From positions 11,222,001 through 11,286,000 of the forward strand of contig JBHGNT010000008.1 in assembly GCA_043228905.1 (NCBI GenBank): DNA of 64,000 bases. The letters run 5' to 3'. Shown here piece after piece: positions 1-64,000 of this stretch. Source of the DNA: Azolla caroliniana (lineage: Eukaryota > Plantae > Polypodiophyta). The position numbers were made by a program, and so were the translations under genes. The notes beneath the pieces are model-generated. The model was not told the origin of the DNA. It made no database searches and worked only from the letters and a program-made list of their open reading frames with translations. Within the stretch, counting starts at the first letter, position 1. Every line of letters begins with the position of its first letter.

Positions 1-2930
1 CGGCAGCATAGCCTATGTACATGTGCCCGATGAGAAGCGGAGAAAGTTGGATGCAAAATCGGAAAAATGCATCCTAGTTGGCTATGCTCAAGAGCAAAAG
101 GGGGGTATAAGTGTTATAACCCCCGGATGAAGCAGGTCCGAGTCAGCCGAGATGTCGAGTTTGATGAATCGGCATCGTGGTATTCCTTACCGACTCCGAC
201 TTCCGATCCCGACCCGATGTCGGAGGATGGGGCTAGTGAGCCCGAACCGGCCCAGGTAGAGAAAGATGAAGCTGGGACTCAAGATGAGAGTCCGGAATCG
301 TTCCGGTTAAGGAGACCGAATGAGAGACTGGATTAGTCCAACCAGTCGGATGATGAGACGACGAGTAGTGGAGACTCTGTCGTGCTCTCCCCGCGCAAGG
401 AACCGAGGAGACGGTTCACACGCAAAGAGAAAGGGAAGCGGAAGATGCCGGAATTCGAGACCGGCAATGATGAGTCGGATCGGTGCGTATCTGACTTCAG
501 CAAGGACATAGGCAGATCTTCGGGAACGAAGACTGAACCGGCCAAAAAGGGTCTCATACCGGGTAACGGTGAGTTACGCCAGTCCACCCGCCAGAAGGAT
601 CCCGCTAAACGGTACGGGTATAACGAGTACATGGTGCATCATTATGCGTACATGACCAAGGTTGCAGAAGTGCGTGAGCCGGAGAGCTATGCAGAAGTGG
701 CAAAGGACGCAAATTGGTGTGCCGCTATGGAGGAAGAAATGCGGGCACTGGATGCCAACGAAACTTGGGACCTGGTTGACCCTCCCCGTCACTATAAACC
801 GATAGGATGCAAGTGGGTGCACAAGGTAAAGTACAATGACGACGGTATAGTTAACCGGTACAAGGCCCGGTTAGTGGCGAAGGGATATGCGCAGACCCAC
901 AGAATCGACTACGACGAGACCTTCGCTCCTGTACCGAAGATGACGACGGTACAGTTAACCGGTACAAGGCCCGGTTAGTGGCGAAGGGATATGTGCAGAC
1001 CCACGGAATCGACTACGACGAGACCTTCGCTCCTGTAGCGAAGATGACGACGGTTCGTGTGGTACTGGCGGTTGCTGCGGCAAGGGGGTGGCATCTTCAC
1101 CAGATGGATGTGAAGAATGCCTTCCTTCAAGGAGATCTTGAAGAAGAAGTCTTTATGACTCAGCCCTCCGGATTTCAGTGGGAGGTGAACAAGTCGGCGG
1201 TATGCCGGCTGAGGAAGTCGTTGTACGGCTTGAAGCAAGCCCCTCGTGCTTGGAATGCTAAGATCACACACTGGTTGCGAAAGATGGGGTTTGCTGCCTC
1301 TAAGTCAGACTCTTCCCTATTCATCCATCAAGGCTCAAACAGTTCGGTATGTATCTTACTCTATGTTGATGATTTAGTCATCACCGGCCCAGGTCTTCCG
1401 GAAATCAACCGCGTCAAGTCCCAGTTGTCGGACGCATTCGATATGAAGGACTTGGGGGACCTTCATTATTTTTTGGGGATCGAGGTGATCCGCACCCTCA
1501 ATGGCATATTGCTTTCTCAACGCCATTATGTGTTGAATATACCGTACAAGTTCAGCATGACGGAATGCCGACTTGTCTCCACACCCTTGGACCGGAATCA
1601 GAAGATCCGTCCCAACTCCGGACTAGCCTGCGATGACAAACGGTTCCGAAAAATAGTCGGAAGCCTGATCTACTTGACCATCACCTGAACCGACATTAGC
1701 TATCCGGTTAGAGTGGTAAGCCAATTCATGCAAAAGCCGACCGTGGACCACCTTCAGTGCGTGCAACGAATACTGAGGTATGTAAGCGGCACTAAGGACC
1801 GGGGGCTCTTATACCGGCAAGGTATAACCGAAGAGCTTGTCGGCTACACGGATGCCGACTGGGCTGGCGATGTAACGGATCATCGCTCAACTTCCGGCTT
1901 TATGTTTTCTCTTGGGAGCACGACTGTTGCGTGGAGCAGCAAAAAGCAGCCAACAATGGCTCTATCCAGCACTGAGGCTGAATACCGGGGCGCGATTGTT
2001 GCCAACTGCGAAGCCATTTGGCTTCGACGACTACTGCAAGACATGCGGATCGAGGTACCTACCCCGATCCTGATCTACTGCGATAACCTCAGCAGCATAC
2101 AGCTTGCCAAGAACCCTGTGTTCCATGCTCGCACAAAGCACATAGAAGTGCATTATCACTTCTTGCGTGAGCGGGTCCTGAGCAGTGAAGTTGAACTACG
2201 GTATGTTCACATGGATCGGCAAGTTGCCGACATCTTCACCAAGCCGCTCGGGTCGGACAAGTTGCAACACTTTACCGAAATGCTTGGTGTTCAGCATCTC
2301 GACGTGCCGCACTTGAGGGGGAGACGCAAGGGAAAAGACACTACCGAAATGGGCAAAGGCAAAAAAACTGTTGAACCCGTAGGTAAGAGAAGAACTGGTA
2401 GAGGTGGAGACAAGAAGAAAAATGAAGCCGAGTTGATGAAGGAAGTCGGCACATCTGAACAAGTTGGTGAACCGGGTGAAGAAGCCAAGGGAAGCACGGA
2501 GAAGGCCAAGACTCGGACGTGGTCTAATGTGGTGAGAGGCCTGAAGCCGAAAATTGAATCGGAGGATACCATATTCGGACAAGAGCTGGAACGAGTCGGA
2601 GACAGCCGATTCGGATCAACAGACGGATCCGGATGAGTCGGATCAACGAGAGGCCAAGGAGACACATACGCAGTGGAAGTTGATGCCATCACGGAGGAAC
2701 CGACGGATCGGCAAGCGCTGGAGTCATAGCAGCGAAGGAGCTGAGATGGGCCTATTGAGAAGACATGCCGAAGGTCGAGGTGCGCAGAACCAAAGGGGTC
2801 GCGGCAAACGGGACCAGACCGGACCAGGAGCGCGAGCAAGGCGAAGCGACGCCAGGAGAAGTCGGTTGGAAGAACCGGCTGCCACAGAGGTTGACACTAT
2901 GCCCTACCTCAGGTTGAGCTTGAGGGGGAG
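1..2930 (+). pseudogene. copia pol (IN C-terminus, RT, RNase H, charged C-terminal extension), disrupted
   Basis: ORFs 67-336, 382-978, 978-1688, 1713-2636 and 2554-3027 tile one pol. Frameshift from a 104-bp duplication; TGA at 1686-1688 where Arg is expected. Confidence 0.92.
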
Positions 2931-3267
2931 TGTTGAGCGGCAAGCTCAACCGGAGCCGGAACGGCTGAATAAGCCTGAGCCGGTAAGCCGGATGAATCGG
3001 TATGCCGGTGAGCAACTGAGCCGGTAGGCAGTAAGGACCGGTGAGCTGGGGAGCTGGTATGCCGGATTCAATCCATAACCAGAAGCCTAGTATAGGTTAG
3101 ACTACTAGGCAGTTATAGTCTCGTAGTTAGTGTCAAATGCTCGTGTGAGCATTGAAGTACACCGTACTTCTAACAGTCCCGTGCGGACTTGTATAAATAG
3201 CGCTGATGAGCACGTTGTAGATACAGAGCACAGAGTATTCATATAATTTTGAAAAATAGTGTGTTTT

Positions 3268-3268
<1 letters not shown>

Positions 3269-3310
<42 letters not shown>
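3269..3310 (+). repeat. (CT)n microsatellite of the A1 LTR, 5' flank of LINE-a
   Basis: Direct sequence. Confidence 0.95.
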
Positions 3311-3313
<3 letters not shown>

Positions 3314-6218
3314 GACATGAATGCTCGTACAAGAAGTTTCCAACTTGATTCACAAGAATCTTTCATGCCACATATCTCAAGGATGCAAGAGGATATGCAA
3401 ATGTATAACCGCTCTTCTAGCGATGAAAAAGATCCGGACCAATTTGGGAAGTTACTCCTACAAATGTGCAATAGTACCGGATTGCTTATTGCAAATGGTA
3501 TTTCCTTATGGCCCAACACTAATGGTTTTACATGTAGAAAACACAATGGAAATAGTGTGATTGACTATGTGCTACTTTCCGAATGTATTTTGGATCGTAT
3601 ACATAAATTCTCACTTGGTGAATGGACACCGGAATCCGATCATAGGCCTTTATGTATCGATCTCAAATGTATGCATAGGTTTGATTGTGAGAAGGCTATT
3701 GAAGATAATAAACAACCGCACTTGAGCATGAACCTTAAGCGAGCACCCATGTATTCCAAGATGGTTGAGGATATGTTACAAATGACAAAGATACAACATG
3801 GTGCCACACTAGAATGCAAATGGGAAGCTTTCAAGAAAGTCATTCTCTCATGTACAAACAAATGTTTTTCGACCAATCACACATCTTGGAAATGCACCAA
3901 GAAACTTAGGAAAAAATGGTTTGATAAAGAATGTCATGAAGCTCGAAAGTGCCTTATGGTTTTGGATGTAGTTAAGGATAAAGAGAATTACCAAAATCAT
4001 TTGCATGAGTATAAAAGGCTTATTCAAAGAAAGAGAAGAATATGGGAAGTTACTCAACAACTTATCCAAACGCAAGAGAAAGCACATGCATGTGCTAAAT
4101 TTTGGGGAAATCTAAAGGGAAAACGTGTTGAGAGTTATGGTGACTTAACTCTTCACGACTTGTCTATGCATTGTAAGAATTTATATGAGTTATCTCTTGC
4201 CGGAAAGATGATGTGTTATGGTTCTCTTTCACATATGCCTCCCTTCTTTACAATTGAAGATATATGCATAGGACTTAAGAAATTGGCCTCTCGAAAGGCA
4301 AGTGATCTTCAATGTATAAAGGCTGAAATGCTCAAATGGACGGGAAAGGAAGCACATATATGGATAAGCGATATGTTTAATGATGCATTGCAACATGGTA
4401 TGCCGTACGATTGGACTACAAATTGGATCAAACCTTTACATAAAGGTGGAGATATAAATAATGTAAACAACTATCGAACCATCATGGTTGGCTCATTAAT
4501 GGCAAAACTATTTGGATGTATAATGGAATCAAAGATAAGTGTATGGGCTGAAAAAAGTGGTAAGAGAGCTTATGGACAAGCTGGCTTTCGGAAACACCAT
4601 AGCACCATTGATCACCTTATCACCCTTCGAGTATTAACGGAGGAAAGTCGCCTTAGAGGTAAAGGTTTATATTGTTGCTTTGTAGACTTCAAGAAAGCTT
4701 TTGATATGGTACCTCGTGAGCATCTTTGGAGGCGAATGGAAGAACTTGAGGTGCCAAGTGAATATATGCTTGCAATTTCCCGAATTTTATGAGAAGGTTA
4801 TATGTTGTGTGCGCATGAGAGATAAACTTTCAGATTTTTTCAAAAGCACTATTGGTGTTAAGCAAGGATGCCCACTCTCACCAACACTATTTGGTCTATG
4901 CATTGATGAATTGGAAGAAATGGTTACCAAGTTTGCAAAGGAAGAATGTGTTGAAGAAGTTGCCATTGGGAATGTTGTGATTATGCTTTTGCTATATGCA
5001 GATGATGTAGTGCTTTTTGCAAATACTTTAGGAGATGCACAAAAGCTTATGAAGGCATTGGAAAAATTTTGCATGCATACTAAATTAAGTGTCAATAGCT
5101 CTAAAACAAAGATTATGCTTGTGAAGAGCCAAAAAAGAGATAAACCATGCATTATGTACAACAATGAGCCACTTGAATGTGTGGAAAGCTTCAAATATCT
5201 TGGCCTTGAAGTTCCTTCAAATCATAGATGGAATGAATGTGCTACACGCCGCTTAGAGGCAGGCAAGCGAGCATACTATGCATTTGAGAACACATGCAAT
5301 CTTGGAGATATTAAGTGTTGGGTCCTCAAGAAATATCTTTTCGACACTTTGGTGACACCGGTTCTTCTCTATGGGGTGGAAGTATGGGGCGGTAGCATCC
5401 CTAAATCTATGTGGAAAGAGTTTGAAAATGTCCAAAAGCATTTTCTTACCAAGTTTCTACAAGTTAAGAAACAAACGCCCTACACCCTCCTCCTCCTTGA
5501 GACGGGATCGCTTCCCATTGAGATCATGGCCATGGAAAGGGTTGTTGAATACATGCTTAAGGTTCAAAAAAGTCCCTCACATCGACTTCCTAGAATTGCG
5601 TGGGAAGCAAGCAAAAAGATCCAAAAGACGCATAAAAGCAAAATTTTGTGTTCCGGTTGGATGCAAGATATAGAAAAATGGTTTGGTAGATGGGATGCGA
5701 GACACTTGCTTCATGATGCATCATTAGATTCCTCTGTAAATGAGGCATTTTTGCAACGCCAATGTATCATGACATGGGACAAATGTGGAGGCTCACGCTT
5801 CACACATTATACTACACATGTTGCACCTAACTACAAAACCATATTCTTCGCGGAACGGGGAAATCGTACACATCCATACATGTTAGAGCCCATACCGTTA
5901 TCTTCCATTCGAACCATTGCTTCCATGCGACTTAGCTCACATGCATTGCGATGTGAAACAGGGCGTTGGGGTACAAGTGATGAGAGTGGTCGGTTATGCG
6001 CACTTTGCCCTAAACAAGTTCGCGAGTCTGAGTATCACACTTTGATACAATGCTCTGCCTTTGATCATATTCGACCATGCTTTACACATCTCTTCGATCG
6101 AGCCCAATCTTTGCATGAATTCCTCTCACAACCACAATGTGCACTCTCGATTGCAACATTCATTGGTAAAGTTCTTGAACATCGAGAGTCACTACTCACT
6201 TTCACACATATCACGTGA
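3311..6218 (+). pseudogene. LINE-a ORF2 (partial APE endonuclease, RT, CCHC), single frameshift near 4785-4790
   Basis: ORFs 3266-4792 and 4701-6218 join at ISRI/FYEKVIC across a T run. Confidence 0.88.
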
Positions 6219-6291
6219 AATGTAATATTTTTGGTCTCATAGGTCATATTTGACCTCCGAAGACGATAATAAATCTATCTATCTATCTATC
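3311..6291 (+). mobile_element. LINE-a: 5'-truncated RTE-X-like non-LTR retrotransposon
   Basis: Starts mid-APE domain (GDMNART, SVIDY, SDHRP). RT motifs YCCFVDFKKAFD, KQGCPLSPTLF, LLYADD. C-terminal LSSHALRCETGRW..CALC..EYH..C motif. 3' hairpin and (ATCT)n tail. Confidence 0.88.
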
Positions 6292-6317
6292 TCTCTCTCT
6301 CTCTCTGTCTCTCCCGC

Positions 6318-6350
<33 letters not shown>
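6272..6350 (+). repeat. (ATCT)n LINE tail merging into (CT)n of the host LTR
   Basis: Direct sequence. Confidence 0.9.
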
Positions 6351-6355
<5 letters not shown>

Positions 6356-6390
6356 GTTCTTTCTAACGCTTCCGCAAGCAATCTTTCTCA

Positions 6391-7870
6391 CCTGTTTCGA
6401 CATATCCGGGACGTTCGGGCTTCCGAAGTTCCCAAAATCAATCTTCATGGGATGTCATGTGATTGGATGCTCCCGAATCGACAAACCATACGTTGTTCAA
6501 AGTGGAAGCGGTAGTTGATGCAAGTCCGGACATTGAGTGTGCTTCGTGCTTCACTATGAACATTCTGCCGCGGTCACCGTAGTCGGAGTTCGTGGTGTAA
6601 TTTGCTAGTTGTCGGCCTTGCTCACGCTTCTTTTTCCGACACTCCTCTTCTTAGTGGTTGGGTTTTCCGTAGTACCCGCACTGAACTGGGTTCCTACGGT
6701 TGGTTGGTCCGGCGTGATGACTCCCCCTTCCACCAAACTCTTTGGGGCCGTTTCTATCTGCTTGCCATTGGTGGGAGTTATGATGTTGATTGTGTTGACC
6801 TTGGCCGTATTGGCCTCTCCTGCCGTGACCGTGTCCTCTTCCTCCATCGAAGTTCGAATATAGCATTTGTCCTTCGTGTGCATTGTTCCTTTGACGCACG
6901 TGATTCTCTTCGACCAGCAATAACAATTGGAGATCAAAAAAGGAGGGAGGATTCTCTCTCGCGAGAACGACCGATCTTATTGCGCCAAATCGCAGTGCTA
7001 AGCCACCGAGGCATATCTGCACCATTTCTTCGTCGTCAATGCTAACATTGATCAATCTAAGGGCATCACACAACTCCTTAATCTTTAAGGTGTAGTTGCC
7101 GACTGACATGTCCCTTTGTTGGAGATTGTTCAGCACCTGTCGAGGTTGGAGCTTTCGTGCACCGTATTGGCTGCGAAGATCTTCTTGAGGTTTTCCCACG
7201 CCTACTTCGGCGTTTTTGCCTCTCGAATGTAGCCAAGCATATGATCATGAACGCATGATGCAAGGCAATACAACACACGGCTTGCGGCCTGATCTTAAGC
7301 GGGATAGTCGACATGTGTTGGGTTGGGGTGTGATTCGTGAGCTCCTTCAATGTAGCTCCACTAGCCTTGTCCGACAATATATTGATGCATCTTGTATTCC
7401 CAAGATGCAAAGTTTGTTCTGTCAAGCTTCTCGGTAGGAAGAGTGCTTCCCATTTGAGTATTCATGGTGATTTCTTCTCTGTCGATGGACCAGTTCTGTT
7501 GATTGTCGGCGTGCAGCACAACACAGTCGAAAATGCTTGAGCAAGCAACCACTCGCTCTGATACCATGTAAGGAAATGAGGAGGCAAGAGTGGTTGTAAT
7601 GCAACGGAAGATGAGTGTGTGTGTGTGTCTCAAGACAGAGTGAGAGAGATTGAGAGAGAGAGAGCTCTTAAGATAGAGATAACAAAACTGTATATTAACC
7701 AAAATTACATCAAAGCATAAGACATCCAACAACAACTAAGTTACAAGGGGTTGGTTTAAATACCAACTGAGCTAGGGCAAGTCCCCTTTCTACTATTTAC
7801 AAAACTAGCCCGGTATGTCCATGAGCTAGTGTGAAACCTATCTATGGGAAGTTGAGTTCGATTCTCAACA
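6391..7870 (-). mobile_element. Ty1/copia C1, 5' portion: LTR 7567-7870, tRNA-iMet PBS 7553-7566, degenerate gag and protease start
   Basis: LTR reads TGTTGAGAATC...CCTTACA on minus, followed directly by TGGTATCAGAGCGA. gag LPTEKLDRTNFASWEYKMHQY; zinc knuckle CGYYGKPNH. Homologous to C2. Confidence 0.9.
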
Positions 7871-9111
7871 CTTTGGACCAAAATTTTGTTTCACATCTAA
7901 ATATTCGTGATGGAAGAATCGTATACGCTCAATGGATGACAATTTTTGCCTATAGTCATTATCATTATAATGGTCCCATGCCAACAATTTTGCCTCTTCT
8001 GTAGTCAAGCCCACGTAAATTTTACATTCTGCATACTTGAAGAAAAAGGTAGTAGGATGTTCTCTTACAAGTTGCCTTTGGGCTTTGGCCGAATGTGATC
8101 CACCAATAAGAAAGTAGTTGTATTGGTTGTGCTTCCTAACATCAAATTCTTCAATAGAACCACATTCATTCGGATCAACCATGACTATGAAGGGCATCAT
8201 TGTGGCGTGGGGATTAATCTTCATTTTCTTCTTCAGATTTTGTATGTGCATTTTGTGCGTCTACTTTATTTCAAGAGGTCTTCGTCCTGTTTTAATATCT
8301 ACGAGTGGTCGATGGATGTGAGTGATAGGTAGGTTAAACACTTGACCTTTTCACACAAGCTTCTTTTGCATAATATCTCTTCGAATTTTATTTTGCTTAG
8401 AAGATAAAACACCAAATGATAGTTTAGCTCCTGGTGTTTTCTGAGTTTCTTCATCATCAGTTGAACTTGAAGTCTCTGACTCAGACATTTTAGTGACCTT
8501 CTTCTTGGCCGGTCTCGACTGGACAACCGCCTTTTTGTGTGGCATCTTCGTAGGTGATGGTGAGGTATTTCTTAAGGTCACATGGCCCTGAATATATGGT
8601 CTTAACGTTGTAATAAGATTATTTGAAGTTTGGATGGCGACTTTGAAAGATTCTGGGCCACAAGAATCTTTAACAAGCCAATCTTCAGAGACGTACATTT
8701 TTCGTACTCCCTTTGAGCAATCCACCAACAATATAAATTTTAGGGAGACGGGGGTCTTCATAACCAAGTCGTAATATTCGGCCATAAATAAAAGGGAGTT
8801 CTTTATTGAGTTGACCATGACTCTTAGATTTTGTGACCAACAAAACAACTTTTTTGTTCAAGTCCACATATTGCATTGCCCAGTCTAGGTCTGTAATGTC
8901 TCGGTCTGGCAAATTTTCTCCCCCTACTGCTACAACCATTTTTTTTTTGCTAACTTCGTCAGATGGTTGCTCAATTTCATCGTGGCTAAACAATAATTTC
9001 TTCCCTTTTTTGACATTTGTCCCCACAGGTTTTTTTGAGGTCTCAACTAGGGAGTTATGATATGTCAAATGGATTTTCTTGATAGGATGGTTTGTTTGAT
9101 TCTCAGCGGAC
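7871..9111 (-). pseudogene. Decayed gene encoding a ParB/Srx-fold domain, 3' part cut off by the C1 insertion
   Basis: ORFs 8351-8848 and 7865-8251 are in one frame separated by two stops: FNLPITHIHRP..RPLEIK*..HIQNLKKKM..PFIVMV..YFLIGGSHSAKA..CKIYVGLTTEEAKLLAWDH..RQKLSSIERI, collinear with the ParB N-terminal pattern. Upstream frame 8685-9111 has a possible splice acceptor at 9112-9113. Confidence 0.62.
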
Positions 9112-9440
9112 CTATTATAAAGAAGAAGTCAAGAAATATCACTAAATTGGGACCATAATTAAATAACTTTTGTGTGAGATATCCTCTACCCAAGTTAAAA
9201 CATATAGATACTATTGGAATATAGATGCTTAAAGAACCTAGAGTGAATATTTAGGGACCAAAATGCTAATTTTGAAATGGAAATTGTTTTTCCTATAATA
9301 ATCTTTAAAATTGGTGTTTATATGGATTCAGGATTAAAAGTATAGTCTAAAATCATTAAGTTTTGCTTCATAATGGCAAAATTGATCTTTTTTTACCTAA
9401 GTTTCCTTCGCCAAAAAACTCGTACTTAAAAGTCTCAATG

Positions 9441-9680
9441 TGTCAAGTTGGTGTTCAAGGAATGTAAAATTAATCTATAATCTGCATAAGTTGTCATTTT
9501 AAATGCCAACTCGATACAATATATCAAGTTGATGTGGCATTTAAAGTTTTTCATTTTAAATGCCAACTAGTTTCCATTTTAAACGCCAACTCAATATAAT
9601 GTATCCAGTTGGTGTAAAAGTCTTCATTTTTAATGCCAACTCGATACATTGTATCGAGTTGGTGTTAAAAGCCTCCTTTT
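9441..9680. repeat. Cluster of palindromic repeats (CCAACTCGATAC-N3-GTATCGAGTTGG), probable DNA-transposon subterminal region
   Basis: Copies at about 9506-9532, 9586-9612 and 9636-9662, plus half-sites. The last copy is a perfect 12-bp inverted repeat extended by TTTTAA/TTAAAA. Confidence 0.8.
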
Positions 9681-12130
9681 TGTAAAGATCGTAACCGACC
9701 ACAACCGGTTTTTCTCATATAGGTATTTGGATGCAAAGAAATGAGCAAGTTAATGCATAGAAAAATATAAAACCGAAAATAGAAAGTACAGAGACACAGG
9801 TACTTTAACATTGAAACCCGGAAGGGAAAAACCACGTGGAGTCCACAAACTCCAAAACGAATCACTATAGATTCAAGGCAATGACCTTGAACTCTTCTTC
9901 GTCGACTAACGACTACAGAGTTACATGCACTCACACGCACACTCTCTCCTCTCTCATTACAGAGGCAACGACCTCGTTAGTAGCTATACAACTATATTCA
10001 ACTACACTAATGATTCACTACTTTACCATACTAATACAACTTTCAGGGCTATTTACAAATATAGCCTCCCGAATTTCCTGTCGACTCTCAATCTAATTTG
10101 GCTCGTAATCTTCCCATACGGAGGGACCTGTTTTCCCAACAAACTCCCCCTTCACTCCGGCATGGGGTACTTCATCAATCTGACCCTTTGTCGGCACACA
10201 TTGAGCTTCTCGGTCGACAACACCTTCGTTAGCATGTCCGACTTGTTCTTCGCTATATGCACCTTCACTGGAGCAAACTCCTTCTCGTCTACCCGCTCCC
10301 AAAGCCAATGGTATCTCCTCTAGATATGTTTGGTCCTCAAGTGGTAGGCGGCATTCTTCGCAAGGTGCATGACACTCTGGTTATCACAATGGAGTTGGAA
10401 TTCCTCTTCCCGAATCCCCAACTCTCCGATGAACTCCTTCATCCATATTATCTCCTTTCCGGCTTCCGTTGTAGCCATATACTCAGGTTCCGTGGTCAAC
10501 AACGCCATGGCCTTTTGCAACCTTGACTGCCACGATACATCTCCCCCTACACAAGTCATCACGTATCTGGACCTGGGTCGGCTGGTATCTGCATCAGCCA
10601 ACATGTTCGAATCAGTATAACCTTCTAATGTGGGGTTACCCGAGCCGAATCGAAGACACACGCTCGAGGTTCCTCGCAGGTACCGAAGTATCCATTTGAT
10701 TGTCGTTCAATGTTCCTTGCCGGGGTTGCTCATGTATCGGTTGACGACTCCATCTGCATATCCAATGTCCGGCCTAGTACATACCATCACATACATTAGG
10801 CTTCTAACTGCTGAGGCATAGAGGACCTTCATCATCTCAACTTTCTCTACTTTTGTCTTTGGAAATTGATCTTTTCTTAGCTTGCAGTTTGTCAGCAGTG
10901 TCGAACTAATCAGTGTTGAATTTTGTATGTTAAACCTTTGGAGCACCTTTGTCACGTATTTCTCCTATGACAACCATAATAGCTTCTTTGTCCGATCTCA
11001 AACAATGTGCATACCCAGAATCTACTTGTTGGACCCACGTCCTTCATTGAGAATGACTTGCTCAGGGCCTTCTTGAAATTTCCGATTGTCTTTGGGCCCT
11101 GTCCGAAAATTAGCATGTAGTCAACATACAACAGGAGGATGAGAAAGTCTCCTCCATCATATTTCTTAGCAAAGACACAATGATCAACTTGTGTCTTGTT
11201 GAAACCGTGATCCACCATGAAGGATTCAAAATTTCGGCACCATTGTCGAGGTGCTTGCTTCAGCCCATATAGGCTCTTTCCAATCGACATACCAAGTTTC
11301 CTTTACCTTTCTCCACGAATCTTTCCGCTTGCTACATATAAATCTCTTCCTCCAAATCTCCATCAAGAACGCAATCTTGACGTCTGGCTGCTCAATTTCA
11401 AGGTTCATGATGTCCGTTATCCTTAGCACTATTCGAATCGAGGTCATCTTCATGACCGGGGCAAATATTGCGTCGAAATCGAGACCCTTCTTTTGTTGGA
11501 AGCCATTCACCACAATTCGGGCTTTATACTTGGGTGGATTCCCGCTTTCTCTCGGCTTCAATTTGCATACCCACTTATTCTGAAGTGCCTGCTTCCCTTT
11601 CGGCAACTCGGTCAATTCGAATGTGTGTTTCTCATGCAAGGAATCCATCTCGTCTTGCATGGCACTCAAACACTCTCGGATGTGGGTATCTCTCTTTGCT
11701 TCCTCAAAGCTCTCTGTCTCCCCCTCATCAGTTAGCCGCACATACTCTTTATCCGGAAAGCTACGGGGGGGCCTCCTCTCTCTTAGGGAATATCTTCTGC
11801 CTTCATTTGACATAGCCGGTTCTTCTTTGACTTCTTCAGCCGACTCGGATTCAGTTCCTCGTTTAGCTGATTCCCCTTGTTCCTCAGTCAATTCTCAATT
11901 TTGCCGAGAATTTAATCGGCCGAATGGTTCGGATTCGACTTCTATTCGATTCGGCCGAACATCTACTCGGCTCAAATCGGTAACTGGAGGTTTATTCACC
12001 ATCTCCCAATCAGAAATTGTCTTTTCTTCCATGAAGACAATGTCTCAACACCTAATCACCTTCTTGTCGATTAGGTCCCAATGCCGATAGCCGAATTCAT
12101 CTTCACCATAGCCAAGAAATATGCATGGCC
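9681..12130 (-). mobile_element. Ty1/copia B1 (Tork/Tnt1-like), 5'-truncated: 3' LTR 9681-10141, PPT, degenerate RNase H, RT and IN C-terminus
   Basis: LTR ...TTCCCAACA then CTCCCCCTT. SWQSRLQK, LYVD and CIFLGYGEDEFGYR fragments; homologous to the element at 23087-28508. Confidence 0.9.
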
Positions 12131-12169
12131 GAAAGAAAAAATAAAAATAATGTGGGAGAGGGGTTTGAA

Positions 12170-12270
12170 TGAGAATAGGAAAAAGTGGGTAAGGGGTAGG
12201 GCTAGAAATAGGAGAAAGTAGGGGAGGGGTAGGGCTGGAAATAGGAGAAAGTTGGGGAGGGGTAGGGCTT
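12170..12270 (+). repeat. G-rich 33-bp tandem repeat (about 3 copies)
   Basis: GGGGTAGGGCTRGAAATAGGAGAAAGTWGGGGA units. Confidence 0.75.
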
Positions 12271-12484
12271 AGAATATAAAGATTTTTACAAGGGGCGAGT
12301 ACATAAGCCGGTGACAAATATAACACCGTGCTATGCGATAGAGTGTAGGGTTGGAGATACAACATGAATAAAAATGAAATACAAAATCCCGGCTACATGT
12401 GTAGTCCCGGACATATGAACTACAAGAGAGATAAAGAGATATAAAAGGGAATGCATGACTACTAAATGTAGTCTCATGCTTACA

Positions 12485-13037
12485 AACAATATATATTATA
12501 TGTACACATACATACATATTACAAACAAACATCCACACACACATATATGTATTATGCATACACATACACATACAAATATACATACATTACATATTTTATA
12601 TTACATATATACACATGTACATTCATATATTCATTCATTCATGTTTATTCATGCAAACATACATATTTTATGCATACATTAAATACATATTTTATGCATA
12701 CATTACATTACGTGCACATACATACATACTAAACATAATATTCAAACATTCATGTTTTTTTAAATTTAGATTTTTGCCGCCTCCTCTGCTCTACCTCCTA
12801 GTCTCTCCTCATTGTTGTTGTTGCCTCTTCTCCCCTTGTTGCTTCTGTCCTCGTTTTGCCGCCGCTCGCCTTGTCATTCTGCTTTTGCTCACCATTATTT
12901 TCTGTCGGGGTTGCCACAACTACTCGACAAATATTTTACAGGTACACATAAGTACAAACATCATACATAAACCAACACATAAATTCTTAGACTTACACAC
13001 ACTCACGTACATACATACATACATAAACACACACACA

Positions 13038-13070
<33 letters not shown>

Positions 13071-13298
13071 CGTATACAATCATACACACATGCCATACAT
13101 ACAATATATACAATAAACGAAATTAATACAATATGTACATACATACACACATACCTATATACAATGACATACATACACATTTACACAACACATACATACA
13201 ATACAATATGTACACACACACATGTGTGTGTGTGTGTGTGTGTCTGTGTGTAGAATATACATACACATATGGACACATATATGTATATGTTGTATGGA

Positions 13299-13333
<35 letters not shown>

Positions 13334-13720
13334 TAACACACATCACACATGCTATACATACAATAAATGCAATTAAATGCAAAACAATACAATATGTACA
13401 TACATATTACACACATACCTATATACACATCCAATACAATCCATAAAATACCTATAGACACACACACAACACACATGCATACCACATACAAACATATACG
13501 ATGTATGGAACATACATACACACACACAAACATAAAACACAACAAACATGCATACCACATACAAACATATATGATGTATGGAACATACATACATACACAC
13601 ACACATGCATACCACATACAAACATATATGATGTATGGAACATACATACACACAAATCACACATGAATACCACATTCACAATGCACACATACACACATAT
13701 ATATGATGTATGGTTATATG
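12485..13720. repeat. CA/TA-rich low-complexity tract with local tandem duplications
   Basis: (CA)n, (CATA)n and repeated ATGATGTATGGAACATACATACAC blocks. Confidence 0.9.
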
Positions 13721-16700
13721 AAAAGTGATAGGTGAGTCATTCTATTTGTAGATAATGGATGAAGAATCTATTATTGAAGTGTTTGAACATGAGAGGGATG
13801 ATAAAGATAAACCTTTGGGCATTGTAAATGTGAGAGGAACTCTTACATATGCAAAGATTTGAGTTGAAATAATTGAGGACGGTATATTTTATGAACCATT
13901 TTCCTTTGTGTACACAAATATTTTGAATGGGAAACAAGAAGAGAAAAAATAATGTTACGGCTTCATATGAGTCTATCCATGAAACTAAACATAAGGTTAA
14001 TTTGTTAGTAATTTCATTATTGATATGCATTTTGGATTATTCCACGTCTGCTCTTTGAGATATATATATCAAGTTCAAGATTGTTTTATTATAAATTACA
14101 TTTTTTTTATCACGCTATATATTCTTCATATATCTCAATAAACTTAGAAAAAAACTTATATGTGGCTTATATATGTTATACCTCTAGTGTTTTGGGTAAT
14201 GTTTCCTAATTGTGTGTGCATTACTTTGTACTTTACACATTGTGTTTTCAATCTATGTGGCACTTGATGAAGCATTTCTAGGAATTGCATATGATGTTTA
14301 ATGTTCATTCATAATTTTGCGAGTCATCAATTGTAAAGGCGGTCATTGATCCCTTCTAGGATTGGAAACTATGTGTGCATGTATATTTTATATGTAAGGG
14401 TATTTAAAGTGGGTGGTTATCAAAAAATATATTGGTAGTAAGGGGTATTTTTATTAATCTTTTTTCTACAAAAGGGTCACTAAAATAGTAAAAACTATAC
14501 GTATAAGGGGTTACTAAATGATGTCATGAACGCACATGATACAACCATCTTATATATAGTGGAGTCCCCGGGTGAAGCACAAGGCAAACTCAATGAAGAA
14601 GACCACTCCCGGATCAGAGGAAGTGTGGTAAGTTGATTACGGAGCATCTAATCACATGACGAGCCATGAAGAGTGGTTCTCATTTTTAGAGAAATCGAAA
14701 CAATTGGGAATTGTCGAAACCGGAGACAACACCCCTCACCCGATTGTGCATGCCAGAGAAGTCCCTTTAAGCCATGTCGGACAAAAGGGAAAGCTGATGA
14801 ACGTACTTCACATTTTGACAATCACAAAGAACCTGGTGTCGTTCGAACAAATCGTCGACCAGGGAATGCAAGTGCGGTTTACGCACCTCGGGTGCCTCAT
14901 CGAGGAGAAGGGCCATATAATCACGCAAGGGCGCAAAGACGGGAGGATGTTCATCCTCAACACCAATGACATAGGCACCGCCTTGTTTGCCAAAGGACAA
15001 AAGACTAAATTGGACATCAATCTCTGGCACATGTGGATCAACCATGTCAACTATCGGAGGCATCAAGACCTGCAATTGAAACATGTTGTTCTCGGATCGC
15101 CGAAATTCAGTGGCCGGAAGGCCCAAATATGTGAAGCCTGCCAACTCGGGAAGCAACACCGGCTTCCATTCCCCACCGAACAAAACCGGAGTTGTAACAA
15201 GCTCGACTTAATCCATTCGAATGTATGGGAACCGACATAAAACGTTAGTCTTGGCGAGAGTCGGTATTTTGTCTCCTTTATCAACGACTACAGCTGTCAC
15301 ACATGGATCTACCTCATTGAGAGGAAAAGTGAAGTCTTTGACTATTTTCGGAATCTACAAAGCCTAGTCGAGAGGGAAACTAAAAGAAAGATCAAGTGCC
15401 TGGGGTCAGATGGCGGAAAAGAATACTTTTCCGACCAATTCAATAGTTATCTGCAGCAAAAAGGAATTCAAAGAGAATTCAGCTGACGATACACACAGGA
15501 ACAAAACTGTGTGGCCGAGAGAAAGAACCGGTCGATTATCAACGCGGCAAGGGCAATGCTAGAGGAGAAAAGCATGCCCAGGTTCTATTGAGCTGAGGCA
15601 GTCCGGACGGTCGTCTACATCCAAAACCGGATCAGAGATAAGGTGTAGCACATGAGCTGTATTTCGGGTGGAAGCTGAATTTGAGACTCCTTCGGATATT
15701 CGGTAGCATAGCATATGTGCATGTACCGAATGAGAATCGGACGAAGTTGGATTCGAAGTTAGAGAAGTGCATACTCATCGGCTACTCACATAAACAAAAG
15801 GGGTATAAGTGTTATAACCCCCAGACTAAACAGGTTAGACTAAGTCGAGATGTCGAGTTTGATGAGTTGGCATCATGGTACTCTATACCGACTCCAACTC
15901 CTGACAAAGGCTCGATTCCAAAGGATGAGGCTAATGAAACTAGAGAGGTTCAGGTAGAAGATGAGGAATTTTGTACTCTAAAAGAGAGTCCAATCTTGTT
16001 TCGGTTGAGCGGGCCAAACTATGGATTGAGTCGGAATGACCAACTATGGATTGAGTCGGAATGACCAGTCAGATGAAGAACCGGCATGTACTTGAAACTT
16101 TTTCGTGCTCTCCCTGCGCAAGGAACTGAGGAGACGGTTCACGCGCAAAGAGAAGGGGAAGAAGAAGATGTCGGGATACGACACCGGCAGTGAAGGGTCA
16201 GATGGGAGCAAATCTGATTCTGGATAGGATGAAGGTGGAACTTCAGAAATGAAGTCCGAACCGGCTGCCGAAAAATTGCGCCGGTCAACCCGCCAAAAGA
16301 TCCCCGTAAAACGGTACGAATACAATGAGTACATGGTGCATCACTATATGTATATGACCAAGGTGGTGGAATTGCATGAGCCAGAGAGCTACGTAGAAGT
16401 AGCGAAAGACGCAAATTGGCGTGCTGCTATGGAGGAAGAAATGCGGGCACTCGATGCCAATGACACATGGGACCTAGTTGACCCTCCCCGTCATTATAAA
16501 CCGATCGGTTGTAAGTGGGTATATAAGGTAAAGTACAATGCCGACGATTTAGTCAACCGGTACAAGGCCCGATTAGTGGCGAAGGGATCGTATAGACCCA
16601 CGGAATGGACTATGACGAGACCTTCGCTCTAGTAGCGAAGATGACGACGGTTCGTGTGGTACTGGCTGTTCCTGCGGCAAGAGGATGGCATCTTCACTAA

Positions 16701-19563
16701 ATGGACGTGAAGAATGCATTTCTTCAAGGTGACCTTGAAGAACGGGTCTATATGATCCAAGCCCTCGGTTTTCAATTGGAGTTGAATAGGTTAGCGATGT
16801 GCCGACTCAAAAAGTCACTTTATGGTCTGAAGCAAGCCTCCCGAGCTTGGAATGTGAAAATCACGCACCGGTTGCGTAAGATGGAGTTTGTGGCCTCAAA
16901 GTCCAACTCTTCACTGTTCATCCGGAAAGGTCCGGACGGTCCGGTTTGTATCCTACTATATGTAGATGATCTAGTCATCACCGGACCCGGACTCGATGAA
17001 ATCGGCCGTGAAGTCCCAATTGTCGGACGCATTTGAAATGAAGAACTTGGGGGACCTTCATTATTTTATTGGGATCGAGGTGATTCGGACCCCCAACAAC
17101 ATATTTCTCTCACAACGCCATTATGTGTTGAATATGATGTACAAGTTCGGCATCGATCTCCACACCCCTGGATCGGAACCTGAACCTATGTCCCGACTCC
17201 GGACCGGCCTGCAATGAGAAACGGTTTTGACAAATTGTCGGAAGCCTTATCTACTTGACAATCACCCGACCCGACATCATTTATCCGGTCGGAGTGATCA
17301 GCCAGTTTATGCAGAAGCCGATCGTGGAGCACCTTCAGTGCACACATAGACTATTGCGATATGTGAGTGGCACGAAGGACCGGGGACTGTTATACCAACA
17401 GAGTATAGCTATGAAGTTAGTCGATTATACGGATGCCGACTGGGCTGATGATGCATCGGATCGCCGATCCACCTCCGGTTATATGTTCTCTCTTGGTAGC
17501 ATGGTTGTTGCGTGGAGCAACAAAAAGCAGCCAACAGTGGCTCTCTCGAGCACTGATGCTGAATACCGGGGCACTACCATTGCCACTTGTGAAGCCATCT
17601 AGCGTCGGCGACTGTTGCGAGACCTCCGGATCGAGGTGCCGACCCTGATCCTTGATCTACTATGACAACGTAAGCAGCGTAGAACTCGCCAAGTACCCTC
17701 TATTCCATGCTCGGACAAAGCATATAGAAGTGCATTATCACTTTGTCCGTGAGCGGGTCCTGAGAGGTGAAGTTGAACTTCGGTATGTTCACACAGATTG
17801 GTAGGTTGCCGACATCTTCACCAAGCTGCTTGGATTGGACAAGTTGCAACACTTTTCAGAGATGCCCGACATTCAACATCTTGACGTGGCGCACTTGAGG
17901 GGGAGAACGGGAACCAAAATGGGTAATGGCACCGGACAAGGAGCCGGAGAGAAAGAGGAACGAAACAAGACAGGGGCTGAGATAAGAAGAAAAAGTAAGA
18001 TGAGTCGATTGGAAAAGTCGACACATCCGAACAAGTCGGAGCAAGCGGCATCGGCGACAGACTCATGAAGGATAGAGCTCATCGGAAGATGGCCAAGAAC
18101 CAGACATGGTCCGATGTGGTGAAGGGCCTTGTAAAAGATTATGTGCGAAAGCAATAGAAAACCGAACACAGAAAATACGCAGGTTTAATGGAGAGCTTGA
18201 ATATGCACAGTACGCGGGAGAGACAGAGAGAGAGAGAACACACAGAAACTCAATTCAAAATAATACTCAATCTGTACATACACCGTGCTTAGTGAGCACC
18301 TTTTATACAAGCCCTGAGAATAGGGCTGACACAAATACTGTCAGTACTTGACCGCTCATAAATGAGCCTACTACACAAACTCCCAAAATTATTCCCTTAC
18401 GAGGAATAACGCTCTAACGGCCGAGTCTTCGGTTTACGCACCGATATGGCCCTGTTATGCATACTGATTTACGCACCCAGTCTACACACTGGGCTACGCA
18501 TCGTATTACGCACGAATGTTGAGCTTGTCACTCAACACTCCCCCTCAAGCTCAACTTGAGGTTCCACCTGCTCCGCCAGATCTATGCTCTGGTTCCTTCT
18601 AGCTTCACGCCTCGTTCGCGCTCCTCGACCTGTTTGATTCTGCGCGCCTCAACCCTTTCGGTCGGCTTGTCCGCTTACATGGCCCTTCTCAGCTTCCTTG
18701 TTGTTCCGGTGTTGGCGCCTCTTCTGCTGCCTTCTCTTCCGCTTGGCCCTTGGTTGATTCAGCGTATCCAAATCAAACGTCCGAACCGACTCAGCTTCCT
18801 CCGATCGGTTTTCGCTCTCGTCCGAGTTCGTTGTCTCCAACTGGTCTTCGGTCTTCTCGCCATTGATGGCTTCGTCTCCCCCATGCTTGGTTGGCTTCGG
18901 CTCTTTCTTTCGACTGCTCCCCTTATGTCCGCTTTCGGAGTCTTCCGCGGATCCGCCCTCGGCTTCTTTAGCCAATACGACATCGAATTCGTCATCCGAC
19001 TCGGTGTGATGGTCTTTTCCGCTCCTTTCCTGCTCCCTTCCGTGGTCATCTGGGACGTCTCTCCCCCTCAAGTTCAGCACGTCGAGGTGACGCAACCCAA
19101 GTGCACCCGAGAATTGCCGCAACTTGTCCAGACCAAGAGGCTTGGTGAAGATGTTGACGTTCTGTCGATCCGTCGAAACATACTGAAGTTCGACTTCACT
19201 GGAGGACACGCTCACAGACGAAATGGTAGTGCACCTGAATGTGCTTAGTCCAGGCGTGGAAGACGAGGTTCTTAGCTAGTTGGATGTTGCTGAGGTTATT
19301 GCAGTAGATTGTCGTTGGATCGGATACCTCCACTTGCAGATCCTTAAGTAGCCGCTTCAACCATATGGCTTCGCATGTGGCGATAGCCGCTCCTCTATAC
19401 TCAGCTTCGGTGCTTGACATCGCAACTGTCGGATGCTTCTTGCTACTCCACGCGATCACGGCACTCCCAAGAGAGAACATGAAACTGGATGTGGATCAGC
19501 GATCGCCGGCGCTTCCGGCCCAATCAGCATCGGTGTAACCGACCAACTACTCGGCAGTATCGG

Positions 19564-20369
19564 TGTCGTAGTGTAGGTTGCACACTATGTGGAAATTATA
19601 TTTTTGTCCCTCCAGATAGAGAATGGAGTGCTCGGTGAGAACCGGAAGAAAACGGCATACCGGCAAGGAGGAAAACGGCATACCGGCAAGGAAGAAAACG
19701 GCATACCGGCAAGGAAGAGCCGGATAAAGAGACATAAATGTAAAAGAAAAAGGAAATACTCACTACTGCGCAAGGCGTGATTCGAACTCTGCACCTCCAC
19801 GTTGACAAACCCCAACCTTACCATTACATTAACTTATCTTAAGTGTTTTAAATATAGATTTAATACGTATAAGACCTTTATTTATGCATACCTTTATTAA
19901 AAGGTAAATCGTGTATTTTTTTTTATATATGAAAAAGACGAGACACTAAAAATAACTCATGCACATCTAGCGTGCATGAGCCCTATACTTAGGAAATAAA
20001 AAAGCATCACATGCACATTTAGTGGACATGAACACTTTTTGTAAAAAAAAAAAAAACATGAAGCCATGCTTAGCTCTTCCTTCCTTATATAAGGAGGAGA
20101 GAAATATGTAAAGGGTTGTTGATTATTTGGATTAAGTATTAATCAATACAAAAATTATTCGTGGGATTCACGATTTATACGTCTACTTCTCTCTTAACAC
20201 CCTAAGTACCAATTAATATAGTATACTCGTGTGATTCACGAGTTTCTTATCTTTCTCTTTGCTATTTACTCATAATTAATCTCTATCTCACGAACTTCTT
20301 TCTCCTAGTCCAAGACCTCTGTGGTTCCCACCCGACTCACGCAACGATCCGAAGCCGAAAGGCACGACA
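19564..20369 (+). mobile_element. Gypsy (Phygy-like) solo LTR, 806 bp, 4-bp TSD TCGG
   Basis: Termini TGTCGT...ACGACA with TCGG on both sides. Removing it restores the A3 frame YRTDTAE. 3' end resembles the G2 LTR end. Internal 23-bp repeat x3 at 19648-19716. Confidence 0.85.
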
Positions 20370-23086
20370 TCGGTTCGATATAGTAGCCCCTGCTCCTTAG
20401 TGCCACTGACATACCGGAGTACGCGTTGTGTGCACTGAAGGTGCTCCTCGGACGGTCGGGCCATGAACTAACTAATCACCCCGATCGGGTAGCTGAGATC
20501 TGGTCGGGTGATGGTCAAGTATATAAAGCTTCCAACTATCTAACGGAACCTCGTCGGGTCGCATACCTTTCCGGAATAGGGGCGAAGCTTGACGGTTCTA
20601 TCCAGAGGAGTTGAGACGGACTTACAGTCGTCCATCCTGAATTTGAAGAGCGTATTCAGCACATAATGCCGTTGGCTGATTAGTATGCCCGCGGGGGTGC
20701 GGATCACTTCGATCCCGAGGAAGTAATGAAGGTCCCCAGATCCTTCATGTCAAATGATGCCACAAGCTGGAGCTTTACGTGGTCCATCTTACCTAGGTTG
20801 GCGCCGGTGATGACCAAGTCATCAACATAAAGTAAAATGCTAACCCGCCCGAGTCGACCTTTCCGGATGAATAGTGAGGAGTCCGATTTTGATGTCTCAA
20901 AGCCAACTGACACAATCTTCGCGTTCCAGGCACGCAGGGCTTGCTTTAGTCCATAAAGGAACTTCTTCAATCGGCACACCGCCGAAGTGTTTGTTCCGGA
21001 GTGAAATCCGGGGGGTTGTACCATGTAGGAATGCGTTCTTTACATCCATCTGATGTAAGTGTCACCCCTTTGTTGCAGCTACCGCGAGCAAAACATGGAC
21101 GGTCTTCATCTTCGCGACCGGCGCAAACGTCTGATTGTAGTCGATGCCGTGTTTCTGCATATAGCCTTTCGCTACTAACCGGGCCTTGTATCGGTTGACT
21201 GAGTCGTCAGTGTTGTACTTGACCTTGTGCACCCACCTACATCCGATCGGCTTCACACCTTTTGGTGCGTCAACCAAGTCCCAGGATTCATTCTCTGCCA
21301 ATGCGCGCATCTCTTCCTCCATTGCGGCACACCAATTCACGTCCTTCGCCACTTCTACGTAGCTTTCTGGCTCACGCACTTCCGCTACACGTGTCATGGA
21401 TGCATAGTGATGCACCATGTACTCATTGTAACGGAACTGCACAATAGGGTTCTTCTGGCGGGTAGATCGGCTTAATTGCTCATTAGCCGCAGTTGAGGCT
21501 TTCTTGGCCGACGCAGGCTTCGCTCTCGAAGACCTACATCACTTCCCTCAGAGTCGGACTCGCATCGATCTGACTCGTTCCTATCCGCGTTGTAATCTGA
21601 CACCTTCTTCTTCCCTTTTTCCTTGCACGTAAGCCGTCTCCTCGGCTTCCTGCACGGGGAATGCACGACTGAGTCTCCACTACTCCCCGACTCTTCATCA
21701 GACTGGTCGAACCGACTCATCGTCCATTTGGTCCGCTTAACCGAAACGAAATCAGACTCTCTTCGCAGGTCCCAATTTTAGGTTCATCCGAAGGCATCTC
21801 TACCTCGCTGACCTCATCGTTGAAACTCGGATTGGAGGTGAGGTCCAGAGTCAGAGGCAAGTACCAGGATGTGGACTCGTCAAACACAATGTCACGGCTC
21901 ATGCGCGCTTGTTTGGTGCGAGGGTTATAACACTTATAACCCTTCTGCTCATTCGAATAGCTGACCAAGATATACTTCTCAGCTTTCGCGTCCAACTTCC
22001 TCCGTTTCTCCTTCGGCACATGCACATACGCAATGCTACCGAAAACTCTCAAGTGTCGTAGATTCGGCTTCCTTTCGAAATATAGCTCATGTGCTTACAC
22101 TTTTTCTCCGATCCGATTCTGAATGTACACTGCGGTTCATACCGCCTCACCCAATAGAACTTGGGCAAGCTTTTCTCCTCTAGCATTGCCCGTGCCACTT
22201 CTACAATGGACCGGTTCTTCCTCTCGGCCACACCGTTTTGCTCTGGCATGTATCTACAATTGAATTCGCGCCGATTTCCCATCTGTTACAGATAGCCGTT
22301 GAATTGACCAGAAAAGTATTCTTTTCCGCCATCTGACCGCAAGCACTTGATCTTTCGTCCTATGTCCGTTTCCACAAACCCTTTGAGGTCCCGGAAACAG
22401 TCGAAGACTTCACTCTTCTTCTCGATGAGGTAGATCCACGTGTGTCGTGTATAGTCGTCGATGAAGGAGACAAAATATCGACTCCTTCCAAGACTAACGT
22501 TTTGTGCCGGCCCCCATACATCGGAATGTATCAAGTCGAGCTTATTCCGGCTCCAGTTACGCTCGTTAGGGAAAGGAAGTCGGTGTTGCTTACCTAGCTA
22601 GCAGGCTCCACAAATATGTGCCTTCCGACCACTAAATTTGGGCCATCCAAATACCACCTGTTTCAATTGCAGGTCCTGAAGCCGTTGATAGTTGACGTGG
22701 CCTATCCGCTTGTGCCACAACTCCACATTTGACTTGACTTTTTGTCCTTTCACGAACATTGCGGTGCCACTATCACTAGAGTCGAGGATAAACATCCTCC
22801 TGTCTCTGCGCCCTTGTGTAATAACTCGGCCTTCTTCCTCGATGAAGCACCCAAGATGCGTGAACTGGACTTACATCCCCTGGTCGATGATCTGCATGAC
22901 TGACACCAAATTCTTCGTGATTTTCAGGATGTGTAACACTTTCATAAGTTTCCCTTTTTGCCCGACATGGTTCAAGGGAACTTCACTGGTATTTGCGATC
23001 GGATGCGGAGTGTCTTCTCCGGTTGCGACTACTCTCGGTTGCATCGGTTTTTCTAGGTATGAGAACCACTCCTTGTAGCACGTCAT

Positions 23087-23347
23087 TGTTGCACACAGTG
23101 CTCGGCCACAACCGAGGAATAGAATCAACTCACAGAAAACAGGAAATACAAAGTGCACGAAGACAATAGAGAGGAGAGTACACAGGGTGTTTTACGTGGA
23201 AAACCCTAAATGGGAAAAACCACGGGAGTCCTCAAACTCCAACTATCACTCTACACAGAGATGTACAATGGTGAAGCTACAAGGCAACAACCTTGAGCTC
23301 ACTGTCTTCGCCACAGGCGGCGGTAATACACAGAGGCAACGACCTCC

Positions 23348-23378
<31 letters not shown>

Positions 23379-23728
23379 CGGCTGCTATCTTCACTCCCTC
23401 TAAGTGGCAAACAGAAAAATAGGCAACAACAACAAACTGTTTTCCCTAAGTCATATTTATACACATATGACTTTCGGGCTATTTACAAATATAGCCTCAA
23501 GGGCCCTTGGCAAACATATTCACAAATATGTCCCCGCATCCGGATCTCTCTCCGGGTACATTCGTCATCCGGCTCCGTAACCGGGGTCTTCATCATCCGG
23601 CTCCGTAGCCGGGTACTCTTCATCCGGCTTCATGCCGGGTACTCTTCATCCTCCGGTTCCGTAACCGCAACCGGGCTTGCCGTCATTCATCTCCGGACAT
23701 CCCATCCGGAGGGACCGAAATCCCAACA
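23087..23728 (-). repeat. B0 3' LTR (642 bp)
   Basis: Direct repeat of 27843-28508 with TG...CA ends. Confidence 0.96.
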
Positions 23729-23738
23729 AACTCCCCCT

Positions 23739-26700
23739 TCACTTCGGCATGGGATGTCTCTCCAATCCAGTCCTCTTCCGACATGCTTCCAGCTTGTCGG
23801 GTGTGAGCACCTTGGTCAGCATATCCGACCCGTTCTCGTCCGTGTGGACCTTCGTCAGCACGAACTCCTTGTCTTCTATCCTTTCCCGGATCGAGTGGTA
23901 TCTACGCTGGATGTGTTTCGTCCGGGAATGGTAGGCCGCGTTCTTCGCAAGGTGGATGGCACTCTGACTGTCGCAGTAGAGTCGGTACTCCTCCTGCCGG
24001 ATACCGAGCTCTCTAATGAAGTCCTTCATCCATATTATTTCCTTGCCGGCTTCAACAGCCGCCATGTACTCCGCCTCCGTGGTTGACAACGCAACCGTCT
24101 TCTGCAGCCTCGACTGCCACGAAACGGCTCCCCCTGCATACGTCATCATATACCCTGATGTGGACCGGCTGGTATCCGCATCAGCCGACATATCCGAATC
24201 GGTAAAGCCGTCGAGTTCGGGCTTGCCAGAGCCGAATCGGAGGCACACGTTTGCCGTGCCCTTCAGGTATCGGAGTATCCACTTGACCGCGTTCCAATGC
24301 TCTTTGCCGGGATTGCTCATGTACCGGCTCACCACTCCAACTGCATATCCTATGTCCGGTCTTGTACACACCATTGCGTACATCAAGCTTCCAACGGCAG
24401 AGGCATATGGTACTTTCATCATGTCCTCCTTCTCAGCCTTTGTCTTGGGGCTTTGCTTGCTGGACAACTTGCAGTTTGCAGGGAGGGTTGACCCGACCGG
24501 TCTTGCTTCCGACATGTTGAACCGGTGAAGCACCTTTGTCACGTACTTCTCCTGTGACAGCCACAACTGCTTCTTCTTCCGGTCCCGGATGATGTGCATC
24601 CCTAGTATTTGCCTTGCCGGACCCAGGTCCTTCATTGAGAAGGTTCGGTGAAGCGCTTTCTTCAGCATCCGTATCTTGACCTGGTCCCGTCCGACGATCA
24701 ACATGTCGTCCACGTACAGGAGGAGTATCAGAAAGTCTCCTCCTTCGAACTTCTTCACAAACACGCAGTGATCAGACTGCGTTTTGTGGTACCCTTCGTC
24801 GGTCATGAAGGAGTCGAACTTCCGGTACCATTGCCGGGGAGCCTGCTTCAGTCCGTAAAGGCTCTTCTTCAACCGGCATACCAGGTGCTCCTTCCCTTTC
24901 TTCTCGAATCCTTCCGGTTGCTGCATGTAGATCTCTTCTTCGAGGTCACCGTGAAGGAATGCCGTCTTCACGTCCATCTGTTCTACCTCGAGGTCCATGC
25001 TTGCCGCTATGCTCAGTACCGTCCGGATGGAGGTCATCTTCACTACCGGGGCAAATATCTCGTCGAAGTCGACGCCCTTCTTCTGCTGGAACCCCTTCAC
25101 CACGATCCTGGCTTTGTATCTCGGGGGGTTTCCGGCATCTCCCGGTTTCAGCTTGAACACCCACTTGTTTCGAAGTGCCCGCTTTCCTTTCGGCAACTCC
25201 ACAAGTTCATATGTGTGGTTCTCATGCAGGGAATCCATCTCCTCCTGCATGGCACTTAACCACCTGCGGCTATGGGTGTCAACCTTTGCTTCTTCAAAAC
25301 TCTCCGGCTCCCCCTCGTCGGTTAGCAGCACGTGCTCTGGTTCCGGAAATCTCCGGGGGGCCCTTCTCTCTCTTAGAGGATATCTCCGTCCCGGAGCTTC
25401 GGTAACCGGCTCCTCCGTTTCCTCTTCATCCGAATCCATTTCGGGATCGGGGCCGGTTCCGGTATCAGTTTCATCTTCCTCGGCCGGTTCTGTTTCTTCA
25501 CCGTCTTCGGCCGGATCCTCGAGTGCTAACCGGTCCCTTGCCGATCGGGACTGCTCCTCGTAGAGTTGATCCTCACCGGTCGACTTGGAGCTCTTCATCT
25601 TCTTCTCCGACTCCCAGTCGGCGAGTGTCTTGTCCTCCATGAAGATGATATCACGACTCCGGAATATCTTCTTGTCGACCGGGTCCCATACTCGGTAGCC
25701 GAACTCGTCGTTGCCGTAACCGAGGAATATGCATGGCCGGGTCTTTGGATCTAGCTTTCCTCTCCGGTCCTTTGCCACATGCACATATACGAGACACCCG
25801 AACACCTTCAGATGCCGGTAGGACACTTCCTTACCGGTCCACACTCTCTGTGGCGTGTCTCCATTCAGGGGTACTGAGGGTGATCTATTTATCACGTATG
25901 TCGCCGTCGACATTGCCTCAGCCCAAAACCCCTTGGGTAATTTCGCATGCGCCAGCATACTCCAGACCCTCTCCATTATGGTCCGGTTCATCCTCTCGGC
26001 CAGCCCGTTCAGTTCCGGCGTCTTCGGCACAGTAAACTCGAGCCGGATTCCCATCGAACGGCAATACTCCTTAAATTGCCCTCGGTATTCTCTTCCGTTA
26101 TCCGCTCGTAGTGCTTTCAGCTTCTTGCCGGATTCCCTTTCCACTCTCGCGTGGAATTCTTTGAAGACGGACAATACTTGGTCCTTTGTCTTCATCGGTG
26201 CCGTCCACAGCTTCCGGCTCTGGTCATCTATGAATGTCACGAAGTACTGGGCTCCGCCATGTGACTTCGTTTCTACTTGACACACGTCAGTGTGCACCAA
26301 CTCCAATGGTGCGCTACGTCTCGTCGGTGGCCTTGAGTGGAAGGAGGTTCGGTTCTGCTTACCGGCCAGGCAATCGGTGCACTTCTCCAGGTGCACATGC
26401 TTCACTGGAATAAGGTTGTCTTCTGCAAGCCTCTTCATCCCCTTCTCACTCATGTGGCACAGTCTCTTGTGCCACAGCTCACCGGTAGTGTCGGCTGCCA
26501 CGTTCAACTCCTCCGGACATAGTCGGGAATTCATCAGGTACAGTGTGTTGATCTTCCGGGCCCGAGCTACTATCAGGCTCCCTTTGCTGAACTTCATGAC
26601 ACCGTTCCGGATGCTACCCGTGTAGCCTTCATCCTCTAGCCTCCCGGCCGAAATCAGATTTAATCGAACCTCCGGAACGTGTCGTACATCTTTCAGCAGC

Positions 26701-27812
26701 ATCTTGCATCCGGTTGATGTCATCAGCCACACGTCTCCTATGCCGGCAATCCGGCATGTACCTTCATTTCCCATCCGGACATAGCCGTACTCACCGGCTG
26801 TGTAGGATGAGAAGTATTTCTTCTCCGGGGTCAGGTGGAACGACGCTCCGGAATCGACCACCCAGGTCATCTCTTCACCGGCAAGGTTCAGCTCCCTCTC
26901 TTCGGTAATGAGCATTATCTCTTCTTCACTTGCCGCGAGTGCCGTCGTTCCTTTCCGGTCCTGCCCTCGCCGATCCGGACCTCTCCGGTCCGTGGCTCCC
27001 CGGTATGCACCGTTTCGCTTCGGTGACTTCTTCGAATCGGTGTCGTCGGCTCCGTTGTCTTTTCGGTAATGCCGACAGTTCTTCCGGAAGTGCCCCGGCT
27101 TCCCACAGTGGAAGCATGTGGGCCTTCCTCTTGACTGCGACCGGGTCCCCGACTTCTCCCGTCTTTGCGGACTCCGGTTCCATTGTCTTCCCCGTTCCGA
27201 TTCGGTAAGCAGCGCCTTCGAGTCGGAGGCCGGTTCTTTATCTCTCCGACGCGCTTCTTCATTCAAAATACTTGTCTTTACCGTTTGTAGGGACAAGTTA
27301 TCTTCGGTGCAGGAGGTGCTGAGAGTCACCACCAAGTTCTCCCAGCTTTCCGGCAATGTACACATCAGGATGATGGCTTGCATTGCATCCTCCAACGGGA
27401 ACTTAATCGCCGCAAGCTGGTTCACGAATCCCATGAACGTGCTTACGTGTTCCACCATGCTCTCGCCGTCCCGGTACTTGAGGTTCACTATCTTCCTCAT
27501 CAGGGAGGTCCGGTTCAACGCATTCTTCCTCTCGTAGAGGCCCGACAGCTTCCGCCACATCTCATATGCGTTGGTGTCGTTCGCCACATGTTGTAGAACG
27601 CTCACGTCGACGTATTGCCGAATGGTTGCAACGGCTTTCCGGTTCAGAAGCCTCCATTCCGTCTCAAGTACCCCCTTGGGTATTTCCGACCTGTCGATCG
27701 GTTCATACAGGTCCCGAACAATGAGCAGATCCTCCATCTTTATCTTCCAGTCGGCGTAGTTCTACGCATTCAGCACCATCATCCCCGGCTGCCCGCTGCC
27801 GCCGCCTTCCAT
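23739..27812 (-). CDS. copia gag-pol polyprotein (gag, CCHC, protease, GAG-pre-IN, integrase, RT, RNase H); in-frame TAG at codon 17
   Basis: 1332-aa ORF 23739-27737 with CFHCGKPGHFRKNC, VDSGAS, VHTD..ADNG..AERMNRT, LYVDD, DSD..EAEY. In-frame upstream ATG at 27812 with TAG at 27762-27764. Confidence 0.93.
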
Positions 27813-27842
27813 TTTCTGCACTGCCTTCGCTCTGATACCACT

Positions 27843-28508
27843 TGTTGCACACAGTGCTCGGCCACAACCGAGGAATAGAATCAACTCACAGAAAACAGGA
27901 AATACAAAGTGCACGAAGACAATAGAGAGGAGAGTACACAGGGTGTTTTACGTGGAAAACCCTAAATGGGAAAAACCACGGAAGTCCTCAAACTCCAACT
28001 ATCACTCTACACAGAGATGTACAATGGTGAAACTACAAGGCAACAACCTTGAGCTCACTGTCTTCGCCACAGGCGGCGGTAATACACAGAGGCAACGATC
28101 TCCTCTCTCTCTCCCTCTCTCTCTCTCTCTCTCGGCTGCTATCTTCACTCCCTCTAAGTGGCAAACAGAAAAATAGGCAACAACAACAAACTGTTTGCCC
28201 TAAGTCATATTTATACACATATGACTTTCGGGCTATTTACAAATATAGCCTCAAGGGCCCTTGGCAAACATATTCACAAATATGTCCCCGCATCCGGATC
28301 TCTCTCCGGGTACATTCGTCATCCGGCTCCGTAACCGGGGTCTTCATCATCCGGCTCCGTAGCCGGGTACTCTTCATCCGGCTTCATGCCAGGTACTCTT
28401 CATCCGGCTTCATGCCGGGTACTCTTCATCCTCCGGTTCCGTAACCGCAACCGGGCTTGCCGTCATTCATCTCCGGACATCCCATCCGGAGGGACCGAAA
28501 TCCCAACA
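27843..28508 (-). repeat. B0 5' LTR (666 bp)
   Basis: Direct repeat of 23087-23728; adjacent PBS. Confidence 0.96.
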
Positions 28509-30761
28509 GTCATGTGGTTTGACGTGCCGGAGTCGACGTACCACACCTTGTCCGACTTCGGGGTGAACTTCTTCATCGAGTTTGCTTCGTGTCTCATCAT
28601 GAAGACTGACCCTTTTCCGGCTTTTCCAGATCCTTCAGCGTAGTGGAATCGCAACTGATTTCCTTTGTCGGTCTGTCCGGAACTTGATCCGGATCCGGTC
28701 CTCTTCGAATCGGCGCGCTTCTTCCAGCACTCGCTCTCCTTGTGGCCTTTTTTTGCCACAGTACCAACATTCCGCGACAGATTTCCCTTGGCGGTTCTCG
28801 TCACCTCGACTCCCCCTATTTCGCACCAACTCGCCTCGTCCGCCACGACCACGGGGCCTATCTCCCTCCATGTACAACATCTTGATGTCGGCATGCGTGC
28901 TTGTTGACACACCCGTGTGGTTCTCCTCTATAAGGAGCATCGACTATAAGTCGAAAAACGACGATGTATTCTCCTGTGTACACACATCAGTTCGGAACGC
29001 TCCGAACTTCGATGCCAATCCCCCGAGACAGATTTGCACCATCTCGCCTTCCTCGACGTTCACATCGATAGAGGCTAAGGAATCGCATATCTCTTTGGTC
29101 TTCGAGGTGTAATCAGCCACCGACACGTCGCGTTGTCGTAAATTGCTCAGCTCCTGTCGCCGACTATTCCCACGCCGGGAAATCTCTGTGTGTCGATTCG
29201 GGTGCTATGTCATTTGCTCCGTCGACATAGCTCCAGTAACCGTGCCCGAACAGGTACTGGTGCATCTTGTAGGACCAAGACGCGTAGTTGTTTTTGTCTA
29301 GCTTCTCAGTAGGAAGCAAGCTAGCCATGCCTCTATCCATTTTGTTTTTCCTGTTCTTCTTCGTTAGTTTTCTTTTCAAGCTATGTCGGCTGCAGAGGTT
29401 CTCAACCCTCACGCTCTGATACCATGTAAAAGATTATGTGCGGAACCAATAGAAAACCGAACACAGAAAATACGCAGGTTTAATGGAGAGCTTGAATATG
29501 CACAATACGCGGGAGAGACAAAGAGAGAGAACACATAGAAACTCAATTCAAAATAATACTCAATCTGTACATACACCGTGCTCAGTGAGCACCTTTTATA
29601 CAAGCCCTGACAATAGGGCTGACACAAGTACTGTCAGTACTTGACCGCTCATAAATGAGCCTACTACACAAACTCCCAAAATTATTCCCTTACGAGGAAT
29701 AACGCTCTAACGGACTCTTCGGTTTACACAACGAGGCGGCCTTGTTATGCGTACCAATTTACGCACCCATTCTACGCACTAGGTTACCAACTCGGATAAG
29801 AGTCAAGTATGAATCAGAGGCAACCGATTCGGACAAGAGCTGGAACGAATCGGAGGAAGCTGATTCAGTTCAACAATTTGATTCGGACGAGAAGGCAGCG
29901 GAAGTTGACACCGATACGGAGGAATCGATGAGTCAACAAACGCCAGAGTGATAGCAGCGAGGGAGCTGAGATGGGCCTATTGAGCAGATAGGCCGATGGA
30001 GGTCAAGGAGCGTAGAACCGGGGGGTCGCGGGAACCAGAACCAAACTGGATGAGGAGCGTGAGCGAGGCAGGAGGACGCTAGAAGGAGTCGAACAAAAGA
30101 ACCGGCTACCACAGAAACTAACTCCACGATTTGACCTCAAGTTGAGCTTCAGGGGGAGTGTTGAGCGAGCAAGCTCAACCAGATCCGGATCGGCCGAATA
30201 AGCCAGAGACGGATCGGTATCCAAATGGAGAACTAGATTGGTGTCCGGAACTAGGAGCCGGATCGGATTGAAACCGGTACGTCGTTAGAGGCCTGCGGAT
30301 CCAGCCTAGTACGTAGGCATATATTTGGGAGTCAGTGTTAGTCGCTCGTATGAGTATTGATGTATTTTTCAGTACCTTCTATCAGTCCTTTATGGACTTG
30401 TATAAAAGTGCTCTTTGAGGACATTCTATGTACAAAGGATTATTATTATTTAATTTAGTTTTGTTGAGAATCAAGCTCAACTTGGTCTAGTGTGTGAACT
30501 CACCTTGAGAGTGAAGAGACACTCCAACGGTCAAGAGTCACCATTATGTCACCACTTTGTATTCTAGCTTTTAGTATGAATCATAGAATCATATTCTATG
30601 ACACATAACTTATGAGCTTTCACATTCCCCATGCTCCATGAGGCTTGCAGTTAATGAAGAGAGAGGGTGACTACATAAAGCACCCTCCTCCCACCTTGTA
30701 AAATGTTGAGTCTTTCTCCTTTGTCAATATACTTTTACCTTGCGTATTCTCTGTGTTTCAC

Positions 30762-30764
<3 letters not shown>

Positions 30765-30799
<35 letters not shown>

Positions 30800-30815
30800 T
30801 CTTCTTCTTTCTTTC

Positions 30816-30869
<54 letters not shown>
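30765..30869 (+). repeat. Compound (CT)n/(CTT)n/(CTTT)n tract at the 5' junction of LINE-b
   Basis: Direct sequence. Confidence 0.93.
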
Positions 30870-30873
<4 letters not shown>

Positions 30874-31009
30874 CGGTCGTGCGCCAGCAGCAACGGTCGT
30901 GCGCCACGCTGTCGTCGCTGCCGTCTGCGACGTCTGTCGCCGCCTGCTACCGAGTTGCAGTCCCCCCCCCATCGTGCGCTGCTGTCGTCTGTTGCCGCGC
31001 TGCCGCCTC

Positions 31010-31115
31010 TGACGTCCGTCGCCGTCTGCTGCCGTCTGCTGACGTCCGTCGCCGTCTGCTGCCGTCTGCTGCCGTCCGTCGCCGTCTGCTGACGTCCGTT
31101 GCCGTCTGCTGCCGT
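31010..31115 (+). repeat. GC-rich 10-bp-unit tandem repeat in the LINE-b 5' UTR
   Basis: GCCGTCTGCT / GACGTCCGTC units. Confidence 0.85.
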
Positions 31116-31365
31116 CGGCGTGCTGGACGACCTACTGCAGTTCGTCATCATCCGTTGTAGTCGCCGTTGCCGTTGCCGTGCTCTTCTCCACCTTGTTTCT
31201 TGAGGTTGCCGAGTGTCACGTTTCTTCTCTTGGCGGCGCATCCTTGTTCTTTTAGCGTGCTCGTCATGTGCGAAATGCCAATGTGACTACGACATAACAC
31301 AAACTCGGCTAAGTCTCGAACCCATTTATTTTATCCTTTTTTTTTCTTTTCTTATTGGCACTACA

Positions 31366-32172
31366 ATGTCTAAACGAAAGGAACACAAGGATACACAAGA
31401 CGAGGCTATAAGTAAGGAGGACTTTTTGGATATGTTTAACCGTTTAACAAAAATAGAGACGGATATGAAAAAATGGGTGAAAGACGCCGAAACCCACAAG
31501 AAAAAAGATAGAGAGGAAAAAGACACCCTCAAGGCCGAAATAGAAAAACTTAAAGAGGAAAACACAAACCTCAAACAACAACTTAATGACATCAAGGTAT
31601 CCCGAGAGGACGGTGAAATATCCTCCATAGAGGATATAAAAGATGAGATCAAAAAAGTTAAAGAGGAGGTTAAAAATAACATAGAATTAGCAAAAACGGG
31701 TTGGGTAGATGTCGTTAAAAGAAACATTAAAAAAGAAATAAAGGATGAAAATATTGTTAATACCACCCTCGAAGAGGAGAAAATGCGTCAGGCCCGACGC
31801 CTAAATGTGCGTGTCACTGGGCTCAAGGAAGGTGCATCCCCGGACGAGGATGCACAAACACTCGGGAAAATGCTAGGGTACACAACGACCCTACCTATCA
31901 CCAAAGCTTGGAGGGCCGGACGCGACACAACTAGGAAGAGAGCCTTAGTTCTTCAATTTAAAGACTTAGACTCTAGAATCACTTTCTTTAAGAAGAGACC
32001 AATTCTTCGAGGATTGGGTGGGGACCCTATCTATCTCGATGAAGACCTCACCAAGATGCAAATTGAGCATCGCAAGAGTTGTATGCCAAAGGTTATGCAA
32101 GCTCGCAAAGACGGGCATCGCGCCTTTTATCGAGATGGGCGAGTGATCATAAATGATCGCACTACTAATTGA
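31366..32172 (+). CDS. LINE ORF1 protein (coiled coil plus L1/Tnp22-type RRM and CTD), 268 aa
   Basis: ATG at 31366; K/E heptad region; RRLNVRVTGLKE and IYLDEDLT motifs typical of ORF1 RRM/CTD. Confidence 0.8.
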   Translation: MSKRKEHKDTQDEAISKEDFLDMFNRLTKIETDMKKWVKDAETHKKKDREEKDTLKAEIEKLKEENTNLKQQLNDIKVSREDGEISSIEDIKDEIKKVKEEVKNNIELAKTGWVDVVKRNIKKEIKDENIVNTTLEEEKMRQARRLNVRVTGLKEGASPDEDAQTLGKMLGYTTTLPITKAWRAGRDTTRKRALVLQFKDLDSRITFFKKRPILRGLGGDPIYLDEDLTKMQIEHRKSCMPKVMQARKDGHRAFYRDGRVIINDRTTN

Positions 32173-35100
32173 CGGCGTGTGGCCCATGTGACAGAAAACA
32201 CACTTAGGATGACCTTATGGAATTGTAACGGCGCACTCTGGACACACCCCGGCCGCCTAGAGGGGATATTAAAGGAATCAGATATAGTTTGCCTAGTAGA
32301 AACACACCAAAGCCCAAATAGGGGACTCCCACGAGTCGAAGGATTTCGTTGGGAGTCGGCTTTTAGACAAACCTCACGTCGATGCACTACCAGGGGATCT
32401 GGAGGTGTCGCAATATTGTTTCGGAGGGAGCTACATAATAGGATAGAAATACTGAGCACTGACCCAGAAGCTCGTTTTATGTGGGTGAAAGTCTCCACAA
32501 GCAAGGACAAGGCAGTAATTTTCGCCATTTGTTACTTCCCCCCAAAAGGCTCTCGTTATAATCTGGCTGGCGAGGCGAGATTAGTTGATGACGGAGTGCC
32601 ACATGGGCCTTCCCCATATGAACCTCTATCGGATGACATAATTCGATATTCTTCCCAAGGCGAAGTATTCCTTGTAGGAGACTTTAATGCGAGGACCCAA
32701 TCCCGACAATGCACAATATTTCAAATGAATAGAAACCTAGAAATGGTAAATGTTGATCCTTCAGACATAGACACCACACGTAAATCAAAGGATCAAGGTG
32801 CAGACGCCACGAGCTTTGGCCATCATTTGCTCGAACTCGGTAGTCGGCACCAGATGGTCATATATAATGGTTTAGCCAAGTGGCCAGGTTCGGAAGAGCT
32901 CACATGTTTCCCACATGGAGGAGGGGAAAGCACAGTCGATTATCTAATAGGACGCCCTGAAGCCACCCACATGATTAACTCCTTCCGAGTGGCCCCATGT
33001 CCTATTGGCGCGGACCATAGTTTCTTATACTTCGAGATAAAATGCGATATCTCTAACGTCACCAACTCTAGTCAACCACGCCATGACATCACAATACATT
33101 TCACACATGAGCTCTCTGACATATATGCTCGACATGTTCAAGCCCATCTGTCCTCCCTTGATCCCTCCCTACCTTTAGAGAGCCTTAATACGAAACTCAC
33201 ACACATCCTTCATTCTGCAGCGGTTAGCAGCTTCCCATACACGAAACACTCCAATCAAGGTAAAGTAGGATCTATGCCACAAAATAGATGGTATGATGAG
33301 GATTGTAGGTGCTTACATCGACAACTTACAATATCGCAACTCAGTGGTAGTATTACCTCAGTACAAGCTCGTAAAGAAATGCGCAAGATGACACGTCGTA
33401 AGAGACGAGCATGGGAGGCATCCCAATATTGGGAACTCTACCACATGCTCATGAGTAACGATTGTGCCACTGCATGGAAGAGATTACGGGAACCAAGACC
33501 ACAAACACCCATCGAAGATCCCGAAACTTGGCACACTTATACAGAGAGACTTTACCACATCCCAAACCAACCACCCATTCCAATGCCTTCCACACCCCGA
33601 CCTACTGTGGGGACACTCTTCACGACCTCTAGGGTCACGAAGGTCATAAAGAAATTACAACATAGGAAGTCCATGGACCACACAGGGTTGCGAGCAGAAC
33701 ACATCATATACGCGAGAGAGTGCCTAGCTCCCTTACTAACTCTAATCTTCAATCGTGCCCTTGCAGAGGGTTTTCCATCACAATGGACCATGAACACAGT
33801 GGCCCCCATACATAAGGGGGGGGACCCCATGGACCCAAATACTTATAGGACCATTATGATAGGTCATACCCTTGCTAAATTATATGGTGCAGTAATGGAG
33901 GCAGAGCTTAGCGAGTATATGGAGACCTTAAATCTTCGTGCACCTGAACAGGCCGGTTTTAGACGAGCCTTCTCCACTATTGACCATATCTTCACACTTA
34001 GATGCTTAATTGACCAGACTAAGGCTCGCAAGAAGAAACTATATTGTTGTTTTGTGGACTTCCGCAAAGCCTTTGACACGGTCCCTAGAGAGCGGTTGTT
34101 TGATAGGCTTAAGAGCTTGAGGATACCAGATGACATGGTTTGGGCCATCTACGCACTATATGAACAAGTGTCCGGGTGTGTTCGATGCCCAGGCGGCATA
34201 TCCGATAGTTTCACTAGCACTATTGGTGTAAAACAAGGTTGCCCCTTATCTCCGACTCTTTTTGGGATCTACATTGATGAGATCACAGATTTTATTGCTC
34301 GTAAGGGAGGCAATGGAGTAGTCCTTGGAGATACGCAGGTGCGTATCTTGCTCTATGCAGATGACATAGTTTTGCTCTCTGAATCCGAACACGACCTACA
34401 AAGGCACCTTAATGCCTTAGATGACTTTTGCACACAACGAGGATTGGTAGTGAATCTAGGGAAAACTAAAGTCCTTATCTTCCACACGTCGGCCCAAGTT
34501 AGGGCTAAGTGTCACCTAACTATCTCCCATAGCCCAGTTGAGGTGGTTGGATCATATGTCTATCTCGGAGTCACTTTCAGTGCCCGCTCAGGTAAATTTT
34601 CGATGACACAAGCAGCGAAGGATAGACTTACAAGAGGACATGCATCCCTCTCACTCCTCGAGAGACAATGCCACCAAGCATACTTCCAAGAGCCACGAAC
34701 TAAAGGGTGGCTCTTTGACTCATTAGTGACTCCCTCTCTCATGTATGCATCAGCGGTTTGGGCCCCAGGACTACCATCTTTCATGTGGACGCAATTAGAG
34801 AGACCATTGGTGATGATGTTATCACGCCAACTCCGAAGCAAATCGTCGGTCCCACATGACATTATTAGGGCTGAGTTCACTCTACCCCCTATGTTAGTAG
34901 AAGCACTTTTTCAACTGGTAGTCTTTATACACAGGATACATAACCAACCACTTGATAGAATATCCCACCAAGCCTTTAAGGCTTCTCGAGCATTGTATGA
35001 GTCCGGCTATACTAGCTCATGGTATGGCATGATGGTGAGTTGGCTTCTTGCCAACGGTCTAGACATTATTAACCTCCCCCCCCTTAAGTACGACCACACG

Positions 35101-35922
35101 AATGATAACACTTTACTCTCTCATGAGGACCGTAATAAAGTAATACGCCAAGAAATATGGCAAATTTATACCCGGTATAAATGGATCACCCCACTAGAGC
35201 CACTCCCATCTAAAATGTCGTACTATAAAGAACACTTTATGCACTTCTCTGAGTTAGGTTTTATCACGCGCCCAAAATATCTAGATGTATTCTTACCACA
35301 TGCACTAAGGGTTGCCATTGGTCAACTTAGAATATCATCTCACCAACTTGAGATTGAGAATGGACGTACTAATGGAGTCCCTAGGGAGGAAAGGATATGT
35401 AGGTTATGCCACATAGAGATAGAGGATGAGTACCATTTTACATGCAAATGCCCCACCTATGCCGAGATAAGGGCAAAATACCAAGACATACTTGGTTCCT
35501 CTCCCACCCTCCCTAAACTATTAGATACACTAGATATAAAGAAATTAGGTAGATACATCTTAGAATTGAAACACCACAGAGAGAACAAATTACAAAACGT
35601 TGATAATAATGTTGCTAATGTTTACCAACATATAACAAATGAAGTTTTTCAGGAACAGGGGGAGACAATGAATGTCGACACACCTGTACCACTCGGACTT
35701 CTCCTTGATGAAGCAGAAAATCAAAGAAGAACCAAACGCCCTCGGATGCCGGGTTTCAAAGCAACTCGACGAGATGTAGAAGCAATAACGAAAATAAGGG
35801 AACGTGAACTACACCGCCTAGAAGCCATGGCTAGGGCACTCTATGCATCGGGACCATGGGTCACACCCACACCAAAAACTTTTGACCTCCCACTTCTTTT
35901 TGAGAGACTTGGGTGGAAATGA
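32173..35922 (+). CDS. LINE ORF2 (APE endonuclease, reverse transcriptase, CCHC finger); start uncertain (first ATG 32209)
   Basis: WNCNG, ETH, GDFNAR, STVDY, ADH; YCCFVDFRKAFD, KQGCPLSPTLF, LLYADD; ISSHQLEIENGR..CRLC..EDEYH..C. No internal stops. Confidence 0.93.
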   Translation, partial: RRVAHVTENTLRMTLWNCNGALWTHPGRLEGILKESDIVCLVETHQSPNRGLPRVEGFRWESAFRQTSRRCTTRGSGGVAILFRRELHNRIEILSTDPEARFMWVKVSTSKDKAVIFAICYFPPKGSRYNLAGEARLVDDGVPHGPSPYEPLSDDIIRYSSQGEVFLVGDFNARTQSRQCTIFQMNRNLEMVNVDPSDIDTTRKSKDQGADATSFGHHLLELGSRHQMVIYNGLAKWPGSEELTCFPHGGGESTVDYLIGRPEATHMINSFRVAPCPIGADHSFLYFEIKCDISNVTNSSQPRHDITIHFTHELSDIYARHVQAHLSSLDPSLPLESLNTKLTHILHSAAVSSFPYTKHSNQGKVGSMPQNRWYDEDCRCLHRQLTISQLSGSITSVQARKEMRKMTRRKRRAWEASQYWELYHMLMSNDCATAWKRLREPRPQTPIEDPETWHTYTERLYHIPNQPPIPMPSTPRPTVGTLFTTSRVTKVIKKLQHRKSMDHTGLRAEHIIYARECLAPLLTLIFNRALAEGFPSQWTMNTVAPIHKGGDPMDPNTYRTIMIGHTLAKLYGAVMEAELSEYMETLNLRAPEQAGFRRAFSTIDHIFTLRCLIDQTKARKKKLYCCFVDFRKAFDTVPRERLFDRLKSLRIPDDMVWAIYALYEQVSGCVRCPGGISDSFTSTIGVKQGCPLSPTLFGIYIDEITDFIARKGGNGVVLGDTQVRILLYADDIVLLSESEHDLQRHLNALDDFCTQRGLVVNLGKTKVLIFHTSAQVRAKCHLTISHSPVEVVGSYVYLGVTFSARSGKFSMTQAAKDRLTRGHASLSLLERQCHQAYFQEPRTKGWLFDSLVTPSLMYASAVWAPGLPSFMWTQLERPLVMMLSRQLRSKSSVPHDIIRAEFTLPPMLVEALFQLVVFIHRIHNQPLDRISHQAFKASRALYESGYTSSWYGMMVSWLLANGLDIINLPPLKYDHTNDNTLLSHEDRNKVIRQEIWQIYTRYKWITPLEPLPSKMSYYKEHFMHFSELGFITRPKYLDVFLPHALRVAIGQLRISSHQLEIENGRTNGVPREERICRLCHIEIEDEYHFTCKCPTYAEIRAKYQDILGSSPTLPKLLDTLDIKKLGRYILELKHHRENKLQNVDNNVANVYQHITNEVFQEQGETMNVDTPVPLGLLLDEAENQRRTKRPRMPGFKATRRDVEAITKIRERELHRLEAMARALYASGPWVTPTPKTFDLPLLFERLGWK

Positions 35923-38900
35923 GATTAGGCTTGGTGCAAAGTTTTATACACTACTAGAACTTTCTTAGCTTAAGCTATTTTCTTTTATTTTTAGTTTTGA
36001 TGATTGGATAAACACTCATCTTTTGTTGTAACCTATTTGTCTCATGGGCCAAATTTGGCCTTAGAAGACGTTAATATATCTTTCTTTCTTTTCTTTTTCT
36101 TACACACACACATAACTCACATCTCTTCCGCTTCACAAGAATCCATCTCTTGATTCTTTACATGGTATCAGAGCGATTTGGTAGCTCGATCTAGCCCATT
36201 CGCCTCATCATGATCGTGTGTTGTGCTCTACGCCGACGACCAAGAACCGGCTCATAACTATCATAGCTTCGCTACATAGCTCGCATTCGAAGAGAGAAGA
36301 AGAAGAAGAAGAATTGACATAATGAATACTCAAATGGGGAGTGCTCTGCCTACCGAGAAGTTGGATTGAAACAACTTCGCATCTTGGGAGTACAAGATGC
36401 ACCAATACCTTGTCGGACAAGGCTATTGGAGCTACATCAAATGAGCACATGAAGACCGACCCGACGAAGCGGCTCCCGGATACGTGACATGGGAGCAAGC
36501 CGCAAGCCGCATGATGTATTGTTTCGCAACATGTGTTCACGACCACATGCTCGGTTACATTCGAGATGCCAAGATGCCGAAGGAAGCGTGGGAAAATCTA
36601 CGAAAGATTTTTGCCGCCAACACGACCGCGAGGAAGCTTCAACTCCGCCAAGAGTTGAACAACATTCAACAAAGGGACATGTCCATCACGACATACACCT
36701 TGAAGATCAAGGAGCTTTGCGACTCACTCGGCTCAATAAGCGTAAGTACAAATGATGATGAGATAGTGCAAATATGCCTCGGCGGCCTCGCACCACGGTT
36801 CGGCACGATGTGAACCGCCGTTCTAGCACGGGAGAAATCTCCCTCCTTCTTCAAGCTCCAATCAATGCTATTGGTCGAAGAAAATCACGTGCGTACAAGG
36901 AGCAATGAGTCGGAAGGCCACATGCTCTACACACACTCTAATGGAGGAAGAGGACGCGGATGAGCGAGAGGCCGATTCGGCCAAGGACAAGGCGGACGAG
37001 GTCCAACCTATGACAACAACTCCCAATTTCGGCCGCAAAACGGAGGCCAACGAGGAACCTTCGCAAGAAGGGGGAGCTTCCAATCCGGCCCGAGCCGTCA
37101 AAACGCAACCGAATGCGGATATTGCAGAAAGCTCATCCACCACGAAGAAGAGTGCTGAAAGAAGATGCGTGAATCGGCTTCCACAAGCCGACAACTCACG
37201 AATTACGTACACAACTCCGACTACAAAGATCGTGGCGGAATGTATGCACACAATTCCGACCGTGGCGAAATGTACGGGCACAATTCCGACTACGAAGATC
37301 CTGGTGGAATGTATGCGCACAACTCCGACTGTGGCGGAATGTTCATGATGAAACATAGAGCAAACTCTATGTCGGCCGCTACCTCAACTAGTGCCTCCGG
37401 TCCGGAAGACGTATGGTTCGTCGATTCCGGTGCCTCGAACCATATGACATCGCATCAAGAATGGTTCCGAGAACTTCGAGAGCCGGACCGACCCAGCTAT
37501 GTCGAAACCGGAGACGACACTACACACCCGATTCGTCACATTGGCAATGTTCCGTTCGGAAAAGAAGGTAAGCAAAATTACATTAAAAATGTCTTGCATG
37601 TACTGACCATTACGAAGAATTTGGTCTCCGTCGGTCAAATTGTAGAGCAAGGGATGCAAGTTTGATTTAATCAAGGCGGTTGCTTCATCGAAAAAGAGGG
37701 CCGAGTCATGGCACATGGAAGAAGAGAGGGCCGGATGTTCATTCTCGATTCACGCGAGATGAAATCCGCCATGTTCGCGAAAAACACGAAAGCCGACTCT
37801 GACATAGAGCTATGGCACAAGCGAATCGGCCACATCAATCTCAACAAACTCAAAGCAATGAAATCGAAAGGAGTCGTCATCGGACTCCCAACATTCAAAG
37901 AGAAGGAGATTGAAGGTGTATGCGAAGCGTGCCAATTCGGGCAGCAACACCGACACCCATTCCCGAAAGAGCGGAACGTGAGCAAAGGTCTACTCGACGT
38001 AGTCCATTCTGACGTATGGGGACCGGCGCAGACGGCTACATTCGGCGCATGCCGATATTACGTGCTCTTCATCGATGACTTCTCTAGGCACACTTGGATC
38101 TACCCGATGCGGCAAAAGAGCGAAGTGTTCGGACACTTCCAAAATTTCAAGAATGAAGTCGAGAAAGCCACAGGCCAACATGTACGATGCCTATCGGATG
38201 GCGGCAAGGAGTACTTCTCGGACGATTTCACGGCGTATCTCCGAAAGGAAGGAATTCAGCAAGAATTCACTTGCCGACACACTCTGCAACAAAACGGAGT
38301 GGCCGAGCGCAAAAATCGGCACATCCTTGAAGTAGCGCGGGCCATGATGAACGAGAAGCACATGCCCAAGTCATATTCGGCCAAAGCTGCAAATGCGGCC
38401 GTCTACCTAATGAACTGATGCACAACATCCTGCGTGCACGAGTTCACTCTGCACAAAAAATACTTTGGAAAGAGGCCGAACTTATCGCACACCCGGATAT
38501 TCGGCGCAATAGCGTACGTGCACATCCCCGACGAGAAGCGTCAAAAGCTTGATCCAAAGTCGGAGAAATGTATCCTCGTAGGATACTCACTGGAGCAAAA
38601 AGGGTACAAGTGCTACAACCCCTCAACTCGAAAATCTCGAGTAAGTCGAGACGTCGTTTTTGACGAGTCTGCATCCTGGTACGCACCAGAGACGACTCCG
38701 CTCGACCAGGAATTTGCCGAACAAGAGATAGAGGATGAGGATTGCATTACGCCCATGTTCGAAGAGAGTCCGATCACTACCCGACTGAGCGGACCACAAG
38801 AGCCTTTGAGCGATCAAAGCACATCACGGCCTAGCCCGAAGATGGACAAGGGCAAGGCGAAAATGGCGGAATACACAGATGATTGTTTCGACGACGATGA

Positions 38901-39420
38901 GTCGACTCACTCACTCGACATGAGTTCGGCGGCTTCGATGTACCAATCGGAGCTACGAAAGCCCTCATCTCAGCAAATGAAGAGCTCCGTCGCTCCACCC
39001 GTGAAAAGAACCCTGTAAGCCGATTCAGCTACAACGATTATATGGCGTACCATTATGCCTTTATGATGAAGCTAGCGACAGTACGGGAGCCAGAAACCTT
39101 TTCGGAAGCTGCGAAGGACCCGCGATGGATCGAAGCAATGAACGAGGAGATGCAGGCACTACGGAAGAACGAGACGTGGGATCTCATTTCCACCTCACCA
39201 CACAAAAAGGCGATCGGATGCAGATGGATCTATAAGGTGAAGTATAACGCAGATGGCTCTGTAAACCGCTACAAAGCTCGACTCGTAGCCAAAGGATATG
39301 CTCAGACACATGGCGTCGATTACGAAGAGACCTTTGCCCCGGTGGCAAAGATGACGACGGTGCAGACCGTAATTGCGATTGCCACGGCGAAAGGGTGGCA
39401 CCTCCATCAAATGGACGTTA

Positions 39421-41252
39421 GGATGTCTCGTCAGCCCGATCCGCTTTCGGCACGCATCTAGCTTGTCGGTTGTCAACACTTTGGTCAGCATATCCGACCC
39501 GTGGTCCTCCATGTGGATCTTCGTTAGCACGATCTCTCTCTCTCGGATCCAATGGTACCTTCTATGGATATGTTTCGTCCGGGAATGGTAGGCTGCGTTC
39601 TATGCAAGGTGGATGACACTTTGACTGTCGCACTAGAGCCGGTATTCCTCCTGTTGGATTCCTAGCTCCCCGATGAAGTCCTTCATCCAGATTATCTCCT
39701 TGCCAGCTTCTACAGCTGCCATGTACTCCACCTCCGTGGTTGACAACACAACCGTTTTCTGCAGCCTCAACTGCCATGAAATAGCTCCCCCGCATAACTC
39801 ATGACATATCCGTATGTAGACCGGTTGGTATCCGCATCAGCAGATATATCCGAATCTGTCAATCCGTCAAGTTGAGGAATACTAGAGCCAAACCGGAGGC
39901 ACATACTCGAGGTGCCTTTCAGATACTGGAGTATCGACTTGACCGCGTTCCAATGCTCTCTACCGGGATTGCTCATGAACTGGCTTACCACTCCGACAAC
40001 ATTTCCGATATTCAGCCAGGTACATACCATCGCGCACATCAAGCTTCCGACGGCAGAGGCATATGGTGTCTTCATCATATCCATCTTCTCTGCCTTTGTC
40101 CTCAGACTTTGTTTTCCGGATAGCTTGCAATTTGCCGAAAGCCGGAAGTGTCAATCCGACTGGTTTGGCCTCCAACATGTTGAACCGTTGAACCGTACTT
40201 CTCCTGTGACAACCACAACAGCTTCTTTGACTGGTCCTGGATAATGTACATTCCCAATATCTGTCTTGCCGGCCCCAAGTCTTTCATTGAGAAGGTCCGG
40301 TTCAAAGCCTTCTTCAGCATCCGGATCTTGCCTTGGTCTCATCCAACGATCAACATATCATCCACATATAGGAACAATATCAGGAAGTCTCCTCCGTCAA
40401 ATTTCTTCACAAACATGCAGTGATCGGCTTGTGTCTTGTGGTACCCTTGGTCGGTCATGACAGAGTCAAACTTCTGGTACCATTGTTGGGGAGCTTGCTT
40501 CAGTTCGTATAAGCTCTTCTTTTGTCGGCGCACCAGGTGCTCCTTCCCTTTCTTCTCAAATCCTTCCGGTTATGCATGTAGATCTCTTCTTCGAGGTCAC
40601 CATGGACGAATGTCGTCTTCAAGTCCAATTGCTCTAAATTGAGGTCCATGCTTGCCGCTATGCCCAATACCGTCTGGGTGGATGTCATCTTTACTACTGG
40701 GGCAAAGATCTCATTGAAGTCCACTCCTTTCTTCTGCTGGAAGCCCTTCACCATGATCCGGGCTTTGTACCTTGGTGGATTTCCGGCGTCTCCCGGTTTC
40801 AGCTTGTACACCCACTTGTTTCGGAGTGATCTCTTCCCTTTTTGCAACTCCGTCAGTTCATATGTGTGGTTCTCATGTAGGGAATCCATCTCATCCTGCA
40901 TGGCACTCAACCACTTGCAGTTGTGAGTGTCTCTCTTTGCTTCTTTCAAGCTTTCCGGCTCCCCCTCATCGGTCAGCAACTCATGCTCTGCATCCGGAGA
41001 TCTCCGGGGGCTCTTCTCCCAGGTTTCTGACTACTGGTTCCTTCGTTTGTTCCGAATCCGAATCCGATTCGGGATCTTGTCCGGTTCTGGTGTCTCCTCC
41101 TCCTTCTTCGGTCAGTTCGGTTTCTTGTCTGTATCTGGCCGGTTCGTCGAGTGTCATCCAGTTTTCAACCGGGTAGGTCCTTGTGTCCTCAAACTAGTTT
41201 TCATTGGATGATCCGGAGCTTCTTCTCCGACTCCCAGTCGGCAATGGTCTTG
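39421..41252 (-). mobile_element. Ty1/copia B2 internal fragment (IN C-terminus, RT, RH), no LTRs, deletion junctions at both ends
   Basis: Collinear with B0 about 23752-25632; multiple frameshifts. Confidence 0.9.
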
Positions 41253-41293
41253 ACATAAACGTATGAAACCACCTAAATCTATTAGGGCCACAA

Positions 41294-41678
41294 TTCATTT
41301 GGACACCACCTAAATCTATTAGGGCCACAATCTTGACATAAACGTATGACACATTTATGACTGTGGAAGATGGCCTCAGTTTCTCTCAGACACAATACTG
41401 AACCTAAAAGACAACTCATGGAAGAGATAACATGCTGAAATGATTTACAGTGCTCTTGCGGGCTTGATCAACAAATTGGGCACTCACAAGTGCAAACTTC
41501 GTTAGTTAGGGAGGCGCCATGGTGACGTAGTAGATTAACAAAGTCCTTGAGAAAACCCATTTGTACATGGTAAATGCAACAACATGTGTATCGATCCTTC
41601 AAGCGTCTCACAAAGTGTGGTTTAAGAGACTCGAATGTTGGTAGTTGAACTTTGATATTTGGATGTATTCGCTTGAAC
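41294..41678 (-). pseudogene. Sola2-like transposase N-terminal Cys-rich exon (128 codons, one TGA), absent from the ORF track
   Basis: Manual translation: FKRIHPNIKVQLPTFESLKPHFVRRLKDRYTCCCIYH..CTCECPIC*..VLC..HSHKCVIRLCQDCG..WCPNE. AG acceptor at 41679-41680. Confidence 0.65.
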
Positions 41679-41749
41679 CTAATAAATAAATCGACCTACG
41701 TAATAAAATGGACATACTGATTAGCTCTATATATATGCTCCAAACCTGT

Positions 41750-43240
41750 TACAGCAACTAATAAGCTAATATGGTAGCAAATTAGCAATCCTAGTAGCTA
41801 ATTAGTTGGTAATAACTAAATTAGCTATTGGAAATAGCTAGTTAGCTAATCTAGTTGCTAATTAGCTATCCTGGCAGTTAAATAGTTGGAAATAACTAAT
41901 TAGCTATTGGGAATAGTTAGTTAGCTATGATTGGTAGCTAATTAGCTATCCTAGCAACTAATTAGCAAGTAATAACTAATTAGCTATTGGGAATAGCTAG
42001 TTAGCTATGATTGGTAGCTAATTAGTTATTATGGTAGCTAATTAGCTATCCTAGCAACAAATTAGCTAATTAGCTATTCTGGTAGCTAATTAGCTATCCT
42101 AGCATCTAATTAGGTGGTAATAGCTAAATTAGCTATTGCGAATAGCTAGTTAGCTACTCTGCTGGCTAATTAGCTATAGTCATATGAAGCTAATTAGCTA
42201 ATTAGCTATTCTGATAGCTAATTAGCTAGTCATACACAGCTAATTAGCTATTCTGGTAGCTAAATAGATATCCTCATATTCTTAGGTAGCTAATTAGCTA
42301 TTCTGGTAGCTAAATAGCTGAGAGTGCTAGCTAATTTGCTATGATTGGTAGCTAAATAACTATTTTGGTTGCTAATTATCTATCCTAGCAGTTAAATAAC
42401 TTGTAATAGCTAAATTAGCTGGTAATAACTAATTAGCTATTGGGAATAGTTAGTTAGTTATTCTAGTAGCTAATTAGCTATAATCATAGGCAGTTAATTA
42501 GCTATTCTAGTAGCTAAATAGCTATGATTGGTAGCTAATTAGCTACCCTAGCAACCAATTAGCTGGTAATAGCTAAATTAGCTATTGCGAATAGCTAGTT
42601 AGCTAATCTGGTAGCTAATTAGCTAGTAGTCATACATAGTAGCTAATTAGCTATTCTAGTAGCTAAATAGCTATGCTCATATTCTTAGGTAGCTAATTAG
42701 TTATCCTGGCAGTTAAATAGCTGGTAACAACTAATTAGCTATTGGGAATAGTTAGCTAGCTATTCTAGTAGCTAGTTAGCTATAATCATAGGCGGCTAAT
42801 TAGCTATTATGGTAGCTAAATAGTTATGACTGGTAGCTAATTAGCTATCCTAGCAACTAATTAGGTGGTAATAACTAAATTAGCTATTGCGAATAGCTAG
42901 TTACCTAATCTGGTAGCTAATTAGCTATAGTCATATGCAGCTAATTAGCTAGTCACACACAGCTAATAAGATATTCTAATAACTAAATAGCTATGTTCAT
43001 ATTCTTAGGTGGCTAATTAGCTATTCTGGTAGCTTAATAACTATAGTCAGAGGCAACTAATTAGCTATTCTGGTAGCTAATTAGCTAAGAGTGCTACTAA
43101 TTTGCTATCATTGGTAGCTAATTAGCTATCCTAGTTGCTAAATAGCTAGTAATAACTAAATTAGCTATACACAAGATTATCCTAGTAGCTAATTAGGTGG
43201 TAATAACTAAATTAGCTAATTAGCTAATTAGCTGGTAATA
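41750..43240. repeat. About 1.5-kb palindromic TAGCTAAT-based satellite
   Basis: Dense TAGCTAATTAGCTA cores with recurring longer blocks. Confidence 0.93.
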
Positions 43241-43289
43241 ACACAAGATTATACACAACAATACACAAGATAATCGATAGACAGAATAG

Positions 43290-44270
43290 TTATTGAAATC
43301 CAAGACCGAACAATGGCGGTAATCCAGGGCCGAATAGTGGCGGCAACTGAGTGTAGAATGGCGGAAGTGGAGGAGTGAACTCCGTTTGATCGAACAATTT
43401 TGGCAATCCAAGACCGAACAATGGTGGGAAGTGAGTGAAGAATGATGGCAATGGAGGAGTGAATTCCATCGGATTGAACGGTGGCAGATGATGCTTGGAA
43501 CGCATAGTGACGATAAGTGAGAGTAGAATGGCAGTAGTGAAGGAGTGACCTCCTTCGGATCGAAAAGTGGCAGCATACATGACTGAACAGTAGCGGCAAC
43601 TGAGTGTAGAATGATGGCAGTGGATGAGTGAACTCCGTCAAATGAAAAAGTGGCAGCAATCCAGGACCGAATAGTAGTGACAACTAAGTGTAGAATGATG
43701 GCAATGGAGGAGTGAACTCCGTTAGATCGAATAGTGGCAGATGATGCTTGGAATGCACAGTGACGGCAATTGAGAGTACAATGGCGACAATGGAGAAGGA
43801 GTGAACTCCCTTGGATCGAAAAGTGATAGCAATACAAGACCGAACCATAGTGGCAACTAAGTGTAGAATGATGGCAATGGATGAGTGAACTCTATCAAAT
43901 CGAAAAGTGGCAGCAATCCAGGACCGAATAGTAGCGGCAAATCAGTGTAGAAGGATGGCAATGGAGGAGTGAACTCCGTCAGATCAAATAGTGGCAGACG
44001 ATGCTTGGAACGCACATTGACGGCAACTGAGAGCATAATGGCAGCAGTGGAGGAGTTAACTCCGTCGGATCAAAAAGTGGCACCAATATACGACCTTCAT
44101 AGTAGCGGCAATGGAGGAGTGAACTTGGCAGATGATGCTTGAACTTTAAAGTGTAGAATGGCGAAAATGGAGGAGTGAACTTCGTCGGATCGAAAAATGG
44201 TAGATGATACTTGGACCGCACAATGTCAGTAATTGATTGTAGAATGGTGGCAATGGAGGAGTGGACTCAA
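43290..44270. repeat. About 84-bp tandem repeat, about 11 copies, with a ~254-bp trimeric higher order
   Basis: Recurrent GTAGAATG..GGAGGAGTGAACTCC..GATCGAA; variant GAYGATGCTTGGAA near 43487, 43740 and 43997. Confidence 0.88.
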
Positions 44271-44831
44271 TAGGGTTTAGCAACAGTGCTAGTAATCTAA
44301 GCCAGAATACTCAACCAGAGATGGCCCACGTGATGTGGCAAAGGATCATGCATAATAGATCTCGGAATTCGGTATATAATTTATGGTGCACATTTATATA
44401 ATTAAAACTCTCTACTATTTTCAATGGTAGCTTGTTGCATAGTTAATTTATCAATGGTAACTTTTTGCAAAAACGACTATTTATCAATGGTAGCTTTTTG
44501 CATCTTCACCCACTAGTTGTTGGTCATCTTCAAATCCGTCAAGAAGCTTCAAGAGACATCTATTTGTGTTTCGGCCAAGGCATAAAATGTGCTCGGCCAC
44601 AAGCGAGTCTCAACAAAACAACATAATAGAAATAAAGATTAATGCACGTCCACATAATGAGATGACATAGCATGTTTACATGGAAAACCTCAAGAAGCAA
44701 AACAACGAGAGTTCGCAGACTCCGAACAGGATGACTATAGAGCTAAGGTACTACAACGTGAAACTCAAAGGCAACAACCTCGAGCTCTGTCTTCGCCAAC
44801 CGGTGGTTACAACAGAATGGCTTTCTGTATC

Positions 44832-44869
<38 letters not shown>

Positions 44870-46273
44870 TCTCTCTCTATATATACAAGAATGATAATAA
44901 CAACAACTCTATATCTACCCATTTGCCCTAGTTATATTTATACTCATACAACTTATGGGTTATTTACAAATATGACCTGAAACAGTCACATCGAAACATA
45001 TACATAAACTACTGTCTGGTCGGATACCAAATCGGATCCATCTAATCCAGTTTCCAGATTTCTTCTTGATCCATCCGGTCCAGTTCTTCCCTTAGGCTTG
45101 TCCGATTCTCATTCGGATCCCATCCGGAGGGACTAAATTCCCAACAAAAACTCCCTCTTCACTCCGGTATGGGATGTCTAGTCACTCCGATCCGTTTCTG
45201 ACACCCGTCCAGCTTCTCTGCTGACAACACCTTGGTCAGCATGTCCGACCCATTCTCCTCCATGTGGATCTTTGTCAGCGAAAACTCTTTATCTTCTACT
45301 TTCCCCCGGAGCCAGTTGTATCTCCTTTGGATGTGCTTGGTCCGGGAATGATAGGTCGCGCGTTCTTCGCGAGGTGGATGACACTTTGATTGTTGAAATA
45401 GAGCCAGAATTCCTCTTACCGGATCCCTAGTTCTCCAATGAAGTCCTTAATCCAGATTACCTCTTTTGATGGCTTCTACGACTGCCATGTATTCCACTTC
45501 CATTGTTAACAGTGCAATGGACTTTTGTAGTGTCGACTGCCATGATACGGCTCCCCCTACATATGTCATGACATATCCGGATGTAGACCAGCTGGTGTCC
45601 GCATCAACCGACATGTCCAAATCGATGAAGCCTTCCAATAGGGTTTTACCGGAGCTGAACGGAGGCAAATTTTTGAGATGCCTTTCAAGTACCGGGGTAT
45701 CCACTTGACCGCGGCCTAGTGTTCTCTTCCCGGATTGCTCATGAACCTACTGCTCACCACCCTGACTGCATATCCAATATTCGGCTGGGTACACACCATT
45801 GCGTACATTAAGCTTCCGATGGCAGAGGCATATGGTATCTTCATCATCTCCAACTTCCTCGTCTTGGTCTTTGGGCTTTGTTTCTTGGAAAGCTTGCAAT
45901 TTTCCGCGAGTGTCAATCCAACCGGATTCACCTCTGACATGTTGAACCTTTGAAGCACCTTTGTCACGTACTTCTCCTGTGACAACCACTACAACTTATT
46001 CGTCCAGTCCTGTATTATATGCATTCCGAATATCTATGCGGAATAGCGCTCAACCACAACCGAGACTCAAACACTTTATGAAAGAACAAAACAGAAATGG
46101 AGGTTCGTACACTTACACAGAACAGACGAAACAAAATGTTTACGTGGAAAGCCCCAATAGGGAAAAACTATGGGAGCCCACAGACTCCAACTATCACTGT
46201 ACGAGAAAGGAGGTACAACAGGAGACTTAGAGGCAACAACCTCGAGCTCTGTATCTTCACAAACCGACGACTT

Positions 46274-46329
<56 letters not shown>

Positions 46330-46774
46330 TACTATTATGATACAACTAGCAACAACAACACTAACATTCTGTTACAAAGTGATTGCCCTAAGTCATATTT
46401 ATACTTATATGACTTTAAGAGTATTTACAAAAATAGCCTTACATGCAAACCAGAAACATATTTGCAGATATGTCCCCGGATCTGGTTCACACCGGATACT
46501 TTCCGGTCTGGTTCGGTTGCTGCATCTGGTCTGGTTCCTTCCTTTGGCTCATCCGATTTGACTCCTCCGGATCCCATTCGAAGGGACCGAATTCCCAACA
46601 AACTCCCCCTTCACTCCAGCGTGGGATTTCTCGTTAGTCCAATCCGTCTCCAACACGTGTCCAATTTGTCAGCTGACAACACCTTGGTCAGCATATCCGG
46701 CCCATTCTCCTCTGTGTGGATCTTCATCAACGTGAAGTGTTGATGTTCAACCTTCTCCCGGAGCTAGTGATATC

Positions 46775-49700
46775 TGACGGGAACTCAACGCTCCTTATGC
46801 ACAATGCTCGGCCACAACCGAGATTCTTTTCATACACAGAAAACAGGAAACGAAAACACGCGACACAAAGGAGAGAAAAGGGTACACAGAATGTTTATGT
46901 GGAAAGCCCAAAGAGGGAAAAACCACGGCAGCCCACATGCTGCAAACTATCACTAAGTTGGAATGTACAAAACAACGAGTTCACGAAGGCAACGACCTCG
47001 TGCTCACAATCTTCGCCATAGGCGGCGGTTACAATAGAGGCAACGACCTCTTTCTCTCTCTCTCTCTGTACACTGTTACGTGCTCTCTCTTCTTCTTGCA
47101 CCAACAAGAAAATGACAACAACAACTACTAGTTTGCCCTAAGTTATATTTATACTAATATGACTTTTCGGCTATTTACAAATATAGCCTCGATGGACTAT
47201 CAGAAACATATTTACGAATATGTCTCTTCATCCGGTTCTCCGTAGCCGGGTACTCCTCATCTGGTCTTCACCGGGTGTGCATCATCCGGCTCTCCGTAGC
47301 CGGGTACTCCTCATCCGGTTCATACCGGGTCTGCACCATCCGGCCCTCCGTAGCCGGGTACTCCTCATCCGGTCTTCACCGGGTCTATATCATCCGGCTC
47401 TCCGTAGCCCGGTACTCCTCATCCGGTTTCGGCCGAGGCACTATTCTTCTCCCTTCCCATCCGGAGGGACCTGTTTCCCAACAAACTCCCCCTTCACTCC
47501 GGCATGGGGTGTCTTACCAGTCCGATTCTCTTCCGGCATGCATCCAACTTGTCGGGTATCAGCACTTTGGTCAGCATATCTGACCCGTTCTCGGTCGTGT
47601 GGATCTTCATCAGCGCGAACTCCTGGTCATCTACTCTTTCGCAGATCCAGTGGTACCTCCGCTGGATATGCTTCGTCAGGGAATGGTAGGCTGCCATGTA
47701 CTCCGCCTCCGTGGTTGACAATGCAACCGTCTTCTGCAGCCTCGACTGCCACGAAACAACTCCCCCTGTATATGTCATCACATACCCGGATGTAGACCGG
47801 CTGGTATCCCCATCAGCCGACATGTCCGAATCGGTGAAACCGTCCAGTTGAGGTTTTCCGGAGCCGAATTGGAGACACATATTTGAAGTGCCCTTCAAAT
47901 ACCGGAGTATCCATTTGACCGCGTTCCAGTGCTCCTTGCCGGGATTGCTCATGAACCGGCTCACCACTCCAACTGCGTATCCTATATCCGGTTGAGTACA
48001 AACCATTGCGTACATCAAGCTCCCGACGGCAGAGGCATATGGAATCTTCATCATATCCGCCTTCTCTACTTTCGTCTTCGGGCTTTGCTTGCCGGATAGC
48101 CTGCAATTTGCCGGAAGTGTCGATCCGACCGGTTTCGCTTCTGACATGTTGAACCGGTTAAGCGCCTTTGTCACATACTTCTCCTGTGACAACCATAATT
48201 GCTTCCCTCACCGGTTCCGGATGATGTGCATCCCCAACATCTGTCTTGCCGGACCCAAGTCTTTCATTGAGAAGGTCCGGTTGAGAGCCTTCTTCAGCAT
48301 ATGTATTTTGACTTGGTCACGTCCGACGATCAACATGTCATCCACGTACAAAAGGAGTATCAGGAAGTCGCCTCCTTCGAACTTCTTCACAAACACGCAG
48401 TGATCGGCCTGCATCTTGTGGTACCCTTGATCCGTCATGAAGGAGTCGAACTTCCGGTACCATTGTCGGGGAGCTTGCTTCAGTCTGTACAGGCTCTTCT
48501 ACAACCGGCATACCAGGTGCTCCTTCCCTTTCTCCACGAATCCTTCCGGTTGCTGCATGTAGATCTCCTCTTTGAGGTCGCCGTGAAGGAATGTCGTCTT
48601 CACGTCCAGCTGCTCTACCTCGAGGTCCATGCTTGCTGCTATACTCAGCACCGTCCGGATGGAGGTCATCTTTACTACCGGGGCAAATATCTCGTCGAAG
48701 TCCACGCCCTTCTTCTGCTGGAACCCCTTCACCACAATCCTGGCTTTGTATCTCGGGGGGTTGCCGGCATCTCCCGGTTTCAACTTGTACACCCACTTGT
48801 TTCGGAGTGCCCGCTTTCCTTTCGGCAACTCCACCAATTCGTACATATGGTTCTCATGCAGGGAATCCATCTCATCCTACATGGCACTTAACCATTTTCG
48901 GTTATGGGTGTCATCCTCCGCTTCTTCGAAGCTTTCCGACTCTCCCTCATCAGTCAGCAGGACATGCTCTGCATCCGGAAATCTCCGGGGGCTCCTTCTC
49001 TTTCTGAGAGGATATCTCTGTCTTTGGGCTTCGGTAGCCCGCTCCTCCATTTGCTCTTCATCCGAATCCGATTCGGGGTCTTGGCCGGTTCCGGTCTCAG
49101 CTTCCTCTACCTCTTCTTCTGCCGGCTTGGTATCCTCACCGTAACCGGCTGGTCCCTCGAGTGCTAACTGGTCTCTTGCCGGTTGGGTCTGCTCATCGTA
49201 GAGTCGGTCCTTACTGGTCGACTCAGAGTTCATTATCTTTTTCTCCGACTCCCAGTCGGCGAGCGTCTTGTTCTCCATGAAGATAATATCTCGACTCCAG
49301 AATACCTTCTTGTCGACCAGGTCCCACACTCGGTAGCCGAACTCATCGTCACCGTAACCGAGGAATATGCATGGCCGGGTCTTTGGATCTAACTTTCCTC
49401 TCTGGTCCTTAGCTACATGCACGTACGCGAGACACCCGAACACCTTCATATGCCGGTAGGATACTTCCTTACCGGTCCACACTCTCTGTGGCGTGTCTCC
49501 GTCCAAGGGTACTAAGGGTGATCTATTTATCACATATGTCGCCGTCGACAGTGCCTCAGCCAAAAACTTCTTGGGTAGTTTTGCATGCGCTAGCATACTC
49601 CGGACCCTCTCCATTATGGTCCGGTTCATCCTCTCGGCCAGTCCGTTTAGTTCCGGCGTCTTCGGCACGATAAGTTCGAGCCAGATTCCCTTCGAGTGGC

Positions 49701-52255
49701 AGTACTCCTCGAACTGCCCCTGGTACTCTCCTCCGTTATCTGCTCGAACCGCCTTCAGCTTCCGGCCGGTTTCTCTTTCCACTCTTGCGTGGAGCTCTTT
49801 GAAGATGGATAACACCTGATCCTTTGTCTTCAATGGTGTGGCCCACAGCTTCCGGCTGTGGTCATCTATGAACGTCACGGAGTACTACGCTCCAGCATGT
49901 GACTTCGTGTCTACTTGACACACATCTGTATGCACCAACTCCAGTGGTGCATTACGTCTCATCGGTGGCCTTGGTCGGAAGGAGGTCCGGTTCTGCTTAC
50001 CGGCCAGACAATCAGTGCACTTCTCTAAGTGCACATTCTTCACTGGAATGAGGTTATCGTCTGCAAGCCTCTCCATCCCCTTCTCGCTCATATTACACAA
50101 CCTCTTGTGCCACAGCTCACCGGCAGTGTCGGATGCCATGTTCACTTCTTCCGGACATAACCGGGCATTCATCAAGTATAGTGTGTTTACCTTCCGGGCA
50201 CGAGCCACAATTAGGCTCCCTTTGCTGAACTTCATGACACCATTCCAGATGCTACCCATGTAGCCTTCATCATCTAGCCGACCGGTTGATATCAGGTTCA
50301 GACGAACTTCCGGAACGTGTCGGACATCCTTCAGCAGCAACTTGCATCTGGTTGGTGTTCACGGCCACACGTCTCCTATGCTGACAATTCGGCATGTACC
50401 TTCGTTCCCCATCTGGACACAGCTGTGATCACCGGCTGAGTAGGATGAGAAGCATTTCCGGTCCGGGGTAAGGTGGAACGATGCTCCGGAGTCTACCACC
50501 GAGGTCATCTCGTCGCCGGCAAGGTTTATCTCACACTCCTCGGTGATGAGCATCAACTCTTCTTCACTTGCCGCGATTGCCGTCGTTCCCTTCCGGTTCG
50601 GCCCCCTCCGGTCTTTACCGTTCCAGTCTTTACAGTTCCGGTCCGGGGTTTGCTTCGAATCGGTACCGTCGGTTTCCTTGTCTTTACGGAAATGCCGACA
50701 GTTCTTTTGGAAGTGTCCTGGCTTGCCACAATAGAAGCAAGTAGGCCTCCCCCTTGACTTTGACCGTGTCCCCGACTTCTCCCGGTTCTAGGGACTACGG
50801 TTTCTCTGTCTTCCGCGTTCCGATTCGGCAAGGAGCGCTTTGGAGTTGGAGCTCGTATCTTTGTCTTTCCGACGCGCCTCCTCATCTAGTAAGCTCGACT
50901 TTACTCTTGCTAGGGATAACCGTTTTCCTTCCGGCCCGGCGTTGCCCAAAGTGACAACCAACGTCTCCCAGCTATCCGGGAGGGAACCGAGCAGGAGTAG
51001 CGCTAGTACCTCATCGGCAAGAAGTACTTCCAATGATGTTGCCTGGTGTATCAGCCCCTGGAAGCCATTCATATGCTCCGTCATGTTGGAGCCATCTTGG
51101 TACCGGAGTCTTACTAACTTCCGGAATACCGAAACCTGATTAACAACATTTTTGATTTGAAACATTATGCCGATCTTCTCCTAGAGCTCATGAGCCTTGC
51201 TCTCTTCATTGAAGTTGTTGTACAGGCTCATGTCGATGAGGCACCGTATGTACGCCATTGTCTTCATGTGCATCACCTCCCATATCGCGGCGTCGATTTT
51301 GTCCGGTCTCTTGTCCCCGAACTGAACCGGCAGCCAGAGGTCTTTAACCATGAGCATGTCTGTCATCTTCGACTTCCACACTGAATAGTTGGAGCCGGTG
51401 AGCTTGAACATGCCGCCAAACGATTCGTCCATTTTCGGTGTCGTTTCGCTCTGATACCACTTGACGGGAACTCAACGCTCCTTATGCACAACGCTCGGCC
51501 ACAACCGAGATTCTTTTCATACACAGAAAACAGGAAACGAAAACATGCGACACAAAGGAGAGAAAAGGGTACACAGAATGTTTATGTGGAAAGCCTAAAG
51601 AGGGAAAAACCACGGCAGCCCACAGGCTGCAAACTATCACTAAGGTGGAATGTACAAAACAAGGAGTTCACGAAGGCAATGACCTCGTGCTCACGATCTT
51701 CGCCACAGGCGGCGGTTACAACAGAGGCAACGACCTCTTTCTCTCTCTCTCTCTGTACACTGTTACGTGCTCTCTCTTCTTCTTGCACCAACAAGAAAAT
51801 GACAACAACAACTACTAGTTTGCCCTAAGTCATATTTATACTAATATGACTTTTCGGCTATTTATAAATATAGCCTCGATGGACTATCAGAAACATATTT
51901 ACGAATATGTCTCTTCATCCATTTCTCCGTAGCCAGGTACTCCTCATTCGGTCTTCAACGGGTCTGCATCATCCGGCTCTCCGTAGCCGGGTACTCCTCA
52001 TCCGGTCTTCATCGGGTCTGCATCATCCGGTTCTCCGTAGCCGGGTACTCCTCATCCGGTTCATACCGGGTCTGCACCATCCGGCCCTCCGTAGCCGGGT
52101 ACTCCTCATCCGGTCTTCACCGGGTCTGTATCATCCGGCTCTCCGTAGCCGGGTACTCCTCATCCGGTTTCGGCCGAGGCCTATCGACCTCGGCCGAGTT
52201 TGTTCATTGGCACTGTTCTTCTCCCTTCCCATCCGGAGGGACCTGTCTCCCAACA
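46775..52255 (-). mobile_element. Ty1/copia B5, full-length with several stops; LTRs 46775-47483 and 51462-52255; TSD ATATC
   Basis: ATATC at 46770-46774 and 52256-52260. PBS 51447-51459; gag ATG 51432; in-frame RNase H deletion (YMAA|YH). Confidence 0.94.
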
Positions 52256-54992
52256 ATATCTTCTCTAGATGTGCTTGGTCCAGGAATGGTAGGCCGCGTT
52301 CTTAGCAAGGTGAATGGCATTTTGGTTGTTGCAGTAGAGCCGGTATTCCTCCTATTGAATCCCTAGCTCTTTGATAAAGTCCTTCATCTATATTGCGTCC
52401 TTGCCGTCTTCCACAGCTACCATGTACGCCGCTTTTGTTGTTGATAGTGCAATGGACTTCCGCAACCTCGACTGCCATGATACGACTCCCCCTACATATG
52501 TCATGACGACTGGACCGGCTAGTATCCGCATCAGCCGACATATCCTAATTTGTAAAGCCTTCCAGTTGGGGTTTACCTAAGCCGAACTAGAGGCATATAC
52601 TCGAGGTGTCTTTCAAGTACCGGAGTATCCACTTGTTCCTGGATTGCTCATGAATCGACAGACTACTCCGACTGTGTATCCTATATTTCATCGGGTGCAC
52701 ACCATCGCGTACATGAAGCTTCTAATAGAAAAGGTATATAGTATATTCATCATATCCGACTTCTCTGCCTTTGTTTTCGGCCTCTTCTTTCCGAACAACT
52801 TATAGTTTGCCAGAAGTGTCGACCCTACCGGCTTCGCATCCGACATGTTGAACCCTTTAAGCACCTTAGTCACGTACTCCTCCTGTGATAGCCATAGCAA
52901 TTTCTTCGACCGGTCCTAGATTATGTGCATCCCCAATATCTGTCTCGCCAAACCTAAAACTTTCATTGAGAAGGTTTGGTTCAAAGCCTTCTTCAGATTT
53001 CCGATTTTGGTTCGGTCTGGTTCAACGATCAACATGTCATCTACATACAATAGGAGTATCAGGCAATCACCTCCATCAAATTTCTTCACGAACACGTAGT
53101 GGTCGGCTTGCTTCTTGTGGTACCCTTGGTCGATGTTCAAGGAGTCGAACTTCCGGTAACATTGCCGGAGAGCTTGCTTCAGACCGTATAAGCTCATCTT
53201 CAACCGGCACAATAGGTGCTCCTTCCCTCTCTTCTCAAATCCTTCCGGTTGCTGCATGTAGATCTCTTATTCGATGTTGCCATGTAGGAATGTTGTCTTG
53301 ACGTCCAATTGCTCTACCTCAAGGTCCATGCTTGCCGCTATGCTCAACACCGTCCGGATGGATGTCATCTTTACTACCGGGGCAAAGATATCATCGAAAT
53401 CTACTCCTTTCTTCTGTTGAAAGCCCTTCACCACAATCCGAGCCTTGTACCTCGGTGGATTTCCAGCATCTCCGGATTTCAGCTTGTACACCCACTTGTT
53501 TTGGAGTGCCCTCTTTCCTTTCGGCAACTTCATCAGTTCGTATGTGTGGTTCTGATGTAGGGAATCCTTCTCATCTTGCATGGCACTCAACCAATTGCAG
53601 TTGTGGGTGTCTTTCTTTGCTACTTCGAAGCTTTCCGGCTCCCCCTCATTGGTCAGCAATACGTGCTCCGCATTCGGAAATCTCCAAGGGCTCTTCTCTC
53701 TCTACGAGGGTATCTCCATCCTTGGTCTTGAACTATTGGTTCCTCTGTTTGTTCTCCAGCCGAATCCACTTCGGGGTCTTCACCGGTTCCAATGTCTAAA
53801 ACTTCTTCTTCGGTAGGTCCGGATTCTTGTCCGACTCCGACTGGTTCTTCGAGCGTCGTTCGGCTTCCGGCCGGATGAGTGCTTGTGTCTTTTAATCGAT
53901 CTCTATCGGTCAATCCGGAGTCCGCTATCTTTTTCTTCGACTCCCAATCGGCAATAGTCTTTGTGTTGCATGAAGACTATGTCTCGACTTCGGAACACCT
54001 TCTTGTTGACCAAGTCCCACGCTCGGTAGCCGAACTCATCATCATCATATCCGAGGAATATGCATGGCTGGGACTTCGGATCCAACTTTGCTCTCTTATC
54101 ATTTGCAACATGCATATAAGAGAGACAACCGAATACCTTCAGATGTTGGTAAGACATATCTTTACCAGTCCATACTCTCTATGGTCTGTCTCCTTCCAAG
54201 GGTGGTAAGGGTGATTTGTTAATCATGTACGTCACCGTCATCAACGCCTTAGCCCAAAATGTCTTGGATAACTTTGCATGTGCTAGCATGCTTCGAACTC
54301 TCTCCATTATGGTTTGGTTCATCCGTTTAGCCAGCCCGTTCAATTCCAACGTCTTTGGCACAGTGAATTCTAGTTGGATTCCTTTTGACCGACGTTACTC
54401 CTCGAACTGCCCCCAATATTCGCCTTTGTCATCTACTCGAACTACCTTTAGCTGTTGGGCAATTTCCCTTTCCACACTCGTGTGGAGCTCCTTGACGATG
54501 AACAACACCTAATCCTTCGTCTTCAACGGTGAGACCCACAACTTACGGCTTTGTTCGTCTATGAACGTCACGAAGTACTTTGATATGGCATGTGACTTCG
54601 TGTCCACTTGACACACATCAGTATGCACTAGCTCCAATGATGCATTCCATCTCATCAGTGGTCTTGACCGGAAGGAGGTTCGGTTTTGCTTGCCGGCCAA
54701 GCAATTGGTGCACTTCTCAAGATGCACGTCTTTTACCTCCGGAATGAGGTTATCTTCGGCAAGTCTTCTCATCCCCTTCTGGCTCATGTGACACAGTCTC
54801 TTGTGCCACAACTCACCGTCATTGTCAGATGCTATGTTCACTTCTTCCCGGCATATCTGAGCATGCATTAGGTACATCGTGTTGATCTTTTGGGCTTGAG
54901 CCACGATGAGGCTTCCTTTGCTGAGTTTCATGACTTGTTCCGGATGCTACCTGTGTAGCCTTCATCATCTAGCCGACCGACTGATATCAGGT

Positions 54993-55140
54993 TCAACCGA
55001 ACCTCCGGAATGTATCATACATCCTTCAACCGAACCTTCGGAATGTATCGGACATCCTTCAATCGAACCTCTGGAATGTATCATACATCCTTCAACCGAA
55101 CCTCCGGAATGTATCGGACATCCTTCAACCGAACCTCCGG
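54993..55140. repeat. 33-bp tandem repeat x4.5 inside B4 pol
   Basis: TCAACCGAACCTCCGGAATGTATC(AT/GG)ACATCCT units with alternating variants. Confidence 0.9.
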
Positions 55141-56462
55141 TTGATGTCGTGAACCACACATCGCATATGCTTACAATTCAGCATCCACCTTCATTCCCCA
55201 TCCAGATAGAACCGTGATCTTTGGCTTTGTAGGATGAGAAGCATTTCCAGTCCGGTGTAAGGTGGACTGATGCTCCAGAATCAACAACCCACGTTGTCTC
55301 GTTGCCGACAAGGTTTAACTCATTCTCCTCGGTGATGAGCAGCAGTTCTTCTTCACTTGTCGCGATTGCCGACGTTGCTTTCCGATCCGGACCTTTCCGG
55401 TCCGAACTCTTCTTCAAATAAGTGGTGTCAGACATTTTCTCTTTCCGAAAATGCTGACAGTTCTTCTGGAAGTGCCCCGACTTCCCACAGTAGAAGCAAA
55501 TAGGCCTCCCCCTTGACTTTGATCTTGTCCCTGATTTGTCCCGGTTTTGGGGACGCCAATTTCGGCCTCTTCCCCGGTTTTGGTCATCTTCCGTAACCAA
55601 AGCCTTCAAGTTGGTTACAGATTCCCGATCCTTCCGGAGAGCTTCTTCATCTAGCAAGCTTTATTTTATCCTTGCTGGGGACAACTGCTTTCCTTCTGGC
55701 CCGGCGTTGCCCAACATGACAACTAGCGTCTCCCAACTATTCGGGAGGGAAGCGAGCAGGAGTAATGCAAGTACCTCGTCGGCCTGAGGTACTTCAAGTG
55801 AAGTTGTTTGATTTATAAGCCCTTGGATTGCATTTATGTGCTCTACCATGCTGGATCCATCTTGGTACCAGAGTCTCACTAACTTCCAGAATATCGAAAC
55901 CCAATTTACGGCATTTTTGCTCTCTGAGCATGGTGCCGATTTTCTCCAAGAGCACATGAGCCTTACTTTCTTCATTGAAGTTGTTGTACAGGCTCATGTC
56001 AATGAAGCACCGTATGTATGTCATCATCTTCATGTGCATCACCTCCCATGTCATGGCATTGATCTTGTCTGGTTTCTTGTCCCCGAACTGTACCAACAAC
56101 TAGTGATCTTTAACCACGAGCTTCTCCTTCATCTTCAACTTCCACACTAGGTAGTTGGAGCTGATGAGCTTGAACATGCTTCCAAATGACTCTTCCATTT
56201 TCTTGTTCGCTCTGATACTAGTTTGTGTGGAATAACGCTCGGCCACAACCAAAACTCAAACACTTTATGAAAGAACAAAACGGAAATGGAGGTTCGTACA
56301 TTTACACAAAAGAGACGACACAAGATGTTTACGTGGAAAGCCCTAATAGGGAAAAACCACGGGAGCCCACAGACTCCAACTATCACTATACGAGAAAAGA
56401 GGTACAACAGGAGACTCAGAGGCAACAACCTCGAGCTCTGTATCTTCGCCAACCGGCAACTT

Positions 56463-56540
<78 letters not shown>

Positions 56541-58077
56541 CTATTACGATACAACAAACAACAACAACAACACTAACATTCTGTTACAAAGTGATTGCCC
56601 TAAATCATATTTATACTTATATGACTTTACAAGCACACGAGAAACATATTTGCAGATATGTCCCCGGATTTGGTTCAGACCGGATACCTTCCGGTCCGGT
56701 CTGGTTGCTGCATCCGGTCCGGTTCCTTCCTTCGGCTCGTCCGCTCCGGCTCATCCGGATCCCATTCAGAGGGACCGAATTCCCAACAATATTTGTCTCA
56801 CCGGACCCAGATCTTTCATTGAGAAGGTCCGGTTCAAGGCCTTCTTTAGATTCTCGGTTTTGGTTTGGTCCGGTCCAACAATCAGCATGTCATCCACATA
56901 CATCAGAAGTATCAAGAAGTCTCCTTTGTCAAATTTCTTCACGAAGACGCAATGACCAGCCTGCATCTTGTGGTATCCTTGGTTGGTCATGAAGGAGTCG
57001 AACTTCCAGTACCATTGTCGCAAGCTTGCTTTAGTTCGTATAAGCTCTTCTTCAACCGACACACTAGGTGCTCGTTCCCTTTCTTGATGAATCCTTCCGG
57101 ATGCCGCATGTAGATCTCCTCCTCGAGGTCTCCATGAAGGAACCCCCGTCTTTAAATCTAGCTATTCAACCTCGAGGTCCATGCTTGCCGCTATGCTCAG
57201 CACCATCCAGATGGATGTCATATATACTACTAGAGGAAAGATCTCGTCGAAATCCACTCCCTTCTTCTGTTGAAACCCTTTCACCACGATCCGAGCTTTG
57301 TACCTAGGTGGATTTCTAGCATCTCCCAATTTTAGCTTGTACACCCACTTGTTCCGGAGCGCTCTCTTTCCTTTTGGCAGCTCTGTCAATTCATATGTGT
57401 GGTTCTCATGTAGGGAATGCATCTCGTCCTGCATAACACTTAACCACTTGCAATTGTAGGTGTTTTTCTTTGCTTCTTCGAAGCTTTCCGGCTCCCCCTC
57501 GTCAGTCATTAAAACATGCTTTGGATACTAAAATCTCCAAGGGTCCCTTCTCTCTCTTAGAGGATATCTCTGTCCCTGGTTTTCGACTACTGATTCCTCG
57601 AACTGTTCTTCATCCAAGTCTGATTTGTCCGGTTCCAGTGTCTGATTCTTCTTCTTCGATCGGATCGGTTTCTTGTTTGACTCTTACCAGTTCTTCGAGT
57701 GTCATCCGGCTTCCAGTTGGATGGGTTCTAGCATCTTCTGACCGATCTCTGTTGGTTGACCCGGAGTTCGTTGTCTTCTTCTCCGACTCCCAGTCAATGA
57801 TTATATTGTCTTCCATGAAGACTATATCTCGACTCGGGAAAACCTTCTTGTCGACCAAGTCCCATACTCGATATCCAAACTCATCATCACTGTATCCAAG
57901 GAATATGCATGGCCGAGACTTCATATCTAATTTCCCTCTCTTGTCCTTTGCTACATGCATGTACGCAAGACACCCGAACACCTTTAGATGCCGGTTGGAC
58001 ACATCTTTGCCGGTCCATACTCGCTGCGATGTATCTCCTATGTTGAGGATGATCTGTTTATCACGTATGTCACTGTT

Positions 58078-60824
58078 TATCACGTGCCCAGGCAAGTTCC
58101 CACTTGGCCTAATGGGTTGTCCCTATTCCAAGGATTAAAAGTACTCCTTTCCTTCTTTACCCTCTCGTTTAACCCTCATACTTTATCCACATGTATAGAA
58201 TACTATGGTAAAACTTACCACATGATATGGTCATGACCGTAACATACTCCCCCTTTTTTAAAACATTGCACTCTTGCAATGGAAAGTTAGGGAAGTTAGT
58301 TGTAAGTGTATTTTCGCGTTCCCATGTGGCATCTTTGTTAGACTTATCCATCCATTTTATTTTAAATTCTCCCATTATTTTAGAATGCAAATTCTCCCAT
58401 TGTTTTAACATTGAGAAATTTTTCTGGTACATGTGGTTTAGAAGATAATTCTTTAGAACTGACCAGAGTTTTAGTTGTCACTATATTGTCGCCAGAACCA
58501 AGAACTAGATGGATTTCAATGCGACTAGGAAGACCGAGACGATAGGCTGATGAACCAATGCGTTTGAGGCACTTACCTGTAGACAATGTCTTAGAATTGT
58601 GAGATACACGTAAAAATACCTTCTGTTCAAGGTTGAATACACTAGGTTGCCAATTATGATCGGCATAAAAACGCGCTCTATCTTGAGCAGTTTTTATATT
58701 ATCTCGTGCAATATGCAACATATCTTGCATATCCCGAAGAAAGTTTTGCGTAGTTCACAATTCATCATTATTTATATTAACTCAATCGGGGCTCGTGGAT
58801 GAAAACCATACACAAGAGGACTATATCCCATCGATGTATGTTTAGAGTTATAAGAAAACTCCAAAATTGGGTGATAACGTTCCCATTTTGTTGGCTTTGC
58901 ACCAACGTATGCTCTAAGCATGTCCTCAATAGTTTAATTTACTCGTTTTGTCTGTCCATCCGATTGAGATGATCTGTGGAGGTCATGCTCAATGTAGTTT
59001 CTAACTTCTTAAAGACTTGTTTCCAAATGTCACTAGCAAACTTTGTATCTCGATCACTCACAATATCCATTGGTAACCCATAAAAATGAAATAACTCCTC
59101 AATATTGGTAAGCCAATTCAGGAGTTATTATCATGATTTTGGTTTTGATAGCAATAAATCTGGCCATTTTAGTTAGTCGATCAACCACAACCCACATGGC
59201 ATCATGGCCTTTTGGGTGTGAGGAAGACTAACAATAAAATCCATGGATATACTTTACCACTTATTGTTGGGAATTTCCAAGGGATGTCAAAATCCATCGT
59301 CTTTAAGTCGCTTGGTTTTGTTAACCTGACAGTGGTGACATTTAGTCACATAGCTATGTATGTTAGGATGCATCTTACATCAATAGAATTGAGTGGAGAT
59401 AACAACGAGTGTGCAATATATTCCAAGGTGCCTTACTGAGGGTGCATCATGGCATTCAAAAAGAATTCTCTTGACCTTAGGCAAATTTGGAACACAAACC
59501 TTCCCATTACAGTAGAGCAGACCGTTTGCAATGTGGAAGGTTTCCTTCAAGGATGTGGTGGTGTCTGTTCCGCCTAGTACGTCGCAAAATAACTGTCATC
59601 AGGATAATTTCATAAAGTGATCATAAAGATCTAATGTTATTTTAGTGAAGCTAAGCATGTTAACTTCACGGATGCAACTTAGTGCATCAATGACAGTGTT
59701 CATGGAACCTTTACGACATCGTATGGAAAAATCAAAGTCCTAAATGAGATCAACCCATCATGCCTTACGACCTTTCAGGTCTTGTTGGTCATAAAAAAAT
59801 TTCAAGGACTCATGGTCCGTAGTTAGCACAAAACAATTTCCATAAAGATTATGGCGCCATGGCTTGAGCGCGTGAATAACTACAAATAATTCCTTTTCTT
59901 GAACGGTATACCGACATTGAGGAGAATCAAGTTTCTTATGCTCAAATGTGATTGGTTGACAATCTTGATATAATACGGCAACCTGAAAAGCTTTTGACTT
60001 GAAAAGGTTTTGAAGGATCTAGTAAAAGAAGCGAAGGAGCCTTTCACTCCAAGTCCTTGAGTTCCTTAAAGCAGAGATCTAGTGTAGCATTCCATACAAT
60101 AGGTTTTGTAGACTTACGCGTTTGACCTTTGAGAAGATCAGTAAACGACATTGTCAATTGGGAGTAATTATGAAGAGATTTTCACAAAAACCCGACAAAA
60201 CCAAGGAATGATCGAACTTCTCGAATATTCCGAAGAGTGGGCAAAGTTTGAGTTTTCTATGCAAGAAGGATCAATTTCAACTCGTTCAGTTATGAGATAT
60301 GCAAGATAAGTAATTGATTTCTTAAAGAACTCGCATTGTGAGATCTTCTCGTAGAATTGCTTGTCACTCAATGTTTATAAAACAAAGCGGACATGTTTAG
60401 TATGTTCTTCTAATGTACGGCTATAAACTCGAATATCATCCAAGAAAATAACGACAAATTTTCCAACTTGTTCTTGGAAAATGTCATTCATTGAAATGTG
60501 GTTGGAGCATTGGTCAAACCGAAAGGCATGACCAAAAATTCATAAGGGTAATAGTGCGTACGAAATGCCGTTCTAGGAACATCTTCCTCACTTATACAAA
60601 TTTGATGGTAGCCCATACAAAGCTCAAGTTTCGTAAAATATCAAGCTCCCTAGAGACAGTCAATTAGATCGTTAGCCCGGGGCCATGGATATGAATTCTT
60701 GATCGTCAGTTTATTCAAGCATCGGTAATTAATACACATACACCATGTGCCCTCTTTCTTTTTTACCAAGAGAACAGGTGCATCCCCATGGAGATTTACT
60801 ATAACGTATATAACCCATTCGTAA
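58078..60824 (-). mobile_element. Ty3/gypsy G1, chromovirus-type, degenerate: short 3' LTR about 58078-58244, PPT, chromodomain, IN, RH, RT
   Basis: Chromodomain FKIKWMDKSNKDATWERE; IN SH3 region (IGSSAYRLGLP); RT IFLDDIRVYS and [10 protein letters not shown]; RT-RH-IN order; PPT AAAAAAGGGGGAG. Confidence 0.85.
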
Positions 60825-60996
60825 TGTGACTGTGACTCAAGGAGAAGGGACTCTCCCCAACGACCTGCATAAGGAAGAAGAGAAGTAAGAAAAAGGGATC
60901 GTGCATTAGCGAGGACAAAGTGCTACCGGACCGTGTACCGAGCTCTCTCTCTCTCCTCCTTCGGTTGTCATTCTCTGTGGGTTTTTGGGAGATCGT
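60825..60996. mobile_element. Probable LTR fragment of a further element inserted in the G1 RT and interrupted by G2
   Basis: Begins TGTGAC exactly where G1 RT coding stops; unrelated to its flanks. Confidence 0.45.
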
Positions 60997-61199
60997 TGTC
61001 GCGAAGTTTCGCGCACGTGTGTTACTTGGGCGGGACCACGGGGGTCTTGGACTAGGGAGTACTCAAGGGATAGAGAAGACCGAAGTTTGCTTTACAACAA
61101 TACTACTTCCCGACCCCTTCCCGAGCAAGGTCTCATTGCCCTTTGTTTTGTGAGGCCAGTGGCTCTCGTTGATCATGACTCGTCGACCTTCTAAGATCA

Positions 61200-61680
61200 C
61201 CGCATGGGCAAGCCCGAAACGGTCCCTCGTCACGAGATGGCCGAACGTACAAGGAAGACACAAACACACACACAAAATGCTCGTACGTCTTTATGAGGAA
61301 GAGAGGTGCATGGGTACCCCCGAAACACTCCCTCGTCACAAGACGGCCAAACGTACAAGGAAGACACAAACACACACACAAATGCTCGTACGCCTTTATG
61401 AGGAGGAGAGGTGCATGGGCAAGCCCGAACGGTCCCCTCGTCACAACACGGCCGAACATACAAGGAAGACACAAACACACACACAAATGCTCGTACGCCT
61501 TTATGAGGAGGTGAGGTGCATGGGCACGCCCGAAACGCTCCCTCGTCACAAGACGGCCGAACGTACAAGGAAGACACAAACACACACACAAATGCTCGTA
61601 CGCCTTTATGAGGAGGAGAGGTGCATGGGCAAGCCTGAATGGTCCCCTCGTCAGAAGACAACCGAACGTACAAGGAAGGC
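61200..61680. repeat. About 105-bp tandem repeat x4.6 in the G2 LTR
   Basis: GCATGGG recurs near 61202, 61308, 61412, 61517 and 61622. Confidence 0.92.
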
Positions 61681-62626
61681 ATGAATAAAGAAAGAAGGAG
61701 AGAAAGAAACCACAATGATATCGACCAAAGAGATAAATACTTGTTCGATTCCAACGCAAGAGAACCCGTTATAAAATAGGGTTTTGTTTACAATGGCAAA
61801 TTATAGTTAACAACAAGCTCAATCAAAACATAAATATTAAATGCCCTTAGAGACAAAAGCAAATCCGAACAAAACGAAGGTGAACACATAAGCACCACCA
61901 AAACGCCAATCCCAACGAACCACGACCTCCCGAACGGCGAGCACACGGGTTCGCAACGACGAACGGGGCGGAGCAACGTCGAACCAACGACGCTTGGGCT
62001 CACAAGCACTTCGAGTGTCGACGCAATGAAGACGAGCACGTGGCGATGGGGGGGGTGAAGGGGTATGAGATGAAGAGAAGTGGTGAATAAGAAGATGAAT
62101 AGTTTCGAAGGAAAATTGGCGATAGTTTCCTCCTCCCCAAAATGTCCTCCCGAATGAGCCCCCGTCGACCTCCTTTTATAGGAAAAAAAGAAGGGGGGGT
62201 CGCCAAATTTGTCTTCAATGAAAAAGGAATAAAATTCCTTAAATCACGCTGCACTATAAGTCCAAATTCGAACTGTGCACCTCTAGCTAGTAGTCAATGT
62301 GACTATCCATTAGCCCACTAACTCTCTTTTATATAATATATAATTCTATCTCTATAAATTCATAGCCTGACTCCCCTCTACCTTTTATCTCTCCTCTCTC
62401 TTACTTTTTGCACGAGCTTCTATACCTCCTTTTCACCCTTTCTTTTCCTTTTTATTTTGCATATGCACAATTAATCGCTTTTGTGTGCACACACATTGCA
62501 CATGCACATTTTTTACCCCCTCCTTTCACCGTTTTTTCTCACTCTCGAGCACGCCACATCACGACATCCACCCCCACCAAACCGCACATCCTCCGGTATG
62601 TGCCAAGAATGGCGGGCTGAGGATGG

Positions 62627-64000
62627 TCAATAGTTCATTTCCTCCTCCTCATTGACCCAGCTTGTTGTTTGCTCGCCTTTATCTTCGTCAAGGTCATCGA
62701 GGTTTGGCTCCCTATCGTGTCTCTTTTTGAAGATTTTGACCCGCTTTCCTGCTATTGGTACTGCCAGCTTAGTCCCATCGAGTTCAGCGAGGTGGTAGGT
62801 AGCATTATCGTTTGCACTCATTACCACGTACGGCCCGAACCATCGCTTTGCGAATTTCCGCATCGAGCTATGTTGATTGTCGAGACTACTATCATATACA
62901 ATCACCCTGTCTCCTTCTTCGATCTTCCGAGGGCGCAGTCGGTGTGTCTTGTCGAATCGGGCTTTGTTACTTAGCCAAGCCGCTTCTAACCTCTCCTTTG
63001 CCAACTCCAAGTCTTCGGGTCTTCTCTCAAGTTGCCTTATCCTTGTGGCTAGAAGCTCTTCTCGACTCATCTCGTTTTCCCATGGCATCGCTACCCATGA
63101 AGCGATCGTGTCTTCAATGGGCATCACCAGCTTTTGTCCGTACATGAGTTCAGCTGGCATGAAACCTGTAACTGAGCTATGAGTTGTTCTATCGACCCAC
63201 AAGGCATAACGTAGTAATTGAGGCCAATTCCCGACTCGCCCATCACAAGCTCGTACAATGGCTTTTACGATAGGCCCGTGTCCGCATTTTATCTTTCCAT
63301 TAGCCTCCGGGTTATAAGCGGTCGTGAGAGAGAGCTTCACTCCAAGTCGGTCAAAGAGCTCTGTAGCTTCGTGAGCGTTCAACTCTCCTCTGTCGGCCAC
63401 TATCTTTCCCACACATCCGTACTGGCAGATGACATCCTCGAGTAAGAATTTACACACCCCCACCGTTGTTTTGTTTGCTAAGGCTCGCCCTTCTACTTGG
63501 TTTGTTAGGTCTTCTCTTGCTAGCACCAAATATTTCATTTGGCCCACTCCCATCGGCATCGAAACCAAATCCACCATCCATTTGAAGTGTATGGTGAGTG
63601 GGTAGGTCAGGTGTAACTTGTCCCTATGGCGTATGTTGGAGTGTATCTGGCACCTTTCACACGTCCCCACGAAATGGGTGACATGCTTGTACGTTCCCAA
63701 TCCTGGCCACCAATACTTCTCCTTTAACTTCTCAAATGTTGCCCACGTTCCTCTATGGCCCGCCCAAGGACTCTCGTGGAACTCAGACACCAATGTTGTC
63801 TGGTCTTCTTCCTTTATGACCACTCGTTGTGGCGTCCCCGTCCTTCTCTTTGGGTGCCTCTAGAGGAATCCCCCTTGTAGGAAGTACTTGTACGCTTTCT
63901 TTTGGACTCTTTGTGCTTCCTGCTTCGACCATGAACTATCCACCGTCATTGAGCTTAAGAACTTGCCAATGTGTAGCCACTCCCCTTCGTATTCACTTGA
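62627..64000 (-). pseudogene. gypsy integrase (HHCC, rve core, GPY/F), catalytic Glu apparently lost
   Basis: H..AGHRG..CERC, WMVD, ADRGE, YNPEANGKIKCGH (E expected at K), WFGPY; TAG near 63860. Confidence 0.88.

Follow-up and report, generated by a model that had tools for sequence, protein, structure and literature searches.

The Kibi elements of fish belong to the Tx1/L1 group, and the 2004 paper by Kojima and Fujiwara is said to be their primary description. According to the available text of PMC3812793, the Kibi elements (KibiDr1, KibiDr2, KibiFr1, and KibiTn1) are APE-type non-LTR retrotransposons that target TC microsatellites, and Koshi, Waldo, Mino, and Dong are non-LTR elements directed to the microsatellites TTC, ACAY, AC, and TAA, respectively. 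The same text describes the rice MITE Micron as targeted to the TA dinucleotide microsatellite, and the mechanism of microsatellite targeting as poorly understood and credited to the endonuclease. In the literature searched, outside which most subscription papers and Repbase reports lie, no plant or RTEX LINE targeting CT was found; likewise, the available parts of PMC3747384, PMC5753468, PMC11203168, PMC12477816, PMC10294476, and PMC8287931 describe no such targeting.

Two LINEs, LINE-a and LINE-b, interrupt copia LTRs in the window, which is the whole 64,000-nt stretch of Azolla caroliniana DNA under analysis. As with Kibi, most copies of the two families occupy one microsatellite in one orientation; however, Kibi is hosted by fish, whereas LINE-a and LINE-b reside in a plant, are without the plant-L1 Pfam marks, and end in ATCT or TTTC tails. 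The CT target has likely arisen independently of Kibi. Koshi, Waldo, Mino, and Dong differ from both families in their motifs and their animal hosts. Micron is likewise a plant element with a dinucleotide microsatellite target, but it is a DNA transposon with another motif. The copies analysed below display a target bias, a strand bias, independence of LTR context, repeated independent hits in one LTR family, and stacking of LINEs. Most probably, two LINE families, distantly related and active until recently, target (CT)n in a strand-specific manner wherever it occurs, and their presence in LTRs follows the share of CT tracts that LTRs hold. They are a plant example of LINEs with a sequence-specific target, with more than 1400 young copies, several of which have open ORFs.

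Structure of the two insertions

LINE-a interrupts the 3' LTR of A1, a complete copia element whose 5' LTR is located 2.6 kb upstream of the window (L139:7384-7823) and is followed by the PBS. A 5-bp duplication is identical at both ends of A1, the 3' copy occupying 6391-6395 and the other lying beside the 5' LTR in L139. The initial annotation had placed LINE-a in the (CT)n of this 3' LTR, and the site agrees: the 21-unit tract precedes the element, the whole of which spans 3310-6292, and seven CT units and the remainder of the LTR follow its tail. The 5' LTR of A1 contains no LINE and carries approximately 7 CT units at the homologous position, compared with 28 at the filled site, i.e., approximately 21 more in the latter; the two LTRs differ at 24 of the 337 U3 bases compared. 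The ORF2 of LINE-a contains an APE endonuclease, an RT, and a C-terminal Cys/His motif, with one frameshift near 4786. In Pfam, RVT_1 lies above the cut-off and Exo_endo_phos_2 just below it in this truncated copy.

LINE-b is full length with open ORFs, extending over 30870-36074 with a TTTC-type tail to about 36100. Its placement in the CT/CTTT tract of the C2 LTR is likewise upheld; this LTR is followed directly by a PBS, which is presumably of the tRNA-Met type. Both Exo_endo_phos and RVT_1 are above the Pfam cut-off in ORF2; for ORF1, no Pfam family reaches the cut-off. Each LINE runs in the same direction as the CT strand, as initially described. The initial annotation also named uninterrupted sister LTRs (A3 and C1, given without coordinates) with a CT tract at the homologous position. 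This holds for the empty A1 partner and for empty members of the C2 LTR family, which carry a CT tract at the site of LINE-b; the CT-bearing LTRs inside the window, however, belong to other or related families, and no second copy of the C2 LTR is present in the window. The outer copia host of C2 (window 30159-30462 and 14600-30160) is itself split by nested copias (18132-29790 and 23086-28508). The coordinates of both insertions and of the telomere-repeat junctions discussed below are listed in Table 1.

Table 1. Coordinates of the LINE-a and LINE-b insertions in the window, and telomere-repeat junctions in copies elsewhere.
Feature	Position	Strand	Remarks
3' LTR of copia element A1, interrupted by LINE-a	2931..6390	+	
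(CT)21 target tract, 5' side of LINE-a	3269..3310	+	
LINE-a body, 5'-truncated	3310..6268	+	break matches L093 (full length, 4568 nt) at position 1611
Predicted LINE-a 3' hairpin	6241..6256	+	common to LINE-b via one compensatory and one wobble change
LINE-a tail	6269..6306	+	4 ATCT units, then 7 CT units of the target
Copia LTR C2, interrupted by LINE-b	30462..36162	+	PBS at 36163; lies within another copia's LTR (from 30159)
Compound CT/CTT/CTTT tract, 5' side of LINE-b	30761..30869	+	
LINE-b 5' UTR	30870..31365	+	GC-rich 10-nt tandem repeats
LINE-b ORF1, 268 aa	31366..32172	+	weak similarity to LINE-a ORF1 (26%, E 0.002)
LINE-b ORF2, 1249 open codons; first ATG at 32209	32173..35922	+	endonuclease, RT, C-terminal Cys/His motif
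Predicted LINE-b 3' hairpin	36046..36061	+	
LINE-b TTTC-type tail	36075..36100	+	runs into the LTR remainder
Telomere-repeat junctions, family a	L318, L324, L327		breaks at 2413, 1468, and 789
Telomere-repeat junctions, family b	L316, L321		breaks at 3480 and 4047

CT tracts at the insertion junctions

The 40 best matches to the 3' end of each family were collected with flank-free queries, together with 7.5 kb around each; L127, a duplicate of L111 (one of the two on a small contig), was dropped, leaving 79 copies, and the junctions were mapped against real full-length copies. Of the 79 copies, 66 have at least three CT units at one junction or at both, so that the tabulated flanks of most copies are CT-bearing. 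Ten of the 13 copies without a three-unit tract at either junction belong to family b, which is looser and may also use CTTT-like sites. Beyond the tail, at least two additional CT units are present in 28/40 (a) and 25/39 (b) copies, compared with 0.6% of random positions, although the 3' remnant often comprises 1–3 units and in a single copy is indistinguishable from tail slippage. Target-site duplications are unreadable inside a dinucleotide tract, and therefore so is the nick position; no classical duplication reaching past the tract was seen by eye.

Among the truncated copies, CT lies within 30 nt upstream of the 5' break in 24/30 (a) and 11/29 (b), 35/59 in total, and within 2 nt in 28/59; three or more CT units lie upstream of only 2.4% (≤30 nt) and 0.4% (≤2 nt) of random positions. 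Four more truncated copies have CT at their true outer end, beyond an internal deletion, an inversion, a short duplication, or a nested LTR, and another four have their outer end masked by an LTR element that arrived later, for an adjusted count of 39/55. Four of the remainder join an upstream repeat a few bases short of the CT position in its empty copies, which suggests deletion during joining. Truncation breakpoints at many positions abut CT, and the flanks beyond the tract differ between copies; together with the tracts of the empty sites, this sustains the microsatellite targeting proposed in the initial annotation.

The tract always runs in one direction, the ratio of CT to AG at the junctions being 44:0 (5') and 45:0 (3'). 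CA, TG, or AT tracts occur at none of the 5' junctions and at three of the 3' junctions, and 590 kb of random sequence contain 98 CT, 32 CA, and 15 AT tracts of at least six units. Genome-wide, 55 of the 56 full-length LINE-a starts are preceded by a CT-rich run. In a replicate set chosen by place and not by likeness, at least one extra CT unit is found at 18/19 ends, and three units at 10/19.

Alternatively, the elements could make the CT runs themselves, through tail slippage, a CT leader, or read-through, with no choice of target. The tails terminate in CT or TC, 22/28 truncated copies have a longer CT tract on the 5' side than on the 3' side, and the filled A1 site contains 28 units against about 7 in its partner. 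Furthermore, two pairs of full-length copies at different loci (L085/L093 and L087/L094, 2 and 2 of 56) have identical irregularities in the CT leader. Because these irregularities are common to copies at different loci, the full-length RNA appears to start inside the CT run, and part of the 5' CT in full-length copies likely travels in this RNA. To this extent, and in full-length copies only, the CT run may be counted as part of the LINE consensus, a possibility raised at the outset; truncated copies, which are without the leader, still abut CT. Moreover, in every paired case checked, the empty partner LTRs (A1, L097, L061, and L095) and family members carry the tract at the exact site, and at L061 the 7 + 13 units of the filled site match the approximately 20 units of the empty partner. 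Self-made tracts as the whole explanation are thus highly improbable.

It is no less improbable that the LINEs insert loosely into pyrimidine-rich or open sites and that copies merely persist in CT tracts as harmless places. Some family-b sites are only CTTT-like or contain a single CT unit. In addition, the available text of PMC12477314 describes microsatellites as landing pads used by plant elements in general, and that of PMC3812793 reports passive accumulation for the Drosophila element Waldo. However, the sampled copies are 97–100% identical and hence young, the strand bias is without exception, and no 5' junction uses a CA or AT tract; selection for safe sites would not yield a 44:0 strand bias.

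Earlier LINEs have also received new LINEs at their CT end, which has produced head-to-tail stacks both within and across the families (L086, L080, L068, L137, L133, L065, L277, and L288). One family-b copy (L125) contains a 740-nt 5' inversion with CT at its outer end. Two other family-b copies on different chromosomes (L103 and L106) share the same 5' break (position 1088) between unlike flanks, possibly derived from a shortened source element.

LTR context of the insertions

The initial annotation had described both LINEs of the window as sitting in LTRs and had proposed a lineage that parasitises LTR elements. Such LINEs would seek the CT tracts of LTRs and spread by LTR-driven transcription or by copying with the LTR element. 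As a control, CT tracts of at least five units were collected from 59 random 10-kb stretches, and the five touching a LINE were removed (111 to 106). LTRs around the LINE sites and the random tracts were called with one seed library (PBS, PPT, and paired repeats) from approximately 1.3 Mb, which misses some LTRs in both sets. By these calls, 41/79 LINE sites and 56/106 LINE-free random tracts lie in LTRs (odds ratio 0.96, 95% CI 0.52–1.80, p = 1.0). An earlier, less sensitive pass gave 20/80 versus 27/111, and an unmasked de novo search for PBS motifs gave nothing but LINE words. Separately, 26/40 family-a (p = 0.20) and 15/39 family-b sites (p = 0.14) are in LTRs, and a modest LTR preference may exist in single families.

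Many LTR families in the genome carry a CT tract, and because LTRs hold about half of the genome's CT tracts, the LINEs nest in LTRs without choosing them. Parasitism of LTR elements is accordingly accurate as a description only, covering about half of the copies and likewise half of the CT tracts, and two LTR sites out of two are expected in this copia nest; enrichment in LTRs over non-LTR tracts is not supported. A caution follows, namely, that LTR-nested insertions need not reflect LTR targeting. LTRs of the C2 family have been hit by LINE-a and by several subfamilies of LINE-b, with 79–100% identity to the reference copies, a spread that marks these hits as independent insertions.

Copying along with the host element would leave LINEs in both LTRs of a pair. 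This arrangement was found in one element, a copia with a 5-bp duplication (L273/L274, C1:16662100-16675400), where the CT tract of each LTR holds a LINE-a end. However, the 5' LTR contains 1.5 kb of LINE-a and the 3' LTR 50 nt, with different 5' junctions; the LTRs themselves differ at 6/237 bases, and neither junction occurs in any other member among the 20 loci fetched of that copia family. A second hit or gene conversion fits these features rather than copying. Because approximately 5/111 random CT tracts touch a LINE, double hits in one element are expected now and then. In the pairs of A1, L097, L061, and L095, the partner LTR is empty. In favour of LTR parasitism, LINE-b lies in sense, downstream of the position where the LTR's promoter is likely located. 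Given the equal LTR share of LINE-free tracts, the empty partner LTRs, and the unlike junctions of L273/L274, LTR parasitism is improbable, and insertion into CT tracts irrespective of LTRs remains the preferred reading.

Of the close same-strand pairs fetched from the first 100 of 647 LINE-a ends, only L273/L274 shared an LTR; the other pairs checked proved to be unrelated sites or stacked LINEs. A further hitch-hiking candidate (L076) was rejected as a partial tandem duplication ending inside the LINE.

Relationship of the two families

The two LINEs do not form one family; the ORF2 proteins of LINE-a and LINE-b are only 30% identical and represent two distinct families. At the DNA level, the two resemble each other only over short stretches. 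One of these is the final 48 nt, predicted to fold into the shared hairpin with a compensatory change. Exact 3'-end motifs, which give lower bounds, count at least 647 (a) and at least 803 (b) 3' ends in the 523-Mb genome, and the two families occupy 1.8% of the 590 kb of random sequence. In both, the 5' truncation is variable and the 3' end is fixed with a repeat tail, as in APE-type LINEs.

Among the named homologues in a protein search, those of a fern are closest to the LINE-b protein, and homologues also occur in a conifer, a liverwort, and a clam. An RT tree of 102 regions without clade labels places a and b in one 34-member group (support 0.95), which includes Taxus and Calypogeia proteins. 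The zf-RVT and DUF4283 domains are marks of plant L1; membership in that group was rejected, as Pfam reports neither domain and the tails are ATCT or TTTC, not poly(A). In the PDB comparison, L1 ORF2p scores no better than R2, and in the atlas the cluster named Tx1 is the 16th of 30, behind unnamed RVT_1 clusters. No clade name emerged from the PDB comparison, the protein search, the atlas, or the unlabelled RT tree.

The RTEX clade is characterized by a separate ORF1 and by the lack of RNase H. LINE-a and LINE-b combine both features with a short-repeat tail, a set common to RTEX and other clades, and with APE and RT domains, two ORFs, and a length of about 4.6–5.2 kb. For comparison, the available text of PMC10294476 gives a mean length of 4937 bp for bivalve RTE-X, and the part of PMC3747384 containing Table 3 lists short-repeat tails in all six green-algal RTEX families. 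The RTE-X label of the initial annotation, a putative one, fits the anatomy; in contrast to a and b, RTEX elements are not described as microsatellite-targeting in the available text of the literature compared.

A third related LINE family (L356, L358, and L362; ORF1 37–42% to LINE-b) likewise has a CT run at its start and then a G-rich telomere-like motif. An older b-like copy (L194:6447-6646, 76%) possesses a third tail motif, of the TCAT type, followed by a short CT stretch. In addition, over window 36007-36204, runs X2, X3, and X5 show much higher depth with loose ends upstream of the LINE-b 3' hairpin, involving contigs of other organisms; other elements may share a LINE-b-type 3' end.

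Proposed insertion mechanism

Target-primed reverse transcription is the established scheme behind the steps proposed here. The endonuclease would nick the AG strand, and the short-repeat tail of the RNA would pair with the freed end to prime synthesis. A UUUC tail could pair fully with the AG strand through G–U wobble, and an AUCU tail at three of four positions. Such tail–target pairing is described for L1 in the available text of PMC3812793. The tail–target annealing of the initial annotation agrees with the ATCT and TTTC tails, from which we infer the pairing itself. The shared 3' hairpin may serve in recognition of the RNA. When 874 and 1001 windows of the two families were compared as candidate pairing partners of the 3' end, the sequence next to the ORF1 stop came out best in each; the predicted pairing regions of LINE-b are located at window 32170-32210 and 35965-36074, and those of family a in the same places.

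At the 5' side, the cDNA end would anneal to the CT strand upstream. The tract would often be lengthened by this step and sometimes deleted by microhomology; rarely, telomerase might extend the cDNA end before this joining. Because the 5' tracts of truncated copies are mostly longer and the A1 site exceeds its partner by approximately 21 units, joining likely duplicates or extends the tract. The LINEs in this way interrupt and lengthen CT tracts, half of these in LTRs. With two enzymes of only 30% identity and different tails directed to one target, the basis of microsatellite choice (the endonuclease, tail pairing, or both) becomes testable.

Telomere repeats at 5' junctions

In 2/59 truncated copies, a C-rich telomere repeat stands between the CT tract and the LINE. 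A genome-wide pattern search found 14 distinct sites where CT passes into the C-rich telomere repeat. Five of these lie directly on a truncated 5' end of family a or b (two already in the sample and three new), compared with 3/111 random tracts that have a LINE directly downstream (p = 0.0004), and three further sites are near LINE-like sequence. With roughly 1.5 to 3.5 telomere repeats each, the fillers read C-rich in the sense direction, so that the G-rich strand is always on the cDNA end. In the opposite orientation, with the G-rich repeat after CT, none of the 22 distinct sites examined from the first 30 of 110 matches abuts a truncated LINE end; the G-rich-after-CT sites belong mostly to one LTR-like repeat family.

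The orientation of the fillers is what telomerase would write, and the repeats were likely added by telomerase. The varying repeat number suggests telomerase rather than a single template switch; the capture of telomeric RNA or DNA is possible. In telomerase healing of internal breaks, short G-rich repeats are added to a free 3' end, which is then joined, leaving interstitial telomeric repeats; here, in contrast, the extended end would be that of LINE cDNA during integration. No telomere-repeat 5' junctions of LINEs were found in the literature searched. The chances appear evenly balanced for the combined proposal that an old land-plant LINE lineage gained CT targeting independently of the fish Kibi elements and that telomerase extends the 3' end of truncated cDNA with telomere repeats before it is joined to the CT tract. 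If the fillers are telomerase products, they constitute a record of telomerase acting on a retrotransposition intermediate.

Telomere repeats also occur beside full-length copies. One full-length LINE-b (L104) is preceded by approximately five telomere repeats and six CT units, and the leader common to L087 and L094 contains a partial telomere repeat.

Other repeats of the window

The window also contains three tandem arrays, namely, a near-palindromic AT-rich repeat of approximately 20 nt (41750-43250), an 84-nt repeat (43300-44270), and a 105-nt repeat (61200-61700).

Follow-up and report, generated by a model that had tools for sequence, protein, structure and literature searches.

The gene relic at positions 7871 to 9111 of the window (the whole 64,000-nucleotide stretch of the Azolla caroliniana genome that was analysed) is exon 2, read on the minus strand, of a decayed cargo gene belonging to a DNA transposon of about 9 kb. 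The fern transposon family from which it derives is a land-plant addition to a ParB-methyltransferase design published for transposons of algae. The cargo protein, as predicted from intact copies, consists of an N-terminal domain of unknown fold, a charged linker, a ParB fold, a helical domain, and a beta-class methyltransferase, in that order. The copy in the window is dead. Its features are listed below by window position; the prefix C8 marks positions on the contig that holds the window.

7567 to 7870, minus strand: LTR of the Copia-type element inserted in the gene; its partner, about 13.6 kb to the left, is 93% identical
7871 to 7875, plus strand: 5-bp target-site duplication (TSD) CTTTG of the LTR-retrotransposon insertion, with its second copy at C8:11215932-11215936
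7871 to 9111, minus strand: 5' part of cargo gene exon 2, pseudogenised by two stops and one frameshift near 8750
7871 to 7924, minus strand: start of the ParB-like helical domain (predicted to bind DNA), whose first helix is truncated by the insertion (homology, model, VIA-align)
7925 to 8404, minus strand: predicted ParB/Srx-fold domain, including the conserved Asn of the WDH-N helix (AF2 model of intact paralogue, Foldseek, VIA-align, motif tallies)
8104 to 8090, minus strand: GGSHS, box II without Arg (motif tally)
8405 to 8559, minus strand: low-complexity linker rich in K, S, and E (sequence)
8560 to 9111, minus strand: faster-evolving N-terminal domain of unknown fold (dN 0.27-0.69 between subfamilies; Atlas scores below 0.8)
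9112 to 9436, minus strand: 3' part of predicted intron 1, with AG acceptor at 9113-9112 (comparison with intact copies)
9437 to 9674, no strand assigned: palindrome array, including decayed half-sites, cut at about 9682 by another LTR insertion
near C8:11211200-11212200: further cargo exons of the window copy, with DIPY (homology search)
near C8:11195200-11195600: last cargo exon of the window copy (homology search)
C8:11194330: right terminal inverted repeat (TIR) of the window copy

An earlier note on this DNA, made from the letters alone, had read a ParB-like domain through two stops, and every peptide it quoted is present in frame -3 (8857 to 7865), which is interrupted by a TGA stop at 8353-8351 and a TAG stop at 8263-8261. 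Missing from that note was a frameshift that falls within the N-terminal domain, near 8750, and divides the tblastn alignment into pieces at 9116-8700 and 8746-7871. The possible splice acceptor was correctly placed, as the exon starts at 9111, which is the start of exon 2 in intact copies, and the relic corresponds approximately to residues 12-425 of a 974-amino-acid protein model. No Pfam match at E ≤ 1 and no PDB sequence match was obtained with the relic. Searching its own 523-Mb genome gave 1206 candidate relatives; 150 of these were scored, show 83-85% identity, and for the most part have open frames. Among named relatives, a Ceratopteris protein comes closest (71%). At the DNA level the relic is 71% identical to the young family, for which reason we regard the window copy as old; its best genomic relative reaches 85%, over part of its length.

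The earlier note expected the 3' half of the gene to lie beyond the insertion, flanked by a duplication of CTTTG. The duplication is there, CAAAG on the minus strand at both flanks, and the reading frame resumes at C8:11215936, after the second CAAAG. The displaced half was found 14-35 kb to the left, where two further LTR insertions interrupt the gene ahead of its last exon and the right TIR. CAAAG is duplicated by two separate LTR insertions in this gene (at 7871-7875 and at C8 ~11215480 / 11212250). Exon 1, the transposase gene, and the left TIR of the window copy were not found in the 95 kb searched to the right or with a combined TIR and TSD pattern.

Intact copies show how the gene is built. 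Six exons with GT-AG junctions yield an uninterrupted 974-amino-acid frame (a predicted model with five introns), and its first internal junctions, after exon 2, recur in the Ceratopteris gene model. The matching acceptor and the six-exon model agree with the proposal that this is a spliced, "eukaryotised" gene. Among 26 young copies, 12 have the frame open, one of these with a short deletion over GGSHS. The displaced C-terminus had been suggested to hold a helix-turn-helix (HTH) domain or a methyltransferase; both a helical, HTH-like domain and a methyltransferase are predicted there.

The gene had been proposed to be cargo of a DNA transposon, and the elements around its young relatives bear this out with TIRs, TSDs, and a transposase. 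Ten 20-kb stretches around young copies have in common a unit of about 9 kb with sharp borders. Both ends were located in 28 of 30 stretches, with a 4-bp TSD in 27 of these 28 and a match at three of four bases in the remaining one. The elements are 7.6-9.5 kb in size, and the young family has TIRs of 29 bp, exact matches to which number 788 genome-wide (0 for the control). Each 9-kb element contains only two long genes, transposase and cargo, arranged head-to-head, and no parA partner. The transposase, encoded on one strand of the element, is 927 amino acids long and matches DUF7869 (E = 7e-51); its frame is open in 14 of 26 young copies, 7 of which have an open cargo gene as well. Its motifs IDGMDQ, QLDN, and GHTHDHID presumably correspond to those of Sola1, and we take the transposon to be a Sola-like cut-and-paste element with a DUF7869 transposase. 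Divergent subfamilies have different TIRs; a TIR pair was found at 8 of 17 loci, all with a 4-bp TSD, by a script that favoured pairs having a TSD. A retroelement origin of the gene was considered and rejected, as the gene belongs to the TIR element. At C2:12240500-12241300, four copies of the terminal sequence of the element recur at a spacing of 154 bp, a tandem repeat of the TIR end.

The relic is assigned to the ParB superfamily on the strength of a structure predicted for an intact paralogue that is 85% identical to it. The AF2 model covers 311 residues of this paralogue and was built from 76 sequences (pLDDT 88.9). Foldseek returned 13 matches at E ≤ 0.001, the best (1.1e-5) to ParB; those listed are all ParB or Noc and span both domains. 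All 29 Foldseek matches listed are to ParB, Noc, PadC, KorB, Srx, or their kin; whole-model TM-scores are low (0.25-0.41), and rmsd is high in the two-domain alignments. VIA-align ranked PadC highest (Z 9.4, rmsd 2.9, 96 residues aligned) and pNOB8 ParB second (Z 8.2, 206 aligned), followed by SerK (Z 8.1) and Srx (Z 7.5). The structural comparison for which the earlier note called was thus positive for the ParB/Srx fold (best E 1.1e-5; VIA-align Z 9.4), and this region of the cargo protein is predicted by modelling to have the fold of the ParB N-terminus. Taken alone, the helical domain scored Z 3.5-5.6 against KorB, ParB, and SopB, with KorB at the top, all within the range of chance. Sequence searches of Pfam and PDB with the relic and with family profiles gave no ParB match and three chance matches; DUF6551 was weakly matched by 9 of 25 family members.

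Replacement of the arginine of the GxxR motif, noticed at first in the relic, turns out to be a property of the whole family. In box II, GGxH, the histidine is kept in 62 of 65 rows and the next position is serine in 48; arginine occurs in none of the variants listed. The asparagine in the helix after box II is kept in 58 of 60. The available text of one study describes this arginine as needed for NTP binding in the ParB folds tested there (bioRxiv 10.1101/2025.10.10.680097), and a phage ParB-like activator is described, in the text available, as working without the NTP residues (PMC13229309). Of the earlier label "CTPase/Srx-fold", the fold therefore stands and "CTPase" is doubtful, because the arginine is absent family-wide. 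With that arginine gone, the ParB domain most likely acts as a scaffold for loading, dimerisation, or oligomerisation and not as a canonical CTP clamp.

The C-terminus of the cargo protein is predicted from its sequence to be a beta-class N6A/N4C DNA methyltransferase (PF01555). One exon matches this family at E = 3e-8 (34.2 bits against a cut-off of 26.7), and fused homologues reach 8e-18, with DpnA and CcrM as the nearest solved structures. DIPY precedes DLFSGTG (an S-adenosylmethionine [SAM] motif of the type FxGxG), and both are kept. The catalytic Asp leans to 6mA as the product; DIPY departs from DPPY, and the motif alone does not fix 6mA versus 4mC, the beta-class fold being described in the available text of PMC8885841 as having switched between the two repeatedly. 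Phage matches cover only the methyltransferase, at about 25% identity; viral contigs yielded no relative, a word-based search for short methyltransferase relatives yielded one among 3009 candidates, and a further profile search among proteins of 1674-4780 amino acids yielded none. Given the viral contigs, the weakness of the phage matches, and the single hit among 3009, we name no donor.

The cargo domains are under strong purifying selection. In nine comparisons between subfamilies synonymous sites are saturated, and dN is 0.08-0.20 in the ParB fold, 0.08-0.21 in the helical domain, and 0.03-0.37 in the methyltransferase exons; for the transposase it is 0.16-0.33 (six comparisons) against 0.08-0.21 for ParB. 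So low a dN at saturated synonymous sites implies that the cargo matters to the lineages that propagate.

The earlier note linked the ParB gene to a palindrome cluster about 330 bp away. In the window the cluster indeed begins about 330 bp upstream of the gene and contains three full sites (9507-9531, 9587-9611, and 9637-9661, with 2, 3, and 0 mismatches), spaced by 80 and 50 bp. The 15-bp core of the array, CGATRC-N3-GYATCG, occurs 4352 times genome-wide, compared with 17 for the reversed pattern. Linkage was surveyed at 111 loci that are kin to one another (31 genomic and 80 metagenomic), 105 of which contain the ParB region. Where the flank was long enough, the transposase lies upstream on the opposite strand at 34 of 35 loci and the methyltransferase downstream at 69 of 69. 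The array core lies upstream of the ParB region at 48 of 53 loci, which, allowing for their kinship, upholds the link; a 2-kb control region gave six single matches in total.

Four arm positions beyond the search pattern keep their symmetry in 171-177 of 188 distinct sites although the bases themselves vary, one of them occurring as three pair types. The 268 spacings cluster at 31-33, 40-44, 50-53, 62-63, 71-73, 81, 92, 102, and 122 bp, a helical phasing at multiples of about 10.3 bp (mean cosine 0.43 over 36 distinct spacings, reached by none of 100,000 random sets, the period being chosen from seven tried) that can come partly from tandem duplication of one unit. We place the array in predicted intron 1 because a short first exon precedes it in four subfamilies. 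Young copies have 2-16 sites, with differences even between near-identical copies; some multi-copy subfamilies have only 0-2 recognisable sites, which counts against a role for the array. Between subfamilies the TIRs change while the array core and the predicted recognition region remain similar; this favours the cargo protein over the transposase as the likely binder.

On balance we lean towards a self-binding, self-methylating cargo of a Sola-like transposon, one that favours its own expression or transposition; binding, target, and benefit are here what we infer. The ParB-fold/helical module would bind the intronic palindromes of the element as a dimer, probably through the helical domain. 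With the sites in phase, several dimers could load on the same face of the DNA, a short way downstream of the divergent promoters. The fused amino-methyltransferase would then methylate the element in cis, probably at N6-adenine, and this methylation would favour expression or transposition. Any such mark appears to give no lasting shelter from the host. Among 26 young copies, rare C-to-T changes per 1000 number 15.6-18.6 at CG, 18.1-21.5 at CHG, and 3.3-4.1 at CHH; the rate at CG within the array is 23.3. CG and CHG sites thus decay about 4-5 times faster than CHH sites, array included, much as in neighbouring repeats. Lasting protection from host 5mC is accordingly not supported, and protection, if any, would be transient, limited to certain cell types, or absent.

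That lack of protection would suit autoregulation, in which the protein binds the array as a KorB-like operator and represses or counts the divergent genes, methylation acting as a local switch rather than in anti-silencing. In four subfamilies the array follows closely on the short first exon and lies between the two head-to-head genes; the helical domain matches KorB best; and site number varies from 2 to 16 among near-identical copies. Autoregulation alone, however, does not explain the strong constraint on the whole methyltransferase, and a repressor would be more easily lost by cheating copies; we consider it unlikely. Central sites can also serve transposition directly, as Mu enhancers or strong central sites pair element ends. 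Were the cargo a helper of the transpososome, ParB might load at the central array and spread along or loop the DNA to pair the ends, or methylation might time excision to replication. The central position, the phased sites, and the near-obligate linkage with a transposase fit such a role, although to our knowledge most DDE transposons need no such helper. ParB proteins are described as bridging and spreading on DNA (bioRxiv 10.1101/2025.10.10.680097, available text), but loss of the arginine that tested ParB folds need for NTP binding argues against CTP-driven sliding, and we judge a helper role quite improbable.

The protein might instead act on RNA or throughout the genome and have no particular connection with the array, in which case the palindromes would be bound by a host factor or be a minisatellite by-product. 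Eukaryotic amino-methyltransferases have often moved to RNA (PMC4738411, available text), the helical-domain match is weak, and the tie between protein and array is indirect. Against this stand the symmetric arm changes around a core that stays fixed between subfamilies even though their synonymous sites are saturated, and the parallel arrangement of ParB and inverted repeats in red-algal Plavaka elements (bioRxiv 10.1101/2025.02.11.637652, available text), so that we give the idea little credence.

The nearest published parallel to the self-methylating cargo favoured here is Sola1-1_Ec32 of Ectocarpus, which bears on its opposite strand a gene for a 1104-amino-acid ParB-like and N4C/N6A methyltransferase protein and for which self-binding and self-modification have been proposed (PMC12477816, available text). 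Likened by architecture, the fern transposon is probably, like Sola1-1_Ec32, a Sola-type DDE element, and the two share a 4-bp TSD, termini starting AAC, and an opposite-strand accessory ParB-like and N4C/N6A methyltransferase gene (PMC12477816). Sola1-1_Ec32 is from a brown alga, measures 21.5 kb, has an imperfect TIR of 282 bp and two intact copies, and its gene is called Ectocarpus-specific; "palindrom" does not occur in the main text (PMC12477816). The fern family, in contrast, is from a land plant and has elements of 7.6-9.5 kb, TIRs of 29 bp, hundreds of copies, and a phased intronic array. In the Bostrychia Plavaka elements PAG2/PAG3 a ParB-like protein lies beside tandem inverted repeats, with a PF01555 methylase, and self-modification is again proposed; these differ in having an EnSpm/Plavaka transposase, a ParB fused to a 2OG oxygenase, and the methylase on a separate, SET-fused gene (bioRxiv 10.1101/2025.02.11.637652, available text). 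The earlier suggestion of a possibly uncharacterised ParB-plus-palindrome module therefore holds for the module; "uncharacterised" was too strong, the pairing and the array idea having been published for brown and red algae.

Fusions of ParB to N6/N4 methyltransferases are reported as common in bacteria and phages (bioRxiv 10.1101/2025.10.10.680097; PMC4738411; available text of both). Prokaryotic ParB, Noc, and KorB resemble the predicted fern protein in a ParB-CTPase fold followed by a helical domain, and in palindromic sites, which for the fern protein are candidate ones (same sources); the fern protein differs in its lack of the GxxR arginine and of parA, its five introns, its extra N-terminal domain, and its transposon context. 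None of the group-1 eukaryotic methyltransferase clades described in the available text of PMC4738411 fits the plant ParB architecture. Bdelloid N4CMT and Marchantia DN4MT1 are likewise bacterial-type beta-class PF01555 enzymes in eukaryotes, but they are host genes with SPPY that make 4mC, N4CMT using a chromodomain (PMC8885841, available text). The fern enzyme is transposon-borne, with DIPY and ParB. Another comparison is with anti-silencing MULEs of the VANDAL/VANC type, in which an accessory protein binds repeated motifs in its own element and VANC leads to loss of 5mC. VANC is unrelated to the fern cargo; the fern enzyme would add a mark, and fern copies lack protection from CG/CHG decay.

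A profile search gave 612 representatives at E ≤ 0.001. Of the 150 listed, thirty were checked, and those with a name come from the streptophytes Chara, Riccia, Diphasiastrum, Adiantum, and Ginkgo; several listed relatives carry the ParB region fused to a methyltransferase. The plant family is not described in the available texts of PMC4455052, PMC5751038, PMC4738411, PMC8885841, and bioRxiv 10.1101/2025.10.10.680097, and the literature searched held no land-plant report, although supplements, subscription journals, or Repbase may hold the family. One distant homologue carries a SAM domain, and a Chara gene model contains two tandem ParB-methyltransferase units. Look-alikes in the ESM Atlas include mollusc, sponge, and cnidarian clusters (0.95-0.96), fungal DUF3723 (0.94), and a phage ParB cluster (0.93), leads that hint at a wider eukaryotic ParB-like group; no paper joining DUF3723 and ParB was found in the literature searched.

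We tentatively entertain, with rather less than even confidence, a broader reading, in which a recently active land-plant transposon family would put an arginine-less ParB fold to a new use, guiding an adenine methyltransferase that, together with a parS-like address, makes up a complete self-addressed epigenetic writer. It would set a bacterial mark at hundreds of fern loci and would have accompanied the streptophytes from Chara to Ginkgo. If true, a land-plant transposon would write a DNA mark that is not the host's and would supply ferns with 6mA or 4mC, and the protein would be a natural site-targeted methyltransferase. The fern family makes the self-modification proposal for algae testable, with 7 of 26 young copies having both genes open and a 15-bp candidate core; natural variation in site number and the existence of several subfamilies would serve the same test.

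The neighbourhood of the relic contains further elements. A frameshifted LINE (3260-6218, plus strand) is nested in the retrotransposon block that splits the cargo gene, and another LINE (31204-35922, plus strand) has an open ORF1 of 322 amino acids and an open endonuclease/reverse-transcriptase frame of 1249 amino acids. The Copia-type element at 23086-28508 has an open frame of 1340 amino acids (23739-27761, minus strand) and LTRs that are 95% identical. Outside the window, 50-60 kb to its left (C8 ~11162200-11171200), lies a complete 8991-bp element of a divergent subfamily of the transposon, with a ParB region that is 73% identical, TIRs, the TSD TGAA, and 15 palindromes.
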